From NCBI GenBank assembly GCA_020631855.1, contig JACKGU010000002.1, forward strand, positions 22,569 to 86,568: a stretch of DNA of 64,000 nucleotides. Direction: 5' to 3'. Of the stretch, positions 1 through 64,000 are shown in pieces. The DNA is from Candidatus Nomurabacteria bacterium (GTDB lineage: Bacteria > Patescibacteriota > WWE3 > UBA101185 > UBA10185). Made by a program: the position numbers and the translations under genes. Position 1 is the stretch's first letter; each line of letters begins with the position of its first letter. The notes beneath the pieces are model-generated. The model did not search any database. It saw nothing but the letters and a program-made list of their open reading frames with translations, and had not been told where the DNA came from.

Positions 1-1077
1 AAAGCTCTCGAGAGCTGTCGAATTTTTGTAGCTACGCATGATTGCTGTGTAGTTCTCTTCTTTAATAATATCAATAAGATTCTGTCTGAGATCTCGATTA
101 AGACGCGAAAGATCGTGCAAAGGGTAGGTATCAATTATTTTTATCGAAGCAGGCGAAGCCCCGCTGTCCTGCTTCTGCCTTACGTATGCTAAGTTCTTTG
201 GGTAAAGGACCGTCGCGGTTTCGTCGGCAGCCAATTTTTGTTTTGTACCGGTGTATAGCCCTAGGGCCTTCTCAAAACTAACATGACGGCCTTTTGAATC
301 AGTGGCCGACTTTGCTTTTAATCCTCTTGCGTCCAAAATATCAACTGCGAAACCTGTCTCTACAAATATTCTTTCTAGACAAGTTGCAAATTCGCCAGAG
401 GTCCGAGAAAATTCTGCGTTTGCATATAGCCCAATTATTTCTTCGGCACTCATATTCTCGATAATATTCTCTTTTGCTATTTGTTCTTCAATCTGAATTA
501 GTGCGTATTCGGTAGCGGGTACTATACCTACGAGTCTGTCAGGACTGACCCCTAGTTTAGCGGCATCCCCCCTGATTCTTGGCGTTTCAGCTATTACATA
601 CCCAAGTAGTTTTGTAAGATATTGTGCTGCCCCTGCTTCTTGAAGCAATCTCCTGTTACTTAGTAGTTTATTTTTTAAAATTGTCAGCGTTTTTAATAGC
701 CTCTCCATGTCATCCTTTCTTGTATCAGCTTCGTGCGTTTCAGCTCTGGGGGTCGCTTCAACTAAAGTGTCATTTAATGGTAACCTATATAAAGCAGCAG
801 AATTTTGATTTAAGATAGTTCCCCCTGCACCATAAACCTTCGCGACTGTTGGACCCACTTTGTCACTTACTTTTTGGGTCAGTTCTACGGTGACACAAGT
901 AAGTCCGGTGCCTAGAATCAAGGCAGTTTCCCAGGGGTCGCCTTTAAAAGGAGGTTTTGGTTTGTTTCCTCTTTCAGGAAAGTTTGCATACTGACCAAAA
1001 TATCTGAGTGCCCTTGCTCCGGTCCCGTTGTTATCTTCTGTGCGCGGTTGTTCAAGAACTTCTGTGTCATTGGACAT
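1..1077 (-). CDS. hypothetical protein, partial (N-terminal ~358 codons; gene continues past window start)
   Basis: Own reverse-strand translation from ATG at 1075-1077 (MSNDTEVLEQPRTEDNNGTGARALRYFGQ...) stays open to position 1; absent from ORF track only because no stop lies inside the window; no family recognised. Confidence 0.45.
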   Translation of the reverse strand, partial: MSNDTEVLEQPRTEDNNGTGARALRYFGQYANFPERGNKPKPPFKGDPWETALILGTGLTCVTVELTQKVSDKVGPTVAKVYGAGGTILNQNSAALYRLPLNDTLVEATPRAETHEADTRKDDMERLLKTLTILKNKLLSNRRLLQEAGAAQYLTKLLGYVIAETPRIRGDAAKLGVSPDRLVGIVPATEYALIQIEEQIAKENIIENMSAEEIIGLYANAEFSRTSGEFATCLERIFVETGFAVDILDARGLKAKSATDSKGRHVSFEKALGLYTGTKQKLAADETATVLYPKNLAYVRQKQDSGASPASIKIIDTYPLHDLSRLNRDLRQNLIDIIKEENYTAIMRSYKNSTALESF

Positions 1078-1133
1078 GCTTGAATGATATAATTTATGAA
1101 CTAAAATGTTAAGGTTTCGCCCTGATCAAAGTA

Positions 1134-1796
1134 TTAGAAGGCAAGGCTATCCATCTGGTTCATGAAGTATTTTACACCTGATTTCCAATGCCCGTTGCTT
1201 GATGGTGTGTATATCGGCTCGATCTTATCAGGCGTGTCAGCACCTTTAGAGATGTATCCTTCGTACAATCCTTTTGATACAGTTCTAATACCGTCCTCAT
1301 AAGAAGTAAATTTACGAATATTTGACCCATAGATACCCCACCCATAGCAGTTGTATGAGCCCGGAATTATATTCTTGCAGAAAGTTGATTCAACCCCCGC
1401 TATTGAGGGAATTAATCTGTAGTCCATGTTGTATTCCTCGGAAACCTCTATGAACACTTCTACATAATCAATCAACGGAGAATTGTATTTAGCAAAGAAT
1501 TCTTGTAAATTCTGCCTCTTTATATCAGATATATTTACTGATTCAATAATGTGATCAGGCTGTTCAACGAAAGGCTCAAAAACACTTTCTTGTGCTTTTG
1601 CGGTTGTTATTTCAATCACCAGCATGCTTGCCCAAAGAATAACAAGCAACAAAAATCTGCCTCTATGGGATAGGTTTTTAAGTATTTTCGACCAGACGGT
1701 TGTAATGCCTAGGCCTCGTATAGGTACATCGCTTAGGTTAGTATTAGCGGCTTTATCTTTATGATTTTTTTTAACCTTTGTAGCATTTTTATTCAT
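1134..1796 (-). CDS. membrane-anchored GH73-like (glucosaminidase/FlgJ C-domain-like) peptidoglycan hydrolase
   Basis: 220 aa; N-terminal TM; motifs VESTFCKN...YNCYGWGIYGSNIRKFTSYEDGIRTVSKGL resemble the glucosaminidase ESGWG / NNLFGIK / F.SYE.SI pattern; paralog of 2397..3002. Confidence 0.55.
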   Translation of the reverse strand: MNKNATKVKKNHKDKAANTNLSDVPIRGLGITTVWSKILKNLSHRGRFLLLVILWASMLVIEITTAKAQESVFEPFVEQPDHIIESVNISDIKRQNLQEFFAKYNSPLIDYVEVFIEVSEEYNMDYRLIPSIAGVESTFCKNIIPGSYNCYGWGIYGSNIRKFTSYEDGIRTVSKGLYEGYISKGADTPDKIEPIYTPSSNGHWKSGVKYFMNQMDSLAF

Positions 1797-2176
1797 TTTA
1801 TATTTGCGTGCTTTGCCCTAACTACAAATATGTAGTGGGGGGTTTGACCCGCAGTAATAACCAAAACTATAAAGCGTGAATTTTATTTATATTAATCTGG
1901 TTGCAGGGATTTGCTTTTGTTTTCTATAAGGTTATTTGTGTAATAATAGCATAAAAAGGCTTTTTTGGCAAGCACTGGCCTTGTTTTTTAGGCAAAGCTT
2001 TCTATGATAAGAATTTCAGAATTCCGTTTTTCGAGCTAGTGTTTGGGGTTATCGGTGAGCATGGGTGCGCCGCGGGCTCGGCCCGTGGCGCACCCATTGC
2101 TTTAAACTTATAAAAATGGTAAAGTGCCAATATAAATTAGCAAATGCTAATTGTATAAATTTTAAAAGGAGAAACT

Positions 2177-2281
2177 ATGTCCTACAATTTCCCAACACCA
2201 TTAGTAGATAACCCAGACTCAGCTGTTACAGAATTTTCTAATTTCACTAAAGAACAGCTTGATTTTTGGAATTCTCTATAA
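2177..2281 (+). CDS. small ORF (34 aa) with strong SD, followed by intrinsic terminator
   Basis: AAAAGGAGAAACT-ATG spacing; MSYNFPTPLVDNPDSAVTEFSNFTKEQLDFWNSL; hairpin plus T-run at 2309-2343 directly downstream. Confidence 0.35.
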   Translation: MSYNFPTPLVDNPDSAVTEFSNFTKEQLDFWNSL

Positions 2282-2308
2282 TATCAGGGTTTTATATTTG
2301 TAGTCTTT

Positions 2309-2343
2309 GGGCCCCGCATCTGGATGCGGGGCTCATTTTTTTC
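2309..2343 (+). terminator. rho-independent terminator (GCCCCGCATC-tg-GATGCGGGGC then TTTTTTT)
   Basis: 10-bp GC-rich perfect stem 2311-2320/2323-2332 followed by T7 run. Confidence 0.6.
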
Positions 2344-2396
2344 CTTTAACGGTTTATGTATTTAAGTAACCAATGTTGTGAAGAGCAGTACCTTAT

Positions 2397-3002
2397 TTAA
2401 AAGTCTAAAATCTCATCTCTAAAAAAATTAACTCCTCTGCACCACGAGCCGTTCGATCCCGGAGTATAAACTTGCATTATGTCGCAGGTATCGGTTATAT
2501 CTTTCGAGTAAAAGGTTTGATGCAGATATTTGCTGACTACTTCTATACCATGGTCTATGTTGTCAAATGTTTTAGCGTTTTTCCCATAAATTGCCCACCC
2601 CCATAAATTATTTGTTGTCTCGCCGGCAGCATTAGTTGCAACATTTTTTCCGCAACTGGATTCTTGAAAAGCTATAGATGCGACTAGCCAATAAGGTATG
2701 TTGTTTTTATCTGCTTCGTCTACAAATTTTGCCCCATACCCTTGAATAGGACATTTATATTTTTTGAATACCCCCTCAAGTTTTTGTACTCTACTATCTT
2801 GCATAAATATTGCGTGGTCACTTACTCCCAATACTTTTGGCTGACTCCCTAGGTAAGCAAAAATGTTTGATGGTGCGGAGGCTTGGAGCATGGAGTTATT
2901 TAGATAGATAATTATAATTAGGGCAACTATAGTGGAAAAGATCAACCATGCAAAAGGCAGGGTCATTTTGAAAATTAATGTGTTTCGGGCAGTATTATTC
3001 AT
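2397..3002 (-). CDS. membrane-anchored GH73-like peptidoglycan hydrolase (paralog of 1134..1796)
   Basis: 201 aa; N-terminal TM; FQESSCGKN...NNLWGWAIYGKNAKTFDNIDHGIEVVSKYL matches glucosaminidase motifs and aligns with upstream paralog. Confidence 0.55.
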   Translation of the reverse strand: MNNTARNTLIFKMTLPFAWLIFSTIVALIIIIYLNNSMLQASAPSNIFAYLGSQPKVLGVSDHAIFMQDSRVQKLEGVFKKYKCPIQGYGAKFVDEADKNNIPYWLVASIAFQESSCGKNVATNAAGETTNNLWGWAIYGKNAKTFDNIDHGIEVVSKYLHQTFYSKDITDTCDIMQVYTPGSNGSWCRGVNFFRDEILDF

Positions 3003-3093
3003 TTTTTTTCTATTTTCTTTTTCTCTTCTATATTCTCTCTATTTTTCTTTGCGCTTTTGTTGTTGGCCTCTTTTTTAAAGCGGTGTCTGTATC

Positions 3094-3624
3094 TCAGCTG
3101 ATATTAAATAAAGTGGCTATAATAAATCCTATCACGGCTGCGCTACCTGCAACAACAACCATTCTAATTGCAGCTTTAATTTTTTTTGTAGGGATATATC
3201 CCAAAATAAAGAGAGCAACAAGCGTGGCCCCTAAAGATACTATCTTTGCGTAAGGGCCTGAAATAAGAACATAGGGTGTGATTGGTATTAGGCCGAACAA
3301 AAAATATGAGGAAAACATTAAAAGACCGTCTATCGCAGGTTTATCCTGATAGCTTTTTTTACTTAGTTCGTGTGTGGACGTTTCCGTTAAAAAAGCTCCC
3401 GCGCCCATAGACAAGGCTTCAACTGAAATAACAATTAGTCCTGTCATTAAAATTTGTGATTGATCTATTGTTTGTGCTGAGCTTGCTACTCCGAACAAGA
3501 CCCCTACAGTTGAAACGAGGCTGTCTTCTGCCCCGAAAAGTATATTTCTAAAATATCCCGTATTTTTTATCACTCTCATACTACGCTGTTGTTTTTTTAA
3601 CGCAAAGCTTTTGATATAAGACAT
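3094..3624 (-). CDS. VIT1/CCC1-family (DUF125) membrane protein, putative Fe/Mn transporter
   Basis: 176 aa; GAEDSLVSTVGVLFGVASS resembles GANDGLVST motif of VIT family; multiple TM helices. Confidence 0.45.
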   Translation of the reverse strand: MSYIKSFALKKQQRSMRVIKNTGYFRNILFGAEDSLVSTVGVLFGVASSAQTIDQSQILMTGLIVISVEALSMGAGAFLTETSTHELSKKSYQDKPAIDGLLMFSSYFLFGLIPITPYVLISGPYAKIVSLGATLVALFILGYIPTKKIKAAIRMVVVAGSAAVIGFIIATLFNIS

Positions 3625-3638
3625 TTTTTTTATGTTCT

Positions 3639-3920
3639 TTAATCAATTACTTCAACACCTTTCCAAAATGCGATATAGTTTTTTATTTGCTGAGCTTCGC
3701 TTGTTGGTTTAGGATAATACCAGGCGGCGTCCTCGTTAATTCTGTTATTTACTATAATGCTGTAGTAGCTTGCCTCTCCTTTGTTGGTCTGCATTGTGCG
3801 CGTAGGGCTAGGCTTTAAGAACTCTTTATTAACTGAATCGTGAGGAAAATAGTGATTCCCTTCCACCACTATTGTCTCGTCACTTTCGGCTATTATTTCT
3901 CCGTTCCAAATCGCTTTCAT
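3639..3920 (-). CDS. DUF427 domain protein
   Basis: 93 aa; GNHYFP...ASYYSI.V...DAAWYYP...IAFWKGVEV pattern typical of DUF427. Confidence 0.55.
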   Translation of the reverse strand: MKAIWNGEIIAESDETIVVEGNHYFPHDSVNKEFLKPSPTRTMQTNKGEASYYSIIVNNRINEDAAWYYPKPTSEAQQIKNYIAFWKGVEVID

Positions 3921-3936
3921 AGTTTAGATAATTATA

Positions 3937-5433
3937 TCACCTATCGTGGTTCTTGAGTTTAATACTTAGCATGGTAAATAAGAGCACCGCTGACACAAAC
4001 TGAATTTGCATTCTCATTCCCAGGATTATTGCAAAATATGCCAGCAATAATATTAAAGTTTTTTGTGTGCTTTTCACATTTAGTTTAATGTTTTGTAAAA
4101 AGCCTAAACCAATAACTGATATTACAAACCAACTCAGGTAGTTAAGCACAGGTGCTGTAAAAACTGTTGGGTTGTTCCAAATCCACAGCTGCTTAATTTC
4201 CGCAAACTTTTCAAGTATCAGATCGATAAGAATTATTAATATCGCAGCGTTGAATTTATCGGAGAAAAAAGATTTAGCAGATAAAATTATAAAAAGCCAA
4301 GCAAGAGGAATAAAAAGCGGGACACCAAATAAACCAAATTCTCTCATTTCATAGTTGTATGTATATTGACCAAACGGCAAACCGGTTTTTTGCCCTACCG
4401 CTTCTACTAAAAGAAGCAAAGCACCCAACAAGAAAAGTTTTTGCAAAATTTTTGTATTTTGTTGATTTCGCTCTTTCTCGTTATTAATTTGAGAAAAATT
4501 TATGCTTGTCGTCACTGCCGCAGCAAAAATAATAAATATCACTACTCCATTTATAGATTGAGAAAATTCAATATTTAGTAGATCAAACAGGACATCAAAA
4601 AATAAGAGAGTCGCTATAAAAATTGTGGCCGGATTGCTTTTTTCCCATACATTTTTTGTAGCGTCACTTTTTAACGCGTTTTTTATTTTTGATTTCTTTT
4701 CAAACCCTTCCTGTGTTTTTTGCTCGTTTGATTCGTCTTTATACCAAAAGCTCAGTTCGCTCTTGTTTTTTCCTACCGGCCTGCCGTTAATTGCCGCTAT
4801 CAGCTGTGTAATAAATTTCAAGATATCGTTGTTTGACTCTTTGGTGAACTTTCTGTTGCTGGATTCAACAGGAATCCATAAAACCTCTACTGACTGTCTC
4901 CCGTATTGTTTTTTTAATCTTCTTAGTAAATCAATCTCTTCAAATGCATAGTAGTTGTCGTCGAAACCGTTTACTTTTTCAAACGCCTCTTTCTTAATTG
5001 CAATATATTGGCCAACGCCCAAGCTAAAAATTCTAGATAGCAGGTTGTAAAACCAAACAAGTCTAGTCAGAGCTCCGGGATACTCTGCAAAAGATGTTAT
5101 GGACGACACACAAACTTTTTCTTGTTTGAGTTTTGAAAGCGATGTTTGTAGTATTTTTATATTTAATATACTGTCGGCATCAATGAATATTATCTTATCT
5201 CCCAGGGCGTTCTTTGCACCAAGATTTCTTGTTTTTGCAATTCCCCTTTCGGCTTGGAAAAAGACTTTGCAATTTAAAGAAAGTGCGATTTGTGCTGTTT
5301 TATCTGTTGAACAGTTATTTACTACAATTATTTCATATGGTTCTTCAATATTTGCGCAGGTTTCTCTTATGCTGTTAATGCAGTGCGGGAGGTACTCTTC
5401 TTCGTTGTATGCCGGTATTATAAAGCTAATCAT
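3937..5433 (-). CDS. GT2 glycosyltransferase fused to C-terminal polytopic membrane domain (possibly CruF/Caroten_synth-like)
   Basis: 498 aa; N-terminal IIPAYNEEEYL...DAD GT2-A fold motifs; C-terminal ~250 aa with about 6 TM helices; 21 nt upstream of CrtI-like gene on same strand. Confidence 0.5.
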   Translation of the reverse strand: MISFIIPAYNEEEYLPHCINSIRETCANIEEPYEIIVVNNCSTDKTAQIALSLNCKVFFQAERGIAKTRNLGAKNALGDKIIFIDADSILNIKILQTSLSKLKQEKVCVSSITSFAEYPGALTRLVWFYNLLSRIFSLGVGQYIAIKKEAFEKVNGFDDNYYAFEEIDLLRRLKKQYGRQSVEVLWIPVESSNRKFTKESNNDILKFITQLIAAINGRPVGKNKSELSFWYKDESNEQKTQEGFEKKSKIKNALKSDATKNVWEKSNPATIFIATLLFFDVLFDLLNIEFSQSINGVVIFIIFAAAVTTSINFSQINNEKERNQQNTKILQKLFLLGALLLLVEAVGQKTGLPFGQYTYNYEMREFGLFGVPLFIPLAWLFIILSAKSFFSDKFNAAILIILIDLILEKFAEIKQLWIWNNPTVFTAPVLNYLSWFVISVIGLGFLQNIKLNVKSTQKTLILLLAYFAIILGMRMQIQFVSAVLLFTMLSIKLKNHDR

Positions 5434-5454
5434 TGTTTTTATTTGGTAACTTAT

Positions 5455-6903
5455 TTAATTTGAACTCAAAATATTTTTAGCTGCAAATCTTCCCGATAGG
5501 GCTGCCATTGGTAATCCTGCCCCCGGTTGTACTGTAGCACCGGCATAATACAGGTTTTTAATCCTTTTGTCGACAGTTATAGGATTAAAGAGGTTGAAAA
5601 GTATTTTGTCGTCTGTTGCGCCGAATAGCCCCCCTAAATAGTTGTTGTGTTCGTTATCAAAATATAAAGGGGTTTGCTTCCGGATGGCCTTAATTGAGTC
5701 GGGATTGATTTTTATGTCGTATTGTTTTATTAAATCAAATACATAAGGTTTCATCTTTGTTTCAAAGTTTTTCCAGTCAATTCCGTTTTCTATTGCCGGA
5801 GATGAGACTACAAAAAATAAGTTTTGCCGATCTTCAGGGGCATTAATATAGACGGTGGGATTTTTCGGTATCTGCCTTTTTAAGTGTACTTGCGAGTATT
5901 GCTCCCTGTATTCGGTGTTTAGCAGCAAATTATGGTGCAGAAGTATTTTTGGTTTTTCTGACACGCCGATTTGTAAGGAGAAATAGGAATGGGAGGGGGT
6001 TTTTATTAAATTTTTACTGGGCGAGTTATTTATGTGTTTAAGGTATTTGGTTTGAAGTGTTGCATAATCGATGTTTGATACAAAGTAGTCGGCATAAAAG
6101 TCCCCCTTGTTTGTAACAACCTTTTTTATTTTTTTGCCCTCTTTCTCTATAGCCAATAGTTCGGTGCCGGTGCGTATCTCTACGCCTAGAAGTTTTAAAA
6201 CAGCTTCATATGCCTCAATAATTTTAGAAACACCGCCTTTAGGATAAAAAACTCCATACTTAACCATTATGTAGGGGATCATAAAAGCTTCCGGGCTAGG
6301 TTGTGTAAATTTTTTCCCTCCATAGCCCGGAAAATCGTAAAAAAATGCTTTAAGGATCGGATTTTTAAATACCCTTTCTACAATAGAATCATATGGCCCA
6401 ACTAAAGAAGACGCCCTTAGAAAATTTTTATTTGCCATGCTTAATACAGACTTAATGTCGTGTTTAAAAACAGTTTCCAGAGTTGCCTTGTATGCGCTTT
6501 CACAACTTTCCATAATTTTTTTATATGCGTTGTAATCTTCGGGAAAACTCTGTCTTATAAATTGTAGATTTTTTTCTAAACCGGCCGGAAAGTCGTAGTA
6601 TTTTTCGTAGGTGTGGATTCTGAAGATCGGATCAAGTTCAGTAAAAGTTATATAGTCGTCAAGTATAAACCCGGCATCTTTAAATTGCTTTTCATAGATT
6701 GTTTTAAGTATTAGTATTGAGGGCCCCGGATCAAAGGAAAAATCACCTACATTTACATTGCTCGCCTTGCCCCCAAGAACCCGACCTTTTTCAAGCAAGG
6801 TTACTGAGTAGCCTTTTGACGCGAGATCCAGCGCGCATGACATCCCGCCTAATCCCCCTCCCACTACACACACTTTTTTTAGTGCCATTAATTTATTATA
6901 CAT
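5455..6903 (-). CDS. FAD-dependent oxidoreductase, phytoene desaturase (CrtI/CrtD) family
   Basis: 482 aa; N-terminal dinucleotide-binding VCVVGGGLGGMSCALDLASKGYSVTLLEKGRVLGGKA; C-terminal LYYAGATVQPGAGLPMA typical of CrtI family. Confidence 0.6.
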   Translation of the reverse strand: MYNKLMALKKVCVVGGGLGGMSCALDLASKGYSVTLLEKGRVLGGKASNVNVGDFSFDPGPSILILKTIYEKQFKDAGFILDDYITFTELDPIFRIHTYEKYYDFPAGLEKNLQFIRQSFPEDYNAYKKIMESCESAYKATLETVFKHDIKSVLSMANKNFLRASSLVGPYDSIVERVFKNPILKAFFYDFPGYGGKKFTQPSPEAFMIPYIMVKYGVFYPKGGVSKIIEAYEAVLKLLGVEIRTGTELLAIEKEGKKIKKVVTNKGDFYADYFVSNIDYATLQTKYLKHINNSPSKNLIKTPSHSYFSLQIGVSEKPKILLHHNLLLNTEYREQYSQVHLKRQIPKNPTVYINAPEDRQNLFFVVSSPAIENGIDWKNFETKMKPYVFDLIKQYDIKINPDSIKAIRKQTPLYFDNEHNNYLGGLFGATDDKILFNLFNPITVDKRIKNLYYAGATVQPGAGLPMAALSGRFAAKNILSSN

Positions 6904-6941
6904 TAAGCTGGCAGAGAAAATTTATATTGTGTTACCTAAAA

Positions 6942-7042
6942 AGACTTGTGTATGCTAGTAGACGCAGATTACCTAATATGTTGAGCTTAGCAATGCAAAG
7001 AGATTACAGCAAACTACTTGTGTAAGCAGGAAACGGTCGATA
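6942..7042 (+). repeat. ~100-nt intergenic repeat element, copy A (divergent 3' end)
   Basis: Aligns to copies at 14459-14556, 21855-21954(-), 58410-58508, 63661-63757; shared AGCTAGTAGACGCAG...ATTACAGCAAAC core. Confidence 0.55.
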
Positions 7043-7090
7043 TTATTTTGGCTGTCTATCGTTGTTTGGACGTGTTAGACTAAGCTTAAG

Positions 7091-8872
7091 ATGAATTACC
7101 TACCCATCTCATTTCTTTCCGGAGTATTAACGTTGCTTGCTCCGTGTGTTTTACCTATATTGCCCGTTGTATTGGGAAGTGCCTTAAATAATTCTCACAG
7201 CAGGCTCAGGCCTTTTACGGTGATAGGTTCGCTCGGCGTCTCTATAGTTGTATTTACGTTGTTACTGAAGTTCTCTACCTCTTTTATAAACGTAGATCCT
7301 TTAGCATGGACTTTACTTTCCGGAGGGATATTTATTTTTTTTGGATTAATAACTTTTTTCCCCCAAATCTGGGATTTTATTGAAATAAAATTAAGCATTG
7401 GCTCGGCTTCTGGTACTGTTTTACAAAAAACCGTTTCTAAAAAAGGTTTCTTTGGAGATGTTTTACTTGGTGCTGCACTGGGGCCTGTGTTTTCAAGCTG
7501 CAGCCCAACTTATTTTGTTATCTTGGCGGTTGTGTTGCCTCAAAGTTTCTGGATTGGTTTACTCAATCTTATTTTTTATGCAGCTGGTCTGGTTTTAGTA
7601 TTTAGTTTTGTTGGTTTGTTGGGGCAAAGGTATCTGAGGCAAATAAAGTGGATCTCAAACCCCAAAGGCTACTTTAAAAAAGTACTGGGTGCGACTTTTA
7701 TTATTTTGGGAATTTTTATAATAGCAGGGATCGACAAGAAAGTTGAAACTTACATACTAGATTTAGGTTTTTTGGATATAACTAATTTTGAGACAATGCT
7801 ATTATCTAAACTAGAGAGAGAGTCTCCAAATAAAGACATTTTTACACAGGAGGATAGTAAAATGAAAAATCAAGAGATCATGCTAAACGTTAAATACCCC
7901 TATAAGGCACCTTCTTTTGTCGGCTTAACTTCTTGGTTTAATTCCGAACCGTTGGAGTTAGAAGATTTAAAAGGAAAAGTTGTGATAGTGGATTTTTGGA
8001 CATATAGCTGTATTAATTGTATTAGAACACTTCCCTATCTTGAGAAATGGCACGAAAAATATTCTGGACAAGGGCTGGTTATAATAGGGGTACACTCCCC
8101 TGAATTTGTTTTTGAAAAAGTACCGGATAATGTTGAAGGCGCGGTTAAAAAATATGGACTGCAGTACCCAATTGCTTTAGACAGCGACTTCAAAACATGG
8201 CGGGCATATGATAACCACTATTGGCCTGCGAAATATTTTATTGATAAGGATGGAAAAGTTAGGCACACCCATTTTGGAGAAGGCGCGTATGAGGAAAGCG
8301 AGCTTATAATAAGACAGTTACTCGGAGAACTGAATGAAGGCAGCGTGCTTGATGATGAATTGGTATCTGAGAATAAAGTTTCTGGTAGTGTTTCTTCTAA
8401 ACAAAGCCCTGAGACATATTTGAATTATGAAAGAGGCGCAAATTTATCGCCGGTGAATGCTAACGAATTTGCTGCTGATAAAGAGGTTTTTTATTCCATT
8501 CAGACAAAATTGAGTAGAAACGAGTGGTCTTTAGGTGGGACATGGCTTATGGGGGCGGATCATTCTGAGGCTAGGGCTGAAGGCGCTAAGCTTAAATACA
8601 ATTTCTCAGCTAAAGAAGTGTATTTAGTGATGGGGCCTAGTTCTATTAAGTCTGCGGACGCGCCCAAATCATATAAAGTTAAGGTTTTCTTAAACGGAGA
8701 GGCAATAAATGTTGAAGAGGCGGGAAGCTCCGTAAACTCCGATGGCATTGTGATAGTAGATCGGCATGATCTATATAAGCTTGTGAATTTGCCTGAATTT
8801 GCATCTGATCAAATATTAGAGTTGCAATTTGATTCGGGGGTGGAGGTAAATGCATTTACTTTCGGTAGTTAG
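7091..8872 (+). CDS. CcdA/DsbD-type membrane domain fused to TlpA/ResA-like thioredoxin domain plus C-terminal extension
   Basis: 593 aa; N-terminal LLAPCVLPILP CcdA cysteine motif with 6 TM; central WTYSCINCIRTLPYLEKW CxxC thioredoxin fold; about 200-aa C-terminal domain of unknown function. Confidence 0.6.
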   Translation: MNYLPISFLSGVLTLLAPCVLPILPVVLGSALNNSHSRLRPFTVIGSLGVSIVVFTLLLKFSTSFINVDPLAWTLLSGGIFIFFGLITFFPQIWDFIEIKLSIGSASGTVLQKTVSKKGFFGDVLLGAALGPVFSSCSPTYFVILAVVLPQSFWIGLLNLIFYAAGLVLVFSFVGLLGQRYLRQIKWISNPKGYFKKVLGATFIILGIFIIAGIDKKVETYILDLGFLDITNFETMLLSKLERESPNKDIFTQEDSKMKNQEIMLNVKYPYKAPSFVGLTSWFNSEPLELEDLKGKVVIVDFWTYSCINCIRTLPYLEKWHEKYSGQGLVIIGVHSPEFVFEKVPDNVEGAVKKYGLQYPIALDSDFKTWRAYDNHYWPAKYFIDKDGKVRHTHFGEGAYEESELIIRQLLGELNEGSVLDDELVSENKVSGSVSSKQSPETYLNYERGANLSPVNANEFAADKEVFYSIQTKLSRNEWSLGGTWLMGADHSEARAEGAKLKYNFSAKEVYLVMGPSSIKSADAPKSYKVKVFLNGEAINVEEAGSSVNSDGIVIVDRHDLYKLVNLPEFASDQILELQFDSGVEVNAFTFGS

Positions 8873-8889
8873 TTTAAGACCCCAGACAA

Positions 8890-10296
8890 ATGTTTAAAAA
8901 CGCACAGGCCGGTGGGCACCGTGGGGAAAACGGGGGGTCGCCAGACCAGGAAAAGCACCCTAACATTAGCAAACGTGCTTTCTTAAAACTCCTTCTTGCC
9001 GCAAGCACGGCGGCGGTCGGTAAGGCCGGCTATGAAAAGCTACTAGGGCGAGCAGGGGCTGCTCACTTACGGGCACTTGCGGGGGCTGTTGCAGAGGTTG
9101 CGGAGGATCCAAAGGAACCGGGCCGTGCTGAAAATTATGCCGACCTGTACGAAAAATATGGGGGGAAAGAGAAGCTGGGAGTTTCAGAGGAAATGTGGTT
9201 AGAGGGTGGCGTTGCCGCAAGACTAGATGCAGTATCTGGCTTGTATTTTGACAGTACTCTAGAGCAGGGTATTAAAATAGCCTCGGAGCTAAGTGTTAAA
9301 TATGGATTGCGTCCTGAGTACGTCATGCCGGTCTTTTATTTCTTTTGTGATACGAAGATTAGATCACTGTCTAAATTTTTATCTGATAAAGCTGTAAATC
9401 TTGTTCAAACTTTAGCATCGAACACTGTAGATATAGGAGACGACATTATATGCGGAATAGATAGTATATTAAGAGCTCAAAGAGCGGAGCTTAAGAGCGC
9501 ACATTTGGAATGTGATCCGGTTCGGCAGGCGGCAGGAGATATTGCTGTGGCCGCTGCTGGTGAATATACTGGGGCAAGGGCCATGATTCAAATTCGAACA
9601 GTAGGTTTTCTTGATATGCATCCTTCTGAGTACGCCTTAGCAGTAAAGCGTCTAATAAAAGAAGGATTTGTGCGCAAGGAAGATTGTGAAGATTTGTTTG
9701 GTTTCCCCTATGATTCTATAGAAGCTGTTTTGGATTTGCAGACGAAAGTGAAAGAAAGCAGAGATGACAGAGGCAGTAACTTAACCCCATCTGATAATGA
9801 TTACATAAAGGCTGCAAACACTGTAGAGATTTCAGTTACTAGAAATGAAAGATTGTTGCCACAAGGGCTTGAGCTTGCATTTGCATATTTTTCTATGCAA
9901 TTATCTCTTCTTAGAGAAAATTTTTCGGAACTTTTTGTTTATGCCGATGCAGGAAACGTTGAAGCGCAGATGATAGTTTCATATTTGATGATGCAGACTG
10001 TAGATATTTACGCTACTTCGGAGACCGAAGTTTTTGACAGCAATCACCCGCACTATAACCCCTCTTTGGACGAAGGTTTTACTGCGAAGTATATGGCAGA
10101 AGCCATAGCTAAAGACTTCGAACAACTGCCCGCCTATCAAAGGCTTATGAGGATTTGGAGACGTCAGCGCGGCTCTACTTTTCCTATTATAAATTCAGCA
10201 CGCGGCGTAATCGAAGCTCATTTGAAGGGCCCCCCTGAGCCTATAAATTCTCTTGTACCCTCCTTTATAAAAAATCTTCTTGATCATTCGTATTAA
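8890..10296 (+). CDS. hypothetical secreted protein (KR variant of Tat-like signal)
   Basis: 468 aa; N-terminus SKRAFLKLLLAASTAAVG resembles S-R-R-x-F-L-K Tat motif with KR; 5' part visibly GC-richer than surroundings. Confidence 0.4.
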   Translation: MFKNAQAGGHRGENGGSPDQEKHPNISKRAFLKLLLAASTAAVGKAGYEKLLGRAGAAHLRALAGAVAEVAEDPKEPGRAENYADLYEKYGGKEKLGVSEEMWLEGGVAARLDAVSGLYFDSTLEQGIKIASELSVKYGLRPEYVMPVFYFFCDTKIRSLSKFLSDKAVNLVQTLASNTVDIGDDIICGIDSILRAQRAELKSAHLECDPVRQAAGDIAVAAAGEYTGARAMIQIRTVGFLDMHPSEYALAVKRLIKEGFVRKEDCEDLFGFPYDSIEAVLDLQTKVKESRDDRGSNLTPSDNDYIKAANTVEISVTRNERLLPQGLELAFAYFSMQLSLLRENFSELFVYADAGNVEAQMIVSYLMMQTVDIYATSETEVFDSNHPHYNPSLDEGFTAKYMAEAIAKDFEQLPAYQRLMRIWRRQRGSTFPIINSARGVIEAHLKGPPEPINSLVPSFIKNLLDHSY

Positions 10297-10303
10297 GGCC
10301 CAG

Positions 10304-11773
10304 CTAGTATGATTGTGCAAATAGCCACCTGTGGTTTGCGCTTTTTCCACAGTAAACACACTTACCGCTTTCTTCTACTGTCTCTAAAGGTAAGCATCTT
10401 GTGGTCGCTTTGGTTTCCTGCTTAATTATTTCTTCACATTTTGGGTCTTGGCACCAAAAAGCTTTTATGAAACCCTTCTTTGTTTCCAAGATTGTTTTAA
10501 ATTCTTCGTAGCTGTCTACACTATTTGTGTTTTTCTCTCTGTTGCTTTTTGCGTTAGCAAGAAGTTGTTGCTGTATATTCTTGAGCATTTCTAATATATC
10601 ATTCGAGCAGTCCCCTGCCGATAATGTTTTCTTTTCGAAGTCTACTCTGTTTACAGCTTTTAACTCTTTGTTCTCGAGCTCGATCCTCCCTATCTCTATT
10701 CTTATAGGAGTACCCCTCTTTTCCCATTCATTAAACTTGTATCCTGGAGTTTGATAATCTCTAGAATCCAGCTCAGCTCTAATACCTACCTTTTCTAGTT
10801 TTTGTTTAACCTCTTCTGCAAAAGCTAAGATTCCTTTCATATCCTCTAAGTCTTTCCAAATAGGTATAATAACAACCTGAACGGGTGCAACTTTGGGAGG
10901 TAGCACTAGCCCCCTATCGTCGCTGTGGGTCATTATCAGTCCGCCAATAATTCTTGTACTCATTCCCCAACTTGTTTGCCATGCATATGTAAGAGTACCG
11001 TTCTCATCAGTGTATTTAATATCAAAAGCTTTGGAGAAATTGTCGCCAAGATTGTGAGAGGTTCCTGCTTGAAGAGCTTTCCCGTCCTGCATAAGAGCTT
11101 CAATCGTGTAAGTTTTTAATGCTCCAGGAAATTTTTCTGCCTCAGATTTTTGTCCGGCTACCGGAGACATTGCGAGAAATTCCTCTGCAAAGCTCCTATA
11201 CACCTCAAGCATCTTCAGAGTTTCTTCTTGAGCTTCTGCTTGTGTTGCGTGCACTGTGTGGCCTTCTTGCCACAAGAATTCTGTAGTTCGTAAAAATAAC
11301 TTAGTTCGAAGTTCCCACCTTACTACGTTTGCCCATTGATTAACCAATAAAGGTAAATCTCGCCAAGATTGAATCCATTTCGAAAATGTTTGATACATGA
11401 TTGCTTCGGAGGTCGGTCTAATAATGACTTCCTCGTCGAGTTTTGATCCGGGGTCAACCTCGATTCCTTGAGGTGTTGACATTAATCTATGGTGAGTTAC
11501 TACAGCCGATTCTTTCGCGAATCCTGCTACATGCTCTGCTTCTTTAGCAAGACTTGATAGTGGAACAAAAAGAGGAAAATAAACATTTTTATGTCCTGTT
11601 TCTTTGATCCTTCTATCCAATTCGTGTTGAATGTTTTCCCATATAGCATAGCCGTTCGGTTTCATAACCATGCAGCCTCTGACAAAAGAATTTTCCGCCA
11701 AATCTGCTAGGGCAATTACGTCCTGATACCATTGATTGTAATCTTGTCCTCGAGTAGAGATATTTTTTCGCAT
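10304..11773 (-). CDS. proS: prolyl-tRNA synthetase, archaeal/eukaryotic-type class II
   Basis: 489 aa; class II motifs, C-terminal zinc-binding CVYCGK and terminal FAQSY characteristic of archaeal-type ProRS; ends with TAG. Confidence 0.85.
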   Translation of the reverse strand: MRKNISTRGQDYNQWYQDVIALADLAENSFVRGCMVMKPNGYAIWENIQHELDRRIKETGHKNVYFPLFVPLSSLAKEAEHVAGFAKESAVVTHHRLMSTPQGIEVDPGSKLDEEVIIRPTSEAIMYQTFSKWIQSWRDLPLLVNQWANVVRWELRTKLFLRTTEFLWQEGHTVHATQAEAQEETLKMLEVYRSFAEEFLAMSPVAGQKSEAEKFPGALKTYTIEALMQDGKALQAGTSHNLGDNFSKAFDIKYTDENGTLTYAWQTSWGMSTRIIGGLIMTHSDDRGLVLPPKVAPVQVVIIPIWKDLEDMKGILAFAEEVKQKLEKVGIRAELDSRDYQTPGYKFNEWEKRGTPIRIEIGRIELENKELKAVNRVDFEKKTLSAGDCSNDILEMLKNIQQQLLANAKSNREKNTNSVDSYEEFKTILETKKGFIKAFWCQDPKCEEIIKQETKATTRCLPLETVEESGKCVYCGKSANHRWLFAQSY

Positions 11774-11872
11774 ATCACATTATTATATCAGTAAATTCAG
11801 TTTGTAAGGAAATTTCACAAAATAAAAAAAGTTGATATATTGGGTATATGTTGATTTTCTCTGTGTTACACA

Positions 11873-12943
11873 GTGCCCTACCAGAGTGTAACCCGATTTT
11901 ACAGGCAAATAATGGTTAGATCGATTGCGGCCTCACTAGCTAGCGAGTACAATTCTGCAGACTTTTCTGTTGAAAAGCTTGTAAGAGAGCTAGATGCCCC
12001 CCACATGACCGAAAGCTTAAAGGGAAGGTTAATAAATCAAACTTTTTTTGAGAGACTTAGGCTTTTGAATTCTTTAGGCCTGGTTGAAGGTGATACAGCT
12101 TCTTGCAGAGACAGAGTCGATGATAAGCTGCTAGCAGAAGGTGCTGTCGTTGTTCAGACGAACACGCGTCGCCGGCTGAAGGTTTGCGGAATGGAAGCTG
12201 CTTACTATGAGTTTGTAGATCATTATTATAAAAATAGTAAAAAGTTTCCGAACCATTCCGTTTTAGCACTTTCGGTTTGGCAGACATTAAATGAGCTTCT
12301 CGGTCTTTCTGTGGGCGAGGCTGCACCTTCCGCGAGAGATCGAAGATTGTTTTATACGAACAGACCAGAAGTTCCTTTAGAAGGCTTCTTTAGAGGTAGA
12401 AATTTATATGGAAAAGCCGGAGGTTCCGAATGGGCGGTTCTCGCACATCAGCTACTTATGCTTTCTGGAGCTGAGGGTATGAAGTTTGCTCTTGTTCCAT
12501 CGACAAATTCTTATGTGTCTGCTAGAAAGAGGGATATAAGTGAAAGAGATTTGAGAGCTGAGCGTGAGAAACAACTTAAATCGAGCCAAGATAGAGGAGA
12601 TGACAACGACATTTTTCCTCCAGGGTTTCTTGCTTCCACGCTATTACCCAAAGAGCCTCTTTATTACCACATAGTTCATGTTAAAAATGGCAAAGTTTTT
12701 TTAGTATGTTTTGATCCGCGTTTGTCCACCACCTACACAGTTGATAAAGGGGGTAAGGAGTCTTGGCCCTTGTTGGTTCAGCTGAAGCCAGACTTTAATG
12801 CTCAACTTAAGCATGGTCTTTTTGTTCAAGCGCATGATATTCGAGTGCCTTCCGGTGCGACTCGCTCGCCTAGTCCTCATCCTGACTATGACCGTTGTAG
12901 TACTGTTGCCGTTCGGCGGGCAGCCCTAATTTTTCGAGAATAG
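11873..12943 (+). CDS. hypothetical protein
   Basis: 356 aa intact ORF, GC-richer than neighbours; no family recognised. Confidence 0.4.
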   Translation: MPYQSVTRFYRQIMVRSIAASLASEYNSADFSVEKLVRELDAPHMTESLKGRLINQTFFERLRLLNSLGLVEGDTASCRDRVDDKLLAEGAVVVQTNTRRRLKVCGMEAAYYEFVDHYYKNSKKFPNHSVLALSVWQTLNELLGLSVGEAAPSARDRRLFYTNRPEVPLEGFFRGRNLYGKAGGSEWAVLAHQLLMLSGAEGMKFALVPSTNSYVSARKRDISERDLRAEREKQLKSSQDRGDDNDIFPPGFLASTLLPKEPLYYHIVHVKNGKVFLVCFDPRLSTTYTVDKGGKESWPLLVQLKPDFNAQLKHGLFVQAHDIRVPSGATRSPSPHPDYDRCSTVAVRRAALIFRE

Positions 12944-13008
12944 TTTTTTTCTAACGCAAAGATCCCCTCCCCAACAAAGAAGAAAGGTAGGCTCGAATTA
13001 ATAGGCTT

Positions 13009-13872
13009 CTATCGCATTGAATATATATCTAAAACTGCTTGTATTACGATCGGGTAGTTTACATCAGGCGTACTTGAAAGTCCCATAAAGGAAATTGTTT
13101 TTCCGTCTGAGTAAAAACTTTCTTTCACAATAGCGGTTTTATCTTTTATGCTCAGATTTGTGAGTAAATCAGATTTGTCCGAGATGATATCTATCCAGGG
13201 ATGTTCAGCGATAGAATTAATAAAATCTTTTCGACTCGGAGCTTTTTCTTTGTATTGCAGCTGTACGCTCCCGTAATAAGTAAATTTGTTTTGGTAAGGT
13301 TCCCCTCTAAGGTAAACAATGTCCATCCGAGCATTTACCCCAAACAGCTCCAGTATCTGGCTGTTAGCGTTAGGGTTGTTGGGCATGAGCATTCGTGACG
13401 TGTTTGATACTTTAGAATGAGTTCCTAAAATTTTGTATGGTAGCGACATTTTGTTCTTCTTCAATGCACTTAATACTTTAAGTACGGAAATTCCTGAGCA
13501 CAGGGGCATGAGAAAATGCTCGTGCTTGTTAATGTTGGTGCTTCCCGGGTAATACAATGCTCCTATAGAACGATCCTCTTCCCCATTCTGAAAGATTGCT
13601 CTTAAACCAATATTGCTATAAATAGGTTTGTTTTTTGAGCCCTCACCTCTTGGTGAACAATCTATCACTACCTTTGCTTCATGAGCATCGTGTGAAGAAA
13701 GTTCGTGCGGGCTTTCACAGGTTTTGTACCCTCTCTTCAAAAGAATATCTCTTTTGTGTCTATTTGGCTCAATTATTTTAACTATTTTTATATTTTTATG
13801 ATTGCTTTCTATGTGATCAACAAGTCCTGCTCCGAAGACCCCATATCCGGCAATTAGTATGTTTGATTGCAT
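13009..13872 (-). CDS. NAD(P)-binding dehydrogenase resembling archaeal-type (class II) glyceraldehyde-3-phosphate dehydrogenase
   Basis: 287 aa; N-terminal GYGVFGAGL Rossmann start; VIDCSPRGEGSKNKPIY...RAIFQNGEE resembles class II GAPDH VVD.TP.G.G...KP.Y...KAIFQGGEK; Cys in LCSGIS at position of catalytic SCNTT. Confidence 0.4.
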   Translation of the reverse strand: MQSNILIAGYGVFGAGLVDHIESNHKNIKIVKIIEPNRHKRDILLKRGYKTCESPHELSSHDAHEAKVVIDCSPRGEGSKNKPIYSNIGLRAIFQNGEEDRSIGALYYPGSTNINKHEHFLMPLCSGISVLKVLSALKKNKMSLPYKILGTHSKVSNTSRMLMPNNPNANSQILELFGVNARMDIVYLRGEPYQNKFTYYGSVQLQYKEKAPSRKDFINSIAEHPWIDIISDKSDLLTNLSIKDKTAIVKESFYSDGKTISFMGLSSTPDVNYPIVIQAVLDIYSMR

Positions 13873-14133
13873 TTTATCCTTAAATATTTAATTTAATTAT
13901 GTGTAACGTATTAAGTTGTGCTTGATGATTTGTGACCCCTATAAGAGGCCAAAGAAAAAGGTCAATGAGAATATTAATTTCTTCTCAACTAGCATAATCG
14001 TATTGTACCATCAAAAATAAATCTTTTGTAGTTTTTTAGGTGTCATCTTACTATTTGGGTATTCGTGGGTGCTTACTTTATAGTCGGCTCATCGAGGCTT
14101 GTTACTGAGCAGGTCTTGTAGTAAACTTACGTT

Positions 14134-14379
14134 ATGAAAAACAAAGAACCTACACACATTTGCGCCAATTGCGGCTTTAAAGGCAGGCCCGTTAAACAGA
14201 CTAAGGGATCCTTTGCTCTTGAACTTTTATTGTGGATTGTATTTTTAATTCCAGGAGTCGCTTATACCATATGGAGGATGACTACAACCCAAGAAGTTTG
14301 CCCTAAATGCAAAACGCCTAACATGCTCCCCTTAGACACCCCTAAAGGTAGAGAGCTTGAACAAAGTTTTTTGGCTTAA
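14134..14379 (+). CDS. small zinc-ribbon membrane protein
   Basis: 81 aa; CANCG...CPKC four-Cys ribbon flanking one TM helix. Confidence 0.4.
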   Translation: MKNKEPTHICANCGFKGRPVKQTKGSFALELLLWIVFLIPGVAYTIWRMTTTQEVCPKCKTPNMLPLDTPKGRELEQSFLA

Positions 14380-14458
14380 TATTCACGCTTTGTATTTGGA
14401 ATATTGACGTCTACTTTTCTCATTAAGGGTAGCTTGTTTATAATTTTGTTACTTAAAA

Positions 14459-14556
14459 CTACTTGTTTAAGCTAGTAGACGCAGTATACCCAACGTGTTG
14501 AGCTCTGCCGCGCAAAGATATTACGGCAAACAACCTTTGTAAGCTGGTGGTGGTTT
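14459..14556 (+). repeat. ~100-nt intergenic repeat element, copy B
   Basis: CTACTTGTTTAAGCTAGTAGACGCAG...ATTACGGCAAAC...GTAAGCTGGTGGTGGTT; convergent intergenic region. Confidence 0.6.
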
Positions 14557-14668
14557 ATTTTCCGTGCACTTTAGTTATTCTCGTTTAAAGTTAGGGGTGG
14601 TGTAGCAGTAAGGTCATGGAGTGTTTCATGCTCCAAGATGCAAATGAGACAATAGCACAGGCTGGGGG

Positions 14669-15535
14669 CTACGACTTTATCATTATTCCTGCTGCAAAAG
14701 CTAGCGCTCCTGCTATAACCTTCTTTAATTGATTATCTTTTTCTTTGAGGAAGATAATTCCAAAAATAACTGATAAAACAACCTGTGCAGTAAGTAGAAC
14801 CACGACAACACCTCTATCGGGAGCGTATCTATATGCAAGATAAGAAAATACAAAATAAAGCATGCTGGTACCACTTGCAAATAGAGTTTTTAAAAACGAC
14901 TCCTTAATCTGTTGTTTTAAGAGGTGAAGATCGTTGATAATACGTTTCAAGTATAATATGCCAACAATCAAACTCGGCCCTATATATGCCATAAGTAAGT
15001 ATGCTCCTGTGCTAATTACTTTAGATAGATTTGCACTGGCAACTTGAAATACAGCGAATAGTATTGATGAAGCTATTACATAAAGTACCCCCGAATTCAT
15101 ATCTAGTCCCCCTTTTTTGTACTGAACAAGAAGGATTGCAAAAAGCATTAGAAGAATACCTACTATTTGTTTTGTAGAAAAAATACTATCTAAAAATGCA
15201 ACGGATAAAATGGCACCCCATATAAGAATTGACGAAAAGATAATTTGGGTTGTTCCTGAGTCTAAATATTTTATACCTTTGAAAAAAAGAATATTCCCAA
15301 AAGCTTGAGATAGAACCATTATTAATGCTGATAAGTAAAAAGATTCTATACCTGTAAAGGATATACCTCCGACAAAAGGGCTAATTATAATTGATAAAAT
15401 ACTTGCGAATGTTGTTAGCAGTATAGAATGTGTTATTGCAGAAACTTTTACATCTTTACTAAGAACTTTCGTAGCTATGCCGCCGTACATTGCCCTTGTA
15501 GTTATAGCTAATAATGTAAGATAAATCCAATTCAT
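14669..15535 (-). CDS. EamA/DMT-family transporter
   Basis: 288 aa, about 10 TM helices in two halves, typical DMT topology. Confidence 0.5.
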   Translation of the reverse strand: MNWIYLTLLAITTRAMYGGIATKVLSKDVKVSAITHSILLTTFASILSIIISPFVGGISFTGIESFYLSALIMVLSQAFGNILFFKGIKYLDSGTTQIIFSSILIWGAILSVAFLDSIFSTKQIVGILLMLFAILLVQYKKGGLDMNSGVLYVIASSILFAVFQVASANLSKVISTGAYLLMAYIGPSLIVGILYLKRIINDLHLLKQQIKESFLKTLFASGTSMLYFVFSYLAYRYAPDRGVVVVLLTAQVVLSVIFGIIFLKEKDNQLKKVIAGALAFAAGIMIKS

Positions 15536-16026
15536 GCTGTTATTTTAACATTAATCATTGCATAAATAACGAGATTGCGTCATCAATTGCATTAAGAGAA
15601 TTCAATATAGTCATGCTGAAGATTAGTGAGGATTTTATTCCGTTTTGGTTGCGAGATAGAAACTAATCTAGAACTGCTGAACATTATATCAACTTATTAT
15701 CAAATAATTCAGAATTTCAATACCAGTACAGCCGAGTTTTTGTCTTATGTATCGACAGGAGAAGTAAAAGACATACCTGGTCTAATTCTATAATCTGGTT
15801 ATGGCAGATGATATAAGAAAAGACAATCTAGATGATGTGGTACAGCTACAAAACAAAAAAGCTACTGATGGTCAAAGAAACCAACAAAAACACCCTAGTC
15901 AGGAGAAACCTGCTAACGAAAGTAATAAACCAGCTACCACTATAACAAGAAACAATAACGAAACCATTACACTCGGCCAAGGTGTTACATTGAAGAAGCA
16001 GCTCGAACCAAAAGCATATCTCTTGG

Positions 16027-16518
16027 TTGGACAATGTTGTACTCGTACTATATAATTACACCATGGTACCAGCGATAATTCCAATACCTTTCGTACAATA
16101 TGTTAAAAAAGAAGATGTTTTTTCTTTTCTTACAAGCAGAAGAAAAGTTGTTGGCCTAGTTTTATTTGCAATGGTTAATGTAAATGTGATTATGGCCTTG
16201 GCTGTTTTTCCTAGGTTACGGTCTATGTATATAGATTTGGGAATACCAGTCCCCATGCCTATAACAATATTCCCATATGGTATTACCTTACTCGGGTTGG
16301 TTTATCTAGCCATAAGTGTTTATTTATTTTCTACCAAGCCCGATAAAGAAAAGATAGAAGAGCTAATTAGTAAATATAACGATGGGGAGATGATTAGTGT
16401 AAAGCAGTTCACAGAAGTTAAGTTGGATTTGCTAGTATTTTTCCTAATTGGTTTATCTGTTGCTTATCTATTGCTGTCAATCGTTGCCCCAATCTACAGT
16501 ATAACTTCTTCAGTGTAG
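16027..16518 (+). CDS. hypothetical membrane protein
   Basis: 163 aa, about 4 TM helices. Confidence 0.35.
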   Translation: MDNVVLVLYNYTMVPAIIPIPFVQYVKKEDVFSFLTSRRKVVGLVLFAMVNVNVIMALAVFPRLRSMYIDLGIPVPMPITIFPYGITLLGLVYLAISVYLFSTKPDKEKIEELISKYNDGEMISVKQFTEVKLDLLVFFLIGLSVAYLLLSIVAPIYSITSSV

Positions 16519-17399
16519 CGCATGCGATAGTTTGCACCCATAAGTATGTAAGATGAGTTAACATCATAATTAGTTATTATTTCTTCCCCTAACCTAAATT
16601 GAGTTTCCAAAGTATCAAAACCTACATGGGGTGTCGCAACAACGTTATCCAAATTAACAAGTTCAACCGTCTCTTTTGCAGGACTCCCTTTCAAGGGTTC
16701 ATTTGAAAATACGTCTAAAGCAGCGCCTGCAATTTCTCGTTTGCTTAATTTATCAAATAGGGCTTTCTGATCGATAATTTCACCTCTTGCCGTGTGGACA
16801 ATAAATGCAGATTCTCTCAGTAAATCTAATCTATCCTTATTAATTAAGTTCCTAGTATTCTCATTCAAAGGGAGATTTAAAACTAAATAATCGGTCCCTT
16901 TTACATATCTGTTAAAAACCTCTTCTGAAGTTTTTGAGTTAGCAGATAGAACACGTATGCCAATTGAATTTAGTAGCTTAGCAGCTTTACTTCCAATATT
17001 ACCTTCTCCAACTATAAATGCGGTTCTATTGGCCAATTCTACTCCAGTCGTTTGGGAACCCCGCCATATTCCGCTTCTTAATTCAATATTTTGTTGAGTA
17101 ATTCTTTTAGAAACCGCCAACATCAAACCCAAGGTAAGTTCTGCTACTGCGCACGAATTGTGCGTAGGACAATTTATTACCCTTATACCTTTTTCTTTTG
17201 CAGAAACAGCATCTACCCATTCATAACCAACTGCTGGAACTATAATATATTTTAATTTATTTACTTTGCTTAGTATTTCCTCTGTAATATCAATCCAGTT
17301 AGCCGTAATTACTTCAGCCTACGCCAAGGCTTCTGCGGATAACTTCTCGTCCAACCACTACCATAAAAATTTGTATTCCACTTTCAGCGAAATTCAAGT
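16494..17399 (-). pseudogene. D-isomer-specific 2-hydroxyacid dehydrogenase, N-terminal domain disrupted by in-frame stops
   Basis: Intact C-terminal NAD-binding part 16494..17132 (GIWRGSQ...VGEGNIGSKAAKLL...). The same frame upstream still reads a recognisable catalytic-domain sequence (AEVITANWIDITEEILSKVNKLKYIIVPAVGYEWVDAVSAKEKGIRVINCP...) but contains TAG at 17319-17321 and 17358-17360 and TGA at 17394-17396. Confidence 0.55.
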
Positions 17400-17441
17400 T
17401 TTTATGGTCGACTATAGCAGACTATTTTTGCAACTTTTACG

Positions 17442-18122
17442 CTAAAGATTTGGTGTTGGTGGGCTAATTGATGGTTCTACATATCTTTCAACCCACATTA
17501 CAACTTCTAGGTCGGTTATGTCTTCAATACTATGACCGCTATCAAGAGCATACCTTGTATAAGTACAAGCTAACTCATCGCAATAATATTCTGAATTTGA
17601 TTTCCCCATATTATCTAAGGTGGCTACAGCTTGAATCACTTTTTCCTCATCGGGGAACATCATTATTGTTAGTTGGCTATTTTTAATGTCTGAACTTGTC
17701 AGTGTCGTTTTATATTTTGGATAATACCAGCCAACCCATTGTACTTCTTCTAAGGATGTGATCTCATTTAAAGCGTTTGTAGGTATGTAGAAGATATATG
17801 AATAATTTGGAACGTATCCATATCTTTTTGCACCTAACTTCTCCAGTTTTGAGGTTACTTCGTCATAGTACATAGGATCTTTCACTTGAACCAAGACATA
17901 AGCATGCTCTCTGTATACGAGATTTTCTACCATAGGATCACTGATTCGAGTGTCTATCTCTCCGACTTGCAAAGATATCAGATAATTCTCTGGAATTTGC
18001 TTTTCAGTATTATTTACCAGAGGAGGATTAATAACAGGCGAATCTGTTACATTTCTTTTTAGAAACAGGAAAGCTGTGAAAAATAAGGCAATAAAAACTA
18101 TTAATACAAATAATCTTTTCAT
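17442..18122 (-). CDS. hypothetical secreted protein (signal peptide)
   Basis: 226 aa; N-terminal KRLFVLIVFIALFFTAFLF signal/TM. Confidence 0.45.
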   Translation of the reverse strand: MKRLFVLIVFIALFFTAFLFLKRNVTDSPVINPPLVNNTEKQIPENYLISLQVGEIDTRISDPMVENLVYREHAYVLVQVKDPMYYDEVTSKLEKLGAKRYGYVPNYSYIFYIPTNALNEITSLEEVQWVGWYYPKYKTTLTSSDIKNSQLTIMMFPDEEKVIQAVATLDNMGKSNSEYYCDELACTYTRYALDSGHSIEDITDLEVVMWVERYVEPSISPPTPNL

Positions 18123-18222
18123 AAAGAAAGTATATCAAAAAGTTCTAAAGTCCTGATAGGTTTTCAAAATTTAGAACTCTGGAATTATTGCTGCAACAAT
18201 GAGAAAAGCCGGTTTATTTTAC

Positions 18223-18300
18223 TGGTCGGGGTAACAGGATTCGAACCTGTGGCCTCACGGTCCCAAACCGTGCGCTCTAGCCAAGCTGAGCTATACCCCG
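18223..18300 (-). tRNA. tRNA-Pro (anticodon TGG), CCA encoded
   Basis: Manual cloverleaf: acceptor CGGGGTA/TACCCCG, anticodon stem CACGG/CCGTG, loop TTTGGGA, T-loop TTCGAAT. Confidence 0.85.
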
Positions 18301-18324
18301 AGATGTACTTTAAGCAGTATCATT

Positions 18325-19437
18325 CTAGCATACTATGTATTTTTTCATAGTTTCTAGCACACCATTTGCTGTAGCTTTCCAAGAGTATCTTGAGCGTTCT
18401 ATAAGGCAGTTTTCTCTCAACTTGTTGTAGGTTTTTGCATCTGTCACTAGAAGATTTATTGCTTCTGCAAAATCTTTAGGAGTGCTGTTTTCCGGTATAT
18501 GTATTGCTGTCACGTTGTTTTCGGTAATACCCTTTGTGTTTTCTCCAAACAAGCGTACTGTTGGAAGTCCGCAAGCTATAGCTTCAATTTGAGCCAGACT
18601 TTGCGCCTCAAGCAACGAAGAAGCTACATATACGTGGGCTTTTTTATAGAGATTAGGTATTTCGTTGTGTTCTACTAAACCAAGATATTCTACATTTTTA
18701 GGTTTGTACTGTTTCAGGTAGTCTGTGAATTTTATATAGTATAATTTGTCCCATGTTTCTCCCCCGGCTATTTGCAGAATAATGTTGGGTTTTAAGTATT
18801 TAGCTGTCTCAACTAAAAACAGCTGGTTTTTCCTTTGTGAAATCTGACCAACACTCAACAACTTTACTTTTTTCACTTTAGATATATCAAAATGCGTCGG
18901 TTCAAAAGCTTCCAAATCTACCCCGTTACTTAAAAGCTCAACATTATTAAGCCCCAAAGATTTTAGGTAACTTTTCATTTCTTCAGTAAGAGCAAATACT
19001 ACAGTCGATTTTAAAAGCTGTTTAAGAGCTAATTTTTCCACAATTGTGTTTAGCTTGGCAGAATCAAAGTTTTTAATGGGAATTAAATTAGCGACAAATT
19101 TACTAAAGTTTGTATGAACAGCTGTAAATAATATTACATCTTTTTTTACGGCGTACCTGGTACCTAGAAGATCCGTTAGTGCAACTCCGTGAGAATAAAT
19201 AATATTGGGTTGAAAATCGTCTAATTTTTTTGTTGCAAAAGGTATTTTTATTAAATTTTCTCTTCCTATTTCATAAAATGTTATTTTTTCTTCACCGGAT
19301 ATTAACTTGTTTGGTTTTTTTATGCACATTACCATCACATTCTGACCCATTTTAGCTAGCTCTATTGCGGTATATCTAGGTACTAAATTGTACCCGCTGG
19401 TATTTTCAAGATTTGCAGTACATATAACAATGTTCAT
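18325..19437 (-). CDS. GT1 (GT4-like) family glycosyltransferase
   Basis: 370 aa; C-terminal EAQSLAQIEAIACGLPTV matches GT-B Glycos_transf_1 E...E/G motif. Confidence 0.6.
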   Translation of the reverse strand: MNIVICTANLENTSGYNLVPRYTAIELAKMGQNVMVMCIKKPNKLISGEEKITFYEIGRENLIKIPFATKKLDDFQPNIIYSHGVALTDLLGTRYAVKKDVILFTAVHTNFSKFVANLIPIKNFDSAKLNTIVEKLALKQLLKSTVVFALTEEMKSYLKSLGLNNVELLSNGVDLEAFEPTHFDISKVKKVKLLSVGQISQRKNQLFLVETAKYLKPNIILQIAGGETWDKLYYIKFTDYLKQYKPKNVEYLGLVEHNEIPNLYKKAHVYVASSLLEAQSLAQIEAIACGLPTVRLFGENTKGITENNVTAIHIPENSTPKDFAEAINLLVTDAKTYNKLRENCLIERSRYSWKATANGVLETMKKYIVC

Positions 19438-20195
19438 AGTTCCGGCTGTAACTTGTTGAAAACGGCAAGAAAAGGTTGCGATTTATATATTGTGCGAGAG
19501 TTATTTATTAAATCTATTACATGCACTTTGAAAACATATTCGCACTCTTTTTCTAGGTCACACGGAGGATTATTGATATCAGTATCTAGTATATTTCTGG
19601 AAAGTTCAGTCACAACAAAAACGTCGTTACTGTCCGGAAGAAAGAAAGCCCGATCAAAATAACAATTAGAGCCTATTGAGCAGTCAACAACTCGAGCCTC
19701 TAATATTTTGTCGTCTCTTTGCCCAAAATATCTGATCTCATTAGGATCGAAGGAAATTTCAGGTTCCAGCTCGGAGTTTCTTAGCTCTTGTCTATAGTCA
19801 ACAAACTGCCTATTGCTTGGAGAAAATGCAATCTTAGATCGTTCTTGGTATTCAGACACTATTTGTTTGAACTTTGATTCTGTTTCCGGATTATCGGCTG
19901 AATATACTCGCATCCATTTAGTGTTATATATTTCATTTTCTTCTACGAATCTAAAATTGTCCGCTTCAATTTCGACCCCCTTATTTTTTAGATTAGTTAT
20001 CCATCTTTGAAATCCGGTGCTGTCCTCTACTTTAGACGGTAGTTTTGATTTGTCTATAGAAATTTGTTCGTAGTAGTTGCTCGCTACCCCCACCACAACT
20101 AATGCCAGTATTGATACTGTAAGTAATGTAGATGTAAGGCTTTTAGTTATTAAGGTATTTACCATAAACTTACCCATACGATTATTATACAGCAC
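19434..20195 (-). CDS. hypothetical membrane-anchored/secreted protein
   Basis: 253 aa; N-terminal TM; overlaps GT1 start by 4 nt (operon). Confidence 0.4.
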   Translation of the reverse strand: MLYNNRMGKFMVNTLITKSLTSTLLTVSILALVVVGVASNYYEQISIDKSKLPSKVEDSTGFQRWITNLKNKGVEIEADNFRFVEENEIYNTKWMRVYSADNPETESKFKQIVSEYQERSKIAFSPSNRQFVDYRQELRNSELEPEISFDPNEIRYFGQRDDKILEARVVDCSIGSNCYFDRAFFLPDSNDVFVVTELSRNILDTDINNPPCDLEKECEYVFKVHVIDLINNSRTIYKSQPFLAVFNKLQPEL

Positions 20196-20307
20196 TTTAT
20201 GGCCCGAAGGCTCTCCGTTTAAAAAGAAGCCGAAAAGAGCGGGATACTAGACAAATTGCGCAATCTTGCTTATTATCTTAGTGCAGAATGTTACGAGAAT
20301 TAGTGAT

Positions 20308-20383
20308 GCCCTCGTAGCTCAGTGGATAGAGCAGTTCCCTTCTAAGGAAAAGGTCGGGGGTTCAACTCCCTCCGAGGGCGCCA
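20308..20383 (+). tRNA. tRNA-Arg (anticodon TCT), CCA encoded
   Basis: Manual fold: acceptor GCCCTCG/CGAGGGC, anticodon loop CTTCTAA, T-loop TTCAACT. Confidence 0.8.
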
Positions 20384-20448
20384 TATTAGCCTAAATCATT
20401 TGAAGGCATTTTGATTACGGGCGGGGCTTTATTGTAACATTTACATTC

Positions 20449-20535
20449 GGGCGAGTGGCGGAATGGTATACGCGACGGACTTAAAATCCGTTGGGAGTTA
20501 ATCCCGTGAGGGTTCGAGTCCCTCCTCGCCCACCA
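20449..20535 (+). tRNA. tRNA-Leu (anticodon TAA), class II with long variable arm, CCA encoded
   Basis: Acceptor GGGCGAG/CTCGCCC, anticodon loop CTTAAAA, variable arm GGGAGTTAATCCC, T-loop TTCGAGT. Confidence 0.85.
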
Positions 20536-20546
20536 AAAAAATTTAA

Positions 20547-20576
20547 GGTCGCTAAAATGCGACCATAATTTTTTTA
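20547..20576 (+). terminator. rho-independent terminator after tRNA-Leu
   Basis: GGTCGC-taaaat-GCGACC hairpin followed by ATAATTTTTTT. Confidence 0.55.
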
Positions 20577-20662
20577 TTGAGATAGAAAAGGACTCGAATG
20601 CCGCAGGCACGACGGTGCCGAGGCGGGGTCGAGCAAATTTTCAGCAGAAAATTATGCGTGAC

Positions 20663-20683
20663 CGAGTCCCTCCTCGCCCACCA
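20663..20683 (+). repeat. 21-nt exact direct repeat of tRNA-Leu 3' end (CGAGTCCCTCCTCGCCCACCA)
   Basis: Identical to 20515-20535; separated by 127 nt; att-site-like footprint. Confidence 0.7.
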
Positions 20684-20851
20684 TAGTACTTTTAGATTGT
20701 CTTATCAACTTCATTTTTCCGAATTTTTTTACTAAATTAATATTTTTTCATAGATATCACCTCGTTCCACAAACAGTTATAGGAAATATAACCTTGTAGT
20801 AATAGGTAGGACATAGCTTGAAAATATTATTTGTAATGCCATACTTACAAT

Positions 20852-21628
20852 ATGACAAAAAACCTCTATGGCTTTTCAATACCTTTGTTAATAATAATTT
20901 TGGCAGTAGTTAGTACAGTAATTATATTTTTTGAAATCTCTCCTAAGGTATTAACAAATACTATTGTAAATAAAGACGAAAAGGCCAAAAATATAGAAAT
21001 AGTAGAACCTGCAAAATCCACAGAACCATCAAAGTCTAAAGAAATAAATGAAATTTTATCAACTGCAGACTGGACTTACAAAAAGGCAGATAGTTGTGAT
21101 GTTGAATTTAAAATTCCTCCAAAAGAAGTTCCTTTTTATCATCCCTACAATAAAGATAAACTTTCTGATGTTACGGCCCTTGAGGGTAGCGGAAGATACT
21201 GGGATTTTCCTAGAGGTAATATATGGCCTACCGTTCTAGGGATACTTAACACAGACTTCACAGTAATCGCTACATCTTATGCATCCCCTGAGGAGGCAAG
21301 TGGCTACAGTGCTGGATATGTTTTTGTTGCATGCGCCCCATCCAAATTACAAAATTTTACAGATCTCTTAAAAGATTTAGACGTAAAAATTTCTGAATAT
21401 AACAATAAAGAGTATAAAGGAATGGGTCCTGATAAATATATTATTAATGAGTCTACTGAAATAGAAATGTGGGATAAATCAGTTCTTAAGTTAGTAATAA
21501 ATGATCGAGCCTATTATGTTTTTATCTCAAAGGGAAAAATTTATGAAATTGCAAAAGGTGGAGATGCCTCACATACTTTTGTCTCTGAAACAGCAGACAC
21601 TATTATAAAAGAACTAAAGTTTAATTAA
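20852..21628 (+). CDS. hypothetical membrane-anchored protein
   Basis: 258 aa; N-terminal TM helix. Confidence 0.4.
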   Translation: MTKNLYGFSIPLLIIILAVVSTVIIFFEISPKVLTNTIVNKDEKAKNIEIVEPAKSTEPSKSKEINEILSTADWTYKKADSCDVEFKIPPKEVPFYHPYNKDKLSDVTALEGSGRYWDFPRGNIWPTVLGILNTDFTVIATSYASPEEASGYSAGYVFVACAPSKLQNFTDLLKDLDVKISEYNNKEYKGMGPDKYIINESTEIEMWDKSVLKLVINDRAYYVFISKGKIYEIAKGGDASHTFVSETADTIIKELKFN

Positions 21629-21854
21629 GCAAAGGTTTTTGACTCAGGTGTTTCTTAAAAAGTCTCATTTTAGGATTTAGTCTTGGATATTCAGCACTTA
21701 TATGGTGGATCAAGAGTCATTCAAGAAAAAAGCATTTGAAAACAGGTTTAGATGGGAGCCTTAAATAGGACTTATAAAAATTTATGTCTGATTATCGCGT
21801 CCTTGGTTATAGTTAGCAAACCAGCCCCACCCTTTTGAGAGAATCTTAAAAATA

Positions 21855-21954
21855 TATCAACCACCACCAGCTTGCGTAGACAACTTGCTGTAATTTCTTT
21901 GCGCCGCAAAGCCGAGCATATTAAGTAAAGTGCTTCTCTAGCTAACACAAATAG
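21855..21954 (-). repeat. ~100-nt intergenic repeat element, copy E (reverse orientation)
   Basis: Reverse complement reads ...GTTAGCTAGAGAAGCACTTTACTTAATATGCTCGGCTTTGCGGCGCAAAGAAATTACAGCAAG...CAAGCTGGTGGTGGTTGATA. Confidence 0.6.
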
Positions 21955-21991
21955 GTCTAAGTAACGAAATTATAAATACAGGTAACAAAAT

Positions 21992-22930
21992 TCACTCTTT
22001 TGAAGCTAAAAATCTTTCGGTATCAAGAGCCGCCATGCATCCATAGCCTGCGGCCGTTATTGCTTGCCTGTAAATATGGTCCTGCACGTCCCCGGCAACA
22101 AAAACACCTTCGACTGAAGACCTGGTGCCGTTTTTTGTCTTTGCATAACCAACACTATCAGTTTCTATAAAATTAGCTAAAAACGAGGTGTTCGGGCTGT
22201 GCCCTATTGCTAAAAACAGCCCATCAACGTCCAAACTGGAAAGCTCCTGAGTGACAACATTTCTAAGCCGAAGGCCGGTAACAAAGCTTTCGCCTAACAC
22301 CTCGGCAACCTCAGAATTAAAAATAAATTCTATTTTTTTATTTGCAAAAGCACGATCCTGCATAATTTTGCTGGCTTTAAGTTGATCTTTTTCTTTACGA
22401 GCAATAACATATACCTTAGAAGCGAATTTGGTTAAGTAATTCGATTCCTCCATAGCAGAATCTCCGCCACCAACAACTGCAACAACTTTATCTTTAAAAA
22501 AGAAACCGTCGCAAGTGGCACATGCAGAAACACCTTTGCCCCGCAGTCTCTGCTCACTTGGAATATCTAACCATTTAGCAGTAGCGCCTGTAGCTACAAT
22601 TACAGTCCTGCTACTGTACTTCGCCCCCGACTCGGTTTTAGTTATAAATCCTGAAGAAAAATCACCCTCAATGCTGATGGCATTGTCATCAAAAACCTCT
22701 GTGCCGAACTTTAAAACCTGCTCTCTCATTTTTTGTATAAGTTCCGGTCCCAATAAACCCTCAGGAAAACCGGGAAAGTTTTCAACTTCTGTCGTGAGCA
22801 TAAGCTGCCCTCCTGGAGGATTTCCGGCTAATACGCAAGTTTTTAAATTGGCTCTTGAAGTATAAACCGCGGCTGTTAAACCTGAAGGCCCGCCGCCCAA
22901 TATTAGGACATCGTAGATTGAATTTTCCAT
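21992..22930 (-). CDS. trxB: thioredoxin-disulfide reductase
   Basis: 312 aa; FAD motif VLILGGGPSGLTAA, redox-active CATCDGFF, NADPH motif VVGGGDSAMEE; ends with TGA. Confidence 0.85.
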   Translation of the reverse strand: MENSIYDVLILGGGPSGLTAAVYTSRANLKTCVLAGNPPGGQLMLTTEVENFPGFPEGLLGPELIQKMREQVLKFGTEVFDDNAISIEGDFSSGFITKTESGAKYSSRTVIVATGATAKWLDIPSEQRLRGKGVSACATCDGFFFKDKVVAVVGGGDSAMEESNYLTKFASKVYVIARKEKDQLKASKIMQDRAFANKKIEFIFNSEVAEVLGESFVTGLRLRNVVTQELSSLDVDGLFLAIGHSPNTSFLANFIETDSVGYAKTKNGTRSSVEGVFVAGDVQDHIYRQAITAAGYGCMAALDTERFLASKE

Positions 22931-23053
22931 AAATATAGTTTACCACGTTAATGAAATTAACTACCCATTCAATCACACCCATACAAAACTCGGGCACCGG
23001 CAAGTCGTCGCCAGCTGATTGACGTTATGTAAAAGCGATGATAACTTTAGACC

Positions 23054-23503
23054 ATGCCTACACTTTTGCTGAAACTAGGTGGAAACAAGTACGTCAACCA
23101 CACAATGTTTCGTCCCCATCTATACATTTATGACGACTACATAATATATAAAAAACGTAGCAAATTCGTAAAACTAGAGGAAATAACAGTCTCATATAAC
23201 CACATTGTTCAGGTGTATCTGCACCAAGGAATAGTTTTTGCTACAATCGAAATCATGAACTCCGGAGCTGACAATGTAAAGGTAAAAGGTGTATGGAAAA
23301 AAACAGCAAAAAAAGCTAAAAAAATAATTGATAAGAAAATCCACCATGTACACCACATACCCACAGAGACTTTCGGCTTAAAATCAACCGGAGTAGCTAA
23401 AATGGAAAAAAGCATTGCAAGGCTTAACGAACTTCTTGAATCGGGGCGAATATCTCAACGCGAATACAATAAAAAGAGGAGTGAACTTCTAAAACAAATG
23501 TGA
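23054..23503 (+). CDS. bacterial PH (bPH_2)-like domain protein with C-terminal SHOCT motif
   Basis: 149 aa; C-terminal LNELLESGRISQREYNKKRSELL matches SHOCT pattern. Confidence 0.4.
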   Translation: MPTLLLKLGGNKYVNHTMFRPHLYIYDDYIIYKKRSKFVKLEEITVSYNHIVQVYLHQGIVFATIEIMNSGADNVKVKGVWKKTAKKAKKIIDKKIHHVHHIPTETFGLKSTGVAKMEKSIARLNELLESGRISQREYNKKRSELLKQM

Positions 23504-23534
23504 TAAAATCCTTGTGTACTATAGCTTTGAGTCA

Positions 23535-23608
23535 GCGGGATTAGTTGAAAGGCTCAACGTCACCCTTCCAAGGTGAAGATACGGGTTCGATTCCCGTATC
23601 CCGCTCCA
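23535..23608 (+). tRNA. tRNA-Gly (anticodon TCC), CCA encoded
   Basis: Acceptor GCGGGAT/ATCCCGC, anticodon stem TCACC/GGTGA, loop CTTCCAA, T-loop TTCGATT. Confidence 0.85.
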
Positions 23609-25148
23609 TATCGGACTGCATTTGCAAAAATGCCCTTTTAATCCGATCTGTAGGGCTATTTTCAGGTTCGAGCCACTCATTTTTCCTAATTACGCTTTTT
23701 TCAGTCTCTTTGATATACACAAACGCGTTTTTGGCGTTGATTCGGACTATTCTATCTTTTAGCTCTAGGTTCGAGCCAAGTATCCTCAGAACCATCCTTT
23801 TTGCTTCTGTGTCGTAAGAATGGAAGATTTTGGTAACATTTGCTAAGAACGCCAACACCTCCTCCATGACCTCCGTCCAATTCGTAAGACCATCACCCGC
23901 AATGCTATCTTTAGTTTGTTTCTCCTCAACTAGTAATCGGCTTTTTTCCTTTTTATACTCATCGTCACTAATTAAGCCTTCTATCTTCATCCCGTAGAGG
24001 TTCTTTTTCTCGACTAGTATCGAATCTAAGCGTTTGGTTAATTTGCTCTTTTGTCCACGCTCAAACTCAAATTCCCGCTCATTTCTGCGCTTCAGGTTTT
24101 TTCTTACCCACGTTACAAATGTGGGTCTAATCTCTAGGCTACTAATGAAAGCGATAACTTGTTTTTCAACTTCGATTGCATTCAGATAAGGCTGACTACA
24201 TGGCCCCTTTTTCTTAACACATCTCGCATAAATAAAAGTCTGTGAGTTCCCGTTTTTATACTTCTTCGTTTTTCGATCGCATGTAATTGCAGATCCACAT
24301 TCTCCGCATTTGAGTGTCTTCATAAAATAAAAGTCATTCGTGAACTGGTGAATTTTGGCTCTGCCGTCAATGATATCCTGAACGCGATAGTATTCATCAA
24401 TGGTAACCATTGGTGTATGTTTGCCGTTAAAACGTTCTCCATTGTAATCAAATAGTCCAGCATAAAATACGTTCCTAAAAAACCTAAACGCTTCCGTTCT
24501 ACTGACTGGTTTTCCCGTCCTTTTGCTTTTCAACCCTAAGGCAGTAATTTTTTCTAGCGAACTTTCGACAGTCTCATTTCCTGTAAGCATAAATTCCCAC
24601 CAAGATCGGCATAAGTTAAATCTATCCGGATCAGGAAGAACTTCTTTTTGCCCCTTTGGTTTAATAGGGTCATTCAAATACCCCAAAGGAGCTGAGCCAG
24701 GTCGCCAGCCGTTTTGAACCTTTGTATTCATTCCTCTTTTGACATTATCGGAAAGGTCTTTGCTAAATTTAGTTGCCATGCCAAATTCGATAAAAAGGAA
24801 GGTAGAGTTGTTGCGATCGTAATCCATGGTAGGGGTGACGATCAACATGCCGTTATAGTCGACGTGATCAATGAGCGTACCACCTTCCTTAGCATTTCGG
24901 CAGAGTCGATCGGCTTTCCAACAGAGTATGTGTTTTACCTCTCCCTTGGAAACTCTTTCAACCATGGCTGTAAATTCTGGACGATGATCAGGGCGCTTAG
25001 CTGATTTACTTTCTTTATAGACTCCCAGAACCGCAAACCCCTTATCTTTGGCCAATTCTTTACATGTGCGTTCCTGATCATCAAGGGAGAGAATTTGTCG
25101 ATCTTTATCCTCGGAAGATTTTCTACAGTATATAAAACAAGTATTCAT
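23541..25148 (-). CDS. large serine recombinase (integrase)
   Basis: 535 aa; N-terminal resolvase domain with catalytic Ser (YCRKSSEDKDRQ), recombinase domain, zinc ribbon CGECG...C; last ~22 codons overlap tRNA-Gly antisense. Confidence 0.8.
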   Translation of the reverse strand: MNTCFIYCRKSSEDKDRQILSLDDQERTCKELAKDKGFAVLGVYKESKSAKRPDHRPEFTAMVERVSKGEVKHILCWKADRLCRNAKEGGTLIDHVDYNGMLIVTPTMDYDRNNSTFLFIEFGMATKFSKDLSDNVKRGMNTKVQNGWRPGSAPLGYLNDPIKPKGQKEVLPDPDRFNLCRSWWEFMLTGNETVESSLEKITALGLKSKRTGKPVSRTEAFRFFRNVFYAGLFDYNGERFNGKHTPMVTIDEYYRVQDIIDGRAKIHQFTNDFYFMKTLKCGECGSAITCDRKTKKYKNGNSQTFIYARCVKKKGPCSQPYLNAIEVEKQVIAFISSLEIRPTFVTWVRKNLKRRNEREFEFERGQKSKLTKRLDSILVEKKNLYGMKIEGLISDDEYKKEKSRLLVEEKQTKDSIAGDGLTNWTEVMEEVLAFLANVTKIFHSYDTEAKRMVLRILGSNLELKDRIVRINAKNAFVYIKETEKSVIRKNEWLEPENSPTDRIKRAFLQMQSDMERDTGIEPVSSPWKGDVEPFN

Positions 25149-25177
25149 GTTATTTTGTCTACCAAGTAAGAATATTC

Positions 25178-25435
25178 TTACTTCTGGATTGTGTTGATGT
25201 TAACTCTGTTGCGTTTGTTTGCAAGTGATTTTTCGATTAAGGTATCCACTAACAGCAATAATGCAGTCGCTTGCTCAAAGGCTTGTTCATCAGTTAACTT
25301 CACTCCATACTCTTTTAGGGCAATTTCCTTAAATTCATCGAGCTCCTCCCTCGTCACAAGAGAATTTGTAAGTATTAGGGTGTTTCCGTTATTTGTTGGG
25401 CTTTGAGCAGCAATTTCTGTCATCTTTATAAACAA
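25178..25435 (-). CDS. hypothetical small protein
   Basis: 85 aa ORF immediately upstream of integrase, same strand. Confidence 0.35.
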   Translation of the reverse strand: MFIKMTEIAAQSPTNNGNTLILTNSLVTREELDEFKEIALKEYGVKLTDEQAFEQATALLLLVDTLIEKSLANKRNRVNINTIQK

Positions 25436-25957
25436 AGGTACAGAAACTGTTGATTTACCTCAATAAACTTTGTGAGTGAATTTGTCCACTTATGTAAATT
25501 AGTAGGAAGCTTGTGTACATTACTGATCGATTACCCCGGATTTGCTATGATAAAAATATGCCAACATTTTTTCGACAGGAGAAGAAACAGCCATTTATGT
25601 ACTCCGCAATAGAGACTCGTCGGAGTAAACCTAATTATTCTGGGTGGGTTGTAGGGGGCATTCTATTCTCAGGGTTATTGCTCGTGGCTTACCTGATTCT
25701 TACCTAACGGCATTGACTCTGGGCGGTGAGTTTGGTATATTAACAATACCGAATGACCTTTGTGGTGAAGGTACCTTACTTTTAGGGAACTGTTGACACT
25801 AGCGATAGTGATTCAACTTAGCCACAGAGGTCGCTTTTTTTAGTAGGGCTTCCACAAATCTTCTTCCCGCTTCCTGATTAGTTTATAAAACGAATCGTCT
25901 TTTTTGTTGTATTTTCTGTAAATTGCTCCACACACCATATCGGCTAACTGCAAGAGG

Positions 25958-26551
25958 TTGTTGCTTTTGGGTCAAAGCAATCTCAGGTTGAGTATGAACG
26001 CCCAGAACATATCCAACGCCCTGACCACTGTCGCAAATATTCTTATACAACTAAACCGAGAATTTATCGGTGAAGATAAACTGTACCGCATCGTCGGTAA
26101 CGTCGTGGACTTCAAAGAATTTAAATCTGAAGACAAAAAGATTCAGGTTGATGCTGTTGTTGAGGTAGAGCCGGTTATTCCACCAGATAAACAAGCCCGC
26201 CTTAACCAGATCCTGCTTCTGTACGATAAGTTAATCGCACAGGACAAACCGGATCCAAATAGCGTGGAAGATGTAAAACACTGGCTAATTCGCAAGCGTG
26301 CATTGCAAAAGATGATTTTAGAGGAACTAGACCTTGACCAGTATGTCGATATCCTACTTGGTCCCGAAATAACACTAGCTCAAGAGAAGACAGAGGAAGC
26401 ATCTCCAAATGACGAGATTGTAACCCCTGTAGCGCCTTCTAACGACACTTTGCCACCTGAAGCAGGTAATTCATCACCTGTTGCCAATAAAAACAAAATA
26501 CGAGAGCTTATCGGCAAGATTCCAGGATTAGGAAAAATGCTCAACTCCTAG
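25958..26551 (+). CDS. hypothetical protein
   Basis: 197 aa ORF. Confidence 0.35.
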   Translation: MLLLGQSNLRLSMNAQNISNALTTVANILIQLNREFIGEDKLYRIVGNVVDFKEFKSEDKKIQVDAVVEVEPVIPPDKQARLNQILLLYDKLIAQDKPDPNSVEDVKHWLIRKRALQKMILEELDLDQYVDILLGPEITLAQEKTEEASPNDEIVTPVAPSNDTLPPEAGNSSPVANKNKIRELIGKIPGLGKMLNS

Positions 26552-26597
26552 AATGTTTCGCTTTCATTTAATCCCCTGAATTCATATAATAAAAGTA

Positions 26598-26849
26598 ATG
26601 AAAGTAAGAAATGTAGGACTTCCAGTAGTTCTCTTGATTTCCATCATAATGATTTTAGTTGGAGCCTTCGTTGGGTATCAATTTGCCAGTAATCCGGTTC
26701 CTAAGAATTGTGCAGAACTTGGAGCCACTTATCTGGAAATGGGAAAAAATGAGTTAGGGATAACTGACTTCGGGTCAGACGAATGGAGAAGGTTAATTGA
26801 TGACGAAACAAAGTTTACAAATGATTGTTACGAAAGCCTAAATAAATAG
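26598..26849 (+). CDS. small membrane-anchored protein
   Basis: 83 aa, N-terminal TM; 1-nt gap to next ORF. Confidence 0.35.
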   Translation: MKVRNVGLPVVLLISIIMILVGAFVGYQFASNPVPKNCAELGATYLEMGKNELGITDFGSDEWRRLIDDETKFTNDCYESLNK

Positions 26850-26850
26850 C

Positions 26851-28413
26851 ATGGATAAAACAACCCTCTCCTTCCAGACAATCTCCATGCTAATCAATTC
26901 AGGAGAGTCAAAAAAAGCTCTTGAGAGATTGGCTGAATTCGAGGAAAAAAACTCTGAAGACAAGAGGTTGATATTTTATAAACCAGGTTTTCTAGTTGAT
27001 ATAGGTAATGATCTCAGAGACGAAAAAATCATTAGAGAAGGTATTGATCTTGGTGAAGTGACATTATCAAAAACAAAGAACAACAGGACACAGGCCTACC
27101 TCCGCTACTGCCTGGCAAATGGGTACACATATTTGCATCAACTTACAGAGAGTATGGGTGGCATTGTAGACCGGACCATACCTCAAAGCGAACACCTTCT
27201 ACAAGCTAAACGGCACTTACTTCAGGCTACTGATTTTGAAATTGATGACCCGAGCCTGAAAGTACAATTATTAGTTAACTTGGGTAACAGTCTAGACACG
27301 TTCGGTAGAGGAATAGAGGCAATTCACGCTTATAACGAGGCTCTTCGTTTAAGTAAAAATTTCCCTATGGCAGTGGCAAATAGAGCCAAGGCTCTTCGTG
27401 CATTTGCCGATATCTCTGACAAGTATCGAGCTTCGATATATGTTACAGCTTATCAGGACATTAAGTCGGTTCTAGACGATCCAAAACTAGTACAAGTTGG
27501 TGGGCTTGAAGCAAAGAAAGCTTTCGAACGTGAACTTACTAATATTGAATCCCGCTTCCAGGACAAATCGTTACTCAAGAAAAATATCAAACACCCTCGC
27601 TATAAAACCGATGGGCTTACCAAGTTTGAAAAATACTATTTGGACTTTTGCAGTCAGGAAGGATTGTTTCTAAACTTCCACATTCACGACGGTCACTGCG
27701 AAGCAGCTATTGAGGATCCTGTCTTTATCAGATTAATCACAAAGTTGGACGATAACGATACGTTTTATTACTTTGCAAAACAGCTCAATCAGATTAAAGA
27801 AGATTATGCTGTAGCCAGGTTGAATCTGGTCCAATCACAATACAAACAAAAAGCCTTCGATAACATTAGCAAAAGAACCAGTTATGTATATGCTTTGGAC
27901 TACTCACAATTTAATCTCTATATCGGTTTGTTGAAATCAGCATTTAAAGACGCATTCAACATATTAGATAAAATCGCAGTGTTTATTAATGACTACTACA
28001 ACCTGGAACTCAAGGAGAATAACATTTATTTCATTACAGCTTCAATCTGGGAGGATAAAGGAGCAATTAGAAGAGAAATACTTAACTCAGAAAATATAAG
28101 TCTTTACGCCCTATATGATATTTACCGAGATTTTAAATCAAACAGGTGTCAAAAAATTAAGCAAATAAGAAACGCACTTACCCACAGGAGACTAGTTGTC
28201 TTCGATTCATTAATAACAAGTATTGATGATGATGCCGATAAACACAATATCGACTCGGATACTCTCCTTCAAGAAACAGTGAATCTTATGCGACTAACTA
28301 AGGCAGCAATTATTTACCTGATTAATTTTGTAAATATTGAGGAAGAAAAGAAGCACAAAGCAGGTGTCAAGCCAATTCTGAGTATGTACGCAGACACTTC
28401 ACAATTTCTATAG
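26851..28413 (+). CDS. TPR-repeat protein with C-terminal HEPN-like (R-x4-H) domain; candidate defence/abortive-infection protein
   Basis: 520 aa; N-terminal TPR-like helices (AIHAYNEALRLSKNFPMAVANRAKAL); C-terminal KQIRNALTHRRLVVF contains Rx4HxR HEPN signature. Confidence 0.45.
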   Translation: MDKTTLSFQTISMLINSGESKKALERLAEFEEKNSEDKRLIFYKPGFLVDIGNDLRDEKIIREGIDLGEVTLSKTKNNRTQAYLRYCLANGYTYLHQLTESMGGIVDRTIPQSEHLLQAKRHLLQATDFEIDDPSLKVQLLVNLGNSLDTFGRGIEAIHAYNEALRLSKNFPMAVANRAKALRAFADISDKYRASIYVTAYQDIKSVLDDPKLVQVGGLEAKKAFERELTNIESRFQDKSLLKKNIKHPRYKTDGLTKFEKYYLDFCSQEGLFLNFHIHDGHCEAAIEDPVFIRLITKLDDNDTFYYFAKQLNQIKEDYAVARLNLVQSQYKQKAFDNISKRTSYVYALDYSQFNLYIGLLKSAFKDAFNILDKIAVFINDYYNLELKENNIYFITASIWEDKGAIRREILNSENISLYALYDIYRDFKSNRCQKIKQIRNALTHRRLVVFDSLITSIDDDADKHNIDSDTLLQETVNLMRLTKAAIIYLINFVNIEEEKKHKAGVKPILSMYADTSQFL

Positions 28414-28612
28414 AAGCTCAGTTTTGATAATTTCCACTTCAATCTGAAGGAGCTTATTTTCAGAAAAAACCTCTTCTTTGTCTCACTTCTTACTAGTAAG
28501 AATATCTTTACTTTTCTTACAACGTTGTTTATTCTGAATACTGTCGGCTCATTAACAACAAGGAGTGTGTATTTATCAGTATACTTGAAAATACGAAAAA
28601 TAACACATTCGG

Positions 28613-28843
28613 CTAGAACGGCAAGAGTTCGCAGGATTTAACGCCCAGGGCCTTAGATACTTTATATAGCGTGCGGATAGTAGGGTTTCTTTCTCCCCTT
28701 TCTATCATGCCCACATAGTTTCTATGCATGGCCAGTCTGGCGGCTAATTCTTCCTGGCTAATTCCTTTAGCTTTCCGGACTCTTTGCACCTTCTCTCCGA
28801 ATTTCATCAAAATGTGTTTGTGAGTAATAGGTTTGCCCATCAA
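28613..28843 (-). CDS. XRE-family helix-turn-helix transcriptional regulator
   Basis: 76 aa; KGISQEELAARLAMHRNYVGMIERGERNPTIRTLYKVSKALGV is a canonical Cro/CI-type HTH. Confidence 0.8.
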   Translation of the reverse strand: MMGKPITHKHILMKFGEKVQRVRKAKGISQEELAARLAMHRNYVGMIERGERNPTIRTLYKVSKALGVKSCELLPF

Positions 28844-28985
28844 GCAAATCGTATATACTCCTTGTATGCTTCTCTACCCACTCCCTGTGGGTTTTTGCAT
28901 TATAAATAGTCATGAGAAAACAGAAAAACAAAATGTCCGTAAATAAGTTATTTGATGAAAATTATAAAGAAACTTAACAATCACT

Positions 28986-29324
28986 ATGTGCGAAAAGCTG
29001 CTCATTTTCCAAAAAACATATGATTTACTTCTCTGGTTATACCCTGTAATTAACCGTATCCCTAAAAGCCACAGACTAGTATTAGGAAAAGAACTGGAAG
29101 AACTTGGTATAGCTTTGCTGGTCACTACGGTTAAAGCCAATAAAGTCCGTGGACAAGAAAGGACTTCTCTGCAACTTCAGATATCCGATGACCTTGACTC
29201 TATACGCATCCTTATCCGGCTCACAAAAGATTTAAGGCTTATGAGTATAAAACAGTATGCAATGGGTGCTGAAAAAATTAATGAAATAGGAAGGATGCTC
29301 AATTCATGGATGAAAGTGGTATAG
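28986..29324 (+). CDS. avd: DGR accessory variability determinant (Avd; four-helix-bundle / 23S rRNA IVS protein family)
   Basis: 112 aa; LLIFQKTYDLLLWLY...SLQLQISDDLDSIRILIRLTKDL...EKINEIGRMLNSWMK matches four-helix-bundle (TIGR02436/PF05635) pattern; located immediately 5' of TR and RT. Confidence 0.75.
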   Translation: MCEKLLIFQKTYDLLLWLYPVINRIPKSHRLVLGKELEELGIALLVTTVKANKVRGQERTSLQLQISDDLDSIRILIRLTKDLRLMSIKQYAMGAEKINEIGRMLNSWMKVV

Positions 29325-29357
29325 TTTTATTAAGGGGAAAATCACAAATACGCAGCG

Positions 29358-29476
29358 GTGTGTTCCTTCGCGGCGGGAATTGGAATAATGGTTCCAACGC
29401 GGGTGCGTTCACACTCAACCTGAATAACGATACGGGTAGCCAGAACAACAATATCGGCTTTCGCTGCGCCAGTGAT
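29358..29476 (+). repeat. DGR template repeat (TR)
   Basis: 119-nt near-identical copy of 31932-32050; carries A at 14 of the 15 positions where the two copies differ; AAC/AAT-rich. Confidence 0.85.
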
Positions 29477-29669
29477 GAACTTGCCAAGCACGTCTTGGTG
29501 TGCCGGATGAGTGATATGCGTTTAAGGATGCATATTCCGGATCTATATGATCACAAGGTTTTCTCCGTTTCCTGCCCATCGGTAGGGGAAAACATAATAC
29601 CTGTATCCCCGCGTCTTGTACGCAGCAGCGGCATGAGGCGCGGGGGAAATGGGTTAACTACCTCCGAGT

Positions 29670-30770
29670 ATGTTTGATAATATTTGCAACCTGGAACAAC
29701 TGGTTGGTGCGTACTATCGTGCCAGAAAGGGTAAGCGCGAGAAAACAAGAGTTTGTGAGTTTGATTTCACTCTTGAGAGTAATTTAATAAAGCTAAAATA
29801 CCTTCTGGAAACAGGAAAATATATCCCAGCTCCTTACGCTCACTTCACGATTTTTGATCCTAAGACAAGAAGCGTATCTGCGCCCGCGTTTCGAGACAGG
29901 GTATTACAACACTCACTAGTAAAGTCTGCCGAACCTTTGTTTGAAAAGAAATTTATTGTTGATTCTTATGCCTGCCGTGAAGGAAAAGGTACACACTTCG
30001 GAGCCAAACGGGTAAAGAAATTTTTAATGGCTGCCCGATGCAAATATGGCAAGCAACAGGACATTTACGTCCTTCAATGTGATATCCAAAAATACTTTCA
30101 GAGCATTGATTGGAACACACTCTTGATTATAGTGGCAAAGACAATCCATTGTCCTAAAACTCTCGATCTTATTAAAAAAATCGTAGAGAACCATGACTCA
30201 ACTAACAGAAAACTAATGCCGGCAAGTAAGGACAGCTGTCAATTAGATTTATTTTCGTCTCTTTCTCCCATTGAGGTACCACCGGTTTCCGTGGCGGAAA
30301 GAAAAGGGCTACCCATCGGCAACCTAACGAGTCAGTTATTTGCGAATGTCTATCTGAACGAGCTTGATCATTATGTCAAAGAAACGCTCCGCGAGAAATG
30401 GTATGCGCGATATATGGATGACTTCCTCGTTATCAGTAAAGACAAAAATCACCTGAAAGAAGTCAGGGAAGATATAAGAACTTTTCTTAACAAAAAACTG
30501 AAACTGCGTCTTCACCCCAGAAAAATCTCTATCAAAAATGTGAATGAGGGTGTCCCTTTTGTCGGCTACCGGATATTCTATGATCACAAACTAGTGAGAG
30601 GTGAAACACTCATCCGTTTACAGAGGAAGCACAGAAAGCGGCTAAAACTATTTCGGGAAGGGAAAATTACGGAAAATCAGATGCAAATGTCAGAAGCTTC
30701 AGTGCGCGGTCATCTGAAACACGCAGATGCACACGGCTTGTATTCTTTTATGACCAAGAATTCTGTTTGA
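29670..30770 (+). CDS. DGR reverse transcriptase
   Basis: 366 aa; RT motifs including LPIGNLTSQLFANVYL (DGR-specific IGxxxSQ variant of QGxxxSP) and YMDDF (YxDD catalytic box). Confidence 0.85.
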   Translation: MFDNICNLEQLVGAYYRARKGKREKTRVCEFDFTLESNLIKLKYLLETGKYIPAPYAHFTIFDPKTRSVSAPAFRDRVLQHSLVKSAEPLFEKKFIVDSYACREGKGTHFGAKRVKKFLMAARCKYGKQQDIYVLQCDIQKYFQSIDWNTLLIIVAKTIHCPKTLDLIKKIVENHDSTNRKLMPASKDSCQLDLFSSLSPIEVPPVSVAERKGLPIGNLTSQLFANVYLNELDHYVKETLREKWYARYMDDFLVISKDKNHLKEVREDIRTFLNKKLKLRLHPRKISIKNVNEGVPFVGYRIFYDHKLVRGETLIRLQRKHRKRLKLFREGKITENQMQMSEASVRGHLKHADAHGLYSFMTKNSV

Positions 30771-30838
30771 CTTTTGCTGAGAATTAGTTATACTGAATAG
30801 TAAGAGTAGGTAGGTGTTACCTATGGTATTCAATTATT

Positions 30839-33800
30839 ATGCGTATAATACAGAGAATTAAACATTATCTGTGGGAGCCACGGTTTCATTTCAGCCGCTT
30901 TCAGTTTAATCTGGTAGCACTTGTTTTTATTGGTGTTGGTTTTGTTAGCGGCACTTACCTGGCGCTTTCCGAACTCTACCCAAAAGTTTTTGCTCTCAAT
31001 GATAGCGCCAAAGTTTGGACTTTTAATGCCGCCAGCTCCGGTGACTATACTACAAGCCAAACTGTCGTTGACAATAGTGGTGCTCATCCTACTGGGGGGC
31101 AAGTAGGGGCAAATGAACTTGCAAATCCTGCTTTTGCTTCTGATAACACCTCATGGAGTGTAGCGGCAGTCCCGCCATCTGGTTATGTGGAGGTTCCGGG
31201 TAATGCCACCTACGGAACCAGTAACTTCCTCGCAATGCAGTATGAAGCAAAATACGACTGTACTGCTACGCCTGACGGCGATGGTGATACTGCGGCTACG
31301 TGTTCGGCTCCTGCCGACTCAGGGTTGGGATTAGATTATCGTGATATCAGTGGTTTTTCTTCCAGCCGCGTTGTCTCTACAGCCAACGGCGCTCCGATTG
31401 TTCACATCACCCACACCCAGGCACTCACAGCTTGTCCTACGGGTTATCATCTGATTACTAATCCCGAATGGATGTCGATTACAAGAGATGCCGAAGCTCA
31501 AACTTCCAACTGGGCTAATGGAGTAGTCGGCAGCCTTGTGTCTGCCGGCGGCGGATTTAAACGCGGTAATGTAGGTCAGAGCGATAGCGTAAGTTATAAC
31601 GGCAATGATCCTGAATACGGTTCCGGCCGTGACAGCAAGGCCATGTTAACACTTTCTAACGGTGCTACGATCTGGGATTTATCCGGCAATGTTTGGGAAC
31701 ATGTAAAAATAAATTCTGGCGATACACTTATTCCTCAAAATCAACAGCCTACTTTAAGTATTGCTGGTGATGATGCCGCAGGAACAGGTGCCTGGGGAGA
31801 ATTCACCGAAATTTCCGGATACGGAATACTCTCGTATGACCAGATAAGACCTTCGGGTTCCTCATATAATGCAAATCACGGTGTGGGTCGCATATGGACC
31901 TACGGTGACGGTGAAACTGCCACCACCGATCGTGTGTTCCGTCGCGGCGGGTCTTGGTATAATGGTTCCTACGCGGGTGCGTTCACACTCGGCCTGTCTT
32001 ACGCTACGGGTAGCCAGTACCACGATGTCGGCTTTCGCTGCGCCAGTGATCCCGTAGGAATCTCTCAATCTTATTCATCTAGTTCCGGCGTAGCCGGCGG
32101 CGGCGGAAATTCGGTGGCTATAGGCTCTGTATCCGACGGGAAAATTTACCAGTCGGTAAATGTGGGTGATACTTCTACTTATGATTTTTCTGTTTATGTC
32201 TATAACAATACCTCCGGCAGTGAGGGTACTGTCGTTGACGGGAGCGTTGCCAGCCTATACTACAACGGATCCACAATCACTACCTCGTACGAAGCGGTGT
32301 CCGGCAACTGGTACAAGCTAACCGGAACCCTGACTGGTGCCAACGCTTCCCGCGAGTACGGTGTGTTAGTTAAAACCGGAAAAACCGTCAAGGTAGATGA
32401 CTTTACTCTCACAAAACAAGGCACTTATAGTGTCTATACCACGAGTGCTTACTCAAATGCTTTGGTAGCTACCTGGGACACCTTCTGCGAAGGCACGTTG
32501 TCCGGTTCCACCTGCACCGAAGATGCCACTCAGGGCGGTTATGGTGTTATTAAATATCAGATTTGCACGGATGACGGATCTACCTGCGAATCAGGCGGGT
32601 CATGGAAATACTGGGATGGGGCTGCCTGGCAAACAGCGTCCAATACAACTACGCATGTCAATACAAAAGTGCAACTTACCCAGACAGCCATGCAGGCGCT
32701 TCCCATTTTCTCCCAGAAGATATCCATTAAGGCGATCTTTACCTCCGGCGGAAGTGATGTCCCGTATCTTCCTCATGTTTCCATTGGTCTGACTACCGAT
32801 ACCACCCCACCCGACACAAATGCCTCTGCAGTCACTATGACCAGAAGCAATGGTGGCACAAGCGTATCCTCTAACGGCTGGACCAACAATCTCTCTCCAT
32901 ATTTTTCCTGGACAGCTGGAGCAGATAATAGTGGTGGAAGTGGCGTAAAAGGGTATTGTTTGTATTTAGGAACAGACTCAAATGGCAATCCAGCGACCAG
33001 CAAAGGACTCCTTGGGACAAGTCCTGTCTCAACAGCTGGAACAACCTGTCAGTTTATCGTTTCAGCAACATCGATTGATTTTGCTACCTCATCATATAAA
33101 GGAGGAACTTGGTTAACCACTTCAAGTGACCCTTATTATTTAAACATTAAGGTTGTAGATAATTCCGGTAATGTTTTTGGTGGAAGCTCAGAGCAATTCC
33201 AATTTCGATTTGACAATACTGCTCCAACCAATACGTCATACATTTCCTGTGCCTCTGGATCTTTTTCAAATGTGGCAGATATGAACTTTTCGTGGCCAAC
33301 TTCAGGGGGTGTTGCTTCCTCTGACACCAACGCTGGAGTTTTAGGTTGGCAATACCAGATCAACTCAACTGTTGGAACATGGCTGGGGACAACAACTGAG
33401 TCAAGCTTGGGAATCAATAATTACATACCAACCAGTGCTTCTTCCAGAACTCTTACCCAAGATCAAGATGGATCCTCGATTGTGTCTGGAAATAACATTG
33501 TGTACTTTAGGAGTGTAGACGCAGCAGGTAACACTTCAACTGACGCATCCATCAGAACCTGTAACCTCTCTTACGGTGGAGCTGCACCTGCTTTTGATGG
33601 CCTAGATGAAGTTACGGTTACGCCATCAACTTCTACCTCAAACTCATACGCTTTAAGCTGGCCGGCAGCAACGGCGACGTCGGGCCAATCAGTTGCACAT
33701 TATTATTACATGGTTAATACCTCACCTCCGTCGACATTGGCAACTTTGCAAAGTAATAGTGCTACATATATCGACAATGGCACTTCAACAACCGTTGCAG

Positions 33801-35473
33801 CTGCGGCATTATCGAATGTAAATAAGGGCAGTAATACGGTTTATGTTGTAGCGGTAGATGACGCGGATACTCCTAACTATTCTCCCTCCAACTATATAAG
33901 CGGAGCATTTACACTAAATTCTACAGATCCGGATAACGTGAGCGGCCTGGTGGCATCTGACTCTTCGATCAAGAGCCTGTCTCAGTGGAACGTAACCCTA
34001 ACCTGGGCAGCACCTACATACCAGGGTGCTGGGAATTTAACATATCTTATCTACCGTTCATCAGACGGAACCAGTTTCACTCAGGTTGGATCAACAACAG
34101 GTTTGTCTTACGTAGACAATACACCATCCTCCGCACTCTATTACTACAAGCTTTATACAAAGGATGGAGCTAATGCGACATCATCTGGTACAAATGCCGT
34201 TTCCATCACTCCTACCGGCAAATGGACAACTGCACCGTCTCTTGATTCCGGTCCAAGTGTTGGTAGTATTACCACTAAAAAAGCAACCATTGCCTGGACG
34301 ACCTCCAGATCCAGTGACTCTAAAGTGCAATACGGAACATCATCGGGAAGCTACGGAGATGTAGAGCCGAGCAACTCCTCCCAGGTCAGCTCTCATTCAA
34401 TTCAGTTAACAGGCCTTAATCCGGGAACAACTTACTATTACAAAGCTAAATGGACGGATGAAGACGGTAATACCGGTACCAGCGAAGAAAAGAATTTTAC
34501 CACGGCTGCTGCCCCCACTGTTAAAGATGTTGTTGCTAAAAATATCGGTCTTTCTTCGGCGATTATTCAATTTACTTCCAAGGATGCTTCTAAGGTGAAA
34601 ATATACTACGGCACGACGACCAGTTTTGGTGGGGCAAAAGAAATCTCAACGTCGACCTCTGAAACAACCTATACTGCTGAACTTACAGGTCTGTTGGACG
34701 GCACTAAATATTATTACAAAATCAACACTTTTGACAGCGACAACAGTGAATATGAAGGTACAGTTTTGGATTTCACCACTCTACCCCGTCCCAGAATAAG
34801 CAATGTCAGGATTCAGCAAGTGGCCAATACAGCTCAATCGACTGTTCTTGTTACCTGGATGACGAACACAGATGTTTCTTCCATTGTCACATACTATCCG
34901 GAGGAAAATACAGCTGATGCCCGAGATGAAGTTAATGTGGCTCTCACTAAAGGTGAACACCGGATGATTATCCGCGGGTTAGCACCGCAAACTAACTACA
35001 TTTTGGTAGTTAAGGGCAGGGATAAGATTGGCAACGAAGCAACTTCCGATACTCAACGAATTACTACTGCCACAGATACAAGACCTCCACAGATTTCGGA
35101 ACTCCATGTAGAAGGAGCCGCGATTCCGCCAACAGCCTCCACAGCTCAGGAATCTATGGCGCAGCTTATTGTTTCCTGGAATACAGACGAACCATCAACT
35201 TCACAGGTTGAATTCGGAGAAGGCACAGGCACTACGTACTCATCAAAGACTCAGGAAGATAGTAACCTGACGTATAATCACCTGGTTATTATTTCCGGCC
35301 TGACTCCGAGCAAGGTCTACCATGTACGAACTATCTCAAAAGATAAAGCCGGGAATACAGGAAACTCAATTGACACGGTAACCATAACTCCTAAAGCGAC
35401 TGAAAATGCTCTGAATCTTGTCATTACTAATTTACAGGAAGCATTTGGGTTTCTGGGAGGATTAACTAAATAA
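30839..35473 (+). CDS. DGR target (variable) protein: N-terminal TM anchor, FGE-sulfatase/C-type-lectin-fold domain carrying VR, long Ser/Thr-rich region with FN3-like repeats
   Basis: 1544 aa; TM at residues ~22-45; GNVWEHV and RGGSWYNG...GFRCASD FGE/CLec motifs; VR at 31932-32050; C-terminal repeated IAWTTSRSSDSKVQYG...TTYYYKAKW FN3-like modules. Confidence 0.8.
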   Translation: MRIIQRIKHYLWEPRFHFSRFQFNLVALVFIGVGFVSGTYLALSELYPKVFALNDSAKVWTFNAASSGDYTTSQTVVDNSGAHPTGGQVGANELANPAFASDNTSWSVAAVPPSGYVEVPGNATYGTSNFLAMQYEAKYDCTATPDGDGDTAATCSAPADSGLGLDYRDISGFSSSRVVSTANGAPIVHITHTQALTACPTGYHLITNPEWMSITRDAEAQTSNWANGVVGSLVSAGGGFKRGNVGQSDSVSYNGNDPEYGSGRDSKAMLTLSNGATIWDLSGNVWEHVKINSGDTLIPQNQQPTLSIAGDDAAGTGAWGEFTEISGYGILSYDQIRPSGSSYNANHGVGRIWTYGDGETATTDRVFRRGGSWYNGSYAGAFTLGLSYATGSQYHDVGFRCASDPVGISQSYSSSSGVAGGGGNSVAIGSVSDGKIYQSVNVGDTSTYDFSVYVYNNTSGSEGTVVDGSVASLYYNGSTITTSYEAVSGNWYKLTGTLTGANASREYGVLVKTGKTVKVDDFTLTKQGTYSVYTTSAYSNALVATWDTFCEGTLSGSTCTEDATQGGYGVIKYQICTDDGSTCESGGSWKYWDGAAWQTASNTTTHVNTKVQLTQTAMQALPIFSQKISIKAIFTSGGSDVPYLPHVSIGLTTDTTPPDTNASAVTMTRSNGGTSVSSNGWTNNLSPYFSWTAGADNSGGSGVKGYCLYLGTDSNGNPATSKGLLGTSPVSTAGTTCQFIVSATSIDFATSSYKGGTWLTTSSDPYYLNIKVVDNSGNVFGGSSEQFQFRFDNTAPTNTSYISCASGSFSNVADMNFSWPTSGGVASSDTNAGVLGWQYQINSTVGTWLGTTTESSLGINNYIPTSASSRTLTQDQDGSSIVSGNNIVYFRSVDAAGNTSTDASIRTCNLSYGGAAPAFDGLDEVTVTPSTSTSNSYALSWPAATATSGQSVAHYYYMVNTSPPSTLATLQSNSATYIDNGTSTTVAAAALSNVNKGSNTVYVVAVDDADTPNYSPSNYISGAFTLNSTDPDNVSGLVASDSSIKSLSQWNVTLTWAAPTYQGAGNLTYLIYRSSDGTSFTQVGSTTGLSYVDNTPSSALYYYKLYTKDGANATSSGTNAVSITPTGKWTTAPSLDSGPSVGSITTKKATIAWTTSRSSDSKVQYGTSSGSYGDVEPSNSSQVSSHSIQLTGLNPGTTYYYKAKWTDEDGNTGTSEEKNFTTAAAPTVKDVVAKNIGLSSAIIQFTSKDASKVKIYYGTTTSFGGAKEISTSTSETTYTAELTGLLDGTKYYYKINTFDSDNSEYEGTVLDFTTLPRPRISNVRIQQVANTAQSTVLVTWMTNTDVSSIVTYYPEENTADARDEVNVALTKGEHRMIIRGLAPQTNYILVVKGRDKIGNEATSDTQRITTATDTRPPQISELHVEGAAIPPTASTAQESMAQLIVSWNTDEPSTSQVEFGEGTGTTYSSKTQEDSNLTYNHLVIISGLTPSKVYHVRTISKDKAGNTGNSIDTVTITPKATENALNLVITNLQEAFGFLGGLTK
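31932..32050 (+). repeat. DGR variable repeat (VR) inside target gene
   Basis: 15 mismatches to TR, 14 at TR adenines; identical 3' end GGCTTTCGCTGCGCCAGTGAT (IMH-like). Confidence 0.85.
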
Positions 35474-35476
35474 TCT

Positions 35477-36277
35477 ATGAGTGAATACTTATTTCAAGTC
35501 CAGCAGGTTTCAAAGTCGTTCCATGTGGCTACTGCTGACGTGCCGGTTTTGAAAAACATTACCTTTGACATAAAGAGGGAAGACTTTGTGGTTATTTTTG
35601 GACCGTCAGGGTGTGGAAAATCCACATTGCTTCACACCATGCTGGGTTTGGAAGAACCCAGTAGCGGCAAAGTTTTGTTTTTGGATAAAAATCTTTACAA
35701 CGGAGTCACTGAAGATGAGCGCTCGGACTTTCGGAAGCAACATGCAGGGATGGTGTATCAGCAACCGAACTGGATCCGTTCCTTGACCGTGCAGGAAAAT
35801 GTAGCTTTCCCTTTGCAACTGCTTGGCGAAGACAAGAGCGTTGCCCTCGAGAAAGCGAAACAGGCTCTGGAAATGGTAGAGATGCTTGAGTGGTCTGCAT
35901 ACATACCCACGGAGTTATCAAGCGGTCAGCAACAACGTGTAGCTTTGGCACGGGCACTGGTTACCAATCCTGAAGTTATTATAGCCGATGAACCGACGGG
36001 AAACCTGGACTATGAATCAGGACAGGAACTCATGCAGCTATTGACCTCATTAAATAAGAAAGCCAGGAAAACTATCGTTATGGTGACACACGACCTGGAA
36101 TACTTGAGATTTGCAAAGACTGCAGTGAGAATGTTTAACGGCCAGATTGTCGGAGTATACGACGAGAAAGATCAGAATAAACTAATGAATGAAATCAAAG
36201 GTAAACGCGGAAACGGTGACTTTGAACATCAGGCAAAACCGGAAAAATTAGAGCCATCAAAAAACATACAACCATGA
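35477..36277 (+). CDS. ABC transporter ATP-binding protein (MacB/LolD-like)
   Basis: 266 aa; Walker A GPSGCGKST, signature LSSGQQQRVALARAL, Walker B IIADEPTGNLD; starts 4 nt after DGR target stop. Confidence 0.8.
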   Translation: MSEYLFQVQQVSKSFHVATADVPVLKNITFDIKREDFVVIFGPSGCGKSTLLHTMLGLEEPSSGKVLFLDKNLYNGVTEDERSDFRKQHAGMVYQQPNWIRSLTVQENVAFPLQLLGEDKSVALEKAKQALEMVEMLEWSAYIPTELSSGQQQRVALARALVTNPEVIIADEPTGNLDYESGQELMQLLTSLNKKARKTIVMVTHDLEYLRFAKTAVRMFNGQIVGVYDEKDQNKLMNEIKGKRGNGDFEHQAKPEKLEPSKNIQP

Positions 36278-38304
36278 TCAAACTTAATATAAAAGGCAGA
36301 ATCAGCACAATGTTCCACACCATGTATCAGATGGGGACTTTTGTATTGCTTTTAATTTTGTATATGACCGGTAAGGGCATCTCCCGCCTGGCTAATTGGA
36401 GATTTTTCCCAAAAATAATTAAAAATAGGTTATCAGGTCCATTGGCACTTTTTTATTCCAAAGCGGTTAAGATTCTGGATTTTAAACGGACCGGAACTAT
36501 CTCACGTATTGATTTGATTGAACTTTCAATACGAAATATGAAAGCAAAAAAGACAAGAACTATTGTAACCATAGGCGGAATGATGATAGGTATAGGTACG
36601 ATTGTTTTCCTGGTTTCCATCGGTTACGGGTTACAACAACTCGTAATCACCAGAGTAGCCAGGCTTGAAGAAATGAGACAAGCTGATATAACTCCACAAG
36701 CTGGCGGCAAGGTCAGAATTGATGACAAGACTCTCAATGACTTTAAAGATATTACTGCTGTCGAAATGTCTCTGCCGCTCATAGCTGTTGTCGGTCGGGT
36801 AAATTACCAAAACTCTGTATCTGATATGGCGGTTTACGGTGTTACCACAGACTATCTCAAACAATCAGCCATCAAACCTATTCAGGGAAAAATATTTGAC
36901 AGCAACGAATTAACAGCAGAGCTTCCGGATACATCTGGAAAAGTGGCTGGTGTTTATACTGAAAGTAAGTCCGGTGAACCCGGAGAAAAAATACAGGATG
37001 TCGAATACACAATTGATCAAACAAGTTGGATCCGTGTAAGGGAAGATGCATCTACGAGTGCAAAAGTGTTGGGGTATACCAAACGTGTGGAAGGAAGTTC
37101 TAACGGTGAGGAGGTTTGGGGTGGTAAATATACTTCGGATAACGGAGCGGGTACAGCGGGTGAGTCAGAAACAGGCTCTACAATCGGGAAATGGATAAAA
37201 GCTCCTGTACTCCTCTGGAAGGAGCAAACATGTGACACGGAAACGGAAGGTGACTGCGAAGATGGTAAATATATGGTTCTTAGGGACGAGGACAGCAAAC
37301 AAGCGCAGAAAGAAGGATACTTTGCTGAAATTGGCCTGACAATTAGTGGAGCCAGTATCAAATATACTCAAGTTTTAGGCGAAACTACTGATGTTTCTTC
37401 CGGAAGTGCTCAACCTGTTACTAATACTGCCACCTCTCTTGATTGGGTTGAGATTGCTTCAGAAGCAGGAGTTATTCAGACATCTGATATCAAAACAGTA
37501 GAGTTATCGGACAGTGCCAAGAAACAAGCGGTTGTTAACCGGGCAATGCTGAAAATTCTCGGCATTAATGAAAATGAGGCTGTTGGTAAGAAATTTACGG
37601 CTTCATTTGTCGTTGTCGGTGAACTACTGGCAGATCCGAAAGAAAAAATTGAGTCAGCACCGACTGAATATACCATCGTGGGAGTTACTCCTGAAGAAAA
37701 GACCCCGGTTTTCTATGTTCCCTTCATGGACTTAAGATCTTTGGGAATCAGTAACTATTCTCAAGTCAAGGTTGTAGTTAAAGACCAAACGGATCTTTCA
37801 AAAACCAGAAAGCAGATTGAAGCAATGGGGTATATTACCAGATCGGTAGCTGATACAGTTGCACAAATTAATTCGCTATTTGCGACTGCCAGAACACTTT
37901 TAGCTCTTTTAGGAATGGTGGCTCTGGCTGTAGCGGCTCTGGGGATGTTTAACACGTTAACCGTGTCATTACTTGAAAGAACCAGAGAGGTGGGACTCAT
38001 GAAAGCAATGGGGATGAAATCATCGGAAGTGCAGGAGCTATTCCTTACAGAATCGATGATAATGGGATTCTTTGGCGGAGTCCTGGGGATATTTGTCGGC
38101 TTCCTATTCGGTAAATTAGCAGGACTCTTCCTATCATTCTTCTCAATAGTTAGAGGAGTCGGGTTTGTAGACATCTCCTATTTGCCGTTCCCCTTTGTGC
38201 TTGTCGTAGTGTTTTTATCTCTCTTAGTCGGCATTGCTACCGGAATATATCCAGCCAGGCGTGCAACAAAGATTTCCGCTCTCAACGCTCTTCGGTACGA
38301 ATAA
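36274..38304 (+). CDS. ABC transporter permease, MacB/FtsX family with large extracytoplasmic domain
   Basis: 676 aa; TM1, about 420-aa periplasmic region, three C-terminal TM helices (FtsX-like); start overlaps ATPase stop (ATGA). Confidence 0.7.
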   Translation: MIKLNIKGRISTMFHTMYQMGTFVLLLILYMTGKGISRLANWRFFPKIIKNRLSGPLALFYSKAVKILDFKRTGTISRIDLIELSIRNMKAKKTRTIVTIGGMMIGIGTIVFLVSIGYGLQQLVITRVARLEEMRQADITPQAGGKVRIDDKTLNDFKDITAVEMSLPLIAVVGRVNYQNSVSDMAVYGVTTDYLKQSAIKPIQGKIFDSNELTAELPDTSGKVAGVYTESKSGEPGEKIQDVEYTIDQTSWIRVREDASTSAKVLGYTKRVEGSSNGEEVWGGKYTSDNGAGTAGESETGSTIGKWIKAPVLLWKEQTCDTETEGDCEDGKYMVLRDEDSKQAQKEGYFAEIGLTISGASIKYTQVLGETTDVSSGSAQPVTNTATSLDWVEIASEAGVIQTSDIKTVELSDSAKKQAVVNRAMLKILGINENEAVGKKFTASFVVVGELLADPKEKIESAPTEYTIVGVTPEEKTPVFYVPFMDLRSLGISNYSQVKVVVKDQTDLSKTRKQIEAMGYITRSVADTVAQINSLFATARTLLALLGMVALAVAALGMFNTLTVSLLERTREVGLMKAMGMKSSEVQELFLTESMIMGFFGGVLGIFVGFLFGKLAGLFLSFFSIVRGVGFVDISYLPFPFVLVVVFLSLLVGIATGIYPARRATKISALNALRYE

Positions 38305-38378
38305 TCTCATTCTTTTTGTTATTTTCCATAACTAATAATAACTACTCCTTGTGTGTAATTGTGCTAAAATTGTGATAC

Positions 38379-38690
38379 ATGAGAAAAACCCCAGCGATAG
38401 AATTCTATGAATTTAGTCCGATCGAAGGTATTAGTGATGAAGCCTTACTTAAAGCTGAGAAGAAAGCCCAATATAGCTTTTTCAGGAAGCAAAAAGGGTT
38501 CATCAGGTGTGAAATACTCAAATCTGACAAAAACTGGATTAGTATCAGTTATTGGAATGACGTAGAAGAAGCGAGAAAAGCCTTGGATGAATTCCTAAAT
38601 CATTCCAGCTGTCTGCCTTTTGTACAGATGGTCTCCCCTAGTAGTGAGCGGAGACTATACATGCATCGAGAGTTATCTTCTAAAGTTTAG
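38379..38690 (+). CDS. hypothetical protein
   Basis: 103 aa ORF. Confidence 0.35.
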   Translation: MRKTPAIEFYEFSPIEGISDEALLKAEKKAQYSFFRKQKGFIRCEILKSDKNWISISYWNDVEEARKALDEFLNHSSCLPFVQMVSPSSERRLYMHRELSSKV

Positions 38691-38875
38691 TTTTAAATAT
38701 ATCCCTTCAAATCACCACAAAATAACACAAAGTTTATTGAGAACTATTTTTCCCTTTACTAGACTGTAGATATTAGGAAGTAAAGCCTAACGAAACAATC
38801 GGGGCTGTGACTTTTGAATATACGCATACTCGCGTGTGTTTAGAAGTTACAGCCCTTTTTAGTTACTAAGAAAAA

Positions 38876-39274
38876 ATGAAAACACTTAATCAGAACATCC
38901 ACCCGGCAACTCTCCTTCCCATCGGAGTGATTACTGAAACCACTCAGGGCTCAGCAGTTGATAGTTATCTCTCTGATCGACCAGCTTACGACTCTGGTCT
39001 TATCGACATCGCCATCGGGAACCTCGGCGATCAAACATCCACCAAAGTGAAGATTGAAGAATCAGATGCTTCGGACTTCTCTTCAGGAGTAACTGTGGCT
39101 AAAGGCGGAGAGGAAGTTACCGTTGCGGCAGACACGGGCTACAAGATGCAGATTGAACGAAAGAAAAGATATTTCAGGGCAGTTGTAACTATCACTGCTG
39201 GGTCAACCCCATCTGCTGAAGTATATATCGGAGCATTACTGTGGGACGCGCAAAGACCGTTCCCGATTACTTAA
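38876..39274 (+). CDS. hypothetical phage structural-module protein
   Basis: 132 aa, first gene of same-strand structural block. Confidence 0.4.
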   Translation: MKTLNQNIHPATLLPIGVITETTQGSAVDSYLSDRPAYDSGLIDIAIGNLGDQTSTKVKIEESDASDFSSGVTVAKGGEEVTVAADTGYKMQIERKKRYFRAVVTITAGSTPSAEVYIGALLWDAQRPFPIT

Positions 39275-39282
39275 GGAAAACT

Positions 39283-39609
39283 ATGGAACCAGATCAAAAC
39301 AAACAACCAAAAGCACCAACACAGGATCCAAATCCTGCAGACAAAAAACCTGAAGCTGGTGCATCAGCTCAACCCAATGAAGCTCAAATGTGGGACAAGG
39401 TTGACTCTCTATTCACAGTCGCCCGTAACGCATTTTTTCAGGGCAATTCCACCTTTGTGGAGGTGCTGGATAGCTTAATCGCTACTCTGCAGGACATGAA
39501 GGAGAACGAGGTACGCCCTCTTGGTGGGTTAACTCAGAAAAACAAAATGAAGTTAGAAGACCAGGAACAGCCGGAAAAAGAAGAAGAACCGGCTAATCCG
39601 AACTTATAA
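39283..39609 (+). CDS. hypothetical phage protein (start adjusted to ATG with AAGGA SD)
   Basis: 108 aa; acidic, Pro-rich N-terminus. Confidence 0.4.
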   Translation: MEPDQNKQPKAPTQDPNPADKKPEAGASAQPNEAQMWDKVDSLFTVARNAFFQGNSTFVEVLDSLIATLQDMKENEVRPLGGLTQKNKMKLEDQEQPEKEEEPANPNL

Positions 39610-39613
39610 AACT

Positions 39614-39868
39614 ATGGCAAGCAGTATTGACGAAAAACTTGATCGAGGCCGAGCAGTTTGGGAAATGACTCAAACCGAAGGCTGGCAGATTATAAAAAGC
39701 CTAATCGACCAAGAGCTAGAGATTGAAAGTAAGGATTTATTGGACTGTCCCATAGAGGAAGACCTTGAACATAAACAAATGATCAAGGTCTACCGAAAAG
39801 TCTTGAGTATGGTCGACAGCGTTATTAAAGAGCGAGACGAAACTGCTCAGGATTTACGAAAGGAATGA
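39614..39868 (+). CDS. hypothetical phage protein
   Basis: 84 aa. Confidence 0.35.
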   Translation: MASSIDEKLDRGRAVWEMTQTEGWQIIKSLIDQELEIESKDLLDCPIEEDLEHKQMIKVYRKVLSMVDSVIKERDETAQDLRKE

Positions 39869-39872
39869 ATAT

Positions 39873-40757
39873 ATGGACGAAGAACAACTGAAACAAAAAG
39901 AACAAGAAGAATTACGAGCCCTACTCGATTCACCAGACGAGGAGGATTCTTCTGGTGAAGATAAAAAGAATAAGGATGTCACTCCACCTGCAGACAATCC
40001 CGATGGCAAAGAAACGAAACCGGAAGCCGGCAAAGATGACAAGCCAAACGAAGAAGGCTCTGAGGACGAAAAGAATAAAGACTCTAAAGATAAGGACAAA
40101 GATAAAGATAAAGACAGCAAAGATCGCTGGAACGGCAAAAGCCGTGAAGAGGTAATTAAAGAATACGAAACTTTGGAGAGTCGTGTCGATGCCTTAGAAA
40201 ATAAAGGTCCTGACGAAAAAGACCAATCGGAAGATGGCAAGACCAAAGACAAAGATGAAGAAAACTTAAATCTTCCTTCAGCAGATGAGCTTCAGAAGAT
40301 GACTCCTTCAGACTTTGCCAAATGGGTTATCTCTCGCATTGATGATGGAGTCAAAAAGACTATCGAAACACAGGAAAAGATCCGTGAGTCAGTTCGCAAA
40401 GAAATTGCAGAAGCAAAGAAAGAACATCCTCTACAGGATCCCGACTACCGCAAGATGGTGCAAACCATTATGGATGCAGCCAGTGCTAAAGGCACGACCG
40501 TCACTCTAAAAGAAGCGTGTGTTCAAGTCGATGCTTTCCTCGGCAAGCATAAGGAAAAAGATGAAGCCGAGAATAACGATGGATCTGAAGAATTATCAGA
40601 TGAAGAAAAGAGCCGGCTCAAAAAAGCCAAAGCTCAAGTTGAGAGTGGAGCGGGCGCTCCGACTCAGCCCGACGGCTCGGATGCCGAAACAAAACGCATC
40701 CAGAAAGCCCTCGCCGGAAGCGGGTCAAAAAGCTCCTTAGGAGGGTTAGGAATCTAA
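39873..40757 (+). CDS. putative capsid scaffolding protein
   Basis: 294 aa, highly charged K/D/E-rich with KDKDKDKD run and predicted coiled coils; immediately upstream of capsid-like gene. Confidence 0.5.
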   Translation: MDEEQLKQKEQEELRALLDSPDEEDSSGEDKKNKDVTPPADNPDGKETKPEAGKDDKPNEEGSEDEKNKDSKDKDKDKDKDSKDRWNGKSREEVIKEYETLESRVDALENKGPDEKDQSEDGKTKDKDEENLNLPSADELQKMTPSDFAKWVISRIDDGVKKTIETQEKIRESVRKEIAEAKKEHPLQDPDYRKMVQTIMDAASAKGTTVTLKEACVQVDAFLGKHKEKDEAENNDGSEELSDEEKSRLKKAKAQVESGAGAPTQPDGSDAETKRIQKALAGSGSKSSLGGLGI

Positions 40758-40796
40758 CTCCCTATGTTATTAAAAGAAGGGAGGTGAAAAAAATAT

Positions 40797-41966
40797 ATGC
40801 CAGCATCAGCAACAGGAATCAGAGGTTCAGGTAATTTAGGGGCAACCCAAAAGTATGACGTCGCGGACGTTGTATCGCTATTGGATGTCAACCGATATCC
40901 ATTGATGGCGATACTAACAAACGCTGGTAAAGATCCAGCAACCGGCGAGGGCGAAGCACTCAAAAAGAAAGAATCCACCGACCCAGAATTCAAATGGTTT
41001 GAAGATGAGTTTGGAAAGCGACAGCTAACAGGCTCAAGCACTGTCGATCCGGATGGCGGGAACTTAACTGTCACAGGGCAATCACAGTATCTTCAAGTCG
41101 GTGACATCATCTTGGTGTCTTCACAGAAATGGGTCTTTCAGGTAACCGCAATCGTAGACGCAAACACTGTAACAGTTGGTCCCGAACTCGGTGGAGCAAC
41201 AGGCTCGGCTGCATCAGCAGTCGGAGACGTCTGGCTCATTGGTAATGCCAATGAGGAAGGTGCAGGTCTGCGAGATATCAAATCGACCACCATTGCCGAA
41301 GTGTCCAACTATTGTCAGATCTTCAGAACTCCAGTCGGTATCACAGAAACTGCCCGAAATACTCAAGGATGGGTGAAAGAAAATGACTTTGACTATCAGA
41401 GGCGCAAAAAAGGTATTGAACACTATGTCGATATCGAACGCACATTTATCTTTGGTAAAAAAGGCATTCTTACTTCTGGAACTCACCCCAAGAGGTTCAC
41501 AAGCGGAATTCTAGGAAGGATTGCTACTTACGCCACTGCCAACGTTGACACCGAGTCTGAGTTTGACTCATGGCTCGAAAGTCTCTTTGCACACGGCAAC
41601 ACTGAAAAATATCTCTTTGCTTCAGCTTCGGTCGTTTCGATGATCAATGGCTGGGCAAAAGGAAAACTCCAAGTAGTCAACCCGACCAAGGCCTACGGAC
41701 TCAGAATCGTTACTTACGACTCTCCACACGGCACACTGCACATCATCAAGCATCCGCTCTTAATCGGAACAACCTACGGAAACTACGCCGTTGGGTTGGA
41801 CATGGAAGCTTTGACATACCGCTATCTGACAAATCGTGACACCAAGCTTATGACTAATCGTCAAAACCCTGGTGAAGATAGTCAGGTCGATGAGTACCTA
41901 ACCGAATGTGGACTGCAAATGGAGCAAGAGCAACGCCACGCCATTATGAGTATCGGCGCTCTTTAA
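40797..41966 (+). CDS. putative major capsid protein (HK97-fold-like)
   Basis: 389 aa; strong GGAGGTG SD; position after scaffold; overall resemblance to lambda gpE-like coat proteins (judged from memory). Confidence 0.45.
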   Translation: MPASATGIRGSGNLGATQKYDVADVVSLLDVNRYPLMAILTNAGKDPATGEGEALKKKESTDPEFKWFEDEFGKRQLTGSSTVDPDGGNLTVTGQSQYLQVGDIILVSSQKWVFQVTAIVDANTVTVGPELGGATGSAASAVGDVWLIGNANEEGAGLRDIKSTTIAEVSNYCQIFRTPVGITETARNTQGWVKENDFDYQRRKKGIEHYVDIERTFIFGKKGILTSGTHPKRFTSGILGRIATYATANVDTESEFDSWLESLFAHGNTEKYLFASASVVSMINGWAKGKLQVVNPTKAYGLRIVTYDSPHGTLHIIKHPLLIGTTYGNYAVGLDMEALTYRYLTNRDTKLMTNRQNPGEDSQVDEYLTECGLQMEQEQRHAIMSIGAL

Positions 41967-42127
41967 ACCTAAGCATTACTGAAACCTATGAATAAAAAAG
42001 CAACGCAACGAAAGTCACTACACACTTTCTTACTCAGTGTAGTCGCCTAGGAAGGGGTGAGCGTTATCACCCCTTCAACCCAATCTGGGGTTGTTAATCA
42101 GACAAAAAAGAAAGCGAGGTGAAAAAT

Positions 42128-42736
42128 ATGACTGAAGAAAGAAACACAAAATCCATAGAAGAAATGTCAATGGCAGAACTCTGGAGCGTTGCAAAACTGC
42201 TCGGTGTCTCCAAAGACGGCAAGCGAGATGAACTGATTGCACGCATTAAACAGGCTCAGGAGCAGCAAGGAGATACCCCTCCGGCATCAACACCTCAGCA
42301 ACCAAAAACTGCTAAGGCTCAAGCTCCAAAAGAAACTGTTTATATCTCTCGCTACTACGAACTCAAGTTAGTGATGTCACCTTCCTACTTAAAAGAAGTT
42401 GGTGGCAAAGTGCTCATTATTCGGGGTACTTACATTCAATTCCATGAGGGCGTGTATAAAACCACAAACCCTGAGGAAGTTGAATATCTCGATAATCACT
42501 CAAATTTCGGTAGCGTCTTTAGAAAAGTTGAAACCGCAGACCTAAAGGGCGGTAAGAGTGTTGATCAAATCTACCAAGATAAATTCAAAACTCTAGAAGA
42601 ACGCGAAAAAGAAATTGAGGCTCGAGAAGCAGCACTTCGCAAACGAGAGGTCGAAATGAGTGGTGCAGAAGAAGGGGCTACCCAACCTAAGGCAAAGTCT
42701 GGAATTAGAAGTACGGCAGACCAGCCGAAGTTTTAA
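42128..42736 (+). CDS. phage protein with N-terminal Rho_N/SAP-like motif
   Basis: about 202 aa from ATG with GAGGTGA SD; MAELWSVAKLLGVSKDGKRDELIARI resembles Rho N-terminal helix motif. Confidence 0.4.
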   Translation: MTEERNTKSIEEMSMAELWSVAKLLGVSKDGKRDELIARIKQAQEQQGDTPPASTPQQPKTAKAQAPKETVYISRYYELKLVMSPSYLKEVGGKVLIIRGTYIQFHEGVYKTTNPEEVEYLDNHSNFGSVFRKVETADLKGGKSVDQIYQDKFKTLEEREKEIEAREAALRKREVEMSGAEEGATQPKAKSGIRSTADQPKF

Positions 42737-42748
42737 AAGTAAAGATCT

Positions 42749-43045
42749 ATGGCTATACACAGTCGACCAACCTTTACGACTGCTCAGGTAACCATGACCA
42801 ACCAAGATGATTGGTATCCACTCCCTTCTATCAAAGTTGGTGAAGGTTGCGAAGTCGTTATTAAAAGCAGCGCAGATAACACTGCGCCTGTAAACGTGGC
42901 TCATAACGACGATGACAGTAAGGCTGCTCCTTTTGTTTTGGATAACGCAGGAGACAGCATTTCATTGTGCATCAAAGGGACAGAGCAAATTGTGGTCAGC
43001 TCCGGCGTTGCAGGTCAAGTTGTCGAACTTATAACCGAAAAGTAA
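42749..43045 (+). CDS. hypothetical phage protein
   Basis: 98 aa. Confidence 0.35.
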   Translation: MAIHSRPTFTTAQVTMTNQDDWYPLPSIKVGEGCEVVIKSSADNTAPVNVAHNDDDSKAAPFVLDNAGDSISLCIKGTEQIVVSSGVAGQVVELITEK

Positions 43046-43049
43046 ATCT

Positions 43050-43637
43050 ATGGCTAAATTTAAACCATCACAATCCAGTATTAAAAGAGTGTTTTCGAAA
43101 CTGAGAATCATCGTTAACACTGATGACGGTGAAGAAGATTACGATACAACCTGGTATCCCAATGGTTTTGCTAGTAACCAGATATCAATTGGTCATGATG
43201 GCACGGGTAGCAACGATGCAGGATTGAGATTTTTGCGGCCACTTTTACCAAATAACGTCAAGATCATTAAAGCAGTTCTGAGGGTCAAGTCTGCTGTCAA
43301 CTCCACAAAACGACCCGTCTTCGTCATTAAAGGCATTAAACAACCCAGCACTCTAAGCTTCGACTCAACTCACAGACCTTCTCAGCAACCCAAAACGACA
43401 GCTACTGTTGCGTGGGTACCGGGGGCAGATTGGGCAATTAATACCTGGTATGAAAGCCCTGACATTAAATCAATTATCCAGGAAATTATCGATCAGACGG
43501 AGTTTACCAATAAAGCAATTGGTATAGCGATTGAAGATAATGCCAGCCCTTCCAATAACTATGAAAACATATGGGACTTTAACAGTGGCAACGCGAACGC
43601 ACCACAACTCATATTGACGATCGATGCAAATTTGTAA
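43050..43637 (+). CDS. phage tail-associated protein, single copy of a ~190-aa domain repeated twice in 43913..45577
   Basis: 195 aa; DGEEDYDTTWYPNGF and YESPDIKSIIQEIID motifs shared with downstream gene. Confidence 0.45.
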   Translation: MAKFKPSQSSIKRVFSKLRIIVNTDDGEEDYDTTWYPNGFASNQISIGHDGTGSNDAGLRFLRPLLPNNVKIIKAVLRVKSAVNSTKRPVFVIKGIKQPSTLSFDSTHRPSQQPKTTATVAWVPGADWAINTWYESPDIKSIIQEIIDQTEFTNKAIGIAIEDNASPSNNYENIWDFNSGNANAPQLILTIDANL

Positions 43638-43650
43638 GGAGGTGAAAACT

Positions 43651-43962
43651 ATGCAAGAAAGCGATGTAGCACTACTAGAACAAATCATAAAAGCCATAGT
43701 CGCAAAGCCGGAAAAAGTTGTTATCGAAAGAAAAGTCGACGAAATGGGAGTCCTGTTATCAGTCCGACTAGATGACAAAGACGCGGGTGCCTTAATCGGC
43801 AGAGGCGGTGAAACCATAGCAGCAATCAGAAGAATTATGAAGCTCGTAGGGGTCAAAGCCAACGCACGAATAAACATCAAGTTAGATGTTCCGCGCAGAA
43901 GCAAAAACGACTATGAAAAACCAAGTATTGAAGATCAAAGTAACAATCCAAGAGAACTCTGA
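43651..43962 (+). CDS. KH-domain RNA-binding protein (KhpA/YlqC UPF0109-like)
   Basis: 103 aa from ATG with AAGGAGGTGA SD; VKAIVAKPEKVVIERKVDEMGVLLSVRLDDKDAGALIGRGGETIAAIRRIMKLVG contains GxxG KH signature. Confidence 0.5.
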   Translation: MQESDVALLEQIIKAIVAKPEKVVIERKVDEMGVLLSVRLDDKDAGALIGRGGETIAAIRRIMKLVGVKANARINIKLDVPRRSKNDYEKPSIEDQSNNPREL

Positions 43963-45577
43963 TGACGGCAAAGAAGCTGGGTCTTCGACTTGGAATAAAG
44001 ATGGTAATGCTTCAAACGTTATAACTTTGGGAAACTTCACCGGCGCTCAAACCGGTGCATTGCGATTTCGTGCTATCGATATTCCAAAGTTTTCAAAAGT
44101 TCTCCTAGCCAGGCTTCGTCTTCGCCCTGCAATCACCGATGAGACTGACTTTACAGTTAACCTGAAGATTAAGGGAATTAAAGAACCAGACCCCGCCCCA
44201 TTCAAACCAAACGGCTCAAATCGTCCATCCACTAGAACCAAAACAATCAACGCAGTCGATTGGGACATTATCAGAAAATGGAACGTCCACGAATGGGTTC
44301 AAACACCAAACTTGAATCTAATCGTGGAAGAACTCATTTCTCAAAGTGGCTGGAAGCCAGGTAATTCATTAGCCTTTGTCATTGAGGATGACGGTAGCCC
44401 AGCCGATCAATCAAAAACCTGTTATGACTCCAGCAAAGGTGAAGGTTACCAGGCAGAACTTGAAATTTACTATCTCCCTCAAGGATTGCATGAACAAGTC
44501 ACGATCGGATTAATCCAAGGCAACGATCGGGATGGTGAAGAAGATTATAAAAGCACTTGGTATCCAAATGGTTTTCAGAACAATATGACCACCTTTGGAG
44601 ATGATGGCAGTCTAGATCCAGAGCAATCACCCAACGATGCTGGTTTTATTTTCAGCCCGATTGCAATTCCTAAAAGAGCAGAAATTATTTCAGCAAAGAT
44701 ACTTGTAACCAGTCCTTTCCAAAACAACGGCATGCCAAATGTTTTAATTAAAGGTCTGGCTGAAGATGATGCTGCAGTCTTTGTCTCCAATGGCTCAAAT
44801 CGTCCTTCGCTACGCAATAAGACGAACGCAAAGGTTCAGTGGAACTTAGGACATGCCGAAGCAGGTGTGCTTATAGGAGATCACTGGACTGCAGAAAGTG
44901 CCTACGAATCACCAGAGCTCAAAGATATTATTCAAGAAATTGTTGACCGCCCAGGTTGGGCAGAAAGCAAGCTTGGACTTGTGCTGGAGAACTATAACTC
45001 CGGACACGGAAACACAAAATACATTTGGGACTATAACCAAGATTCAGGTAAATACGCTCCTCGACTACTTATAGCCTGGACAAAAGAACGCAGAGTAACC
45101 GCCAGAGACAAAGACGTGGAGACTTTCAATAAAGCTAACTACCCCGAGTTTATTATTGTCCACCATTCAGCCACTCCTCGGGATAACACCCGCTTTGAAA
45201 CGATTAAGAAGGCTCACATCGGCTTTGGTTGGGATGATATCGGATATCACAAATGGATAGCCGGAGCCCTTGACGGAGATGGTGTGTTGATCTTAGGCCG
45301 ACCAGACAATGTTATCGGTGCTCACTGCGACAGCAACAAAATGAATTACCGCTCATTAGGAGTAGTTTTGTGCGGCAGCTTCCATAACAGTGAAACCCCT
45401 ACCTCCGCCCAACTGACAACTTTGCAGAAAGTTCTAGACGACTTGCGCCAAGAAAGAAGTATTCCAAAAGAAAGAGTTTTCGGTCATGGGGAAGTTCCTG
45501 AATCAGCTACAGATTGTCCAGGCAATGCCATCTTGCCCTATGTCCAGAGATATAGAGCGACCGGAAGTTTGCAATAA
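43913..45577 (+). CDS. tail protein with two paralogous receptor-binding-like domains and C-terminal N-acetylmuramoyl-L-alanine amidase (Amidase_2/PGRP) domain
   Basis: 554 aa from MKNQV (start chosen by homology to 43050 paralog); C-terminal FIIVHHSATPRDN...GWDDIGYHKWI...GAHCDSNKMNYRSLGVVLCG matches Amidase_2. Confidence 0.6.
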   Translation: MKNQVLKIKVTIQENSDDGKEAGSSTWNKDGNASNVITLGNFTGAQTGALRFRAIDIPKFSKVLLARLRLRPAITDETDFTVNLKIKGIKEPDPAPFKPNGSNRPSTRTKTINAVDWDIIRKWNVHEWVQTPNLNLIVEELISQSGWKPGNSLAFVIEDDGSPADQSKTCYDSSKGEGYQAELEIYYLPQGLHEQVTIGLIQGNDRDGEEDYKSTWYPNGFQNNMTTFGDDGSLDPEQSPNDAGFIFSPIAIPKRAEIISAKILVTSPFQNNGMPNVLIKGLAEDDAAVFVSNGSNRPSLRNKTNAKVQWNLGHAEAGVLIGDHWTAESAYESPELKDIIQEIVDRPGWAESKLGLVLENYNSGHGNTKYIWDYNQDSGKYAPRLLIAWTKERRVTARDKDVETFNKANYPEFIIVHHSATPRDNTRFETIKKAHIGFGWDDIGYHKWIAGALDGDGVLILGRPDNVIGAHCDSNKMNYRSLGVVLCGSFHNSETPTSAQLTTLQKVLDDLRQERSIPKERVFGHGEVPESATDCPGNAILPYVQRYRATGSLQ

Positions 45578-45582
45578 AACAT

Positions 45583-46287
45583 ATGCAATTACAAGAATTT
45601 AGACAAGACTTAAACGCCAGAATGACCGCCTCTAAAGTAAGCGGTTTCTGGAAAGATGCTGATAAAGATCGCTGGATTAACAAAGCGATAGTTCGGGCAT
45701 GCAATTTTGCTCGTTTTAAGTTCCTAAGCAAACACGCCAGTCAACTCACAGAACTAAATCCTGATGGCTCAGGTAAAGAATCGTACTTCCTTCCTTTCGA
45801 CTTTAAGCCAGGTGGCATGGTTTTCCTCTCTGTGGATGGCGAGGAGTATCACAAAGCTTCCGAGAACCAATATCTAAGCCGTAAATCAGATAACAAGATA
45901 GCTCCCACTTTTCATCCCTCACTCGACATAGTTCACCCATCTCTTCACACAGACTGGCGATGGCAAAAAATCTACGCCGCAATCGGAGATCAATATTTTA
46001 TAGATCCTCCGGCTGATGTTGCTGGCAAAGTAATCGACCTCTTTTATAAACGCCGCCCAGTCCGACTCGTTGAAGAAACTGATGAACCAATTACTCCAGA
46101 GGAACTTGATGAACCGATTTTGAAACTGGCATTAGCAACCTGTCTAGCAAAAGAGCCAGGGAGAAAAAACGAAGCAGAAAAAGAAGTTATTGAAGCTCAC
46201 GCCTTATTACAACAAACCAAAGATCGCGAGGACGAGGAACCATCGGCCGTCTTCGTGGGGCAGGCAAAAAGCACCCGATGGTCATAA
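45583..46287 (+). CDS. hypothetical phage protein
   Basis: 234 aa. Confidence 0.4.
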   Translation: MQLQEFRQDLNARMTASKVSGFWKDADKDRWINKAIVRACNFARFKFLSKHASQLTELNPDGSGKESYFLPFDFKPGGMVFLSVDGEEYHKASENQYLSRKSDNKIAPTFHPSLDIVHPSLHTDWRWQKIYAAIGDQYFIDPPADVAGKVIDLFYKRRPVRLVEETDEPITPEELDEPILKLALATCLAKEPGRKNEAEKEVIEAHALLQQTKDREDEEPSAVFVGQAKSTRWS

Positions 46288-46291
46288 ATAT

Positions 46292-47737
46292 ATGAACGCA
46301 TACAGACTTCAAGGATTTCGAGGTGGAATAGCTGATGACCCATTCCAAGGGGTTAGAGAGGCTTTTCGTTTTGGCTATGGCTTAAATATCCGAGGCGAAG
46401 AAAACACTCTTAAATGTAACCAACGATTAAAAGAAGACCTCGGTAGCGACACTGTCATTACAGACCTCATTCTCTTTTATGTTCCAGCTTCAAACGGCAG
46501 TTTATATGGTTTTGGTGACACTGGCAAGATTTATAGAAAAGCCGGTGGAGCTAGTGCTTGGGAGTTGGTCTATACGGACTCAAACGGCAAAATCACTGGA
46601 GCAGCTGAATACACCAACAATGATGGAAGCGATAACTACATTCCTTATCTCTATTGGGCGACTGAAACAAAAGTGAGCAGAATTAAACTTTCTGGCACCT
46701 GGCCAACAGATGTAGAGCACGACTGGCAAACACTTGATGGCGACCCTTCTTGGCACACCATGTCAGAAGCTCTGGGAGTGCTTCTTATTTGCGACAGCAA
46801 AGATTTAGCGATGGTCGACTTCGAAGGAGGATTTAATCGAGATGCTATCGATCTTCCTCGAAGCCATAGAAACAAATGCTTACTAGGACTGGATCAGTTA
46901 GTTGTGTTCGGCTCTACCAAGGGCGACAAAGTCGAGGAAGGTTGGCTCTGGACTTGGGACAAGATTCAACCCTCTTGGATCCAAAGAAGAATGGTGGCCG
47001 AAAGAGGTATAAACGCCCTTCTGCAAGGTGAATTCTTAATGATCCAAGCAGGAGTGCGCGGTGGTCTCTACTTCTGGGATACCTCCAACTTACTGAGGAT
47101 AAAAAAGCTTCCTGGTGAGTTTGGGTGGGTAAACCCTGGCGGTGTCACAATCATGGGAGGTTTACCTTTGTTAGGAGTGAATGGAAGCGATAAATGCGGC
47201 ATTTACTCTTACGGCCGACTGAACAAAAACGAACCCTATGCTCTAAACCTTGAGTACATTCCTTCTCACGGCAAAATGGAAAATGTCCTCATCGGGGCTT
47301 TAACCATGTATGAGGACAAAATCTACTGCTCCTGGAAAGACGGAACTACTTTTGGAACGGATGTCATCGATCCAGATAACAAAGCAGAAGCCCGCTATGA
47401 AGGCTTGGTGTTTGATGGTGGTGAATCATTTACCCAGAAGGGATTCAGACATATCAAGCTCGTTACAAAACCTCTCCCCAAAGACTGCACGATAGAAGTT
47501 TTCTACAAAGTGAATCAACAAGCGGAGTGGCAACTGGCCACTATGCAGGATGGCTCAGAGCTATTTGACCAAGAAGGAAGATCAAAGGCAATTTTTACCA
47601 TCGAAACCGGTGGGGACGAAGATGACCCAGGTACTGGAGAGGAATACGAATTGGCAATGAATCTACACCCCAATGGAAATGACACTCCGGAAGTTATCTC
47701 AGCAACAACTTATTTCGAACCTTTAGGAGTCTTATAA
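46292..47737 (+). CDS. hypothetical phage structural protein
   Basis: 482 aa from ATG 46292 (track ORF begins earlier, overlapping the upstream gene). Confidence 0.4.
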   Translation: MNAYRLQGFRGGIADDPFQGVREAFRFGYGLNIRGEENTLKCNQRLKEDLGSDTVITDLILFYVPASNGSLYGFGDTGKIYRKAGGASAWELVYTDSNGKITGAAEYTNNDGSDNYIPYLYWATETKVSRIKLSGTWPTDVEHDWQTLDGDPSWHTMSEALGVLLICDSKDLAMVDFEGGFNRDAIDLPRSHRNKCLLGLDQLVVFGSTKGDKVEEGWLWTWDKIQPSWIQRRMVAERGINALLQGEFLMIQAGVRGGLYFWDTSNLLRIKKLPGEFGWVNPGGVTIMGGLPLLGVNGSDKCGIYSYGRLNKNEPYALNLEYIPSHGKMENVLIGALTMYEDKIYCSWKDGTTFGTDVIDPDNKAEARYEGLVFDGGESFTQKGFRHIKLVTKPLPKDCTIEVFYKVNQQAEWQLATMQDGSELFDQEGRSKAIFTIETGGDEDDPGTGEEYELAMNLHPNGNDTPEVISATTYFEPLGVL

Positions 47738-47741
47738 ATCT

Positions 47742-49076
47742 ATGTTGACCAAAGATATTAAGAAAATAGTAACAAATCGAGAAGTTGAGGATCAGCCATT
47801 TCCTGAGGTAGTGCCTCATACCCACAATGGAGTTGACTCACCTGCTCTTGGTGCAAATACTGTCGACAGCGTCAATATAAAACCAGGAGCTGTCGGAGAT
47901 AACGAGCTTGACGATTTTTCGGTCACAGAACAGAAACTAGCAGAGGCAGCCGTTGCGACACAAAAGATCCAAGATGATGCCATTACCGCCGCAAAAGTTT
48001 ATAAAGCAGGATCCGTTATTACCGTCTCTGCTCAAATTGCAGAAGCAATCATTCTTACCGCTCATATAGGAACCGCCCAAATTACTAATGCCAAGATCGC
48101 TAATGCTTCAATCTCTACAGCAAAAATCCAGACAGCCGCAATCACAAATGCTGAAATAGCAGATGCAGCGATTACGAATGCAAAAATAGGAGCTTTAGAA
48201 GTTGGTAACTCACGAATAGCCAATGCTGCTATCAGCACTGCCAAAATTCAAGATGCAGCCGTGACAAATGCCGAAATTGCTGACGCGTCTATCACTAATG
48301 CCAAAATTGGTGCGCTAGAAGTTGGCAACTCTCGTATTGCAAACGCAGCCATAAGTACAGCCAAGATTCAGGATCTGGCAGTTACAGATGCCGAGATCAA
48401 CGACTTAAACGCTGGGAAGATCACTGCTGGCTCAATGAGCGCTGAACGTATTTACGGAGGGACTGGATACTTCACCAGAATTAACATCTTGATGTCGGGA
48501 TTAGAAGCGTTGAATGTCGCTGGGAATATAAATAAATCCGGAACATCAAACTTCTCTATTCCTCATCCATTGAAAAAGGGCCATAGATTGGTTTATACTG
48601 GTATTGAAGCAGCAGAAGTTCTCCTCGTTCATCGAGGGACAGCCACTCTAAGTAACGGACAGACACGAATTGACTTCCCAGACCACTTCATAGCGGTCAG
48701 CGATCCCAGAAACATTACAGCATATCTGACTCCCAAGCAAAACTGCAACGGACTTTTCATTGTCGAAGTAACAAACGACCATCTTGTCGTGCAAGAACTG
48801 CAAGGAGGAATATCCTCCGCTCAGTTTGACTACATGGTCGTCACAGTCCGCGACAAATTCTTCGACTTTGATTTTGAACCTGAAGGCGACATTGCGATTA
48901 AACGTGATGACGAAGATGAGGAAACTTTCAAGCAACGCTATCTGGAACACCGAATAAACGAGATTACCAAAAAAGGTGGTCCCAAAGTCCAGGAGCAAAT
49001 TGACCAACTACGGAGTGAATTTATCACCACAGTTGGCAGAAAGGAGATCGCAGGCAATGTCAAAAAAACAAACTAA
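47742..49076 (+). CDS. tail fibre-like protein with tandem ~40-aa repeats
   Basis: 444 aa; repeated AAITNAEIADAAITNAKIGALEVGNSRIANAAISTAKIQD units. Confidence 0.5.
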   Translation: MLTKDIKKIVTNREVEDQPFPEVVPHTHNGVDSPALGANTVDSVNIKPGAVGDNELDDFSVTEQKLAEAAVATQKIQDDAITAAKVYKAGSVITVSAQIAEAIILTAHIGTAQITNAKIANASISTAKIQTAAITNAEIADAAITNAKIGALEVGNSRIANAAISTAKIQDAAVTNAEIADASITNAKIGALEVGNSRIANAAISTAKIQDLAVTDAEINDLNAGKITAGSMSAERIYGGTGYFTRINILMSGLEALNVAGNINKSGTSNFSIPHPLKKGHRLVYTGIEAAEVLLVHRGTATLSNGQTRIDFPDHFIAVSDPRNITAYLTPKQNCNGLFIVEVTNDHLVVQELQGGISSAQFDYMVVTVRDKFFDFDFEPEGDIAIKRDDEDEETFKQRYLEHRINEITKKGGPKVQEQIDQLRSEFITTVGRKEIAGNVKKTN

Positions 49077-49290
49077 ATTAGATAGGTCCGATTTAAAAGA
49101 ACTGCAATTGCGAAAGCAGATGATTAAGCAGCATCAGCTGACAATCCAAGCGCTTGATTCGCAATTGGTCATGTGGCTTCTCGGTAAGTTTTTCAAATAC
49201 GGCTTGGATAGTCAGAAAGAATACAACTTCGATGCTGTAACCGGTGAAATAACCGAAGTCATACAGTCCCAGAAAGGAGGTGGCTCCTAA
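49057..49290 (+). CDS. small phage protein
   Basis: 77 aa from in-frame ATG; overlaps preceding gene by 20 nt. Confidence 0.3.
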   Translation: MSKKQTKLDRSDLKELQLRKQMIKQHQLTIQALDSQLVMWLLGKFFKYGLDSQKEYNFDAVTGEITEVIQSQKGGGS

Positions 49291-50354
49291 TGGCGACAAA
49301 ACAATACGGCGGTTGGTATTGGCAACCTGATCAAAATAAGGCTCTCAGATGGTGGGGTACTGATTCTTCTGGCAAAGACATTTACACAACCGGCGATGAA
49401 CCAGGCAAGCAACAATCGGTCAGCAATTTAAGTAGCGGTCTTTCTCAGGTTGATGGTTCTAGTATCTTGGGTTTTGATGTAGGAACGCTCAATACTCGAT
49501 TTCAGGACACTTATAAACAAGCTCAAGATTTATCATCAGATCTCGAAACCTACCAAACAAGGCGTTACGACGAAGAATATGGCAAAGCAGAACTTGGCAA
49601 ACTCAAAGATACCATTAGCTCTTTGGATACAAGTATCGCAAGTGAAAAAAATGTTCGTGATGAATCAGTCAGCAAGATTCGCAAAAACCCAGGCTATTCG
49701 GCAGCCACTATAACAGGTGAATCCGGAGAGGTTCAAAGACTTGCCAATGCAAAAATTGGCAATCTCATTGAAGAACGAAATGCAAAAGCCGAAGATTACA
49801 ACGCCCGACTTGGAGAAATAACTCGTAAAGTAACCTCAGAAACTCAAGGCAAAGAAGCCAAACTTAATAACCTTCGGTATGATTTGCAATTTTTAGGAGG
49901 ACTGCTTAATACCTACAATCAAATTCGATCTTCAGAATTATCCTCTGCCAAAGAAGATGAACGTTGGGAAAAAGAGTTTGAGCTAAAACTATATGATTCC
50001 CAGACGAGCAGAATGAAGACCGGCGATGGTGGTGGAACTTATGCTAAACAACAGGTTAAAGATGCTTTTGGCAATGTTGTTGGATATTTCGATGCCACCT
50101 CAGGTAAAACCACCCTTTATGAGGAACCCTCCAGTAAATCACAGGTAACCACTGTAAACGAAAGCGATCTGCGAAATGAAATCAGATCTGCGTGGAAACA
50201 AGGATTCACGGCTGACCAACTCAAGACAAATCTATCAGGAGTCGCAACAGATAAAGGTAAGAATGCCACTCAAATAATCGATGAAGAATGGCAGTTAAAG
50301 ACCCAGCCAGGTGTGATGGGATTCTTAAGACGCTTATTTACACCTGGAGTTTAA
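49290..50354 (+). CDS. coiled-coil phage protein
   Basis: 354 aa; AAAGGAGGTGG SD. Confidence 0.45.
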   Translation: MATKQYGGWYWQPDQNKALRWWGTDSSGKDIYTTGDEPGKQQSVSNLSSGLSQVDGSSILGFDVGTLNTRFQDTYKQAQDLSSDLETYQTRRYDEEYGKAELGKLKDTISSLDTSIASEKNVRDESVSKIRKNPGYSAATITGESGEVQRLANAKIGNLIEERNAKAEDYNARLGEITRKVTSETQGKEAKLNNLRYDLQFLGGLLNTYNQIRSSELSSAKEDERWEKEFELKLYDSQTSRMKTGDGGGTYAKQQVKDAFGNVVGYFDATSGKTTLYEEPSSKSQVTTVNESDLRNEIRSAWKQGFTADQLKTNLSGVATDKGKNATQIIDEEWQLKTQPGVMGFLRRLFTPGV

Positions 50355-53300
50355 TGCATATGGACAATTTTTTATCACAAATTAAGAAAAACATAACCTC
50401 GTCAATTCAAAATACGAGTCAAACTCTTGGTGGTATTTTTGGAAAGTCGCAACAAGCAGCTTCTTCTCTGGTACGTTCTGGCTCTGAAAAAATTCAAGAC
50501 ATACTAAGACCTCTGGAAAAACTAAAGCCTGAACAATACGACATCGCCATTCCAGGTCCCACAACCGGCTCCTACAAACCATTCAAAAATCTGTATGTAG
50601 AAACTGCTGCCCAAACACTTGGATTGGGTGCCAGAGATACAGATGTACTTGAGCGATTGCCAAGTGCAACAATCGGAGCCTTAAAGGGTGCCGGAGATGG
50701 TCTTGCCCAAGCCTTAACTTTTGGCTGGTGGAATCCGGAAATAGAGTACGCCAATGACATCGAAAAAATGGCCGGTGACATGACGGAGGTAGAGTTTAAT
50801 GTTTTAGGAACAATAGGAACTTTTGTGGTAGGAGGCGGTCTAGTTCAAGGAGCACTCAAAGGTGTTCCACTTCTTGGAAGAGTTGCTACAGTTGCTCCAA
50901 GAACATTTAGCCTACTTTCGAATGGACTTACTTTTGCAGGGTTAACCCAACTGCAAAAAGAAGAATCCTACAAAGATGCTCAACACCGAGCCAAAGACTT
51001 TGTGAGTGATTTTGCTCTCGGCGGAGCCTTTTCCATTGCTGGCATGAAACCTTCATTTCTAAAATCCTCGGCAATTATTGGACCCGCAACATATGTGACC
51101 TCACTTATCAAAGGTGACTCAAACGAAGACGCTCTCAAAAACACCGCAGCGATGATTGGACTCCATTCATTAAACTTTGCGGTGGCGAAATATCTTCCTA
51201 ACAAATCGGCAGTTGAGAGCCAAATAGAAAAAGCGGCCAGTGAGCAGTTGAAGATAACCAAGAAACAAGCTCTTGAGTACCTCGGCGTAAACGAAAAGGC
51301 TACTGCAGAGCAAGTGAAGCAAGCGTGGAAAAACAAAGTAGTTGGTATTACCAAAGAGTTTCCCGCTCAAGCAAAGCAAACACCACAAGAGATGGGGCAA
51401 TTCAATCAAGCTTGGAATACAGCCAACAGAGCTTACGAGTTCCTGGCAAAAGTAAGCAATCCAACCGGATATACCGGCAAGTCCTTCAGACAGGAGTTTC
51501 AAGATCTTTACTATGACCTCTGGAAAAATGTTCCTGACAAAAGGGCTATTGTTATCAGAGCGGTTCGCAACATGCCTGCGGGACTCTCAATCAGAGCCAC
51601 ATTAAACGAGACTCAAAGAAGCGAAATTGTGACCGCACTTGGAGGGCAAGAAGCCAAAACTCGACTCGGACGAGTTGCAGAACTAACTGATGCTGATTTA
51701 GTCACTGTAGCAATGGAAAACAAGATACCTGTTACTCCTTTCAAAGCAAATCCACCCGAGTTAAGTGCAGAAACATATAAACATGGCACGCCTGTCCCCG
51801 AGAAGATCTTAAAAGAAGGATTTAGCTTGGCGGAGTCTGGAAAAACAAGCGGTTATGGTGGAGTTATGGGTAAGGGTGTTTATTTGGATCTTACCCCAGG
51901 TGGTGAAGGAGCAAAATTATACGGAACAGTAATTGATACAAAGATTAAAAAAGGATTAAAACTTTTCAGTTGGTCTGGCAAAATTGACGAACTTTACTCT
52001 GAAGCCACGAAGTATGGGGATCCTGAAAAGATTACTGAAGTTCTACAAAAGAAGGGATATGACGGTGTTAAAGGCCTAAACCAAATGGTCATTTTTGACC
52101 CACAAAATGTAGTACCAATAGTTGATGGCAAGCCTTCCATTCCGCTAACCACCTCTTTCTCTGTTTTAGATCAAAAAGCGGCCAAGGCTGCAGAAATACG
52201 AGACAAATACCGAGTGCCTGGCGAAACCGAGCTAGAAAAACTTGAACGTACTAACAAGGATGTATCACAGACAACACTCATTCAAAAACGGCGCCAAGGT
52301 CAAATAATTGCACCAGATCAACCGCGAGTGGATGAGGTGAAAGATCCACCGCCTGGTAGTCCTCCTAGACCTCCCCAGGAAACACCTATTGGTTCTGATT
52401 CACCACCTCCTGAAGGGAGTGCTTTAAGCCAGATCGATGCGATGGTTGGAAAGCTTTCGCCTGCTGCTAATCTTCTGGACAAAGCTAAAAAAACAATTCA
52501 GGTTTTCCCGCGCCTTTTTACTGACCGCTTTGCTCCTATTCGGGAGTTTGAAAACAAAGTAAGTAAACTGCAGGGCAAGCCCATCGATATCAATTCCAGT
52601 CCTTATGTGGGCGCCCGAATGTATGCTGGACGCTTCGGCATTGTAGAAGGAAGTTTCCGAGATTTGTATACCGCACTTCAACCTGTCAGAAAATTGCGGG
52701 CAGACTTTACACGCTATGTACTTGCCCAGAGAACAGCAGAAAGAGCCGCCAGAGGTGTTGAAAATCCTCTTGAGGTCACTCAAGAAACTGCAGAGAAGGC
52801 ACTCCAAGAACTAAAAACTAAAGTTGGTGACAAAGCATTTAAAACATTTGAACAAGTTGGTAGTGGAATGCAAAATTGGGCAGTTAAAGCAATTCTCGAA
52901 CCCATGAGAGACTCTGGAATTTTAAGCAATAAAGCCTTCAACGCTGTTGTTGAGAAAAACAAAAACTGGCTTCCATTCCATGTTTTGGAATACATACCCA
53001 CGCTAGAAGAAGCAGACAAGATGGCAATCGGCTCCGAAACATTTTCCGTAAGTAAGCAAGGTGTTGTGAGTGCTCTTGAAGGAACAGACAAGGTCATTCG
53101 GGATCCATTTATCTCCGTAATAGACAACCTCACAAAAGCAGTTAGCCTTGTTGAACGAAATAAAGTAGCCCTGAAATTGGTAGAGCTTCGTAAAACTCAC
53201 CCTGATGCAACCAAAGGGTTGATCAGATTCTTACCCACCAAAGAAAATGCTCCGCAAGATTGGGAATCAATTAGCGTATTTATCGGTGGCAAGGTAACGC

Positions 53301-54958
53301 GCTGGGCTGTACCAAAAGAATTATCTGAAGCAATGCACGCCATGAGTCCGGCAGAGACAGGTTTGATGGGTAAGTTAGTAATGATGTCTTCAAAAGCATT
53401 TAAAGCAGGTACGACTACGCTCTATTTCCCATTTACGCTCTCCAATGCAGTCCGTGACTATCAAACCGCAACGATGGTTTCCAAATATGGCTTTAATCCT
53501 GCAGTATGGCTATCAGGATTTAAAGACGGCTTCCGCTCGGCGTTTAAATGGGAATCCAAAGCCTATGACGAATTTATGAGAAATCAAGGTGGCTATGGGA
53601 GCTACATTGAATCAACCAAAGGTTTGTCAGTTGCCTCTGATCAATTATTCCGACCCAGATGGATGGAAAGAACGAAAGCTGTTCTTAACCCTTTTGAGTT
53701 AATAGGCAACTTCTCTGAAGCCATAGAACTTGCTCCGAGACTTGGAATCTATAAAAAAGCTCTCAGTAAAGGAGCCAGTCCTTTGGAAGCAGCATTTGAA
53801 GCACGAAACGTGACAGTCGACTTTGCCAAAGCAGGAGTTGAAGCCCGATTGATTAATATGTGGGTTCCGTTTGTAAATGCACGATGGCAAGGTTTACTAA
53901 ATGTCACCCGTGTCATGAAGGACAATCCTGTCCGAACTGCAGCCAGAGCTCTTGCCATGACTGTTCTTCCTGGAATTGCCACTTACTTTTATAACGTCAT
54001 GAACCATGAAGACCTCTGGGAAGATATTCCTCAGTGGGCAAAAGACACCTACTTCATCATTATTGTCGGAGAAGAAAAAGATGAAGATGGTAATAAAGTT
54101 CCAAAGGTAATCCAAATCCCTAAAGGTGACGTTGGAACGATTTTCTTCAACCCTCTGATGTACTCGTTTGAATATGTTCGTAAACAAGAACCTCAAAACC
54201 TCTTCAAGCTCGGTCTAGAGTGGATGAGTCAGTTAGCTCCAGTTCCATTTACAAGAGATGGTGAGTTATCCGCTCAAGCCTTCTTCTCTGGAGCTCTGCC
54301 ACCTATTATGCGTACTCCTCTGGAAATAGCGACAAATACAAACTTCTTTACCGGATTTCCAGTGGTCCCAAGAAAACTAGAAAAAGTCGCCCCATCAGAA
54401 CAATACGACAGTAGAACACCTGATTTAGCAATCACCATCGGTCGTGCCTTGGGAGTAAGTCCTATGAAGTTGACCCACGCAGTCTATGGATTAACCGGAA
54501 GCTTGGCTAGAGAGCTACTTAGCCCTGCAGATGTCCTAGGTCTGACAATGGATCGTTTTTACCGAACTCAGGGCGGTGAGAAGCAACGTAGAGCCTGGGA
54601 CATCAAATATGAAGCAGAAGTAGGCTACAACACCACTCGTCTGCAAATGAAGAAGCTCATAGAGGCTGGTGACATGCAAGGCGCCCAGCAAATGGCACTG
54701 AGGTGGAACGAAGAAGCAGAAAAACTGATCCCACAGGTTGTTCCGCTTTTAATGAAAGATGATCCCAAAGAAGCAACATTGTTTCAAAGTAGCATCACTT
54801 TTAATGCGAGCGATTTACAACGCTTATTAAAGACAACTCTTCCTGGCGGTATTCCTCAAGAAACTGACAGTGATAAGCAGAAATCAACACTAACTCCATT
54901 GAAGAATGGGTCCAATTCCACGGACAATCAGAGTATTAAGAGTTTGATTTATAGATAA
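50354..54958 (+). CDS. giant (1534 aa) virion-associated protein (tape-measure/internal ejection protein-like)
   Basis: Start at ATG overlapping upstream stop (TAATG); size and position between fibre and lysis genes; no enzymatic motif recognised. Confidence 0.5.
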   Translation: MHMDNFLSQIKKNITSSIQNTSQTLGGIFGKSQQAASSLVRSGSEKIQDILRPLEKLKPEQYDIAIPGPTTGSYKPFKNLYVETAAQTLGLGARDTDVLERLPSATIGALKGAGDGLAQALTFGWWNPEIEYANDIEKMAGDMTEVEFNVLGTIGTFVVGGGLVQGALKGVPLLGRVATVAPRTFSLLSNGLTFAGLTQLQKEESYKDAQHRAKDFVSDFALGGAFSIAGMKPSFLKSSAIIGPATYVTSLIKGDSNEDALKNTAAMIGLHSLNFAVAKYLPNKSAVESQIEKAASEQLKITKKQALEYLGVNEKATAEQVKQAWKNKVVGITKEFPAQAKQTPQEMGQFNQAWNTANRAYEFLAKVSNPTGYTGKSFRQEFQDLYYDLWKNVPDKRAIVIRAVRNMPAGLSIRATLNETQRSEIVTALGGQEAKTRLGRVAELTDADLVTVAMENKIPVTPFKANPPELSAETYKHGTPVPEKILKEGFSLAESGKTSGYGGVMGKGVYLDLTPGGEGAKLYGTVIDTKIKKGLKLFSWSGKIDELYSEATKYGDPEKITEVLQKKGYDGVKGLNQMVIFDPQNVVPIVDGKPSIPLTTSFSVLDQKAAKAAEIRDKYRVPGETELEKLERTNKDVSQTTLIQKRRQGQIIAPDQPRVDEVKDPPPGSPPRPPQETPIGSDSPPPEGSALSQIDAMVGKLSPAANLLDKAKKTIQVFPRLFTDRFAPIREFENKVSKLQGKPIDINSSPYVGARMYAGRFGIVEGSFRDLYTALQPVRKLRADFTRYVLAQRTAERAARGVENPLEVTQETAEKALQELKTKVGDKAFKTFEQVGSGMQNWAVKAILEPMRDSGILSNKAFNAVVEKNKNWLPFHVLEYIPTLEEADKMAIGSETFSVSKQGVVSALEGTDKVIRDPFISVIDNLTKAVSLVERNKVALKLVELRKTHPDATKGLIRFLPTKENAPQDWESISVFIGGKVTRWAVPKELSEAMHAMSPAETGLMGKLVMMSSKAFKAGTTTLYFPFTLSNAVRDYQTATMVSKYGFNPAVWLSGFKDGFRSAFKWESKAYDEFMRNQGGYGSYIESTKGLSVASDQLFRPRWMERTKAVLNPFELIGNFSEAIELAPRLGIYKKALSKGASPLEAAFEARNVTVDFAKAGVEARLINMWVPFVNARWQGLLNVTRVMKDNPVRTAARALAMTVLPGIATYFYNVMNHEDLWEDIPQWAKDTYFIIIVGEEKDEDGNKVPKVIQIPKGDVGTIFFNPLMYSFEYVRKQEPQNLFKLGLEWMSQLAPVPFTRDGELSAQAFFSGALPPIMRTPLEIATNTNFFTGFPVVPRKLEKVAPSEQYDSRTPDLAITIGRALGVSPMKLTHAVYGLTGSLARELLSPADVLGLTMDRFYRTQGGEKQRRAWDIKYEAEVGYNTTRLQMKKLIEAGDMQGAQQMALRWNEEAEKLIPQVVPLLMKDDPKEATLFQSSITFNASDLQRLLKTTLPGGIPQETDSDKQKSTLTPLKNGSNSTDNQSIKSLIYR

Positions 54959-54964
54959 ACAGTT

Positions 54965-56032
54965 ATGGCAGACATCATACGACCAATAGAACCATTTGAA
55001 TTGACTCAAGGTTTTGGAGAAAACCCAGCTGACTATGCTCGATTCGGACTCAAAGGACATAATGGTTGGGATTTAAAAACAAAGTTTCCCGATACTCCAC
55101 AGGGCTTTAGAAATATTCTTTCATCTTGGGCATCTAAATTTTATTCTCAGGGCAACGAGGGGAACGATGGCTTTGGTCTTTACTTTGAGGTAATCGTCCA
55201 ACTTTATAACACCTACAAGCTGACCTATGCTCACTGCAAATCCATTGAAGGCTTTGAAAACAAGAATGAGGGTGACTCATTGGCCATTAGTGACAACACC
55301 GGCAATAGCACTGGCAGTCATTTACACCTTACCGTAAAGCGTGGACAACTTTCCAACGGAAAGTTTGCCAGCGACAACTATAACAATGGCTATTTTGGAG
55401 CCATCAATCCTCAAGAGTTCTTTGATGAACTCAGAAAGTATAAGAAAGAAAAAGGCACAACTTCTGCTCCTGAGGGATGTTTGGTGCCAAATACACCTGA
55501 ATGGCGAACTAAGTACGAGCAAGTAGTCTCTTCGGCAACCAAATGGGCCGATACGCTTAAGATTTTTGAGATCACTGACGACCCCAACACTACCCCCAGC
55601 GACAGAATTAAGAGTGTAGTCGGAGGGTATAAAAGTCGTGAAACTGACCTATCTAACAAGCTAAACGAGAAGTCAGCCGATCTCGACAAAGCCAACCAGG
55701 AGATTAGCAACCGGGTGGAACAAGTTGGCAGACTCGAAAAGGATTTGCTAGAGAAGGAAAAGTACCACAAAGCCCTGATCGACGCATTAAATAAACAGCT
55801 CAAAAATGGTTCAGATGCGCTCCCCTTGGCTCAGGCTCGCATAGGGGTGCTGGAGGGCGAGCTAGATGAAGCTAATAAAGCCAAGGGCAGAGCTCTCAAC
55901 GATGCACAGCAATACAAAGGTCAATTTGAGGCGTGCCAAAAGGGTACTCTGGTTCCGACTCCTCAATTAATTTTCTCCCTGGTTATTCAGTATTTCAGCA
56001 ATAAATTACCCAAAGGAGGTGAAAAACTATGA
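54965..56032 (+). CDS. M23-family peptidase (lysin) with C-terminal coiled-coil region
   Basis: 355 aa; GHNGWD (HxxxD) and GSHLHLTV (HxH) M23 metal-binding motifs. Confidence 0.55.
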   Translation: MADIIRPIEPFELTQGFGENPADYARFGLKGHNGWDLKTKFPDTPQGFRNILSSWASKFYSQGNEGNDGFGLYFEVIVQLYNTYKLTYAHCKSIEGFENKNEGDSLAISDNTGNSTGSHLHLTVKRGQLSNGKFASDNYNNGYFGAINPQEFFDELRKYKKEKGTTSAPEGCLVPNTPEWRTKYEQVVSSATKWADTLKIFEITDDPNTTPSDRIKSVVGGYKSRETDLSNKLNEKSADLDKANQEISNRVEQVGRLEKDLLEKEKYHKALIDALNKQLKNGSDALPLAQARIGVLEGELDEANKAKGRALNDAQQYKGQFEACQKGTLVPTPQLIFSLVIQYFSNKLPKGGEKL

Positions 56033-56250
56033 TAGTTACCAGCCCTAAATATCAACTGACATTTGATGACCTTAAGAAACTTGGTACAGGTTTAGGAATT
56101 GCACTACTCGGAGCAGCTCTAACATACTTGACAGAACAGATTCCCAATATCGACTTCGGTCAATGGACTCCGATTGTTGTAGCTTTCTGGTCAGTTGTTG
56201 TCAACACAGTCAGAAAATGGTTAACAGCAAGTGAATATATTGAGAACTAA
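56029..56250 (+). CDS. holin-like small membrane protein
   Basis: 73 aa; two hydrophobic segments (LGIALLGAALTYL, PIVVAFWSVVV); AAAGGAGGTGA SD; follows lysin. Confidence 0.45.
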   Translation: MIVTSPKYQLTFDDLKKLGTGLGIALLGAALTYLTEQIPNIDFGQWTPIVVAFWSVVVNTVRKWLTASEYIEN

Positions 56251-56256
56251 TGTCCT

Positions 56257-56505
56257 ATGAGTGATAAACCAGTCAATACCATCAATATGCTCGAACGTGT
56301 TGCCAAACTCGAAGAACGAGTAGATGGCGGGTTTGGATTTGTAAATAAAGAGTTAAAGGAAATAAAAGAAAATCATTTACACCAATTACAAGCAGATGTT
56401 AGTGACTTGAAAATAAAAGTGAGTACTTTGGCGGTGAAGATTAGCATCGCTGCTGCTGTGGCAACGATAGTTGGAGATTTTATTTTCCGTCTTCTTTTTC
56501 GGTAG
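56257..56505 (+). CDS. small coiled-coil protein with C-terminal TM (holin/spanin-like)
   Basis: 82 aa; C-terminal ISIAAAVATIVGDFIF TM. Confidence 0.35.
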   Translation: MSDKPVNTINMLERVAKLEERVDGGFGFVNKELKEIKENHLHQLQADVSDLKIKVSTLAVKISIAAAVATIVGDFIFRLLFR

Positions 56506-56794
56506 GCTCTTTAACCTTCATCTCTTTTTTAGCAAGATCCGCTTCCTGCTTATGGTTGAAGACAAGATTATTCAAATCATTGGTGAAACCCTTGAAAGAA
56601 TTAGCATTCAGAACATGGAAGTACCCAGACTCAGGATTACCAGTAAAGATTAGAGTATCACCAGGATTAATGTTCTGAGCTTTACGCAATTTAGCAGGTA
56701 TCACAATTTGACCGCGTGAACTTACCGGGGCGGTCCCGAACACTGTCATTTTTGCTTGTGGCTTCTTTTTTGAGCCTTTATCTTTCATAGTCAT
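56480..56794 (-). CDS. AbrB/MazE/SpoVT-type DNA-binding protein
   Basis: 104 aa; GQIVIPAKLRKAQNINPGDTL matches swapped-hairpin AbrB-domain pattern. Confidence 0.5.
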   Translation of the reverse strand: MTMKDKGSKKKPQAKMTVFGTAPVSSRGQIVIPAKLRKAQNINPGDTLIFTGNPESGYFHVLNANSFKGFTNDLNNLVFNHKQEADLAKKEMKVKEPTEKEDGK

Positions 56795-57095
56795 ATAAAA
56801 CGGTAACTACTCCACCGAGAAATTGTTCCTACAATAAAGAATAATCTTTAATGTAGGTTACGGGTATTATACAATACATCGATCTCGAGAAGTTCGCAAC
56901 ATCAGAAAGTGACAGAAACAACCTTGTATCTACTAGGGTAAAAGAAGTAAAATAAGGATGTTATTGATAGGCGGCGGCGAAAGATTCAATGCCAATATGT
57001 TCTTTAAGAAAACTAAGCTGGAGTTCCAAACTAGGCTCGATAAGAGGTCTTAGGTTCGAGCAAAGTACGGTGACCAGCTCCAAATTCTCCTACAT

Positions 57096-57872
57096 ATGCA
57101 AAAAAGCAAACTACCACCAAGTATAAGGTCAATAAGCAAATCCCCGATAGATCAACAAAAAATCATAAATGACATCCAGCAAGAACTGATAAACAATATA
57201 GACAAAAAATATAAGCTATCTTCTCTAAAATTTTATAAACACAAAACACACAATTACGGAGTGAAAACCCCATTAGTAAGAAAAATTGCAATAAAGTATT
57301 TTCGAGAAATAAAAAGCCTAAATAAAAAACAAATTTATGAAATTTGCGAAAATCTGTTGAAAAATAGAAGCAACGAAGAAGCAACTATATCCATACAGTG
57401 GGCAGGAGCTACTTCAAAAGACTTTACTGAAAAAGATTTCAAAATATTTGAAAGCTGGCTTACAAAATACATCGACAACTGGAGTAAAGACGACGATTTC
57501 TGTCTGCATATACTGAATCCGCTCTTAAAAATGTACCCAAACCTGATCGCACACACAAAAAAATGGGCTATGTCAAAAAATATGTGGCTTAGAAGGGCCT
57601 CAGCAGTTTGTATGATATCCTCGGACAAATCAATGTATGTATCGGAACATTCTTTAAACGATATATTTGAAGTATCAATAAAGCTAATGGGCGATCGAGA
57701 AGACCTGGTACAAAAAGGCTATGGCTGGTTACTAAAAGCAGCTTCGATACGCAAGCAGAGAGAAGTGTTTGATTTTATTATAGAAAATAAACTCAAAATG
57801 AGCAGAACCTCCTTAAGATATGCTATAGAGAAAATGCCTCCGGAACTAAGAAAAAAGGCTATGGAGAAATAA
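57096..57872 (+). CDS. DNA alkylation repair (AlkD/AlkC-like HEAT-repeat) protein
   Basis: 258 aa; helical-repeat architecture resembling the DNA_alkylation family; assignment from overall pattern only. Confidence 0.35.
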   Translation: MQKSKLPPSIRSISKSPIDQQKIINDIQQELINNIDKKYKLSSLKFYKHKTHNYGVKTPLVRKIAIKYFREIKSLNKKQIYEICENLLKNRSNEEATISIQWAGATSKDFTEKDFKIFESWLTKYIDNWSKDDDFCLHILNPLLKMYPNLIAHTKKWAMSKNMWLRRASAVCMISSDKSMYVSEHSLNDIFEVSIKLMGDREDLVQKGYGWLLKAASIRKQREVFDFIIENKLKMSRTSLRYAIEKMPPELRKKAMEK

Positions 57873-57904
57873 GCATTAAACGAAAAATTTTTTTTCGGTA
57901 AAAT

Positions 57905-58330
57905 TTACGAATTTTGCTCAAGATAAGACACAAAGAAATCTTTCAAAACTTCTGGGTGAACTTCCATGTTCTTAAAATAAGAGGGGATAACCCATACAGG
58001 TCTGACAAGTAAATTAGGATTTTCTTTCAAATGCTTTATTTCCACCTCATCTAAAAGCTCGGGCTCGCCGCTAACGTATTCGCAAAGATATAAAGATTGC
58101 TCGCACTTTCTTAAAGGATCGTAGGCTGAAAAAAGAAATTTAACAACCTTTGCTTGAATGGAGGTTTCTTCATAAAGCTCACGTAAAACGGTTTGCTCTA
58201 AAGTAGCGTCGGTTTCCTCATAGGTTCCTCCGGGAATTGTTAGATATACAGCACCATTTTTATACTTTAGCAACACTAACACCATGCCGTCTTTTATAAT
58301 CAGAGCTCTAGATTTTTTAGCAGATTTCAT
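57905..58330 (-). CDS. NUDIX hydrolase
   Basis: 141 aa; Nudix box GGTYEETDATLEQTVLRELYEETSI. Confidence 0.75.
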   Translation of the reverse strand: MKSAKKSRALIIKDGMVLVLLKYKNGAVYLTIPGGTYEETDATLEQTVLRELYEETSIQAKVVKFLFSAYDPLRKCEQSLYLCEYVSGEPELLDEVEIKHLKENPNLLVRPVWVIPSYFKNMEVHPEVLKDFFVSYLEQNS

Positions 58331-58409
58331 GCGAACATAATAACATACTAGGCAACAGCTTGGTTTAACAAGATTGATTATTACTATTTTATAATTTCGT
58401 TACTTAAAT

Positions 58410-58508
58410 CTACTTGTGTTAGCTATAGAAGCACTTTACTTAATATGCTCGGCTTTTCGGCGAAAAGAAATTACAGCAAACCATCTGCATAAGTTGGTGG
58501 TGGTTGAT
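58410..58508 (+). repeat. ~100-nt intergenic repeat element, copy C
   Basis: CTACTTGTGTTAGCTATAGAAGCACTTTACTTAATATGCTCGGCTTTTCGGCGAAAAGAAATTACAGCAAACC...TAAGTTGGTGGTGGTTGATA; hairpin with T-tract follows at 58571-58604. Confidence 0.6.
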
Positions 58509-58570
58509 AAGTTCGGCGTAGGTTTGTGTATTATTTTTAGCGGTTTTAGGTTTTTTGGTTGTTTATTTTT

Positions 58571-58604
58571 GAGGGCGGGCTGAAAGCCCGCCCTCTTCTT
58601 ATCT
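58571..58604 (+). terminator. GC-rich hairpin with flanking T-runs (intrinsic terminator-like)
   Basis: GAGGGCGGGC-tgaaa-GCCCGCCCTC; preceded by GTTTATTTTT and followed by TTCTTATCT. Confidence 0.45.
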
Positions 58605-58677
58605 ACCATCTTATTATTATTGTTCCAGTCCCCTGCCCTTTAATACCTCTCCCCGAGTCGTTTTCTAGGACTTTTTT

Positions 58678-59643
58678 CTATGCTTGCTGCTTAAGGTTTT
58701 TGCTGTCTTTAACAACAGTTTTCTTGTTCTCGGCTAATTTTCTTATGAAAAGAAATACGCCTAAGGCAGGTACCCATATCACCGAGAAGATCGCAATCTT
58801 AACTGCCAGCTCAGTGATGCTTTGCAAGGATATTACTAAGGATCTTATTGCTTCTTTAACAACAGTTTTAAAGCTCCAGCCGTTATTTGGTATGTATGGC
58901 AAGGTGTTTTCATTCGTGGCGACATAGATTGTTATCAAGTTAGTTTGTGATTGTTTTTCAAGCATGCGCATCTGTCCTTCTATTCTATCTATTTGTTTTT
59001 GTGTGTTTGTTATTGCCTGTTGAACTTTAAGAACTTCGTTAACATCTGTCGTAGTGGTTAAAAGGCCATAGAATATCTCGTTTGCTTTTTGTAAAGGTTC
59101 TAGCTGTTTTTCGTAGTTTGTATAAGAGTCGGTAATGTCTCCTACGTTTATTGTCTCGGTGACTACTCTAAGTCCGAGGGATTTTACTTCTTTTACAAAA
59201 AGATCTTTATTTTCCCCCGGTATCCTTACAGTTATTGATCCGTAAGAATTCTCTTCACCATTGCTTATGTCTTTTGTAACAAGGTAGCCTTTAGCTTTGT
59301 TTTGAGCAATTTCTTGAATATCTAAAACAGCTTTATTCACATCAAGCACTACCATTGATAGCATTGATTCCACTTTGTACATCATTGAAGATGAGGCTGG
59401 CGAAATCTGCGCTTCGTCTACTCCCGTCTCAAAAGTTACGCCTTTGTTATAATCTGCCGCGAAGTCTCTTGTATTACCCACGTAGTTTATATCACCCACG
59501 CCTCTCATATGAGAGGTATAGTAAGGTTTTTGCATCCAACCGCCGTTTGCGCCTAATCTATAGGCAAAAAAAGCAGCTACTAAGACTATAAGTGTTGTTT
59601 TATGGTCTTTTATAAGTTTAAGCAGACTATCTTTTAAATGCAT
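58678..59643 (-). CDS. hypothetical secreted/membrane-anchored protein
   Basis: 321 aa; N-terminal LIVLVAAFFAYRLGA TM/signal. Confidence 0.45.
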   Translation of the reverse strand: MHLKDSLLKLIKDHKTTLIVLVAAFFAYRLGANGGWMQKPYYTSHMRGVGDINYVGNTRDFAADYNKGVTFETGVDEAQISPASSSMMYKVESMLSMVVLDVNKAVLDIQEIAQNKAKGYLVTKDISNGEENSYGSITVRIPGENKDLFVKEVKSLGLRVVTETINVGDITDSYTNYEKQLEPLQKANEIFYGLLTTTTDVNEVLKVQQAITNTQKQIDRIEGQMRMLEKQSQTNLITIYVATNENTLPYIPNNGWSFKTVVKEAIRSLVISLQSITELAVKIAIFSVIWVPALGVFLFIRKLAENKKTVVKDSKNLKQQA

Positions 59644-59650
59644 ATAAATA

Positions 59651-60247
59651 TTATAATCTTTCTTCTACAACTTTCCAGTTTACTGTTTTCCACCAATTTT
59701 CTATGTATTCCGCTCTTCTGTTTTGATACTTTAGGTAATACGCATGTTCCCACACATCAAGCCCGAGAACAGGCTTGCCGCCTGTCATAATCGGGTTATC
59801 CTGGTTTGGGGTAGATTCTATTTTCAGCTTTCCTTCCTGCGTAAGTGTAAGCCATGCCCATCCGCTGCCAAATCTTGTAAGGGCGGATTGAGTAAATTGT
59901 TCTTTGAAAGATTCAAAGGTTTGAAAATCTTTTTCAACACGCATTATTAATGTTTCAGATGGCTCGGCGTACTTCGGCGCCATGCTCTCCCAAAATAAAA
60001 GGTGGTTGTAGTAACCTCCTCCGTTATTTTGAACAGATGTTCTAATATCTTCGGGAAGAGAGGCTATGTTTTGCAGTAATTCCTCTATGTTTTTTGCACT
60101 AAGTTCGTTATGTTTTTCCAACGACGCGTTAAGATTAGTAGTATATGCTTGATGGTGCTTTGTATAATGAATTTCCATTGTTTGTGCGTCTATATATGGC
60201 TCCAGATCTTCATAAGAAAATTTTAATTTTGGTAGTTCGAATGTCAT
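59651..60247 (-). CDS. Fe/Mn-family superoxide dismutase
   Basis: 198 aa; LPKLKFSYEDLEPYIDAQTMEIHYTKHHQAY N-terminal motif and C-terminal DVWEHAYY metal-ligand motif. Confidence 0.85.
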   Translation of the reverse strand: MTFELPKLKFSYEDLEPYIDAQTMEIHYTKHHQAYTTNLNASLEKHNELSAKNIEELLQNIASLPEDIRTSVQNNGGGYYNHLLFWESMAPKYAEPSETLIMRVEKDFQTFESFKEQFTQSALTRFGSGWAWLTLTQEGKLKIESTPNQDNPIMTGGKPVLGLDVWEHAYYLKYQNRRAEYIENWWKTVNWKVVEERL

Positions 60248-60329
60248 AAATATCCTTTCAGGTTTTTACCTAAATTTAATAATAATTGCTTTCAGACTTC
60301 AGATTTGTAAAGTTAAAAGAGTATTTCCA

Positions 60330-62123
60330 TTATAGCACTCTTACCGGGTCTTTTTGGCACCAGCTTCCTACATAAGCTTTTTTTCCGACTAAATTATATA
60401 TTATTGACGTGTACTCCTTATTAAGTTCTATTTCCTTGGTGTGTTTTTTAATGTTAGGTAAGTTTGGCTTTCTACTCTCAAAAATTCTTGGGTTTTTCAG
60501 AAAGATTGGTCTTTCAGGATTCAGTAAGGACAGCATTCTAGTTGCTTTTATATTTTGATCGATCGTGTAGTCATCTACAAAACATCGATATAGGCCTGAG
60601 AAATCTAAGTGTGTCCCAGTCTCAAAGAAATTATTTTCGATAACGTATTTTATATAAGAATCATCTACATAGATTTGAGATGACACTAAATATTTTTCGG
60701 AAATTTTCTGGGCCTGCTCCCATTTAATTCTTTTAATTTGTATGTCGTCTAAAGACAGTGCAAAAGTAATAAAAACAAACAAAATACTTACTGCTACAAA
60801 AAGGTGCTTACTATATTTTTGCGCGACATTTTTCTTATCATCGTATATTGAAAAAAGATACAAAATAAAAATTAAAGATGCCGGTGCTAAGTATCTGTCG
60901 TAAAAGTCGCTTGATACTATAGTAAAAGATAATAAAAATACCGTGGAAAAAAGTAGATAAAGCGACTCTTTACCTTTTTTTATAGCGTTGAGTATTTTTT
61001 TGCGTTCTGCTAATGTGATTTCTATAAGATTAATTATCCCAATAGAAATCAAGAAACTAATAAATAATTTAAAGAAGCTGTTGTCAAAAAGACTCTCGTT
61101 TTGTGCATAGTAATTTTTTGCATACAACTTTTCTACATAAAAAACATTACCCATTGCAAAGTTGTCGTGGGGGAATAGCAAATTTACGGCTAGAAAACTC
61201 GCAACTATAGCTTTAATGAAAAAATAGCGCATTTTATTTTTTACTCCCATGGTTAGGGTTAAAGGCAACGTAAAATATATAAAATAAGGTATTATTCTCC
61301 ATAGCTTTGCGATTCTGCCTGATAGTTCCTCTACACTAAGTAGTATTGTACTTTTAACGTATGAAGAAGCCTCTGCGTCCCTGTAGGTTGGCCATGCCAG
61401 CCAAATTCCAAGCCCCAGTAAGGGAAGAAACAAAAGAATTACGAGCTGCTTGAGGGGGACATATTTTAAGGTTTTAAATAGGTTTTTGCCCGACAGGCTG
61501 CTTTTTTTGAAATTAGTGTAAAAAGTATTATATATCTCTGATCCCAGTGCGTAAGCAATGAAAGTGTTTACCACAGCCAAAAGACCTACCTGTCGGACAA
61601 GCACAGAGGCTGCAGCTAATAACATGCTTATATATATATTTTTAACATTTTTACTTTTAATATAAGCGAGTGAAAAATATGTGTTCCAGATTAATATAGA
61701 AATAAAGTAATTCTCAGACATATATGAGAAGGTGGAGCTGTACAGAATAGGATTAAAAAGCATTAATAAGAATGTTGCGCCTAGTATTGTATTGGAGACC
61801 TTTGCAGGCTTAAGAAGTTTCAGTATTTTATAAAATCCAACCCCTCCCGTAATAGTAATTAAAAGGGTGAGAAATCTTATTGTTTCGAAAGAATAACCGA
61901 ATATTCTAGACCAGATCACTCCGGCTACCCCTTGTAAGATAAAAGACATGTCAAGTTTTTGTTGCAGCGCGAAATCCCCGGCCAAAAACATCTTGAGTTG
62001 AATATGCATTACCCAGTCGTCATTTACAACATAGTTACCTCCAAGGCCAATAATAAGAATTGATGTTACAAATAACCCTAAGCATGAAAAAAGAGTCTTA
62101 TGTGATATGAGTATATTTTTCAT
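60330..62123 (-). CDS. GT39/GT83-like (PMT/ArnT-type) polytopic membrane glycosyltransferase
   Basis: 597 aa, more than 10 TM helices; architecture like dolichyl/undecaprenyl-phosphate sugar transferases; overlaps upstream gene by 4 nt. Confidence 0.4.
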   Translation of the reverse strand: MKNILISHKTLFSCLGLFVTSILIIGLGGNYVVNDDWVMHIQLKMFLAGDFALQQKLDMSFILQGVAGVIWSRIFGYSFETIRFLTLLITITGGVGFYKILKLLKPAKVSNTILGATFLLMLFNPILYSSTFSYMSENYFISILIWNTYFSLAYIKSKNVKNIYISMLLAAASVLVRQVGLLAVVNTFIAYALGSEIYNTFYTNFKKSSLSGKNLFKTLKYVPLKQLVILLFLPLLGLGIWLAWPTYRDAEASSYVKSTILLSVEELSGRIAKLWRIIPYFIYFTLPLTLTMGVKNKMRYFFIKAIVASFLAVNLLFPHDNFAMGNVFYVEKLYAKNYYAQNESLFDNSFFKLFISFLISIGIINLIEITLAERKKILNAIKKGKESLYLLFSTVFLLSFTIVSSDFYDRYLAPASLIFILYLFSIYDDKKNVAQKYSKHLFVAVSILFVFITFALSLDDIQIKRIKWEQAQKISEKYLVSSQIYVDDSYIKYVIENNFFETGTHLDFSGLYRCFVDDYTIDQNIKATRMLSLLNPERPIFLKNPRIFESRKPNLPNIKKHTKEIELNKEYTSIIYNLVGKKAYVGSWCQKDPVRVL

Positions 62124-63637
62124 TGTAGTCGCCTGTAGATATTAATTGTTTTTTCTTCGGGAGTAAAAATAGTGTATTCCTTTGAATAGTAAAAAGGATC
62201 ATCTATGTCTGTCTGCACCGATTTCGCGTTTTGCATCTCCTGCGAGTCCTCCACCTCTATGAAGTATTGAGGAGCTTCAAGGAACAATGTTAGGGGCTTT
62301 AAATAGAATTCGGCAACGGTATTGTTATCGTTTGTTTCAAAATTTCGAGTTTTTTCTACAGGCAAGGGCCCCAGCAAATATTCTGCGATTTTATCCCACG
62401 CCCTGTTGTAAGGAAAGCCGTATAAGAAGAGCTGGGATTTATCACGGTCAATTTTATCTAGGTTGATGCCGTATATGTTGGTATCTTCCCATGGATATTT
62501 TTTATTTACTGAGGGCGTGAAAATTAAAGATATGTAAAAAATACCAACGGCGAGAGCACTGCAGATAAGTGCATACAATAGGCTTTGTTGTTTTTTATTA
62601 TTAGGAATTGCGGATAGTTTCTCTAGGCCAATTGCCGACACAATAATCAAAGGAATTATGTAATTTAGTATATGAGTCCCCGGCCTTGAGAATATAAACT
62701 CAAAAAGTATAAATGGTATTAAAAACCAAACTAAAATTATATAGGTATGCGTCGATGCCCTTACATTTCTGTTTAAAAAAGATTTAGCTGCTGTAATTAT
62801 ACCTAAGACAGGTAGAAAGTAAGCAAAAACAAAAGGGTTGTAAACGTAAAAAGTATACAGGGAGTTATTTGGGAGTTGGTTTATTCCGTTGAGCCTCTTT
62901 TGCAAGTAGCTCAGTGTGTTTTCCTGGAAGAAACCTTTGATAATGTACGGTATATAGAAAGCTGCCGCAATGAGAGCGGCCATAAAAAGAAAAAGTAGCA
63001 AGTTATTAGTTAAATTACGCTTATCGGAAATATTTTTAGTTTTTGATAGTTTGGTAGCAAAAACGAGAATTATTGGAATAAAAATAAAAATTCCATCGTA
63101 GTGAGACAGGAGTGCTAACCCGGCAGATATGCCGGCTAAGGTAAGTGAGAAAACACCTAGAATTTTTTTATTATAAGAATTGCTCGCAGACTGCAGTCCT
63201 ATAAGAGTTAAATACAGCGCTAGAAAGGAAAAAAAATGCACCATGCTTTGATATTGCGCGGTGCGACTAAATGCTATAAAAAATCCGTTTGATAGGTATA
63301 TTAATGTTGCTATGAATCCTGTTTTATTATTGAACATTTTTGAAACTGCGCCGTAGAAGAAAATTGTTGAGGCTAGACCTGCTACTGCAAAGGGCAGTCT
63401 CATAAATTGTTCCGAGTAACCCCCGGTAATTTTCTCCATGCCCCAGGTCGCTATAAATTGCATTGGGCCTTTTCTTTGATTAAGTAAAAATTGTATTGGG
63501 GTAAGGTATTTGTCGGTATATAAAGCTTTTGTTTCATCTCCGTAATAGTTTGAATACCCTAAATTACTAAAACGAGGCGGCAGGGCTAAAAGCAAGATGA
63601 CTATTACTGGTATTATTATTTTAAGTTTTTTTCTCAT
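62120..63637 (-). CDS. GT39/GT83-like (PMT/ArnT-type) polytopic membrane glycosyltransferase
   Basis: 505 aa; first loop YYGDETKALY resembles DE motif of GT-C transferases; many TM helices. Confidence 0.45.
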   Translation of the reverse strand: MRKKLKIIIPVIVILLLALPPRFSNLGYSNYYGDETKALYTDKYLTPIQFLLNQRKGPMQFIATWGMEKITGGYSEQFMRLPFAVAGLASTIFFYGAVSKMFNNKTGFIATLIYLSNGFFIAFSRTAQYQSMVHFFSFLALYLTLIGLQSASNSYNKKILGVFSLTLAGISAGLALLSHYDGIFIFIPIILVFATKLSKTKNISDKRNLTNNLLLFLFMAALIAAAFYIPYIIKGFFQENTLSYLQKRLNGINQLPNNSLYTFYVYNPFVFAYFLPVLGIITAAKSFLNRNVRASTHTYIILVWFLIPFILFEFIFSRPGTHILNYIIPLIIVSAIGLEKLSAIPNNKKQQSLLYALICSALAVGIFYISLIFTPSVNKKYPWEDTNIYGINLDKIDRDKSQLFLYGFPYNRAWDKIAEYLLGPLPVEKTRNFETNDNNTVAEFYLKPLTLFLEAPQYFIEVEDSQEMQNAKSVQTDIDDPFYYSKEYTIFTPEEKTINIYRRLQ

Positions 63638-63660
63638 GTTTTATAACTTCGTTAATTAAA

Positions 63661-63757
63661 ACTATTGCGCAAGCTATAGATGTAGTTTACCCAACATGTT
63701 GTGCTTTGTAACGCAAAAAACTACAGCAACCACCTGCGTAAGCTGGTGGTGGTTGAT
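63661..63757 (+). repeat. ~100-nt intergenic repeat element, copy D
   Basis: ...CAAGCTATAGATGTAGTTTACCCAACATGTTGTGCTTTGTAACGCAAAAAACTACAGCAACCACCTGCGTAAGCTGGTGGTGGTTGATA. Confidence 0.6.
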
Positions 63758-63844
63758 AGTTTAAATAATAACATTTTAGAATAGTCCATAGAATCGTTCT
63801 CGTTTGTTATGGAAGTTTAATTGTTTTACATATAAAATAGCATT

Positions 63845-64000
63845 ATGAATGAGTTTAAAGTGCTGGGCGTTATTGTGAGCTACAACACGCGAGCTACACT
63901 TGATGAGTGTTTAAAAAATCTAGTTGAAATAAAAAATAGTGCCCCGGCAAAGTTTTTAGAGATAGTTGTGTATGATAATGCTTCTAATGACGGCTCGGCT
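63845..64000 (+). CDS. GT2 family glycosyltransferase, partial (N-terminal 52 codons)
   Basis: MNEFKVLGVIVSYNTRATLDECLKN...IVVYDNASNDGS matches GT2 N-terminus; runs off window end. Confidence 0.55.
   Translation, partial: MNEFKVLGVIVSYNTRATLDECLKNLVEIKNSAPAKFLEIVVYDNASNDGSA

Follow-up and report, generated by a model that had tools for sequence, protein, structure and literature searches.

A 117-nt gene-less repeat in a Candidatus Nomurabacteria genome, probably a palindrome-associated transposable element of the IS200/IS605 type

Results

Five copies of an intergenic repeat in the window

The stretch of DNA analysed here (64,000 nt of contig JACKGU010000002.1 from Candidatus Nomurabacteria bacterium, hereafter the window) carries five copies of a repeat, named A to E in this text from the lowest to the highest coordinate; the copy letters used in the initial annotation do not follow coordinate order. 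All five lie between open reading frames, as had been noted, and each consists of the pentanucleotide TTTAT followed by a gene-less unit. Copy A (6921–7041, plus strand; TTTAT at 6921–6925, unit at 6926–7041; 122.7 bits, 78% identical to the consensus) is located between divergent genes with a gene start at 7091, 49 nt downstream, and its hairpin 3 is degenerate. Copy B (14437–14558, plus strand; TTTAT at 14437–14441, unit at 14442–14558; 134.6 bits) is located between convergent genes. Copy C (21856–21976, minus strand; TTTAT at 21976–21972, unit at 21971–21856; 131.1 bits) begins 16 nt past the stop codon of the minus-strand gene 21992–22930, and the repeat finder listed it as the inverted repeat I1, 89% identical to copy D. 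Copy E (63640–63757, plus strand; TTTAT at 63640–63644, unit at 63645–63757; 126.7 bits) is 2 nt from the start codon of the divergent gene 62120–63637 and 89 nt upstream of a glycosyltransferase gene. The copies are present where the initial annotation had placed them, but the homology starts about 22 nt further 5', at 6921, 14437, 21976 (minus strand), 58388 and 63640. Their relatedness is confirmed by a pairwise identity of 69–88% and by a mean column identity of 79% in the alignment of the five, which the repeat finder also recovers; the most alike pairs are neighbours (copies C and D, 88%; copies A and B, 77%). Moreover, a degenerate pattern of 33–34 nt matches precisely these five sites of the window, with 0.00 matches expected from shuffles.

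Copy D, whose two neighbour genes are both on the minus strand, occupies 58388–58508 of the plus strand (141.8 bits with the covariance model). Its 5' flank TTTAT (58388–58392, plus strand) lies outside the mobile unit and is the putative target and left cleavage site. The unit itself, AATTTCG...GGTTGAT, covers 58393–58508 (plus strand) and has 116 nt here against 117 nt in the consensus, its limits being given by the alignments of 10 and 17 copies and by the tandem junction GTTGAT|AATTTCG described below. A candidate left guide, AAAT in this copy and AAAA in the consensus, is placed at 58406–58409 (plus strand) by analogy with IS608 (PMC3201880, PMC5934647). It is followed on the same strand by hairpin 1 (58410–58428; consensus CTACT-T-GC-GTAA-GC-T-AGTAG), which in the single-stranded DNA fold of the consensus forms the presumed left-end imperfect palindrome, by the central hairpin (58453–58467), read directly as CTTTTC-GGC-GAAAAG, and by the candidate right guide GCAA (58476–58479), the four bases 5' of the hairpin 3 foot. 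Hairpin 3 (58480–58501; consensus ACCACC-T-GC-GTAA-GC-T-GGTGGT) is the presumed right-end imperfect palindrome, and the terminal TGAT (58505–58508), where the homology ends in all copies, is the putative right cleavage site. The central-hairpin sequences quoted earlier agree with the DNA. Outside the repeat, 62 nt downstream of copy D, there is an intrinsic-terminator-like hairpin with a T tract on the plus strand (58571–58604), for which the terminator scan gives 11 pairs, 9 of them G-C, followed by TTCTTATCTA. As the initial annotation stated, it has the form of a plus-strand terminator with no plus-strand gene upstream, and it is unidirectional, an A run following on the minus strand.

Ends and architecture of the mobile unit

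The limits of the mobile unit are given by a head-to-tail dimer between gyrB and holB (L024:14614-14852), which reads TTTAT|AATTTCG...GTTGAT|AATTTCG...GTTGAT|CTATG and is found in three independent assemblies. Its two units differ at 1 nt in 117 (99% identical), and the second of them follows TTGAT, the terminus of the first unit, not TTTAT. Since TTTAT is not repeated in the dimer, it lies outside the mobile unit as a conserved flank, and the junction fixes the unit as AATTTCG...GTTGAT. In the consensus, the unit is 117 nt long (AATTTCG...GGTTGAT) and gene-less, and because of this length it has no ORF of the size of a transposase gene. The homology ends sharply on both sides, beginning with TTTATAAT and stopping after GGTTGAT, and TTTAT precedes 15 of the 18 units known. 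The TTTAT target and the AAT of the element together form a TATAAT box at the insertion junction, which is conserved at the 5' edge.

Terminal inverted repeats are absent, the 5' end (AATTTCGTTAC) having no match with the reverse complement of the 3' end (ATCAACCACCA), and so is a target-site duplication, the 12-nt flanks of all 17 loci showing no direct repeat. The unit carries two near-identical subterminal hairpins, 1 and 3, in direct orientation on the same strand. They match at 22 of 31 positions and have in common a 10-nt apex, TGCGTAAGCT, which includes a conserved T-T mismatch, while their stems differ by two compensated pairs (U-A to C-G exchanges). Their placement is asymmetric: the foot of hairpin 1 stands 17 nt inside the left end, and 7 nt separate the foot of hairpin 3 from the right end. 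The consensus folds as single-stranded DNA with -23.8 kcal/mol (z = -4.2), and 0 of 200 shuffles fold as well. The picture is that of a structured master copy, which the consensus approximates as the ancestral element, with descendants that are decaying. 

The cleavage-site complementarities depend on a register that is borrowed from IS608 and was read after the fact. In this register the consensus left guide AAAA is complementary to the flank TTAT, and the right guide GCAA, aligned in like manner, faces the terminal TGAT with T:A, G:C, a purine-purine contact and T:A. The second guide base pairs with the second base of the cleavage site on both sides (A:T left, C:G right).

Two other features of the unit are regarded as incidental. 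An E. coli Chi octamer (GCTGGTGG) in hairpin 3 is taken to be a coincidence, since roughly half of the copies have lost it and its decay is no slower than that of the remaining sequence. An internal ORF of 15 codons (MLGFAxQRNYSKxPA) was rejected as coding: it is frame-shifted in 2 of 10 copies examined and has no Shine-Dalgarno sequence. A tally of alignment column counts gives 33, 18 and 22 variants at its codon positions 1, 2 and 3, respectively, the first position being the most variable.

Family size and distribution

The search with a covariance model bore out the expectation of further copies, and the family grew from 5 to 17 loci (18 elements when the dimer is counted as two) in about 150 kb of non-prophage DNA from one organism. 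This total comes from the covariance model, built on 10 copies and run on the available flanks, together with a pattern scan of a metagenome collection, in which 9 stretches matched and 5 of them were new copies. The proteins encoded beside the new copies map to one of two contigs, the 629,590-bp one that contains the window and a 520-kb one from a sister assembly, and thus all copies come from one organism. The neighbours of the new copies are single-copy housekeeping genes (mraZ, tsaD, gyrA, gyrB, relA, lepB, L21/L27).

The density is one locus per 9 kb (17 loci in about 150 kb), or about one per 13 kb once the copies used for the choice of regions are left out. For a host genome of at least about 1.15 Mb, this extrapolates to copies numbering on the order of a hundred, which would make up about 1% of the genome. 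Bacteria of the candidate phyla radiation have very small genomes, which are generally regarded as streamlined. Here one gene-less element recurs roughly every 9–13 kb, and its neighbours include core genes, among them gyrA/gyrB, relA, mraZ and those for ribosomal proteins and tRNAs. The leading matches of a literature search for such repeats in candidate-phyla-radiation bacteria held nothing relevant.

The covariance model found no copy in the 33-kb prophage inside the window. Conservation in related genomes, one of the expectations attached to the earlier description, did not appear, since 66 kb from the three nearest relatives has zero copies; these relatives are distant (ProRS 61–65% identical, GyrA at most 70%). 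A scan of a species-representative genome collection gave a single chance match, in a cyanobacterium, and three scans of viral contigs gave either no match or a chance match within unrelated sequence. In addition, no homologues were found for a DUF4349 gene that adjoins the repeat. The family seems to be confined to the source lineage. Hairpin 1 or hairpin 3 alone does not occur elsewhere in the scanned sequence, and no empty site or presence/absence polymorphism was seen, every locus compared across assemblies being occupied.

Genomic context and strand bias

The 17 loci are distributed over all types of intergenic space: 6 are between convergent genes, where they directly follow a stop codon, 5 are between divergent genes and 6 are between co-directional genes, with no orientation bias in the last group (3 sense, 3 antisense). 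Downstream of 8 copies, a same-strand gene lies at a distance of 30–330 nt. No common function links the flanking genes, which include those for a thiol-disulfide protein, a glycosyltransferase, relA, mraZ, GH1, ribosomal proteins, gyrB and tRNAs.

The orientation with respect to base composition is biased. In 13–15 of the 17 loci, the top strand of the element is the locally G-rich strand (p = 0.001–0.025, depending on flank size), in a test on local skew, which is also shaped by gene orientation, and on neighbouring loci, which are not independent. On the mapped contig, all 5 copies at 225–280 kb are on the plus strand, where the GC skew is +0.10, and 7 of 9 copies at 415–552 kb are on the minus strand, where the skew is negative; the two exceptions in the latter region sit in segments of locally positive skew. 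Judged indirectly, from skew as a proxy for a mapped origin and terminus, the top strand appears to be preferentially on the lagging-strand template.

Structure and substitution pattern of the copies

The central hairpin had been said to co-vary between copies, in favour of a conserved structure. We find one compensated pair (G-C to U-A), in the copy at 58388, whereas the hairpin is mismatched in three copies (6921, 14437 and one outside the window) and wholly lost in another; hairpin 3 is degenerate in two copies. With a structure of three hairpins and a short helix, 17 copies give 3 double-change pairs against 2.9 in shuffles (302 of 500 shuffles as good), and 14 copies give 2 against 1.9 (300 of 500 as good). 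Both for RNAalifold and for the hand-made structure of three or four hairpins, the covariation of 5, 10, 13, 14 or 17 copies never rose above that of shuffles. In a set of five paralogous repeats, a single compensated pair does not amount to evidence for a structured RNA. Furthermore, the folding energy of 4 of the 5 window copies is not better than that of shuffles.

The substitutions are distributed in a manner close to neutral. A neighbour-joining tree gives 204 substitutions over 122 columns with a dispersion index of 1.16 (p = 0.11), and the events per column are 1.68 at paired and 1.67 at unpaired positions. Once the greater mutability of G/C columns is taken into account, regional rate differences are borderline (p = 0.051), and the copies show no conspicuous conserved seed. 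The consensus has three G-U pairs, and variant cells in stems comprise 35 G-U versus 26 A-C (strand test, p = 0.15).

A canonical terminator within 160 nt was present in 1 of 13 copies examined, the one at 58388, for which the initial annotation had suggested a terminated small transcript; the copies thus have no terminator in common. The copies have no -35 box in common at a consistent spacing, and no consistent U tract follows hairpin 3. Comparison with Rfam gave no match for the repeat, either at gathering thresholds over the whole window or in permissive E-value mode over 58330–58680, where the weak matches stemmed from the terminator. There is no good evidence for the copies as a conserved structured RNA family. 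The evidence speaks against the proposals of small RNAs or cis-regulatory RNA structures as a property of the family, with no significant covariation, no common terminator, no Rfam match and no orientation bias between co-directional genes.

Discussion

A probable element of the PATE kind

Taken together, the absence of terminal inverted repeats and target-site duplications, the direct subterminal hairpins, the dimer, the IS608-like geometry and the strand bias lead us to regard the repeat as probably a non-autonomous IS200/IS605 element, a 'palindrome-associated transposable element' (PATE). The earlier observation holds in part: the repeats are real and the covariation is not, and its interpretation survives through the branch that spoke of a mobile repeat, though not of a classical MITE or REP, the architecture being that of a PATE.

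PATEs are known from Haloquadratum walsbyi, and PATE-like elements from Geobacillus stearothermophilus (PMC3119063, PMC10055086). The repeat resembles them in having no terminal inverted repeats and no target duplication, in being too short for a protein, in its similar near-terminal palindromes, in the conserved 5' targeting oligonucleotide of 4–5 nt, in the longer distance from the 5' end to the palindrome and in its many diverged copies. The same asymmetry, with the 5' end-to-palindrome distance longer than the 3' one, is described for PATEs (PMC3119063), and a conserved 5' flank, as the target and left cleavage site, is a hallmark of the IS200/IS605 family (PMC3201880, PMC3119063). The repeat differs from described PATEs in that it has no sequence similarity to them, it is carried by a bacterium of the candidate phyla radiation whose genome measures about 1.15 Mb, and the parent IS605-type transposon or TnpA was not found in about 290 kb.

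The closest geometric parallel is with IS608 of Helicobacter pylori, the paradigm of the single-strand 'peel and paste' transposition of the IS200/IS605 family (PMC3201880, PMC5934647). In IS608, cleavage takes place 19 nt 5' of the left foot and 10 nt 3' of the right foot (PMC3201880), and the four bases 5' of each foot guide the cleavage by pairing, AAAG with TTAC (PMC3201880, PMC5934647). The repeat likewise has direct subterminal imperfect hairpins at both ends and four-base candidate guides directly 5' of the feet, with the putative left cleavage site outside the element (17 nt versus 19 nt in IS608) and the right one inside (7 nt versus 10 nt), and its TTAT/AAAA mirrors the TTAC/AAAG of IS608 with one compensated position. 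Unlike IS608, which is about 1.8 kb in length, the repeat measures 117 nt and lacks both tnpA and tnpB; its hairpin sequences are unrelated, and it is known here from its sequence. A further parallel is found in ISDra2 of Deinococcus radiodurans, whose natural target is the pentanucleotide TTGAT (PMC8612924). This is the same as the right end of the repeat and as the site before the second unit of the dimer, although the usual target of the repeat is TTTAT, and no TnpB to accompany it was seen in about 290 kb. 

Other explanations

Most of what was said against an RNA family bears on the possibility that the copies are paralogous genes for small regulatory RNAs, each with its own TATAAT box and three hairpins, two of them with the same GNRA-like loop, whose mode of action would be base pairing or the binding of a dimeric protein. 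This would account for the conserved TATAAT at the 5' edge, for the intergenic position of every copy and for the unidirectional plus-strand terminator after the copy at 58388, where there is no other plus-strand gene to terminate; the three consensus G-U pairs and the 35 G-U against 26 A-C cells lean weakly to the top strand, and the top-strand bias could equally mean transcription co-oriented with replication. But the covariation is not significant with 13, 14 or 17 copies, for four window copies out of five the fold does not surpass that of shuffles, stems and loops change at an equal rate without a conserved seed, and the central hairpin is missing in one copy and hairpin 3 degenerate in two. 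The terminator is present within 160 nt in only 1 of 13 copies, and Rfam has no match. Moreover, the conservation begins exactly at the -10 box with no common -35, and the dimer puts TTTAT, half of the 'promoter', outside the duplicated unit. We consider such genes improbable. Even less can be said for a cis-acting RNA of the flanking genes, whether a leader or riboswitch-like 5' UTR, for which the 8 copies with a same-strand gene downstream could be cited, or a common terminator or 3' UTR module, which would suit the 6 copies directly past a stop codon between convergent genes. The genes on either side have no function in common, both neighbours are opposite in strand to the element at three copies and on its strand at three others, no consistent U tract follows hairpin 3, and the structure is under no visible constraint, which leaves this reading very improbable and already close to refuted.

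It is also unlikely, in our judgement, that the repeat is some other dispersed repeat, a REP-, BOX- or ERIC-like structural or regulatory DNA unrelated to IS200/IS605, which owes its dispersal to recombination or an unknown enzyme and its homogeneity to gene conversion. A length of about 120 nt, an exclusively intergenic position, the richness in hairpins and a number of the order of a hundred per genome would fit it, the likeness of adjacent pairs (C/D and A/B) hints at local copying or gene conversion, and no transposase was found in the approximately 290 kb examined. However, it leaves unexplained the conserved 5' pentanucleotide outside the duplicated unit, the asymmetric placement of two like direct hairpins, the complementarities of guides and cleavage sites including the mutated guide of the dimer, and the strand bias. 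Neither do the known classes suit: REPs are palindromes of 20–40 nt, usually in inverted pairs, and inverted ends with target duplications mark Correia elements and classical MITEs; nothing of this is present here. With the classical MITEs and REPs (Correia elements, REP/REPIN and the Coxiella MITEs; PMC3184786, PMC5896051), the repeat shares its small size, its lack of coding sequence, its many intergenic copies, its hairpins and a possible role as a donor of promoters or small RNAs; MITEs are able to give rise to small RNAs (PMC5896051). It differs from them in lacking terminal inverted repeats and any target duplication, of TA or otherwise, and in having hairpins that are direct, not inverted. 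A classical MITE, including the Correia type, is ruled out on the absence of terminal inverted repeats and target duplication; a REP or REPIN, a GC-rich palindrome of 20–40 nt, usually in inverted doublets and associated with RAYT, was rejected for a unit of 117 nt with direct hairpins and no solo hairpins.

A possible mode of transposition

For the PATE reading, we propose that a Y1 (HUH) TnpA transposase, supplied in trans, would mobilise the element as single-stranded DNA. TnpA would bind both near-identical subterminal hairpins on the top strand, and the guides, the four bases 5' of each foot, would recognise the cleavage sites by base pairing, AAAA with the left-hand TTAT and GCAA with the right-hand TGAT. 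The top strand would then leave as a circle and be pasted 3' of (T)TTAT, preferably in the lagging-strand template and with no target duplication. [quoted passage not shown] Most copies would be old insertions, now in about neutral decay. Among the Pfam-annotated or scanned genes of about 290 kb (of at least about 1.15 Mb), the prophage included, there was no Y1 transposase, no TnpB and no full-length insertion sequence with the same ends; the prophage genes were considered as a source of the transposase, and none was found among them.

The dimer bears on the role that the guides would have. A left guide of ACAA, with an A-to-C change, is found only in the dimer copy, whose second unit sits after TGAT, and the combination of this guide with this site agrees with the prediction of the IS608 retargeting rule. 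On this reading, the dimer would be a natural example of the rule that the guide resets the target, with TGAT used instead of TTAT. The dimer could otherwise have arisen by illegitimate recombination at a 2-nt microhomology, in which case the guide mutation would match by chance, an outcome with a probability of very roughly a few percent. Among the old copies, three whose guides are mutated (D, J and C) still follow TTTAT, and they are uninformative if their mutations post-date the insertion. The tandem insertion, with units 99% identical, is the only recent event seen in the family.

Possible transcription of single copies

The TATAAT box at the junction may drive read-out transcription in a PATE, the copy at 58388 with its downstream terminator being an example. 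Judging from the sequence, this copy may be transcribed, which is made plausible by its TATAAT box, its minus-strand neighbours and the plus-strand-only terminator 62 nt downstream; the argument concerns this one copy and not the family. PATEs often carry omega or right-end RNAs (PMC10055086). One might go further and suppose that the element is still active, and that the junction TATAAT drives an RNA of about 120–200 nt through the right end into the flank, either as an omega/right-end-RNA-like guide for a nuclease of the TnpB or IscB type acting in trans or, at 58388, as an exapted small regulatory RNA. We hold this to be improbable; if true, the repeats would be not just relics of a transposon but also RNA genes with a function.

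The repeat also leaves its mark on assembly and annotation. Metagenome assemblies are broken by the element, one contig stopping inside the dimer, and the internal ATG of one copy has been annotated as a gene start.

Prophage at the tRNA-Gly gene

A prophage of 33.5 kb (23600-57104) has inserted at the 3' end of a tRNA-Gly gene (23535-23608). A direct repeat of 31 nt (23600-23630 and 57074-57104) marks its two borders, and a contig of another assembly (the accession number in ENA: ERZ27248703), which is otherwise 99.9% identical, does not carry it. Among the products of the prophage are a large serine recombinase (minus strand, 23541-25148), a HEPN protein (26851-28413), an SU10-type major capsid protein (40797-41966), an amidase (43886-45577), an adaptor (45583-46287) and a protein of 1556 aa that contains an LPD38 domain. 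Moreover, the prophage ORF at 47742-49076 includes a 60-nt periodic repeat in five copies (48095-48368), in whose 34-nt core the copies are 68–74% identical to a reference copy; this periodicity suggests that the product is a repetitive structural, fibre-like protein. In addition, the prophage carries a diversity-generating retroelement (28986-35473), with bAvd at 28986-29324 and a reverse transcriptase at 29670-30770; its template repeat lies at 29358-29476 and its variable repeat at 31932-32050, within an ORF of 1544 aa (30839-35473). Fourteen of the 15 mismatches between the template and variable repeats fall at adenines of the template repeat.

Another tRNA gene in the window is also accompanied by a repeat. 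The 3' end of tRNA-Leu (CGAGTCCCTCCTCGCCCACCA..., 20515-20547) recurs 148 nt downstream (20663-20695) with 85% identity, and this may be a trace left by a further integration or excision event at such a gene.

Arrangement and neighbourhood of the element copies

The most similar pair of copies of the element is formed by copies C (21856-21976, minus strand) and D (58388-58508, plus strand), which share 88–89% identity and lie in inverted relative orientation. In the prophage-free strain they are about 3 kb apart, with a Pyr_redox gene, an ORF of 149 aa, the tRNA-Gly gene, a DNA_alkylation gene and a NUDIX gene between them. Such a pair could support inversion or gene conversion.

Outside the window, two units of the element are joined head to tail between gyrB and holB (stretch L024:14614-14852, likewise L025 and L031:11090-11328). 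This dimer occurs in three independent assemblies, and its units differ by 1 nt in 117. The end of one JGI contig (L011/L032) falls inside the dimer, which therefore breaks an assembly. At another locus (stretch L017), a copy at 18646-18772, which begins 4 nt past the terminal CCA of a tRNA gene, overlaps the start of a gene called at 18704. An internal TAA in this copy is mutated to TAC, and thus the internal ATG of the element has been annotated as the start codon of a gene for a GH1 glycosidase. About 30 nt past the copy there is a TTG codon with GAAGGAA ahead of it, and this looks more likely to be the start of the gene than the ATG within the element.

The 3' arm of hairpin 3, the right subterminal hairpin of the element, contains the Chi octamer of E. 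coli (GCTGGTGG) at 14544-14551, 21864-21871 (minus strand) and 63743-63750, on the strand that is mostly G-rich. We regard it as a coincidence, since only about half of the copies retain the octamer intact and it decays no differently from the sequence around it.

Lineage of the organism

Among 5.8 billion proteins, no relative of the ProRS or GyrA of the window organism exceeds 65–70% identity, and its lineage is therefore isolated. NCBI records do not agree on the label for identical proteins from this organism, giving some as ‘Candidatus Nomurabacteria bacterium’ and others as ‘candidate division WWE3 bacterium’.
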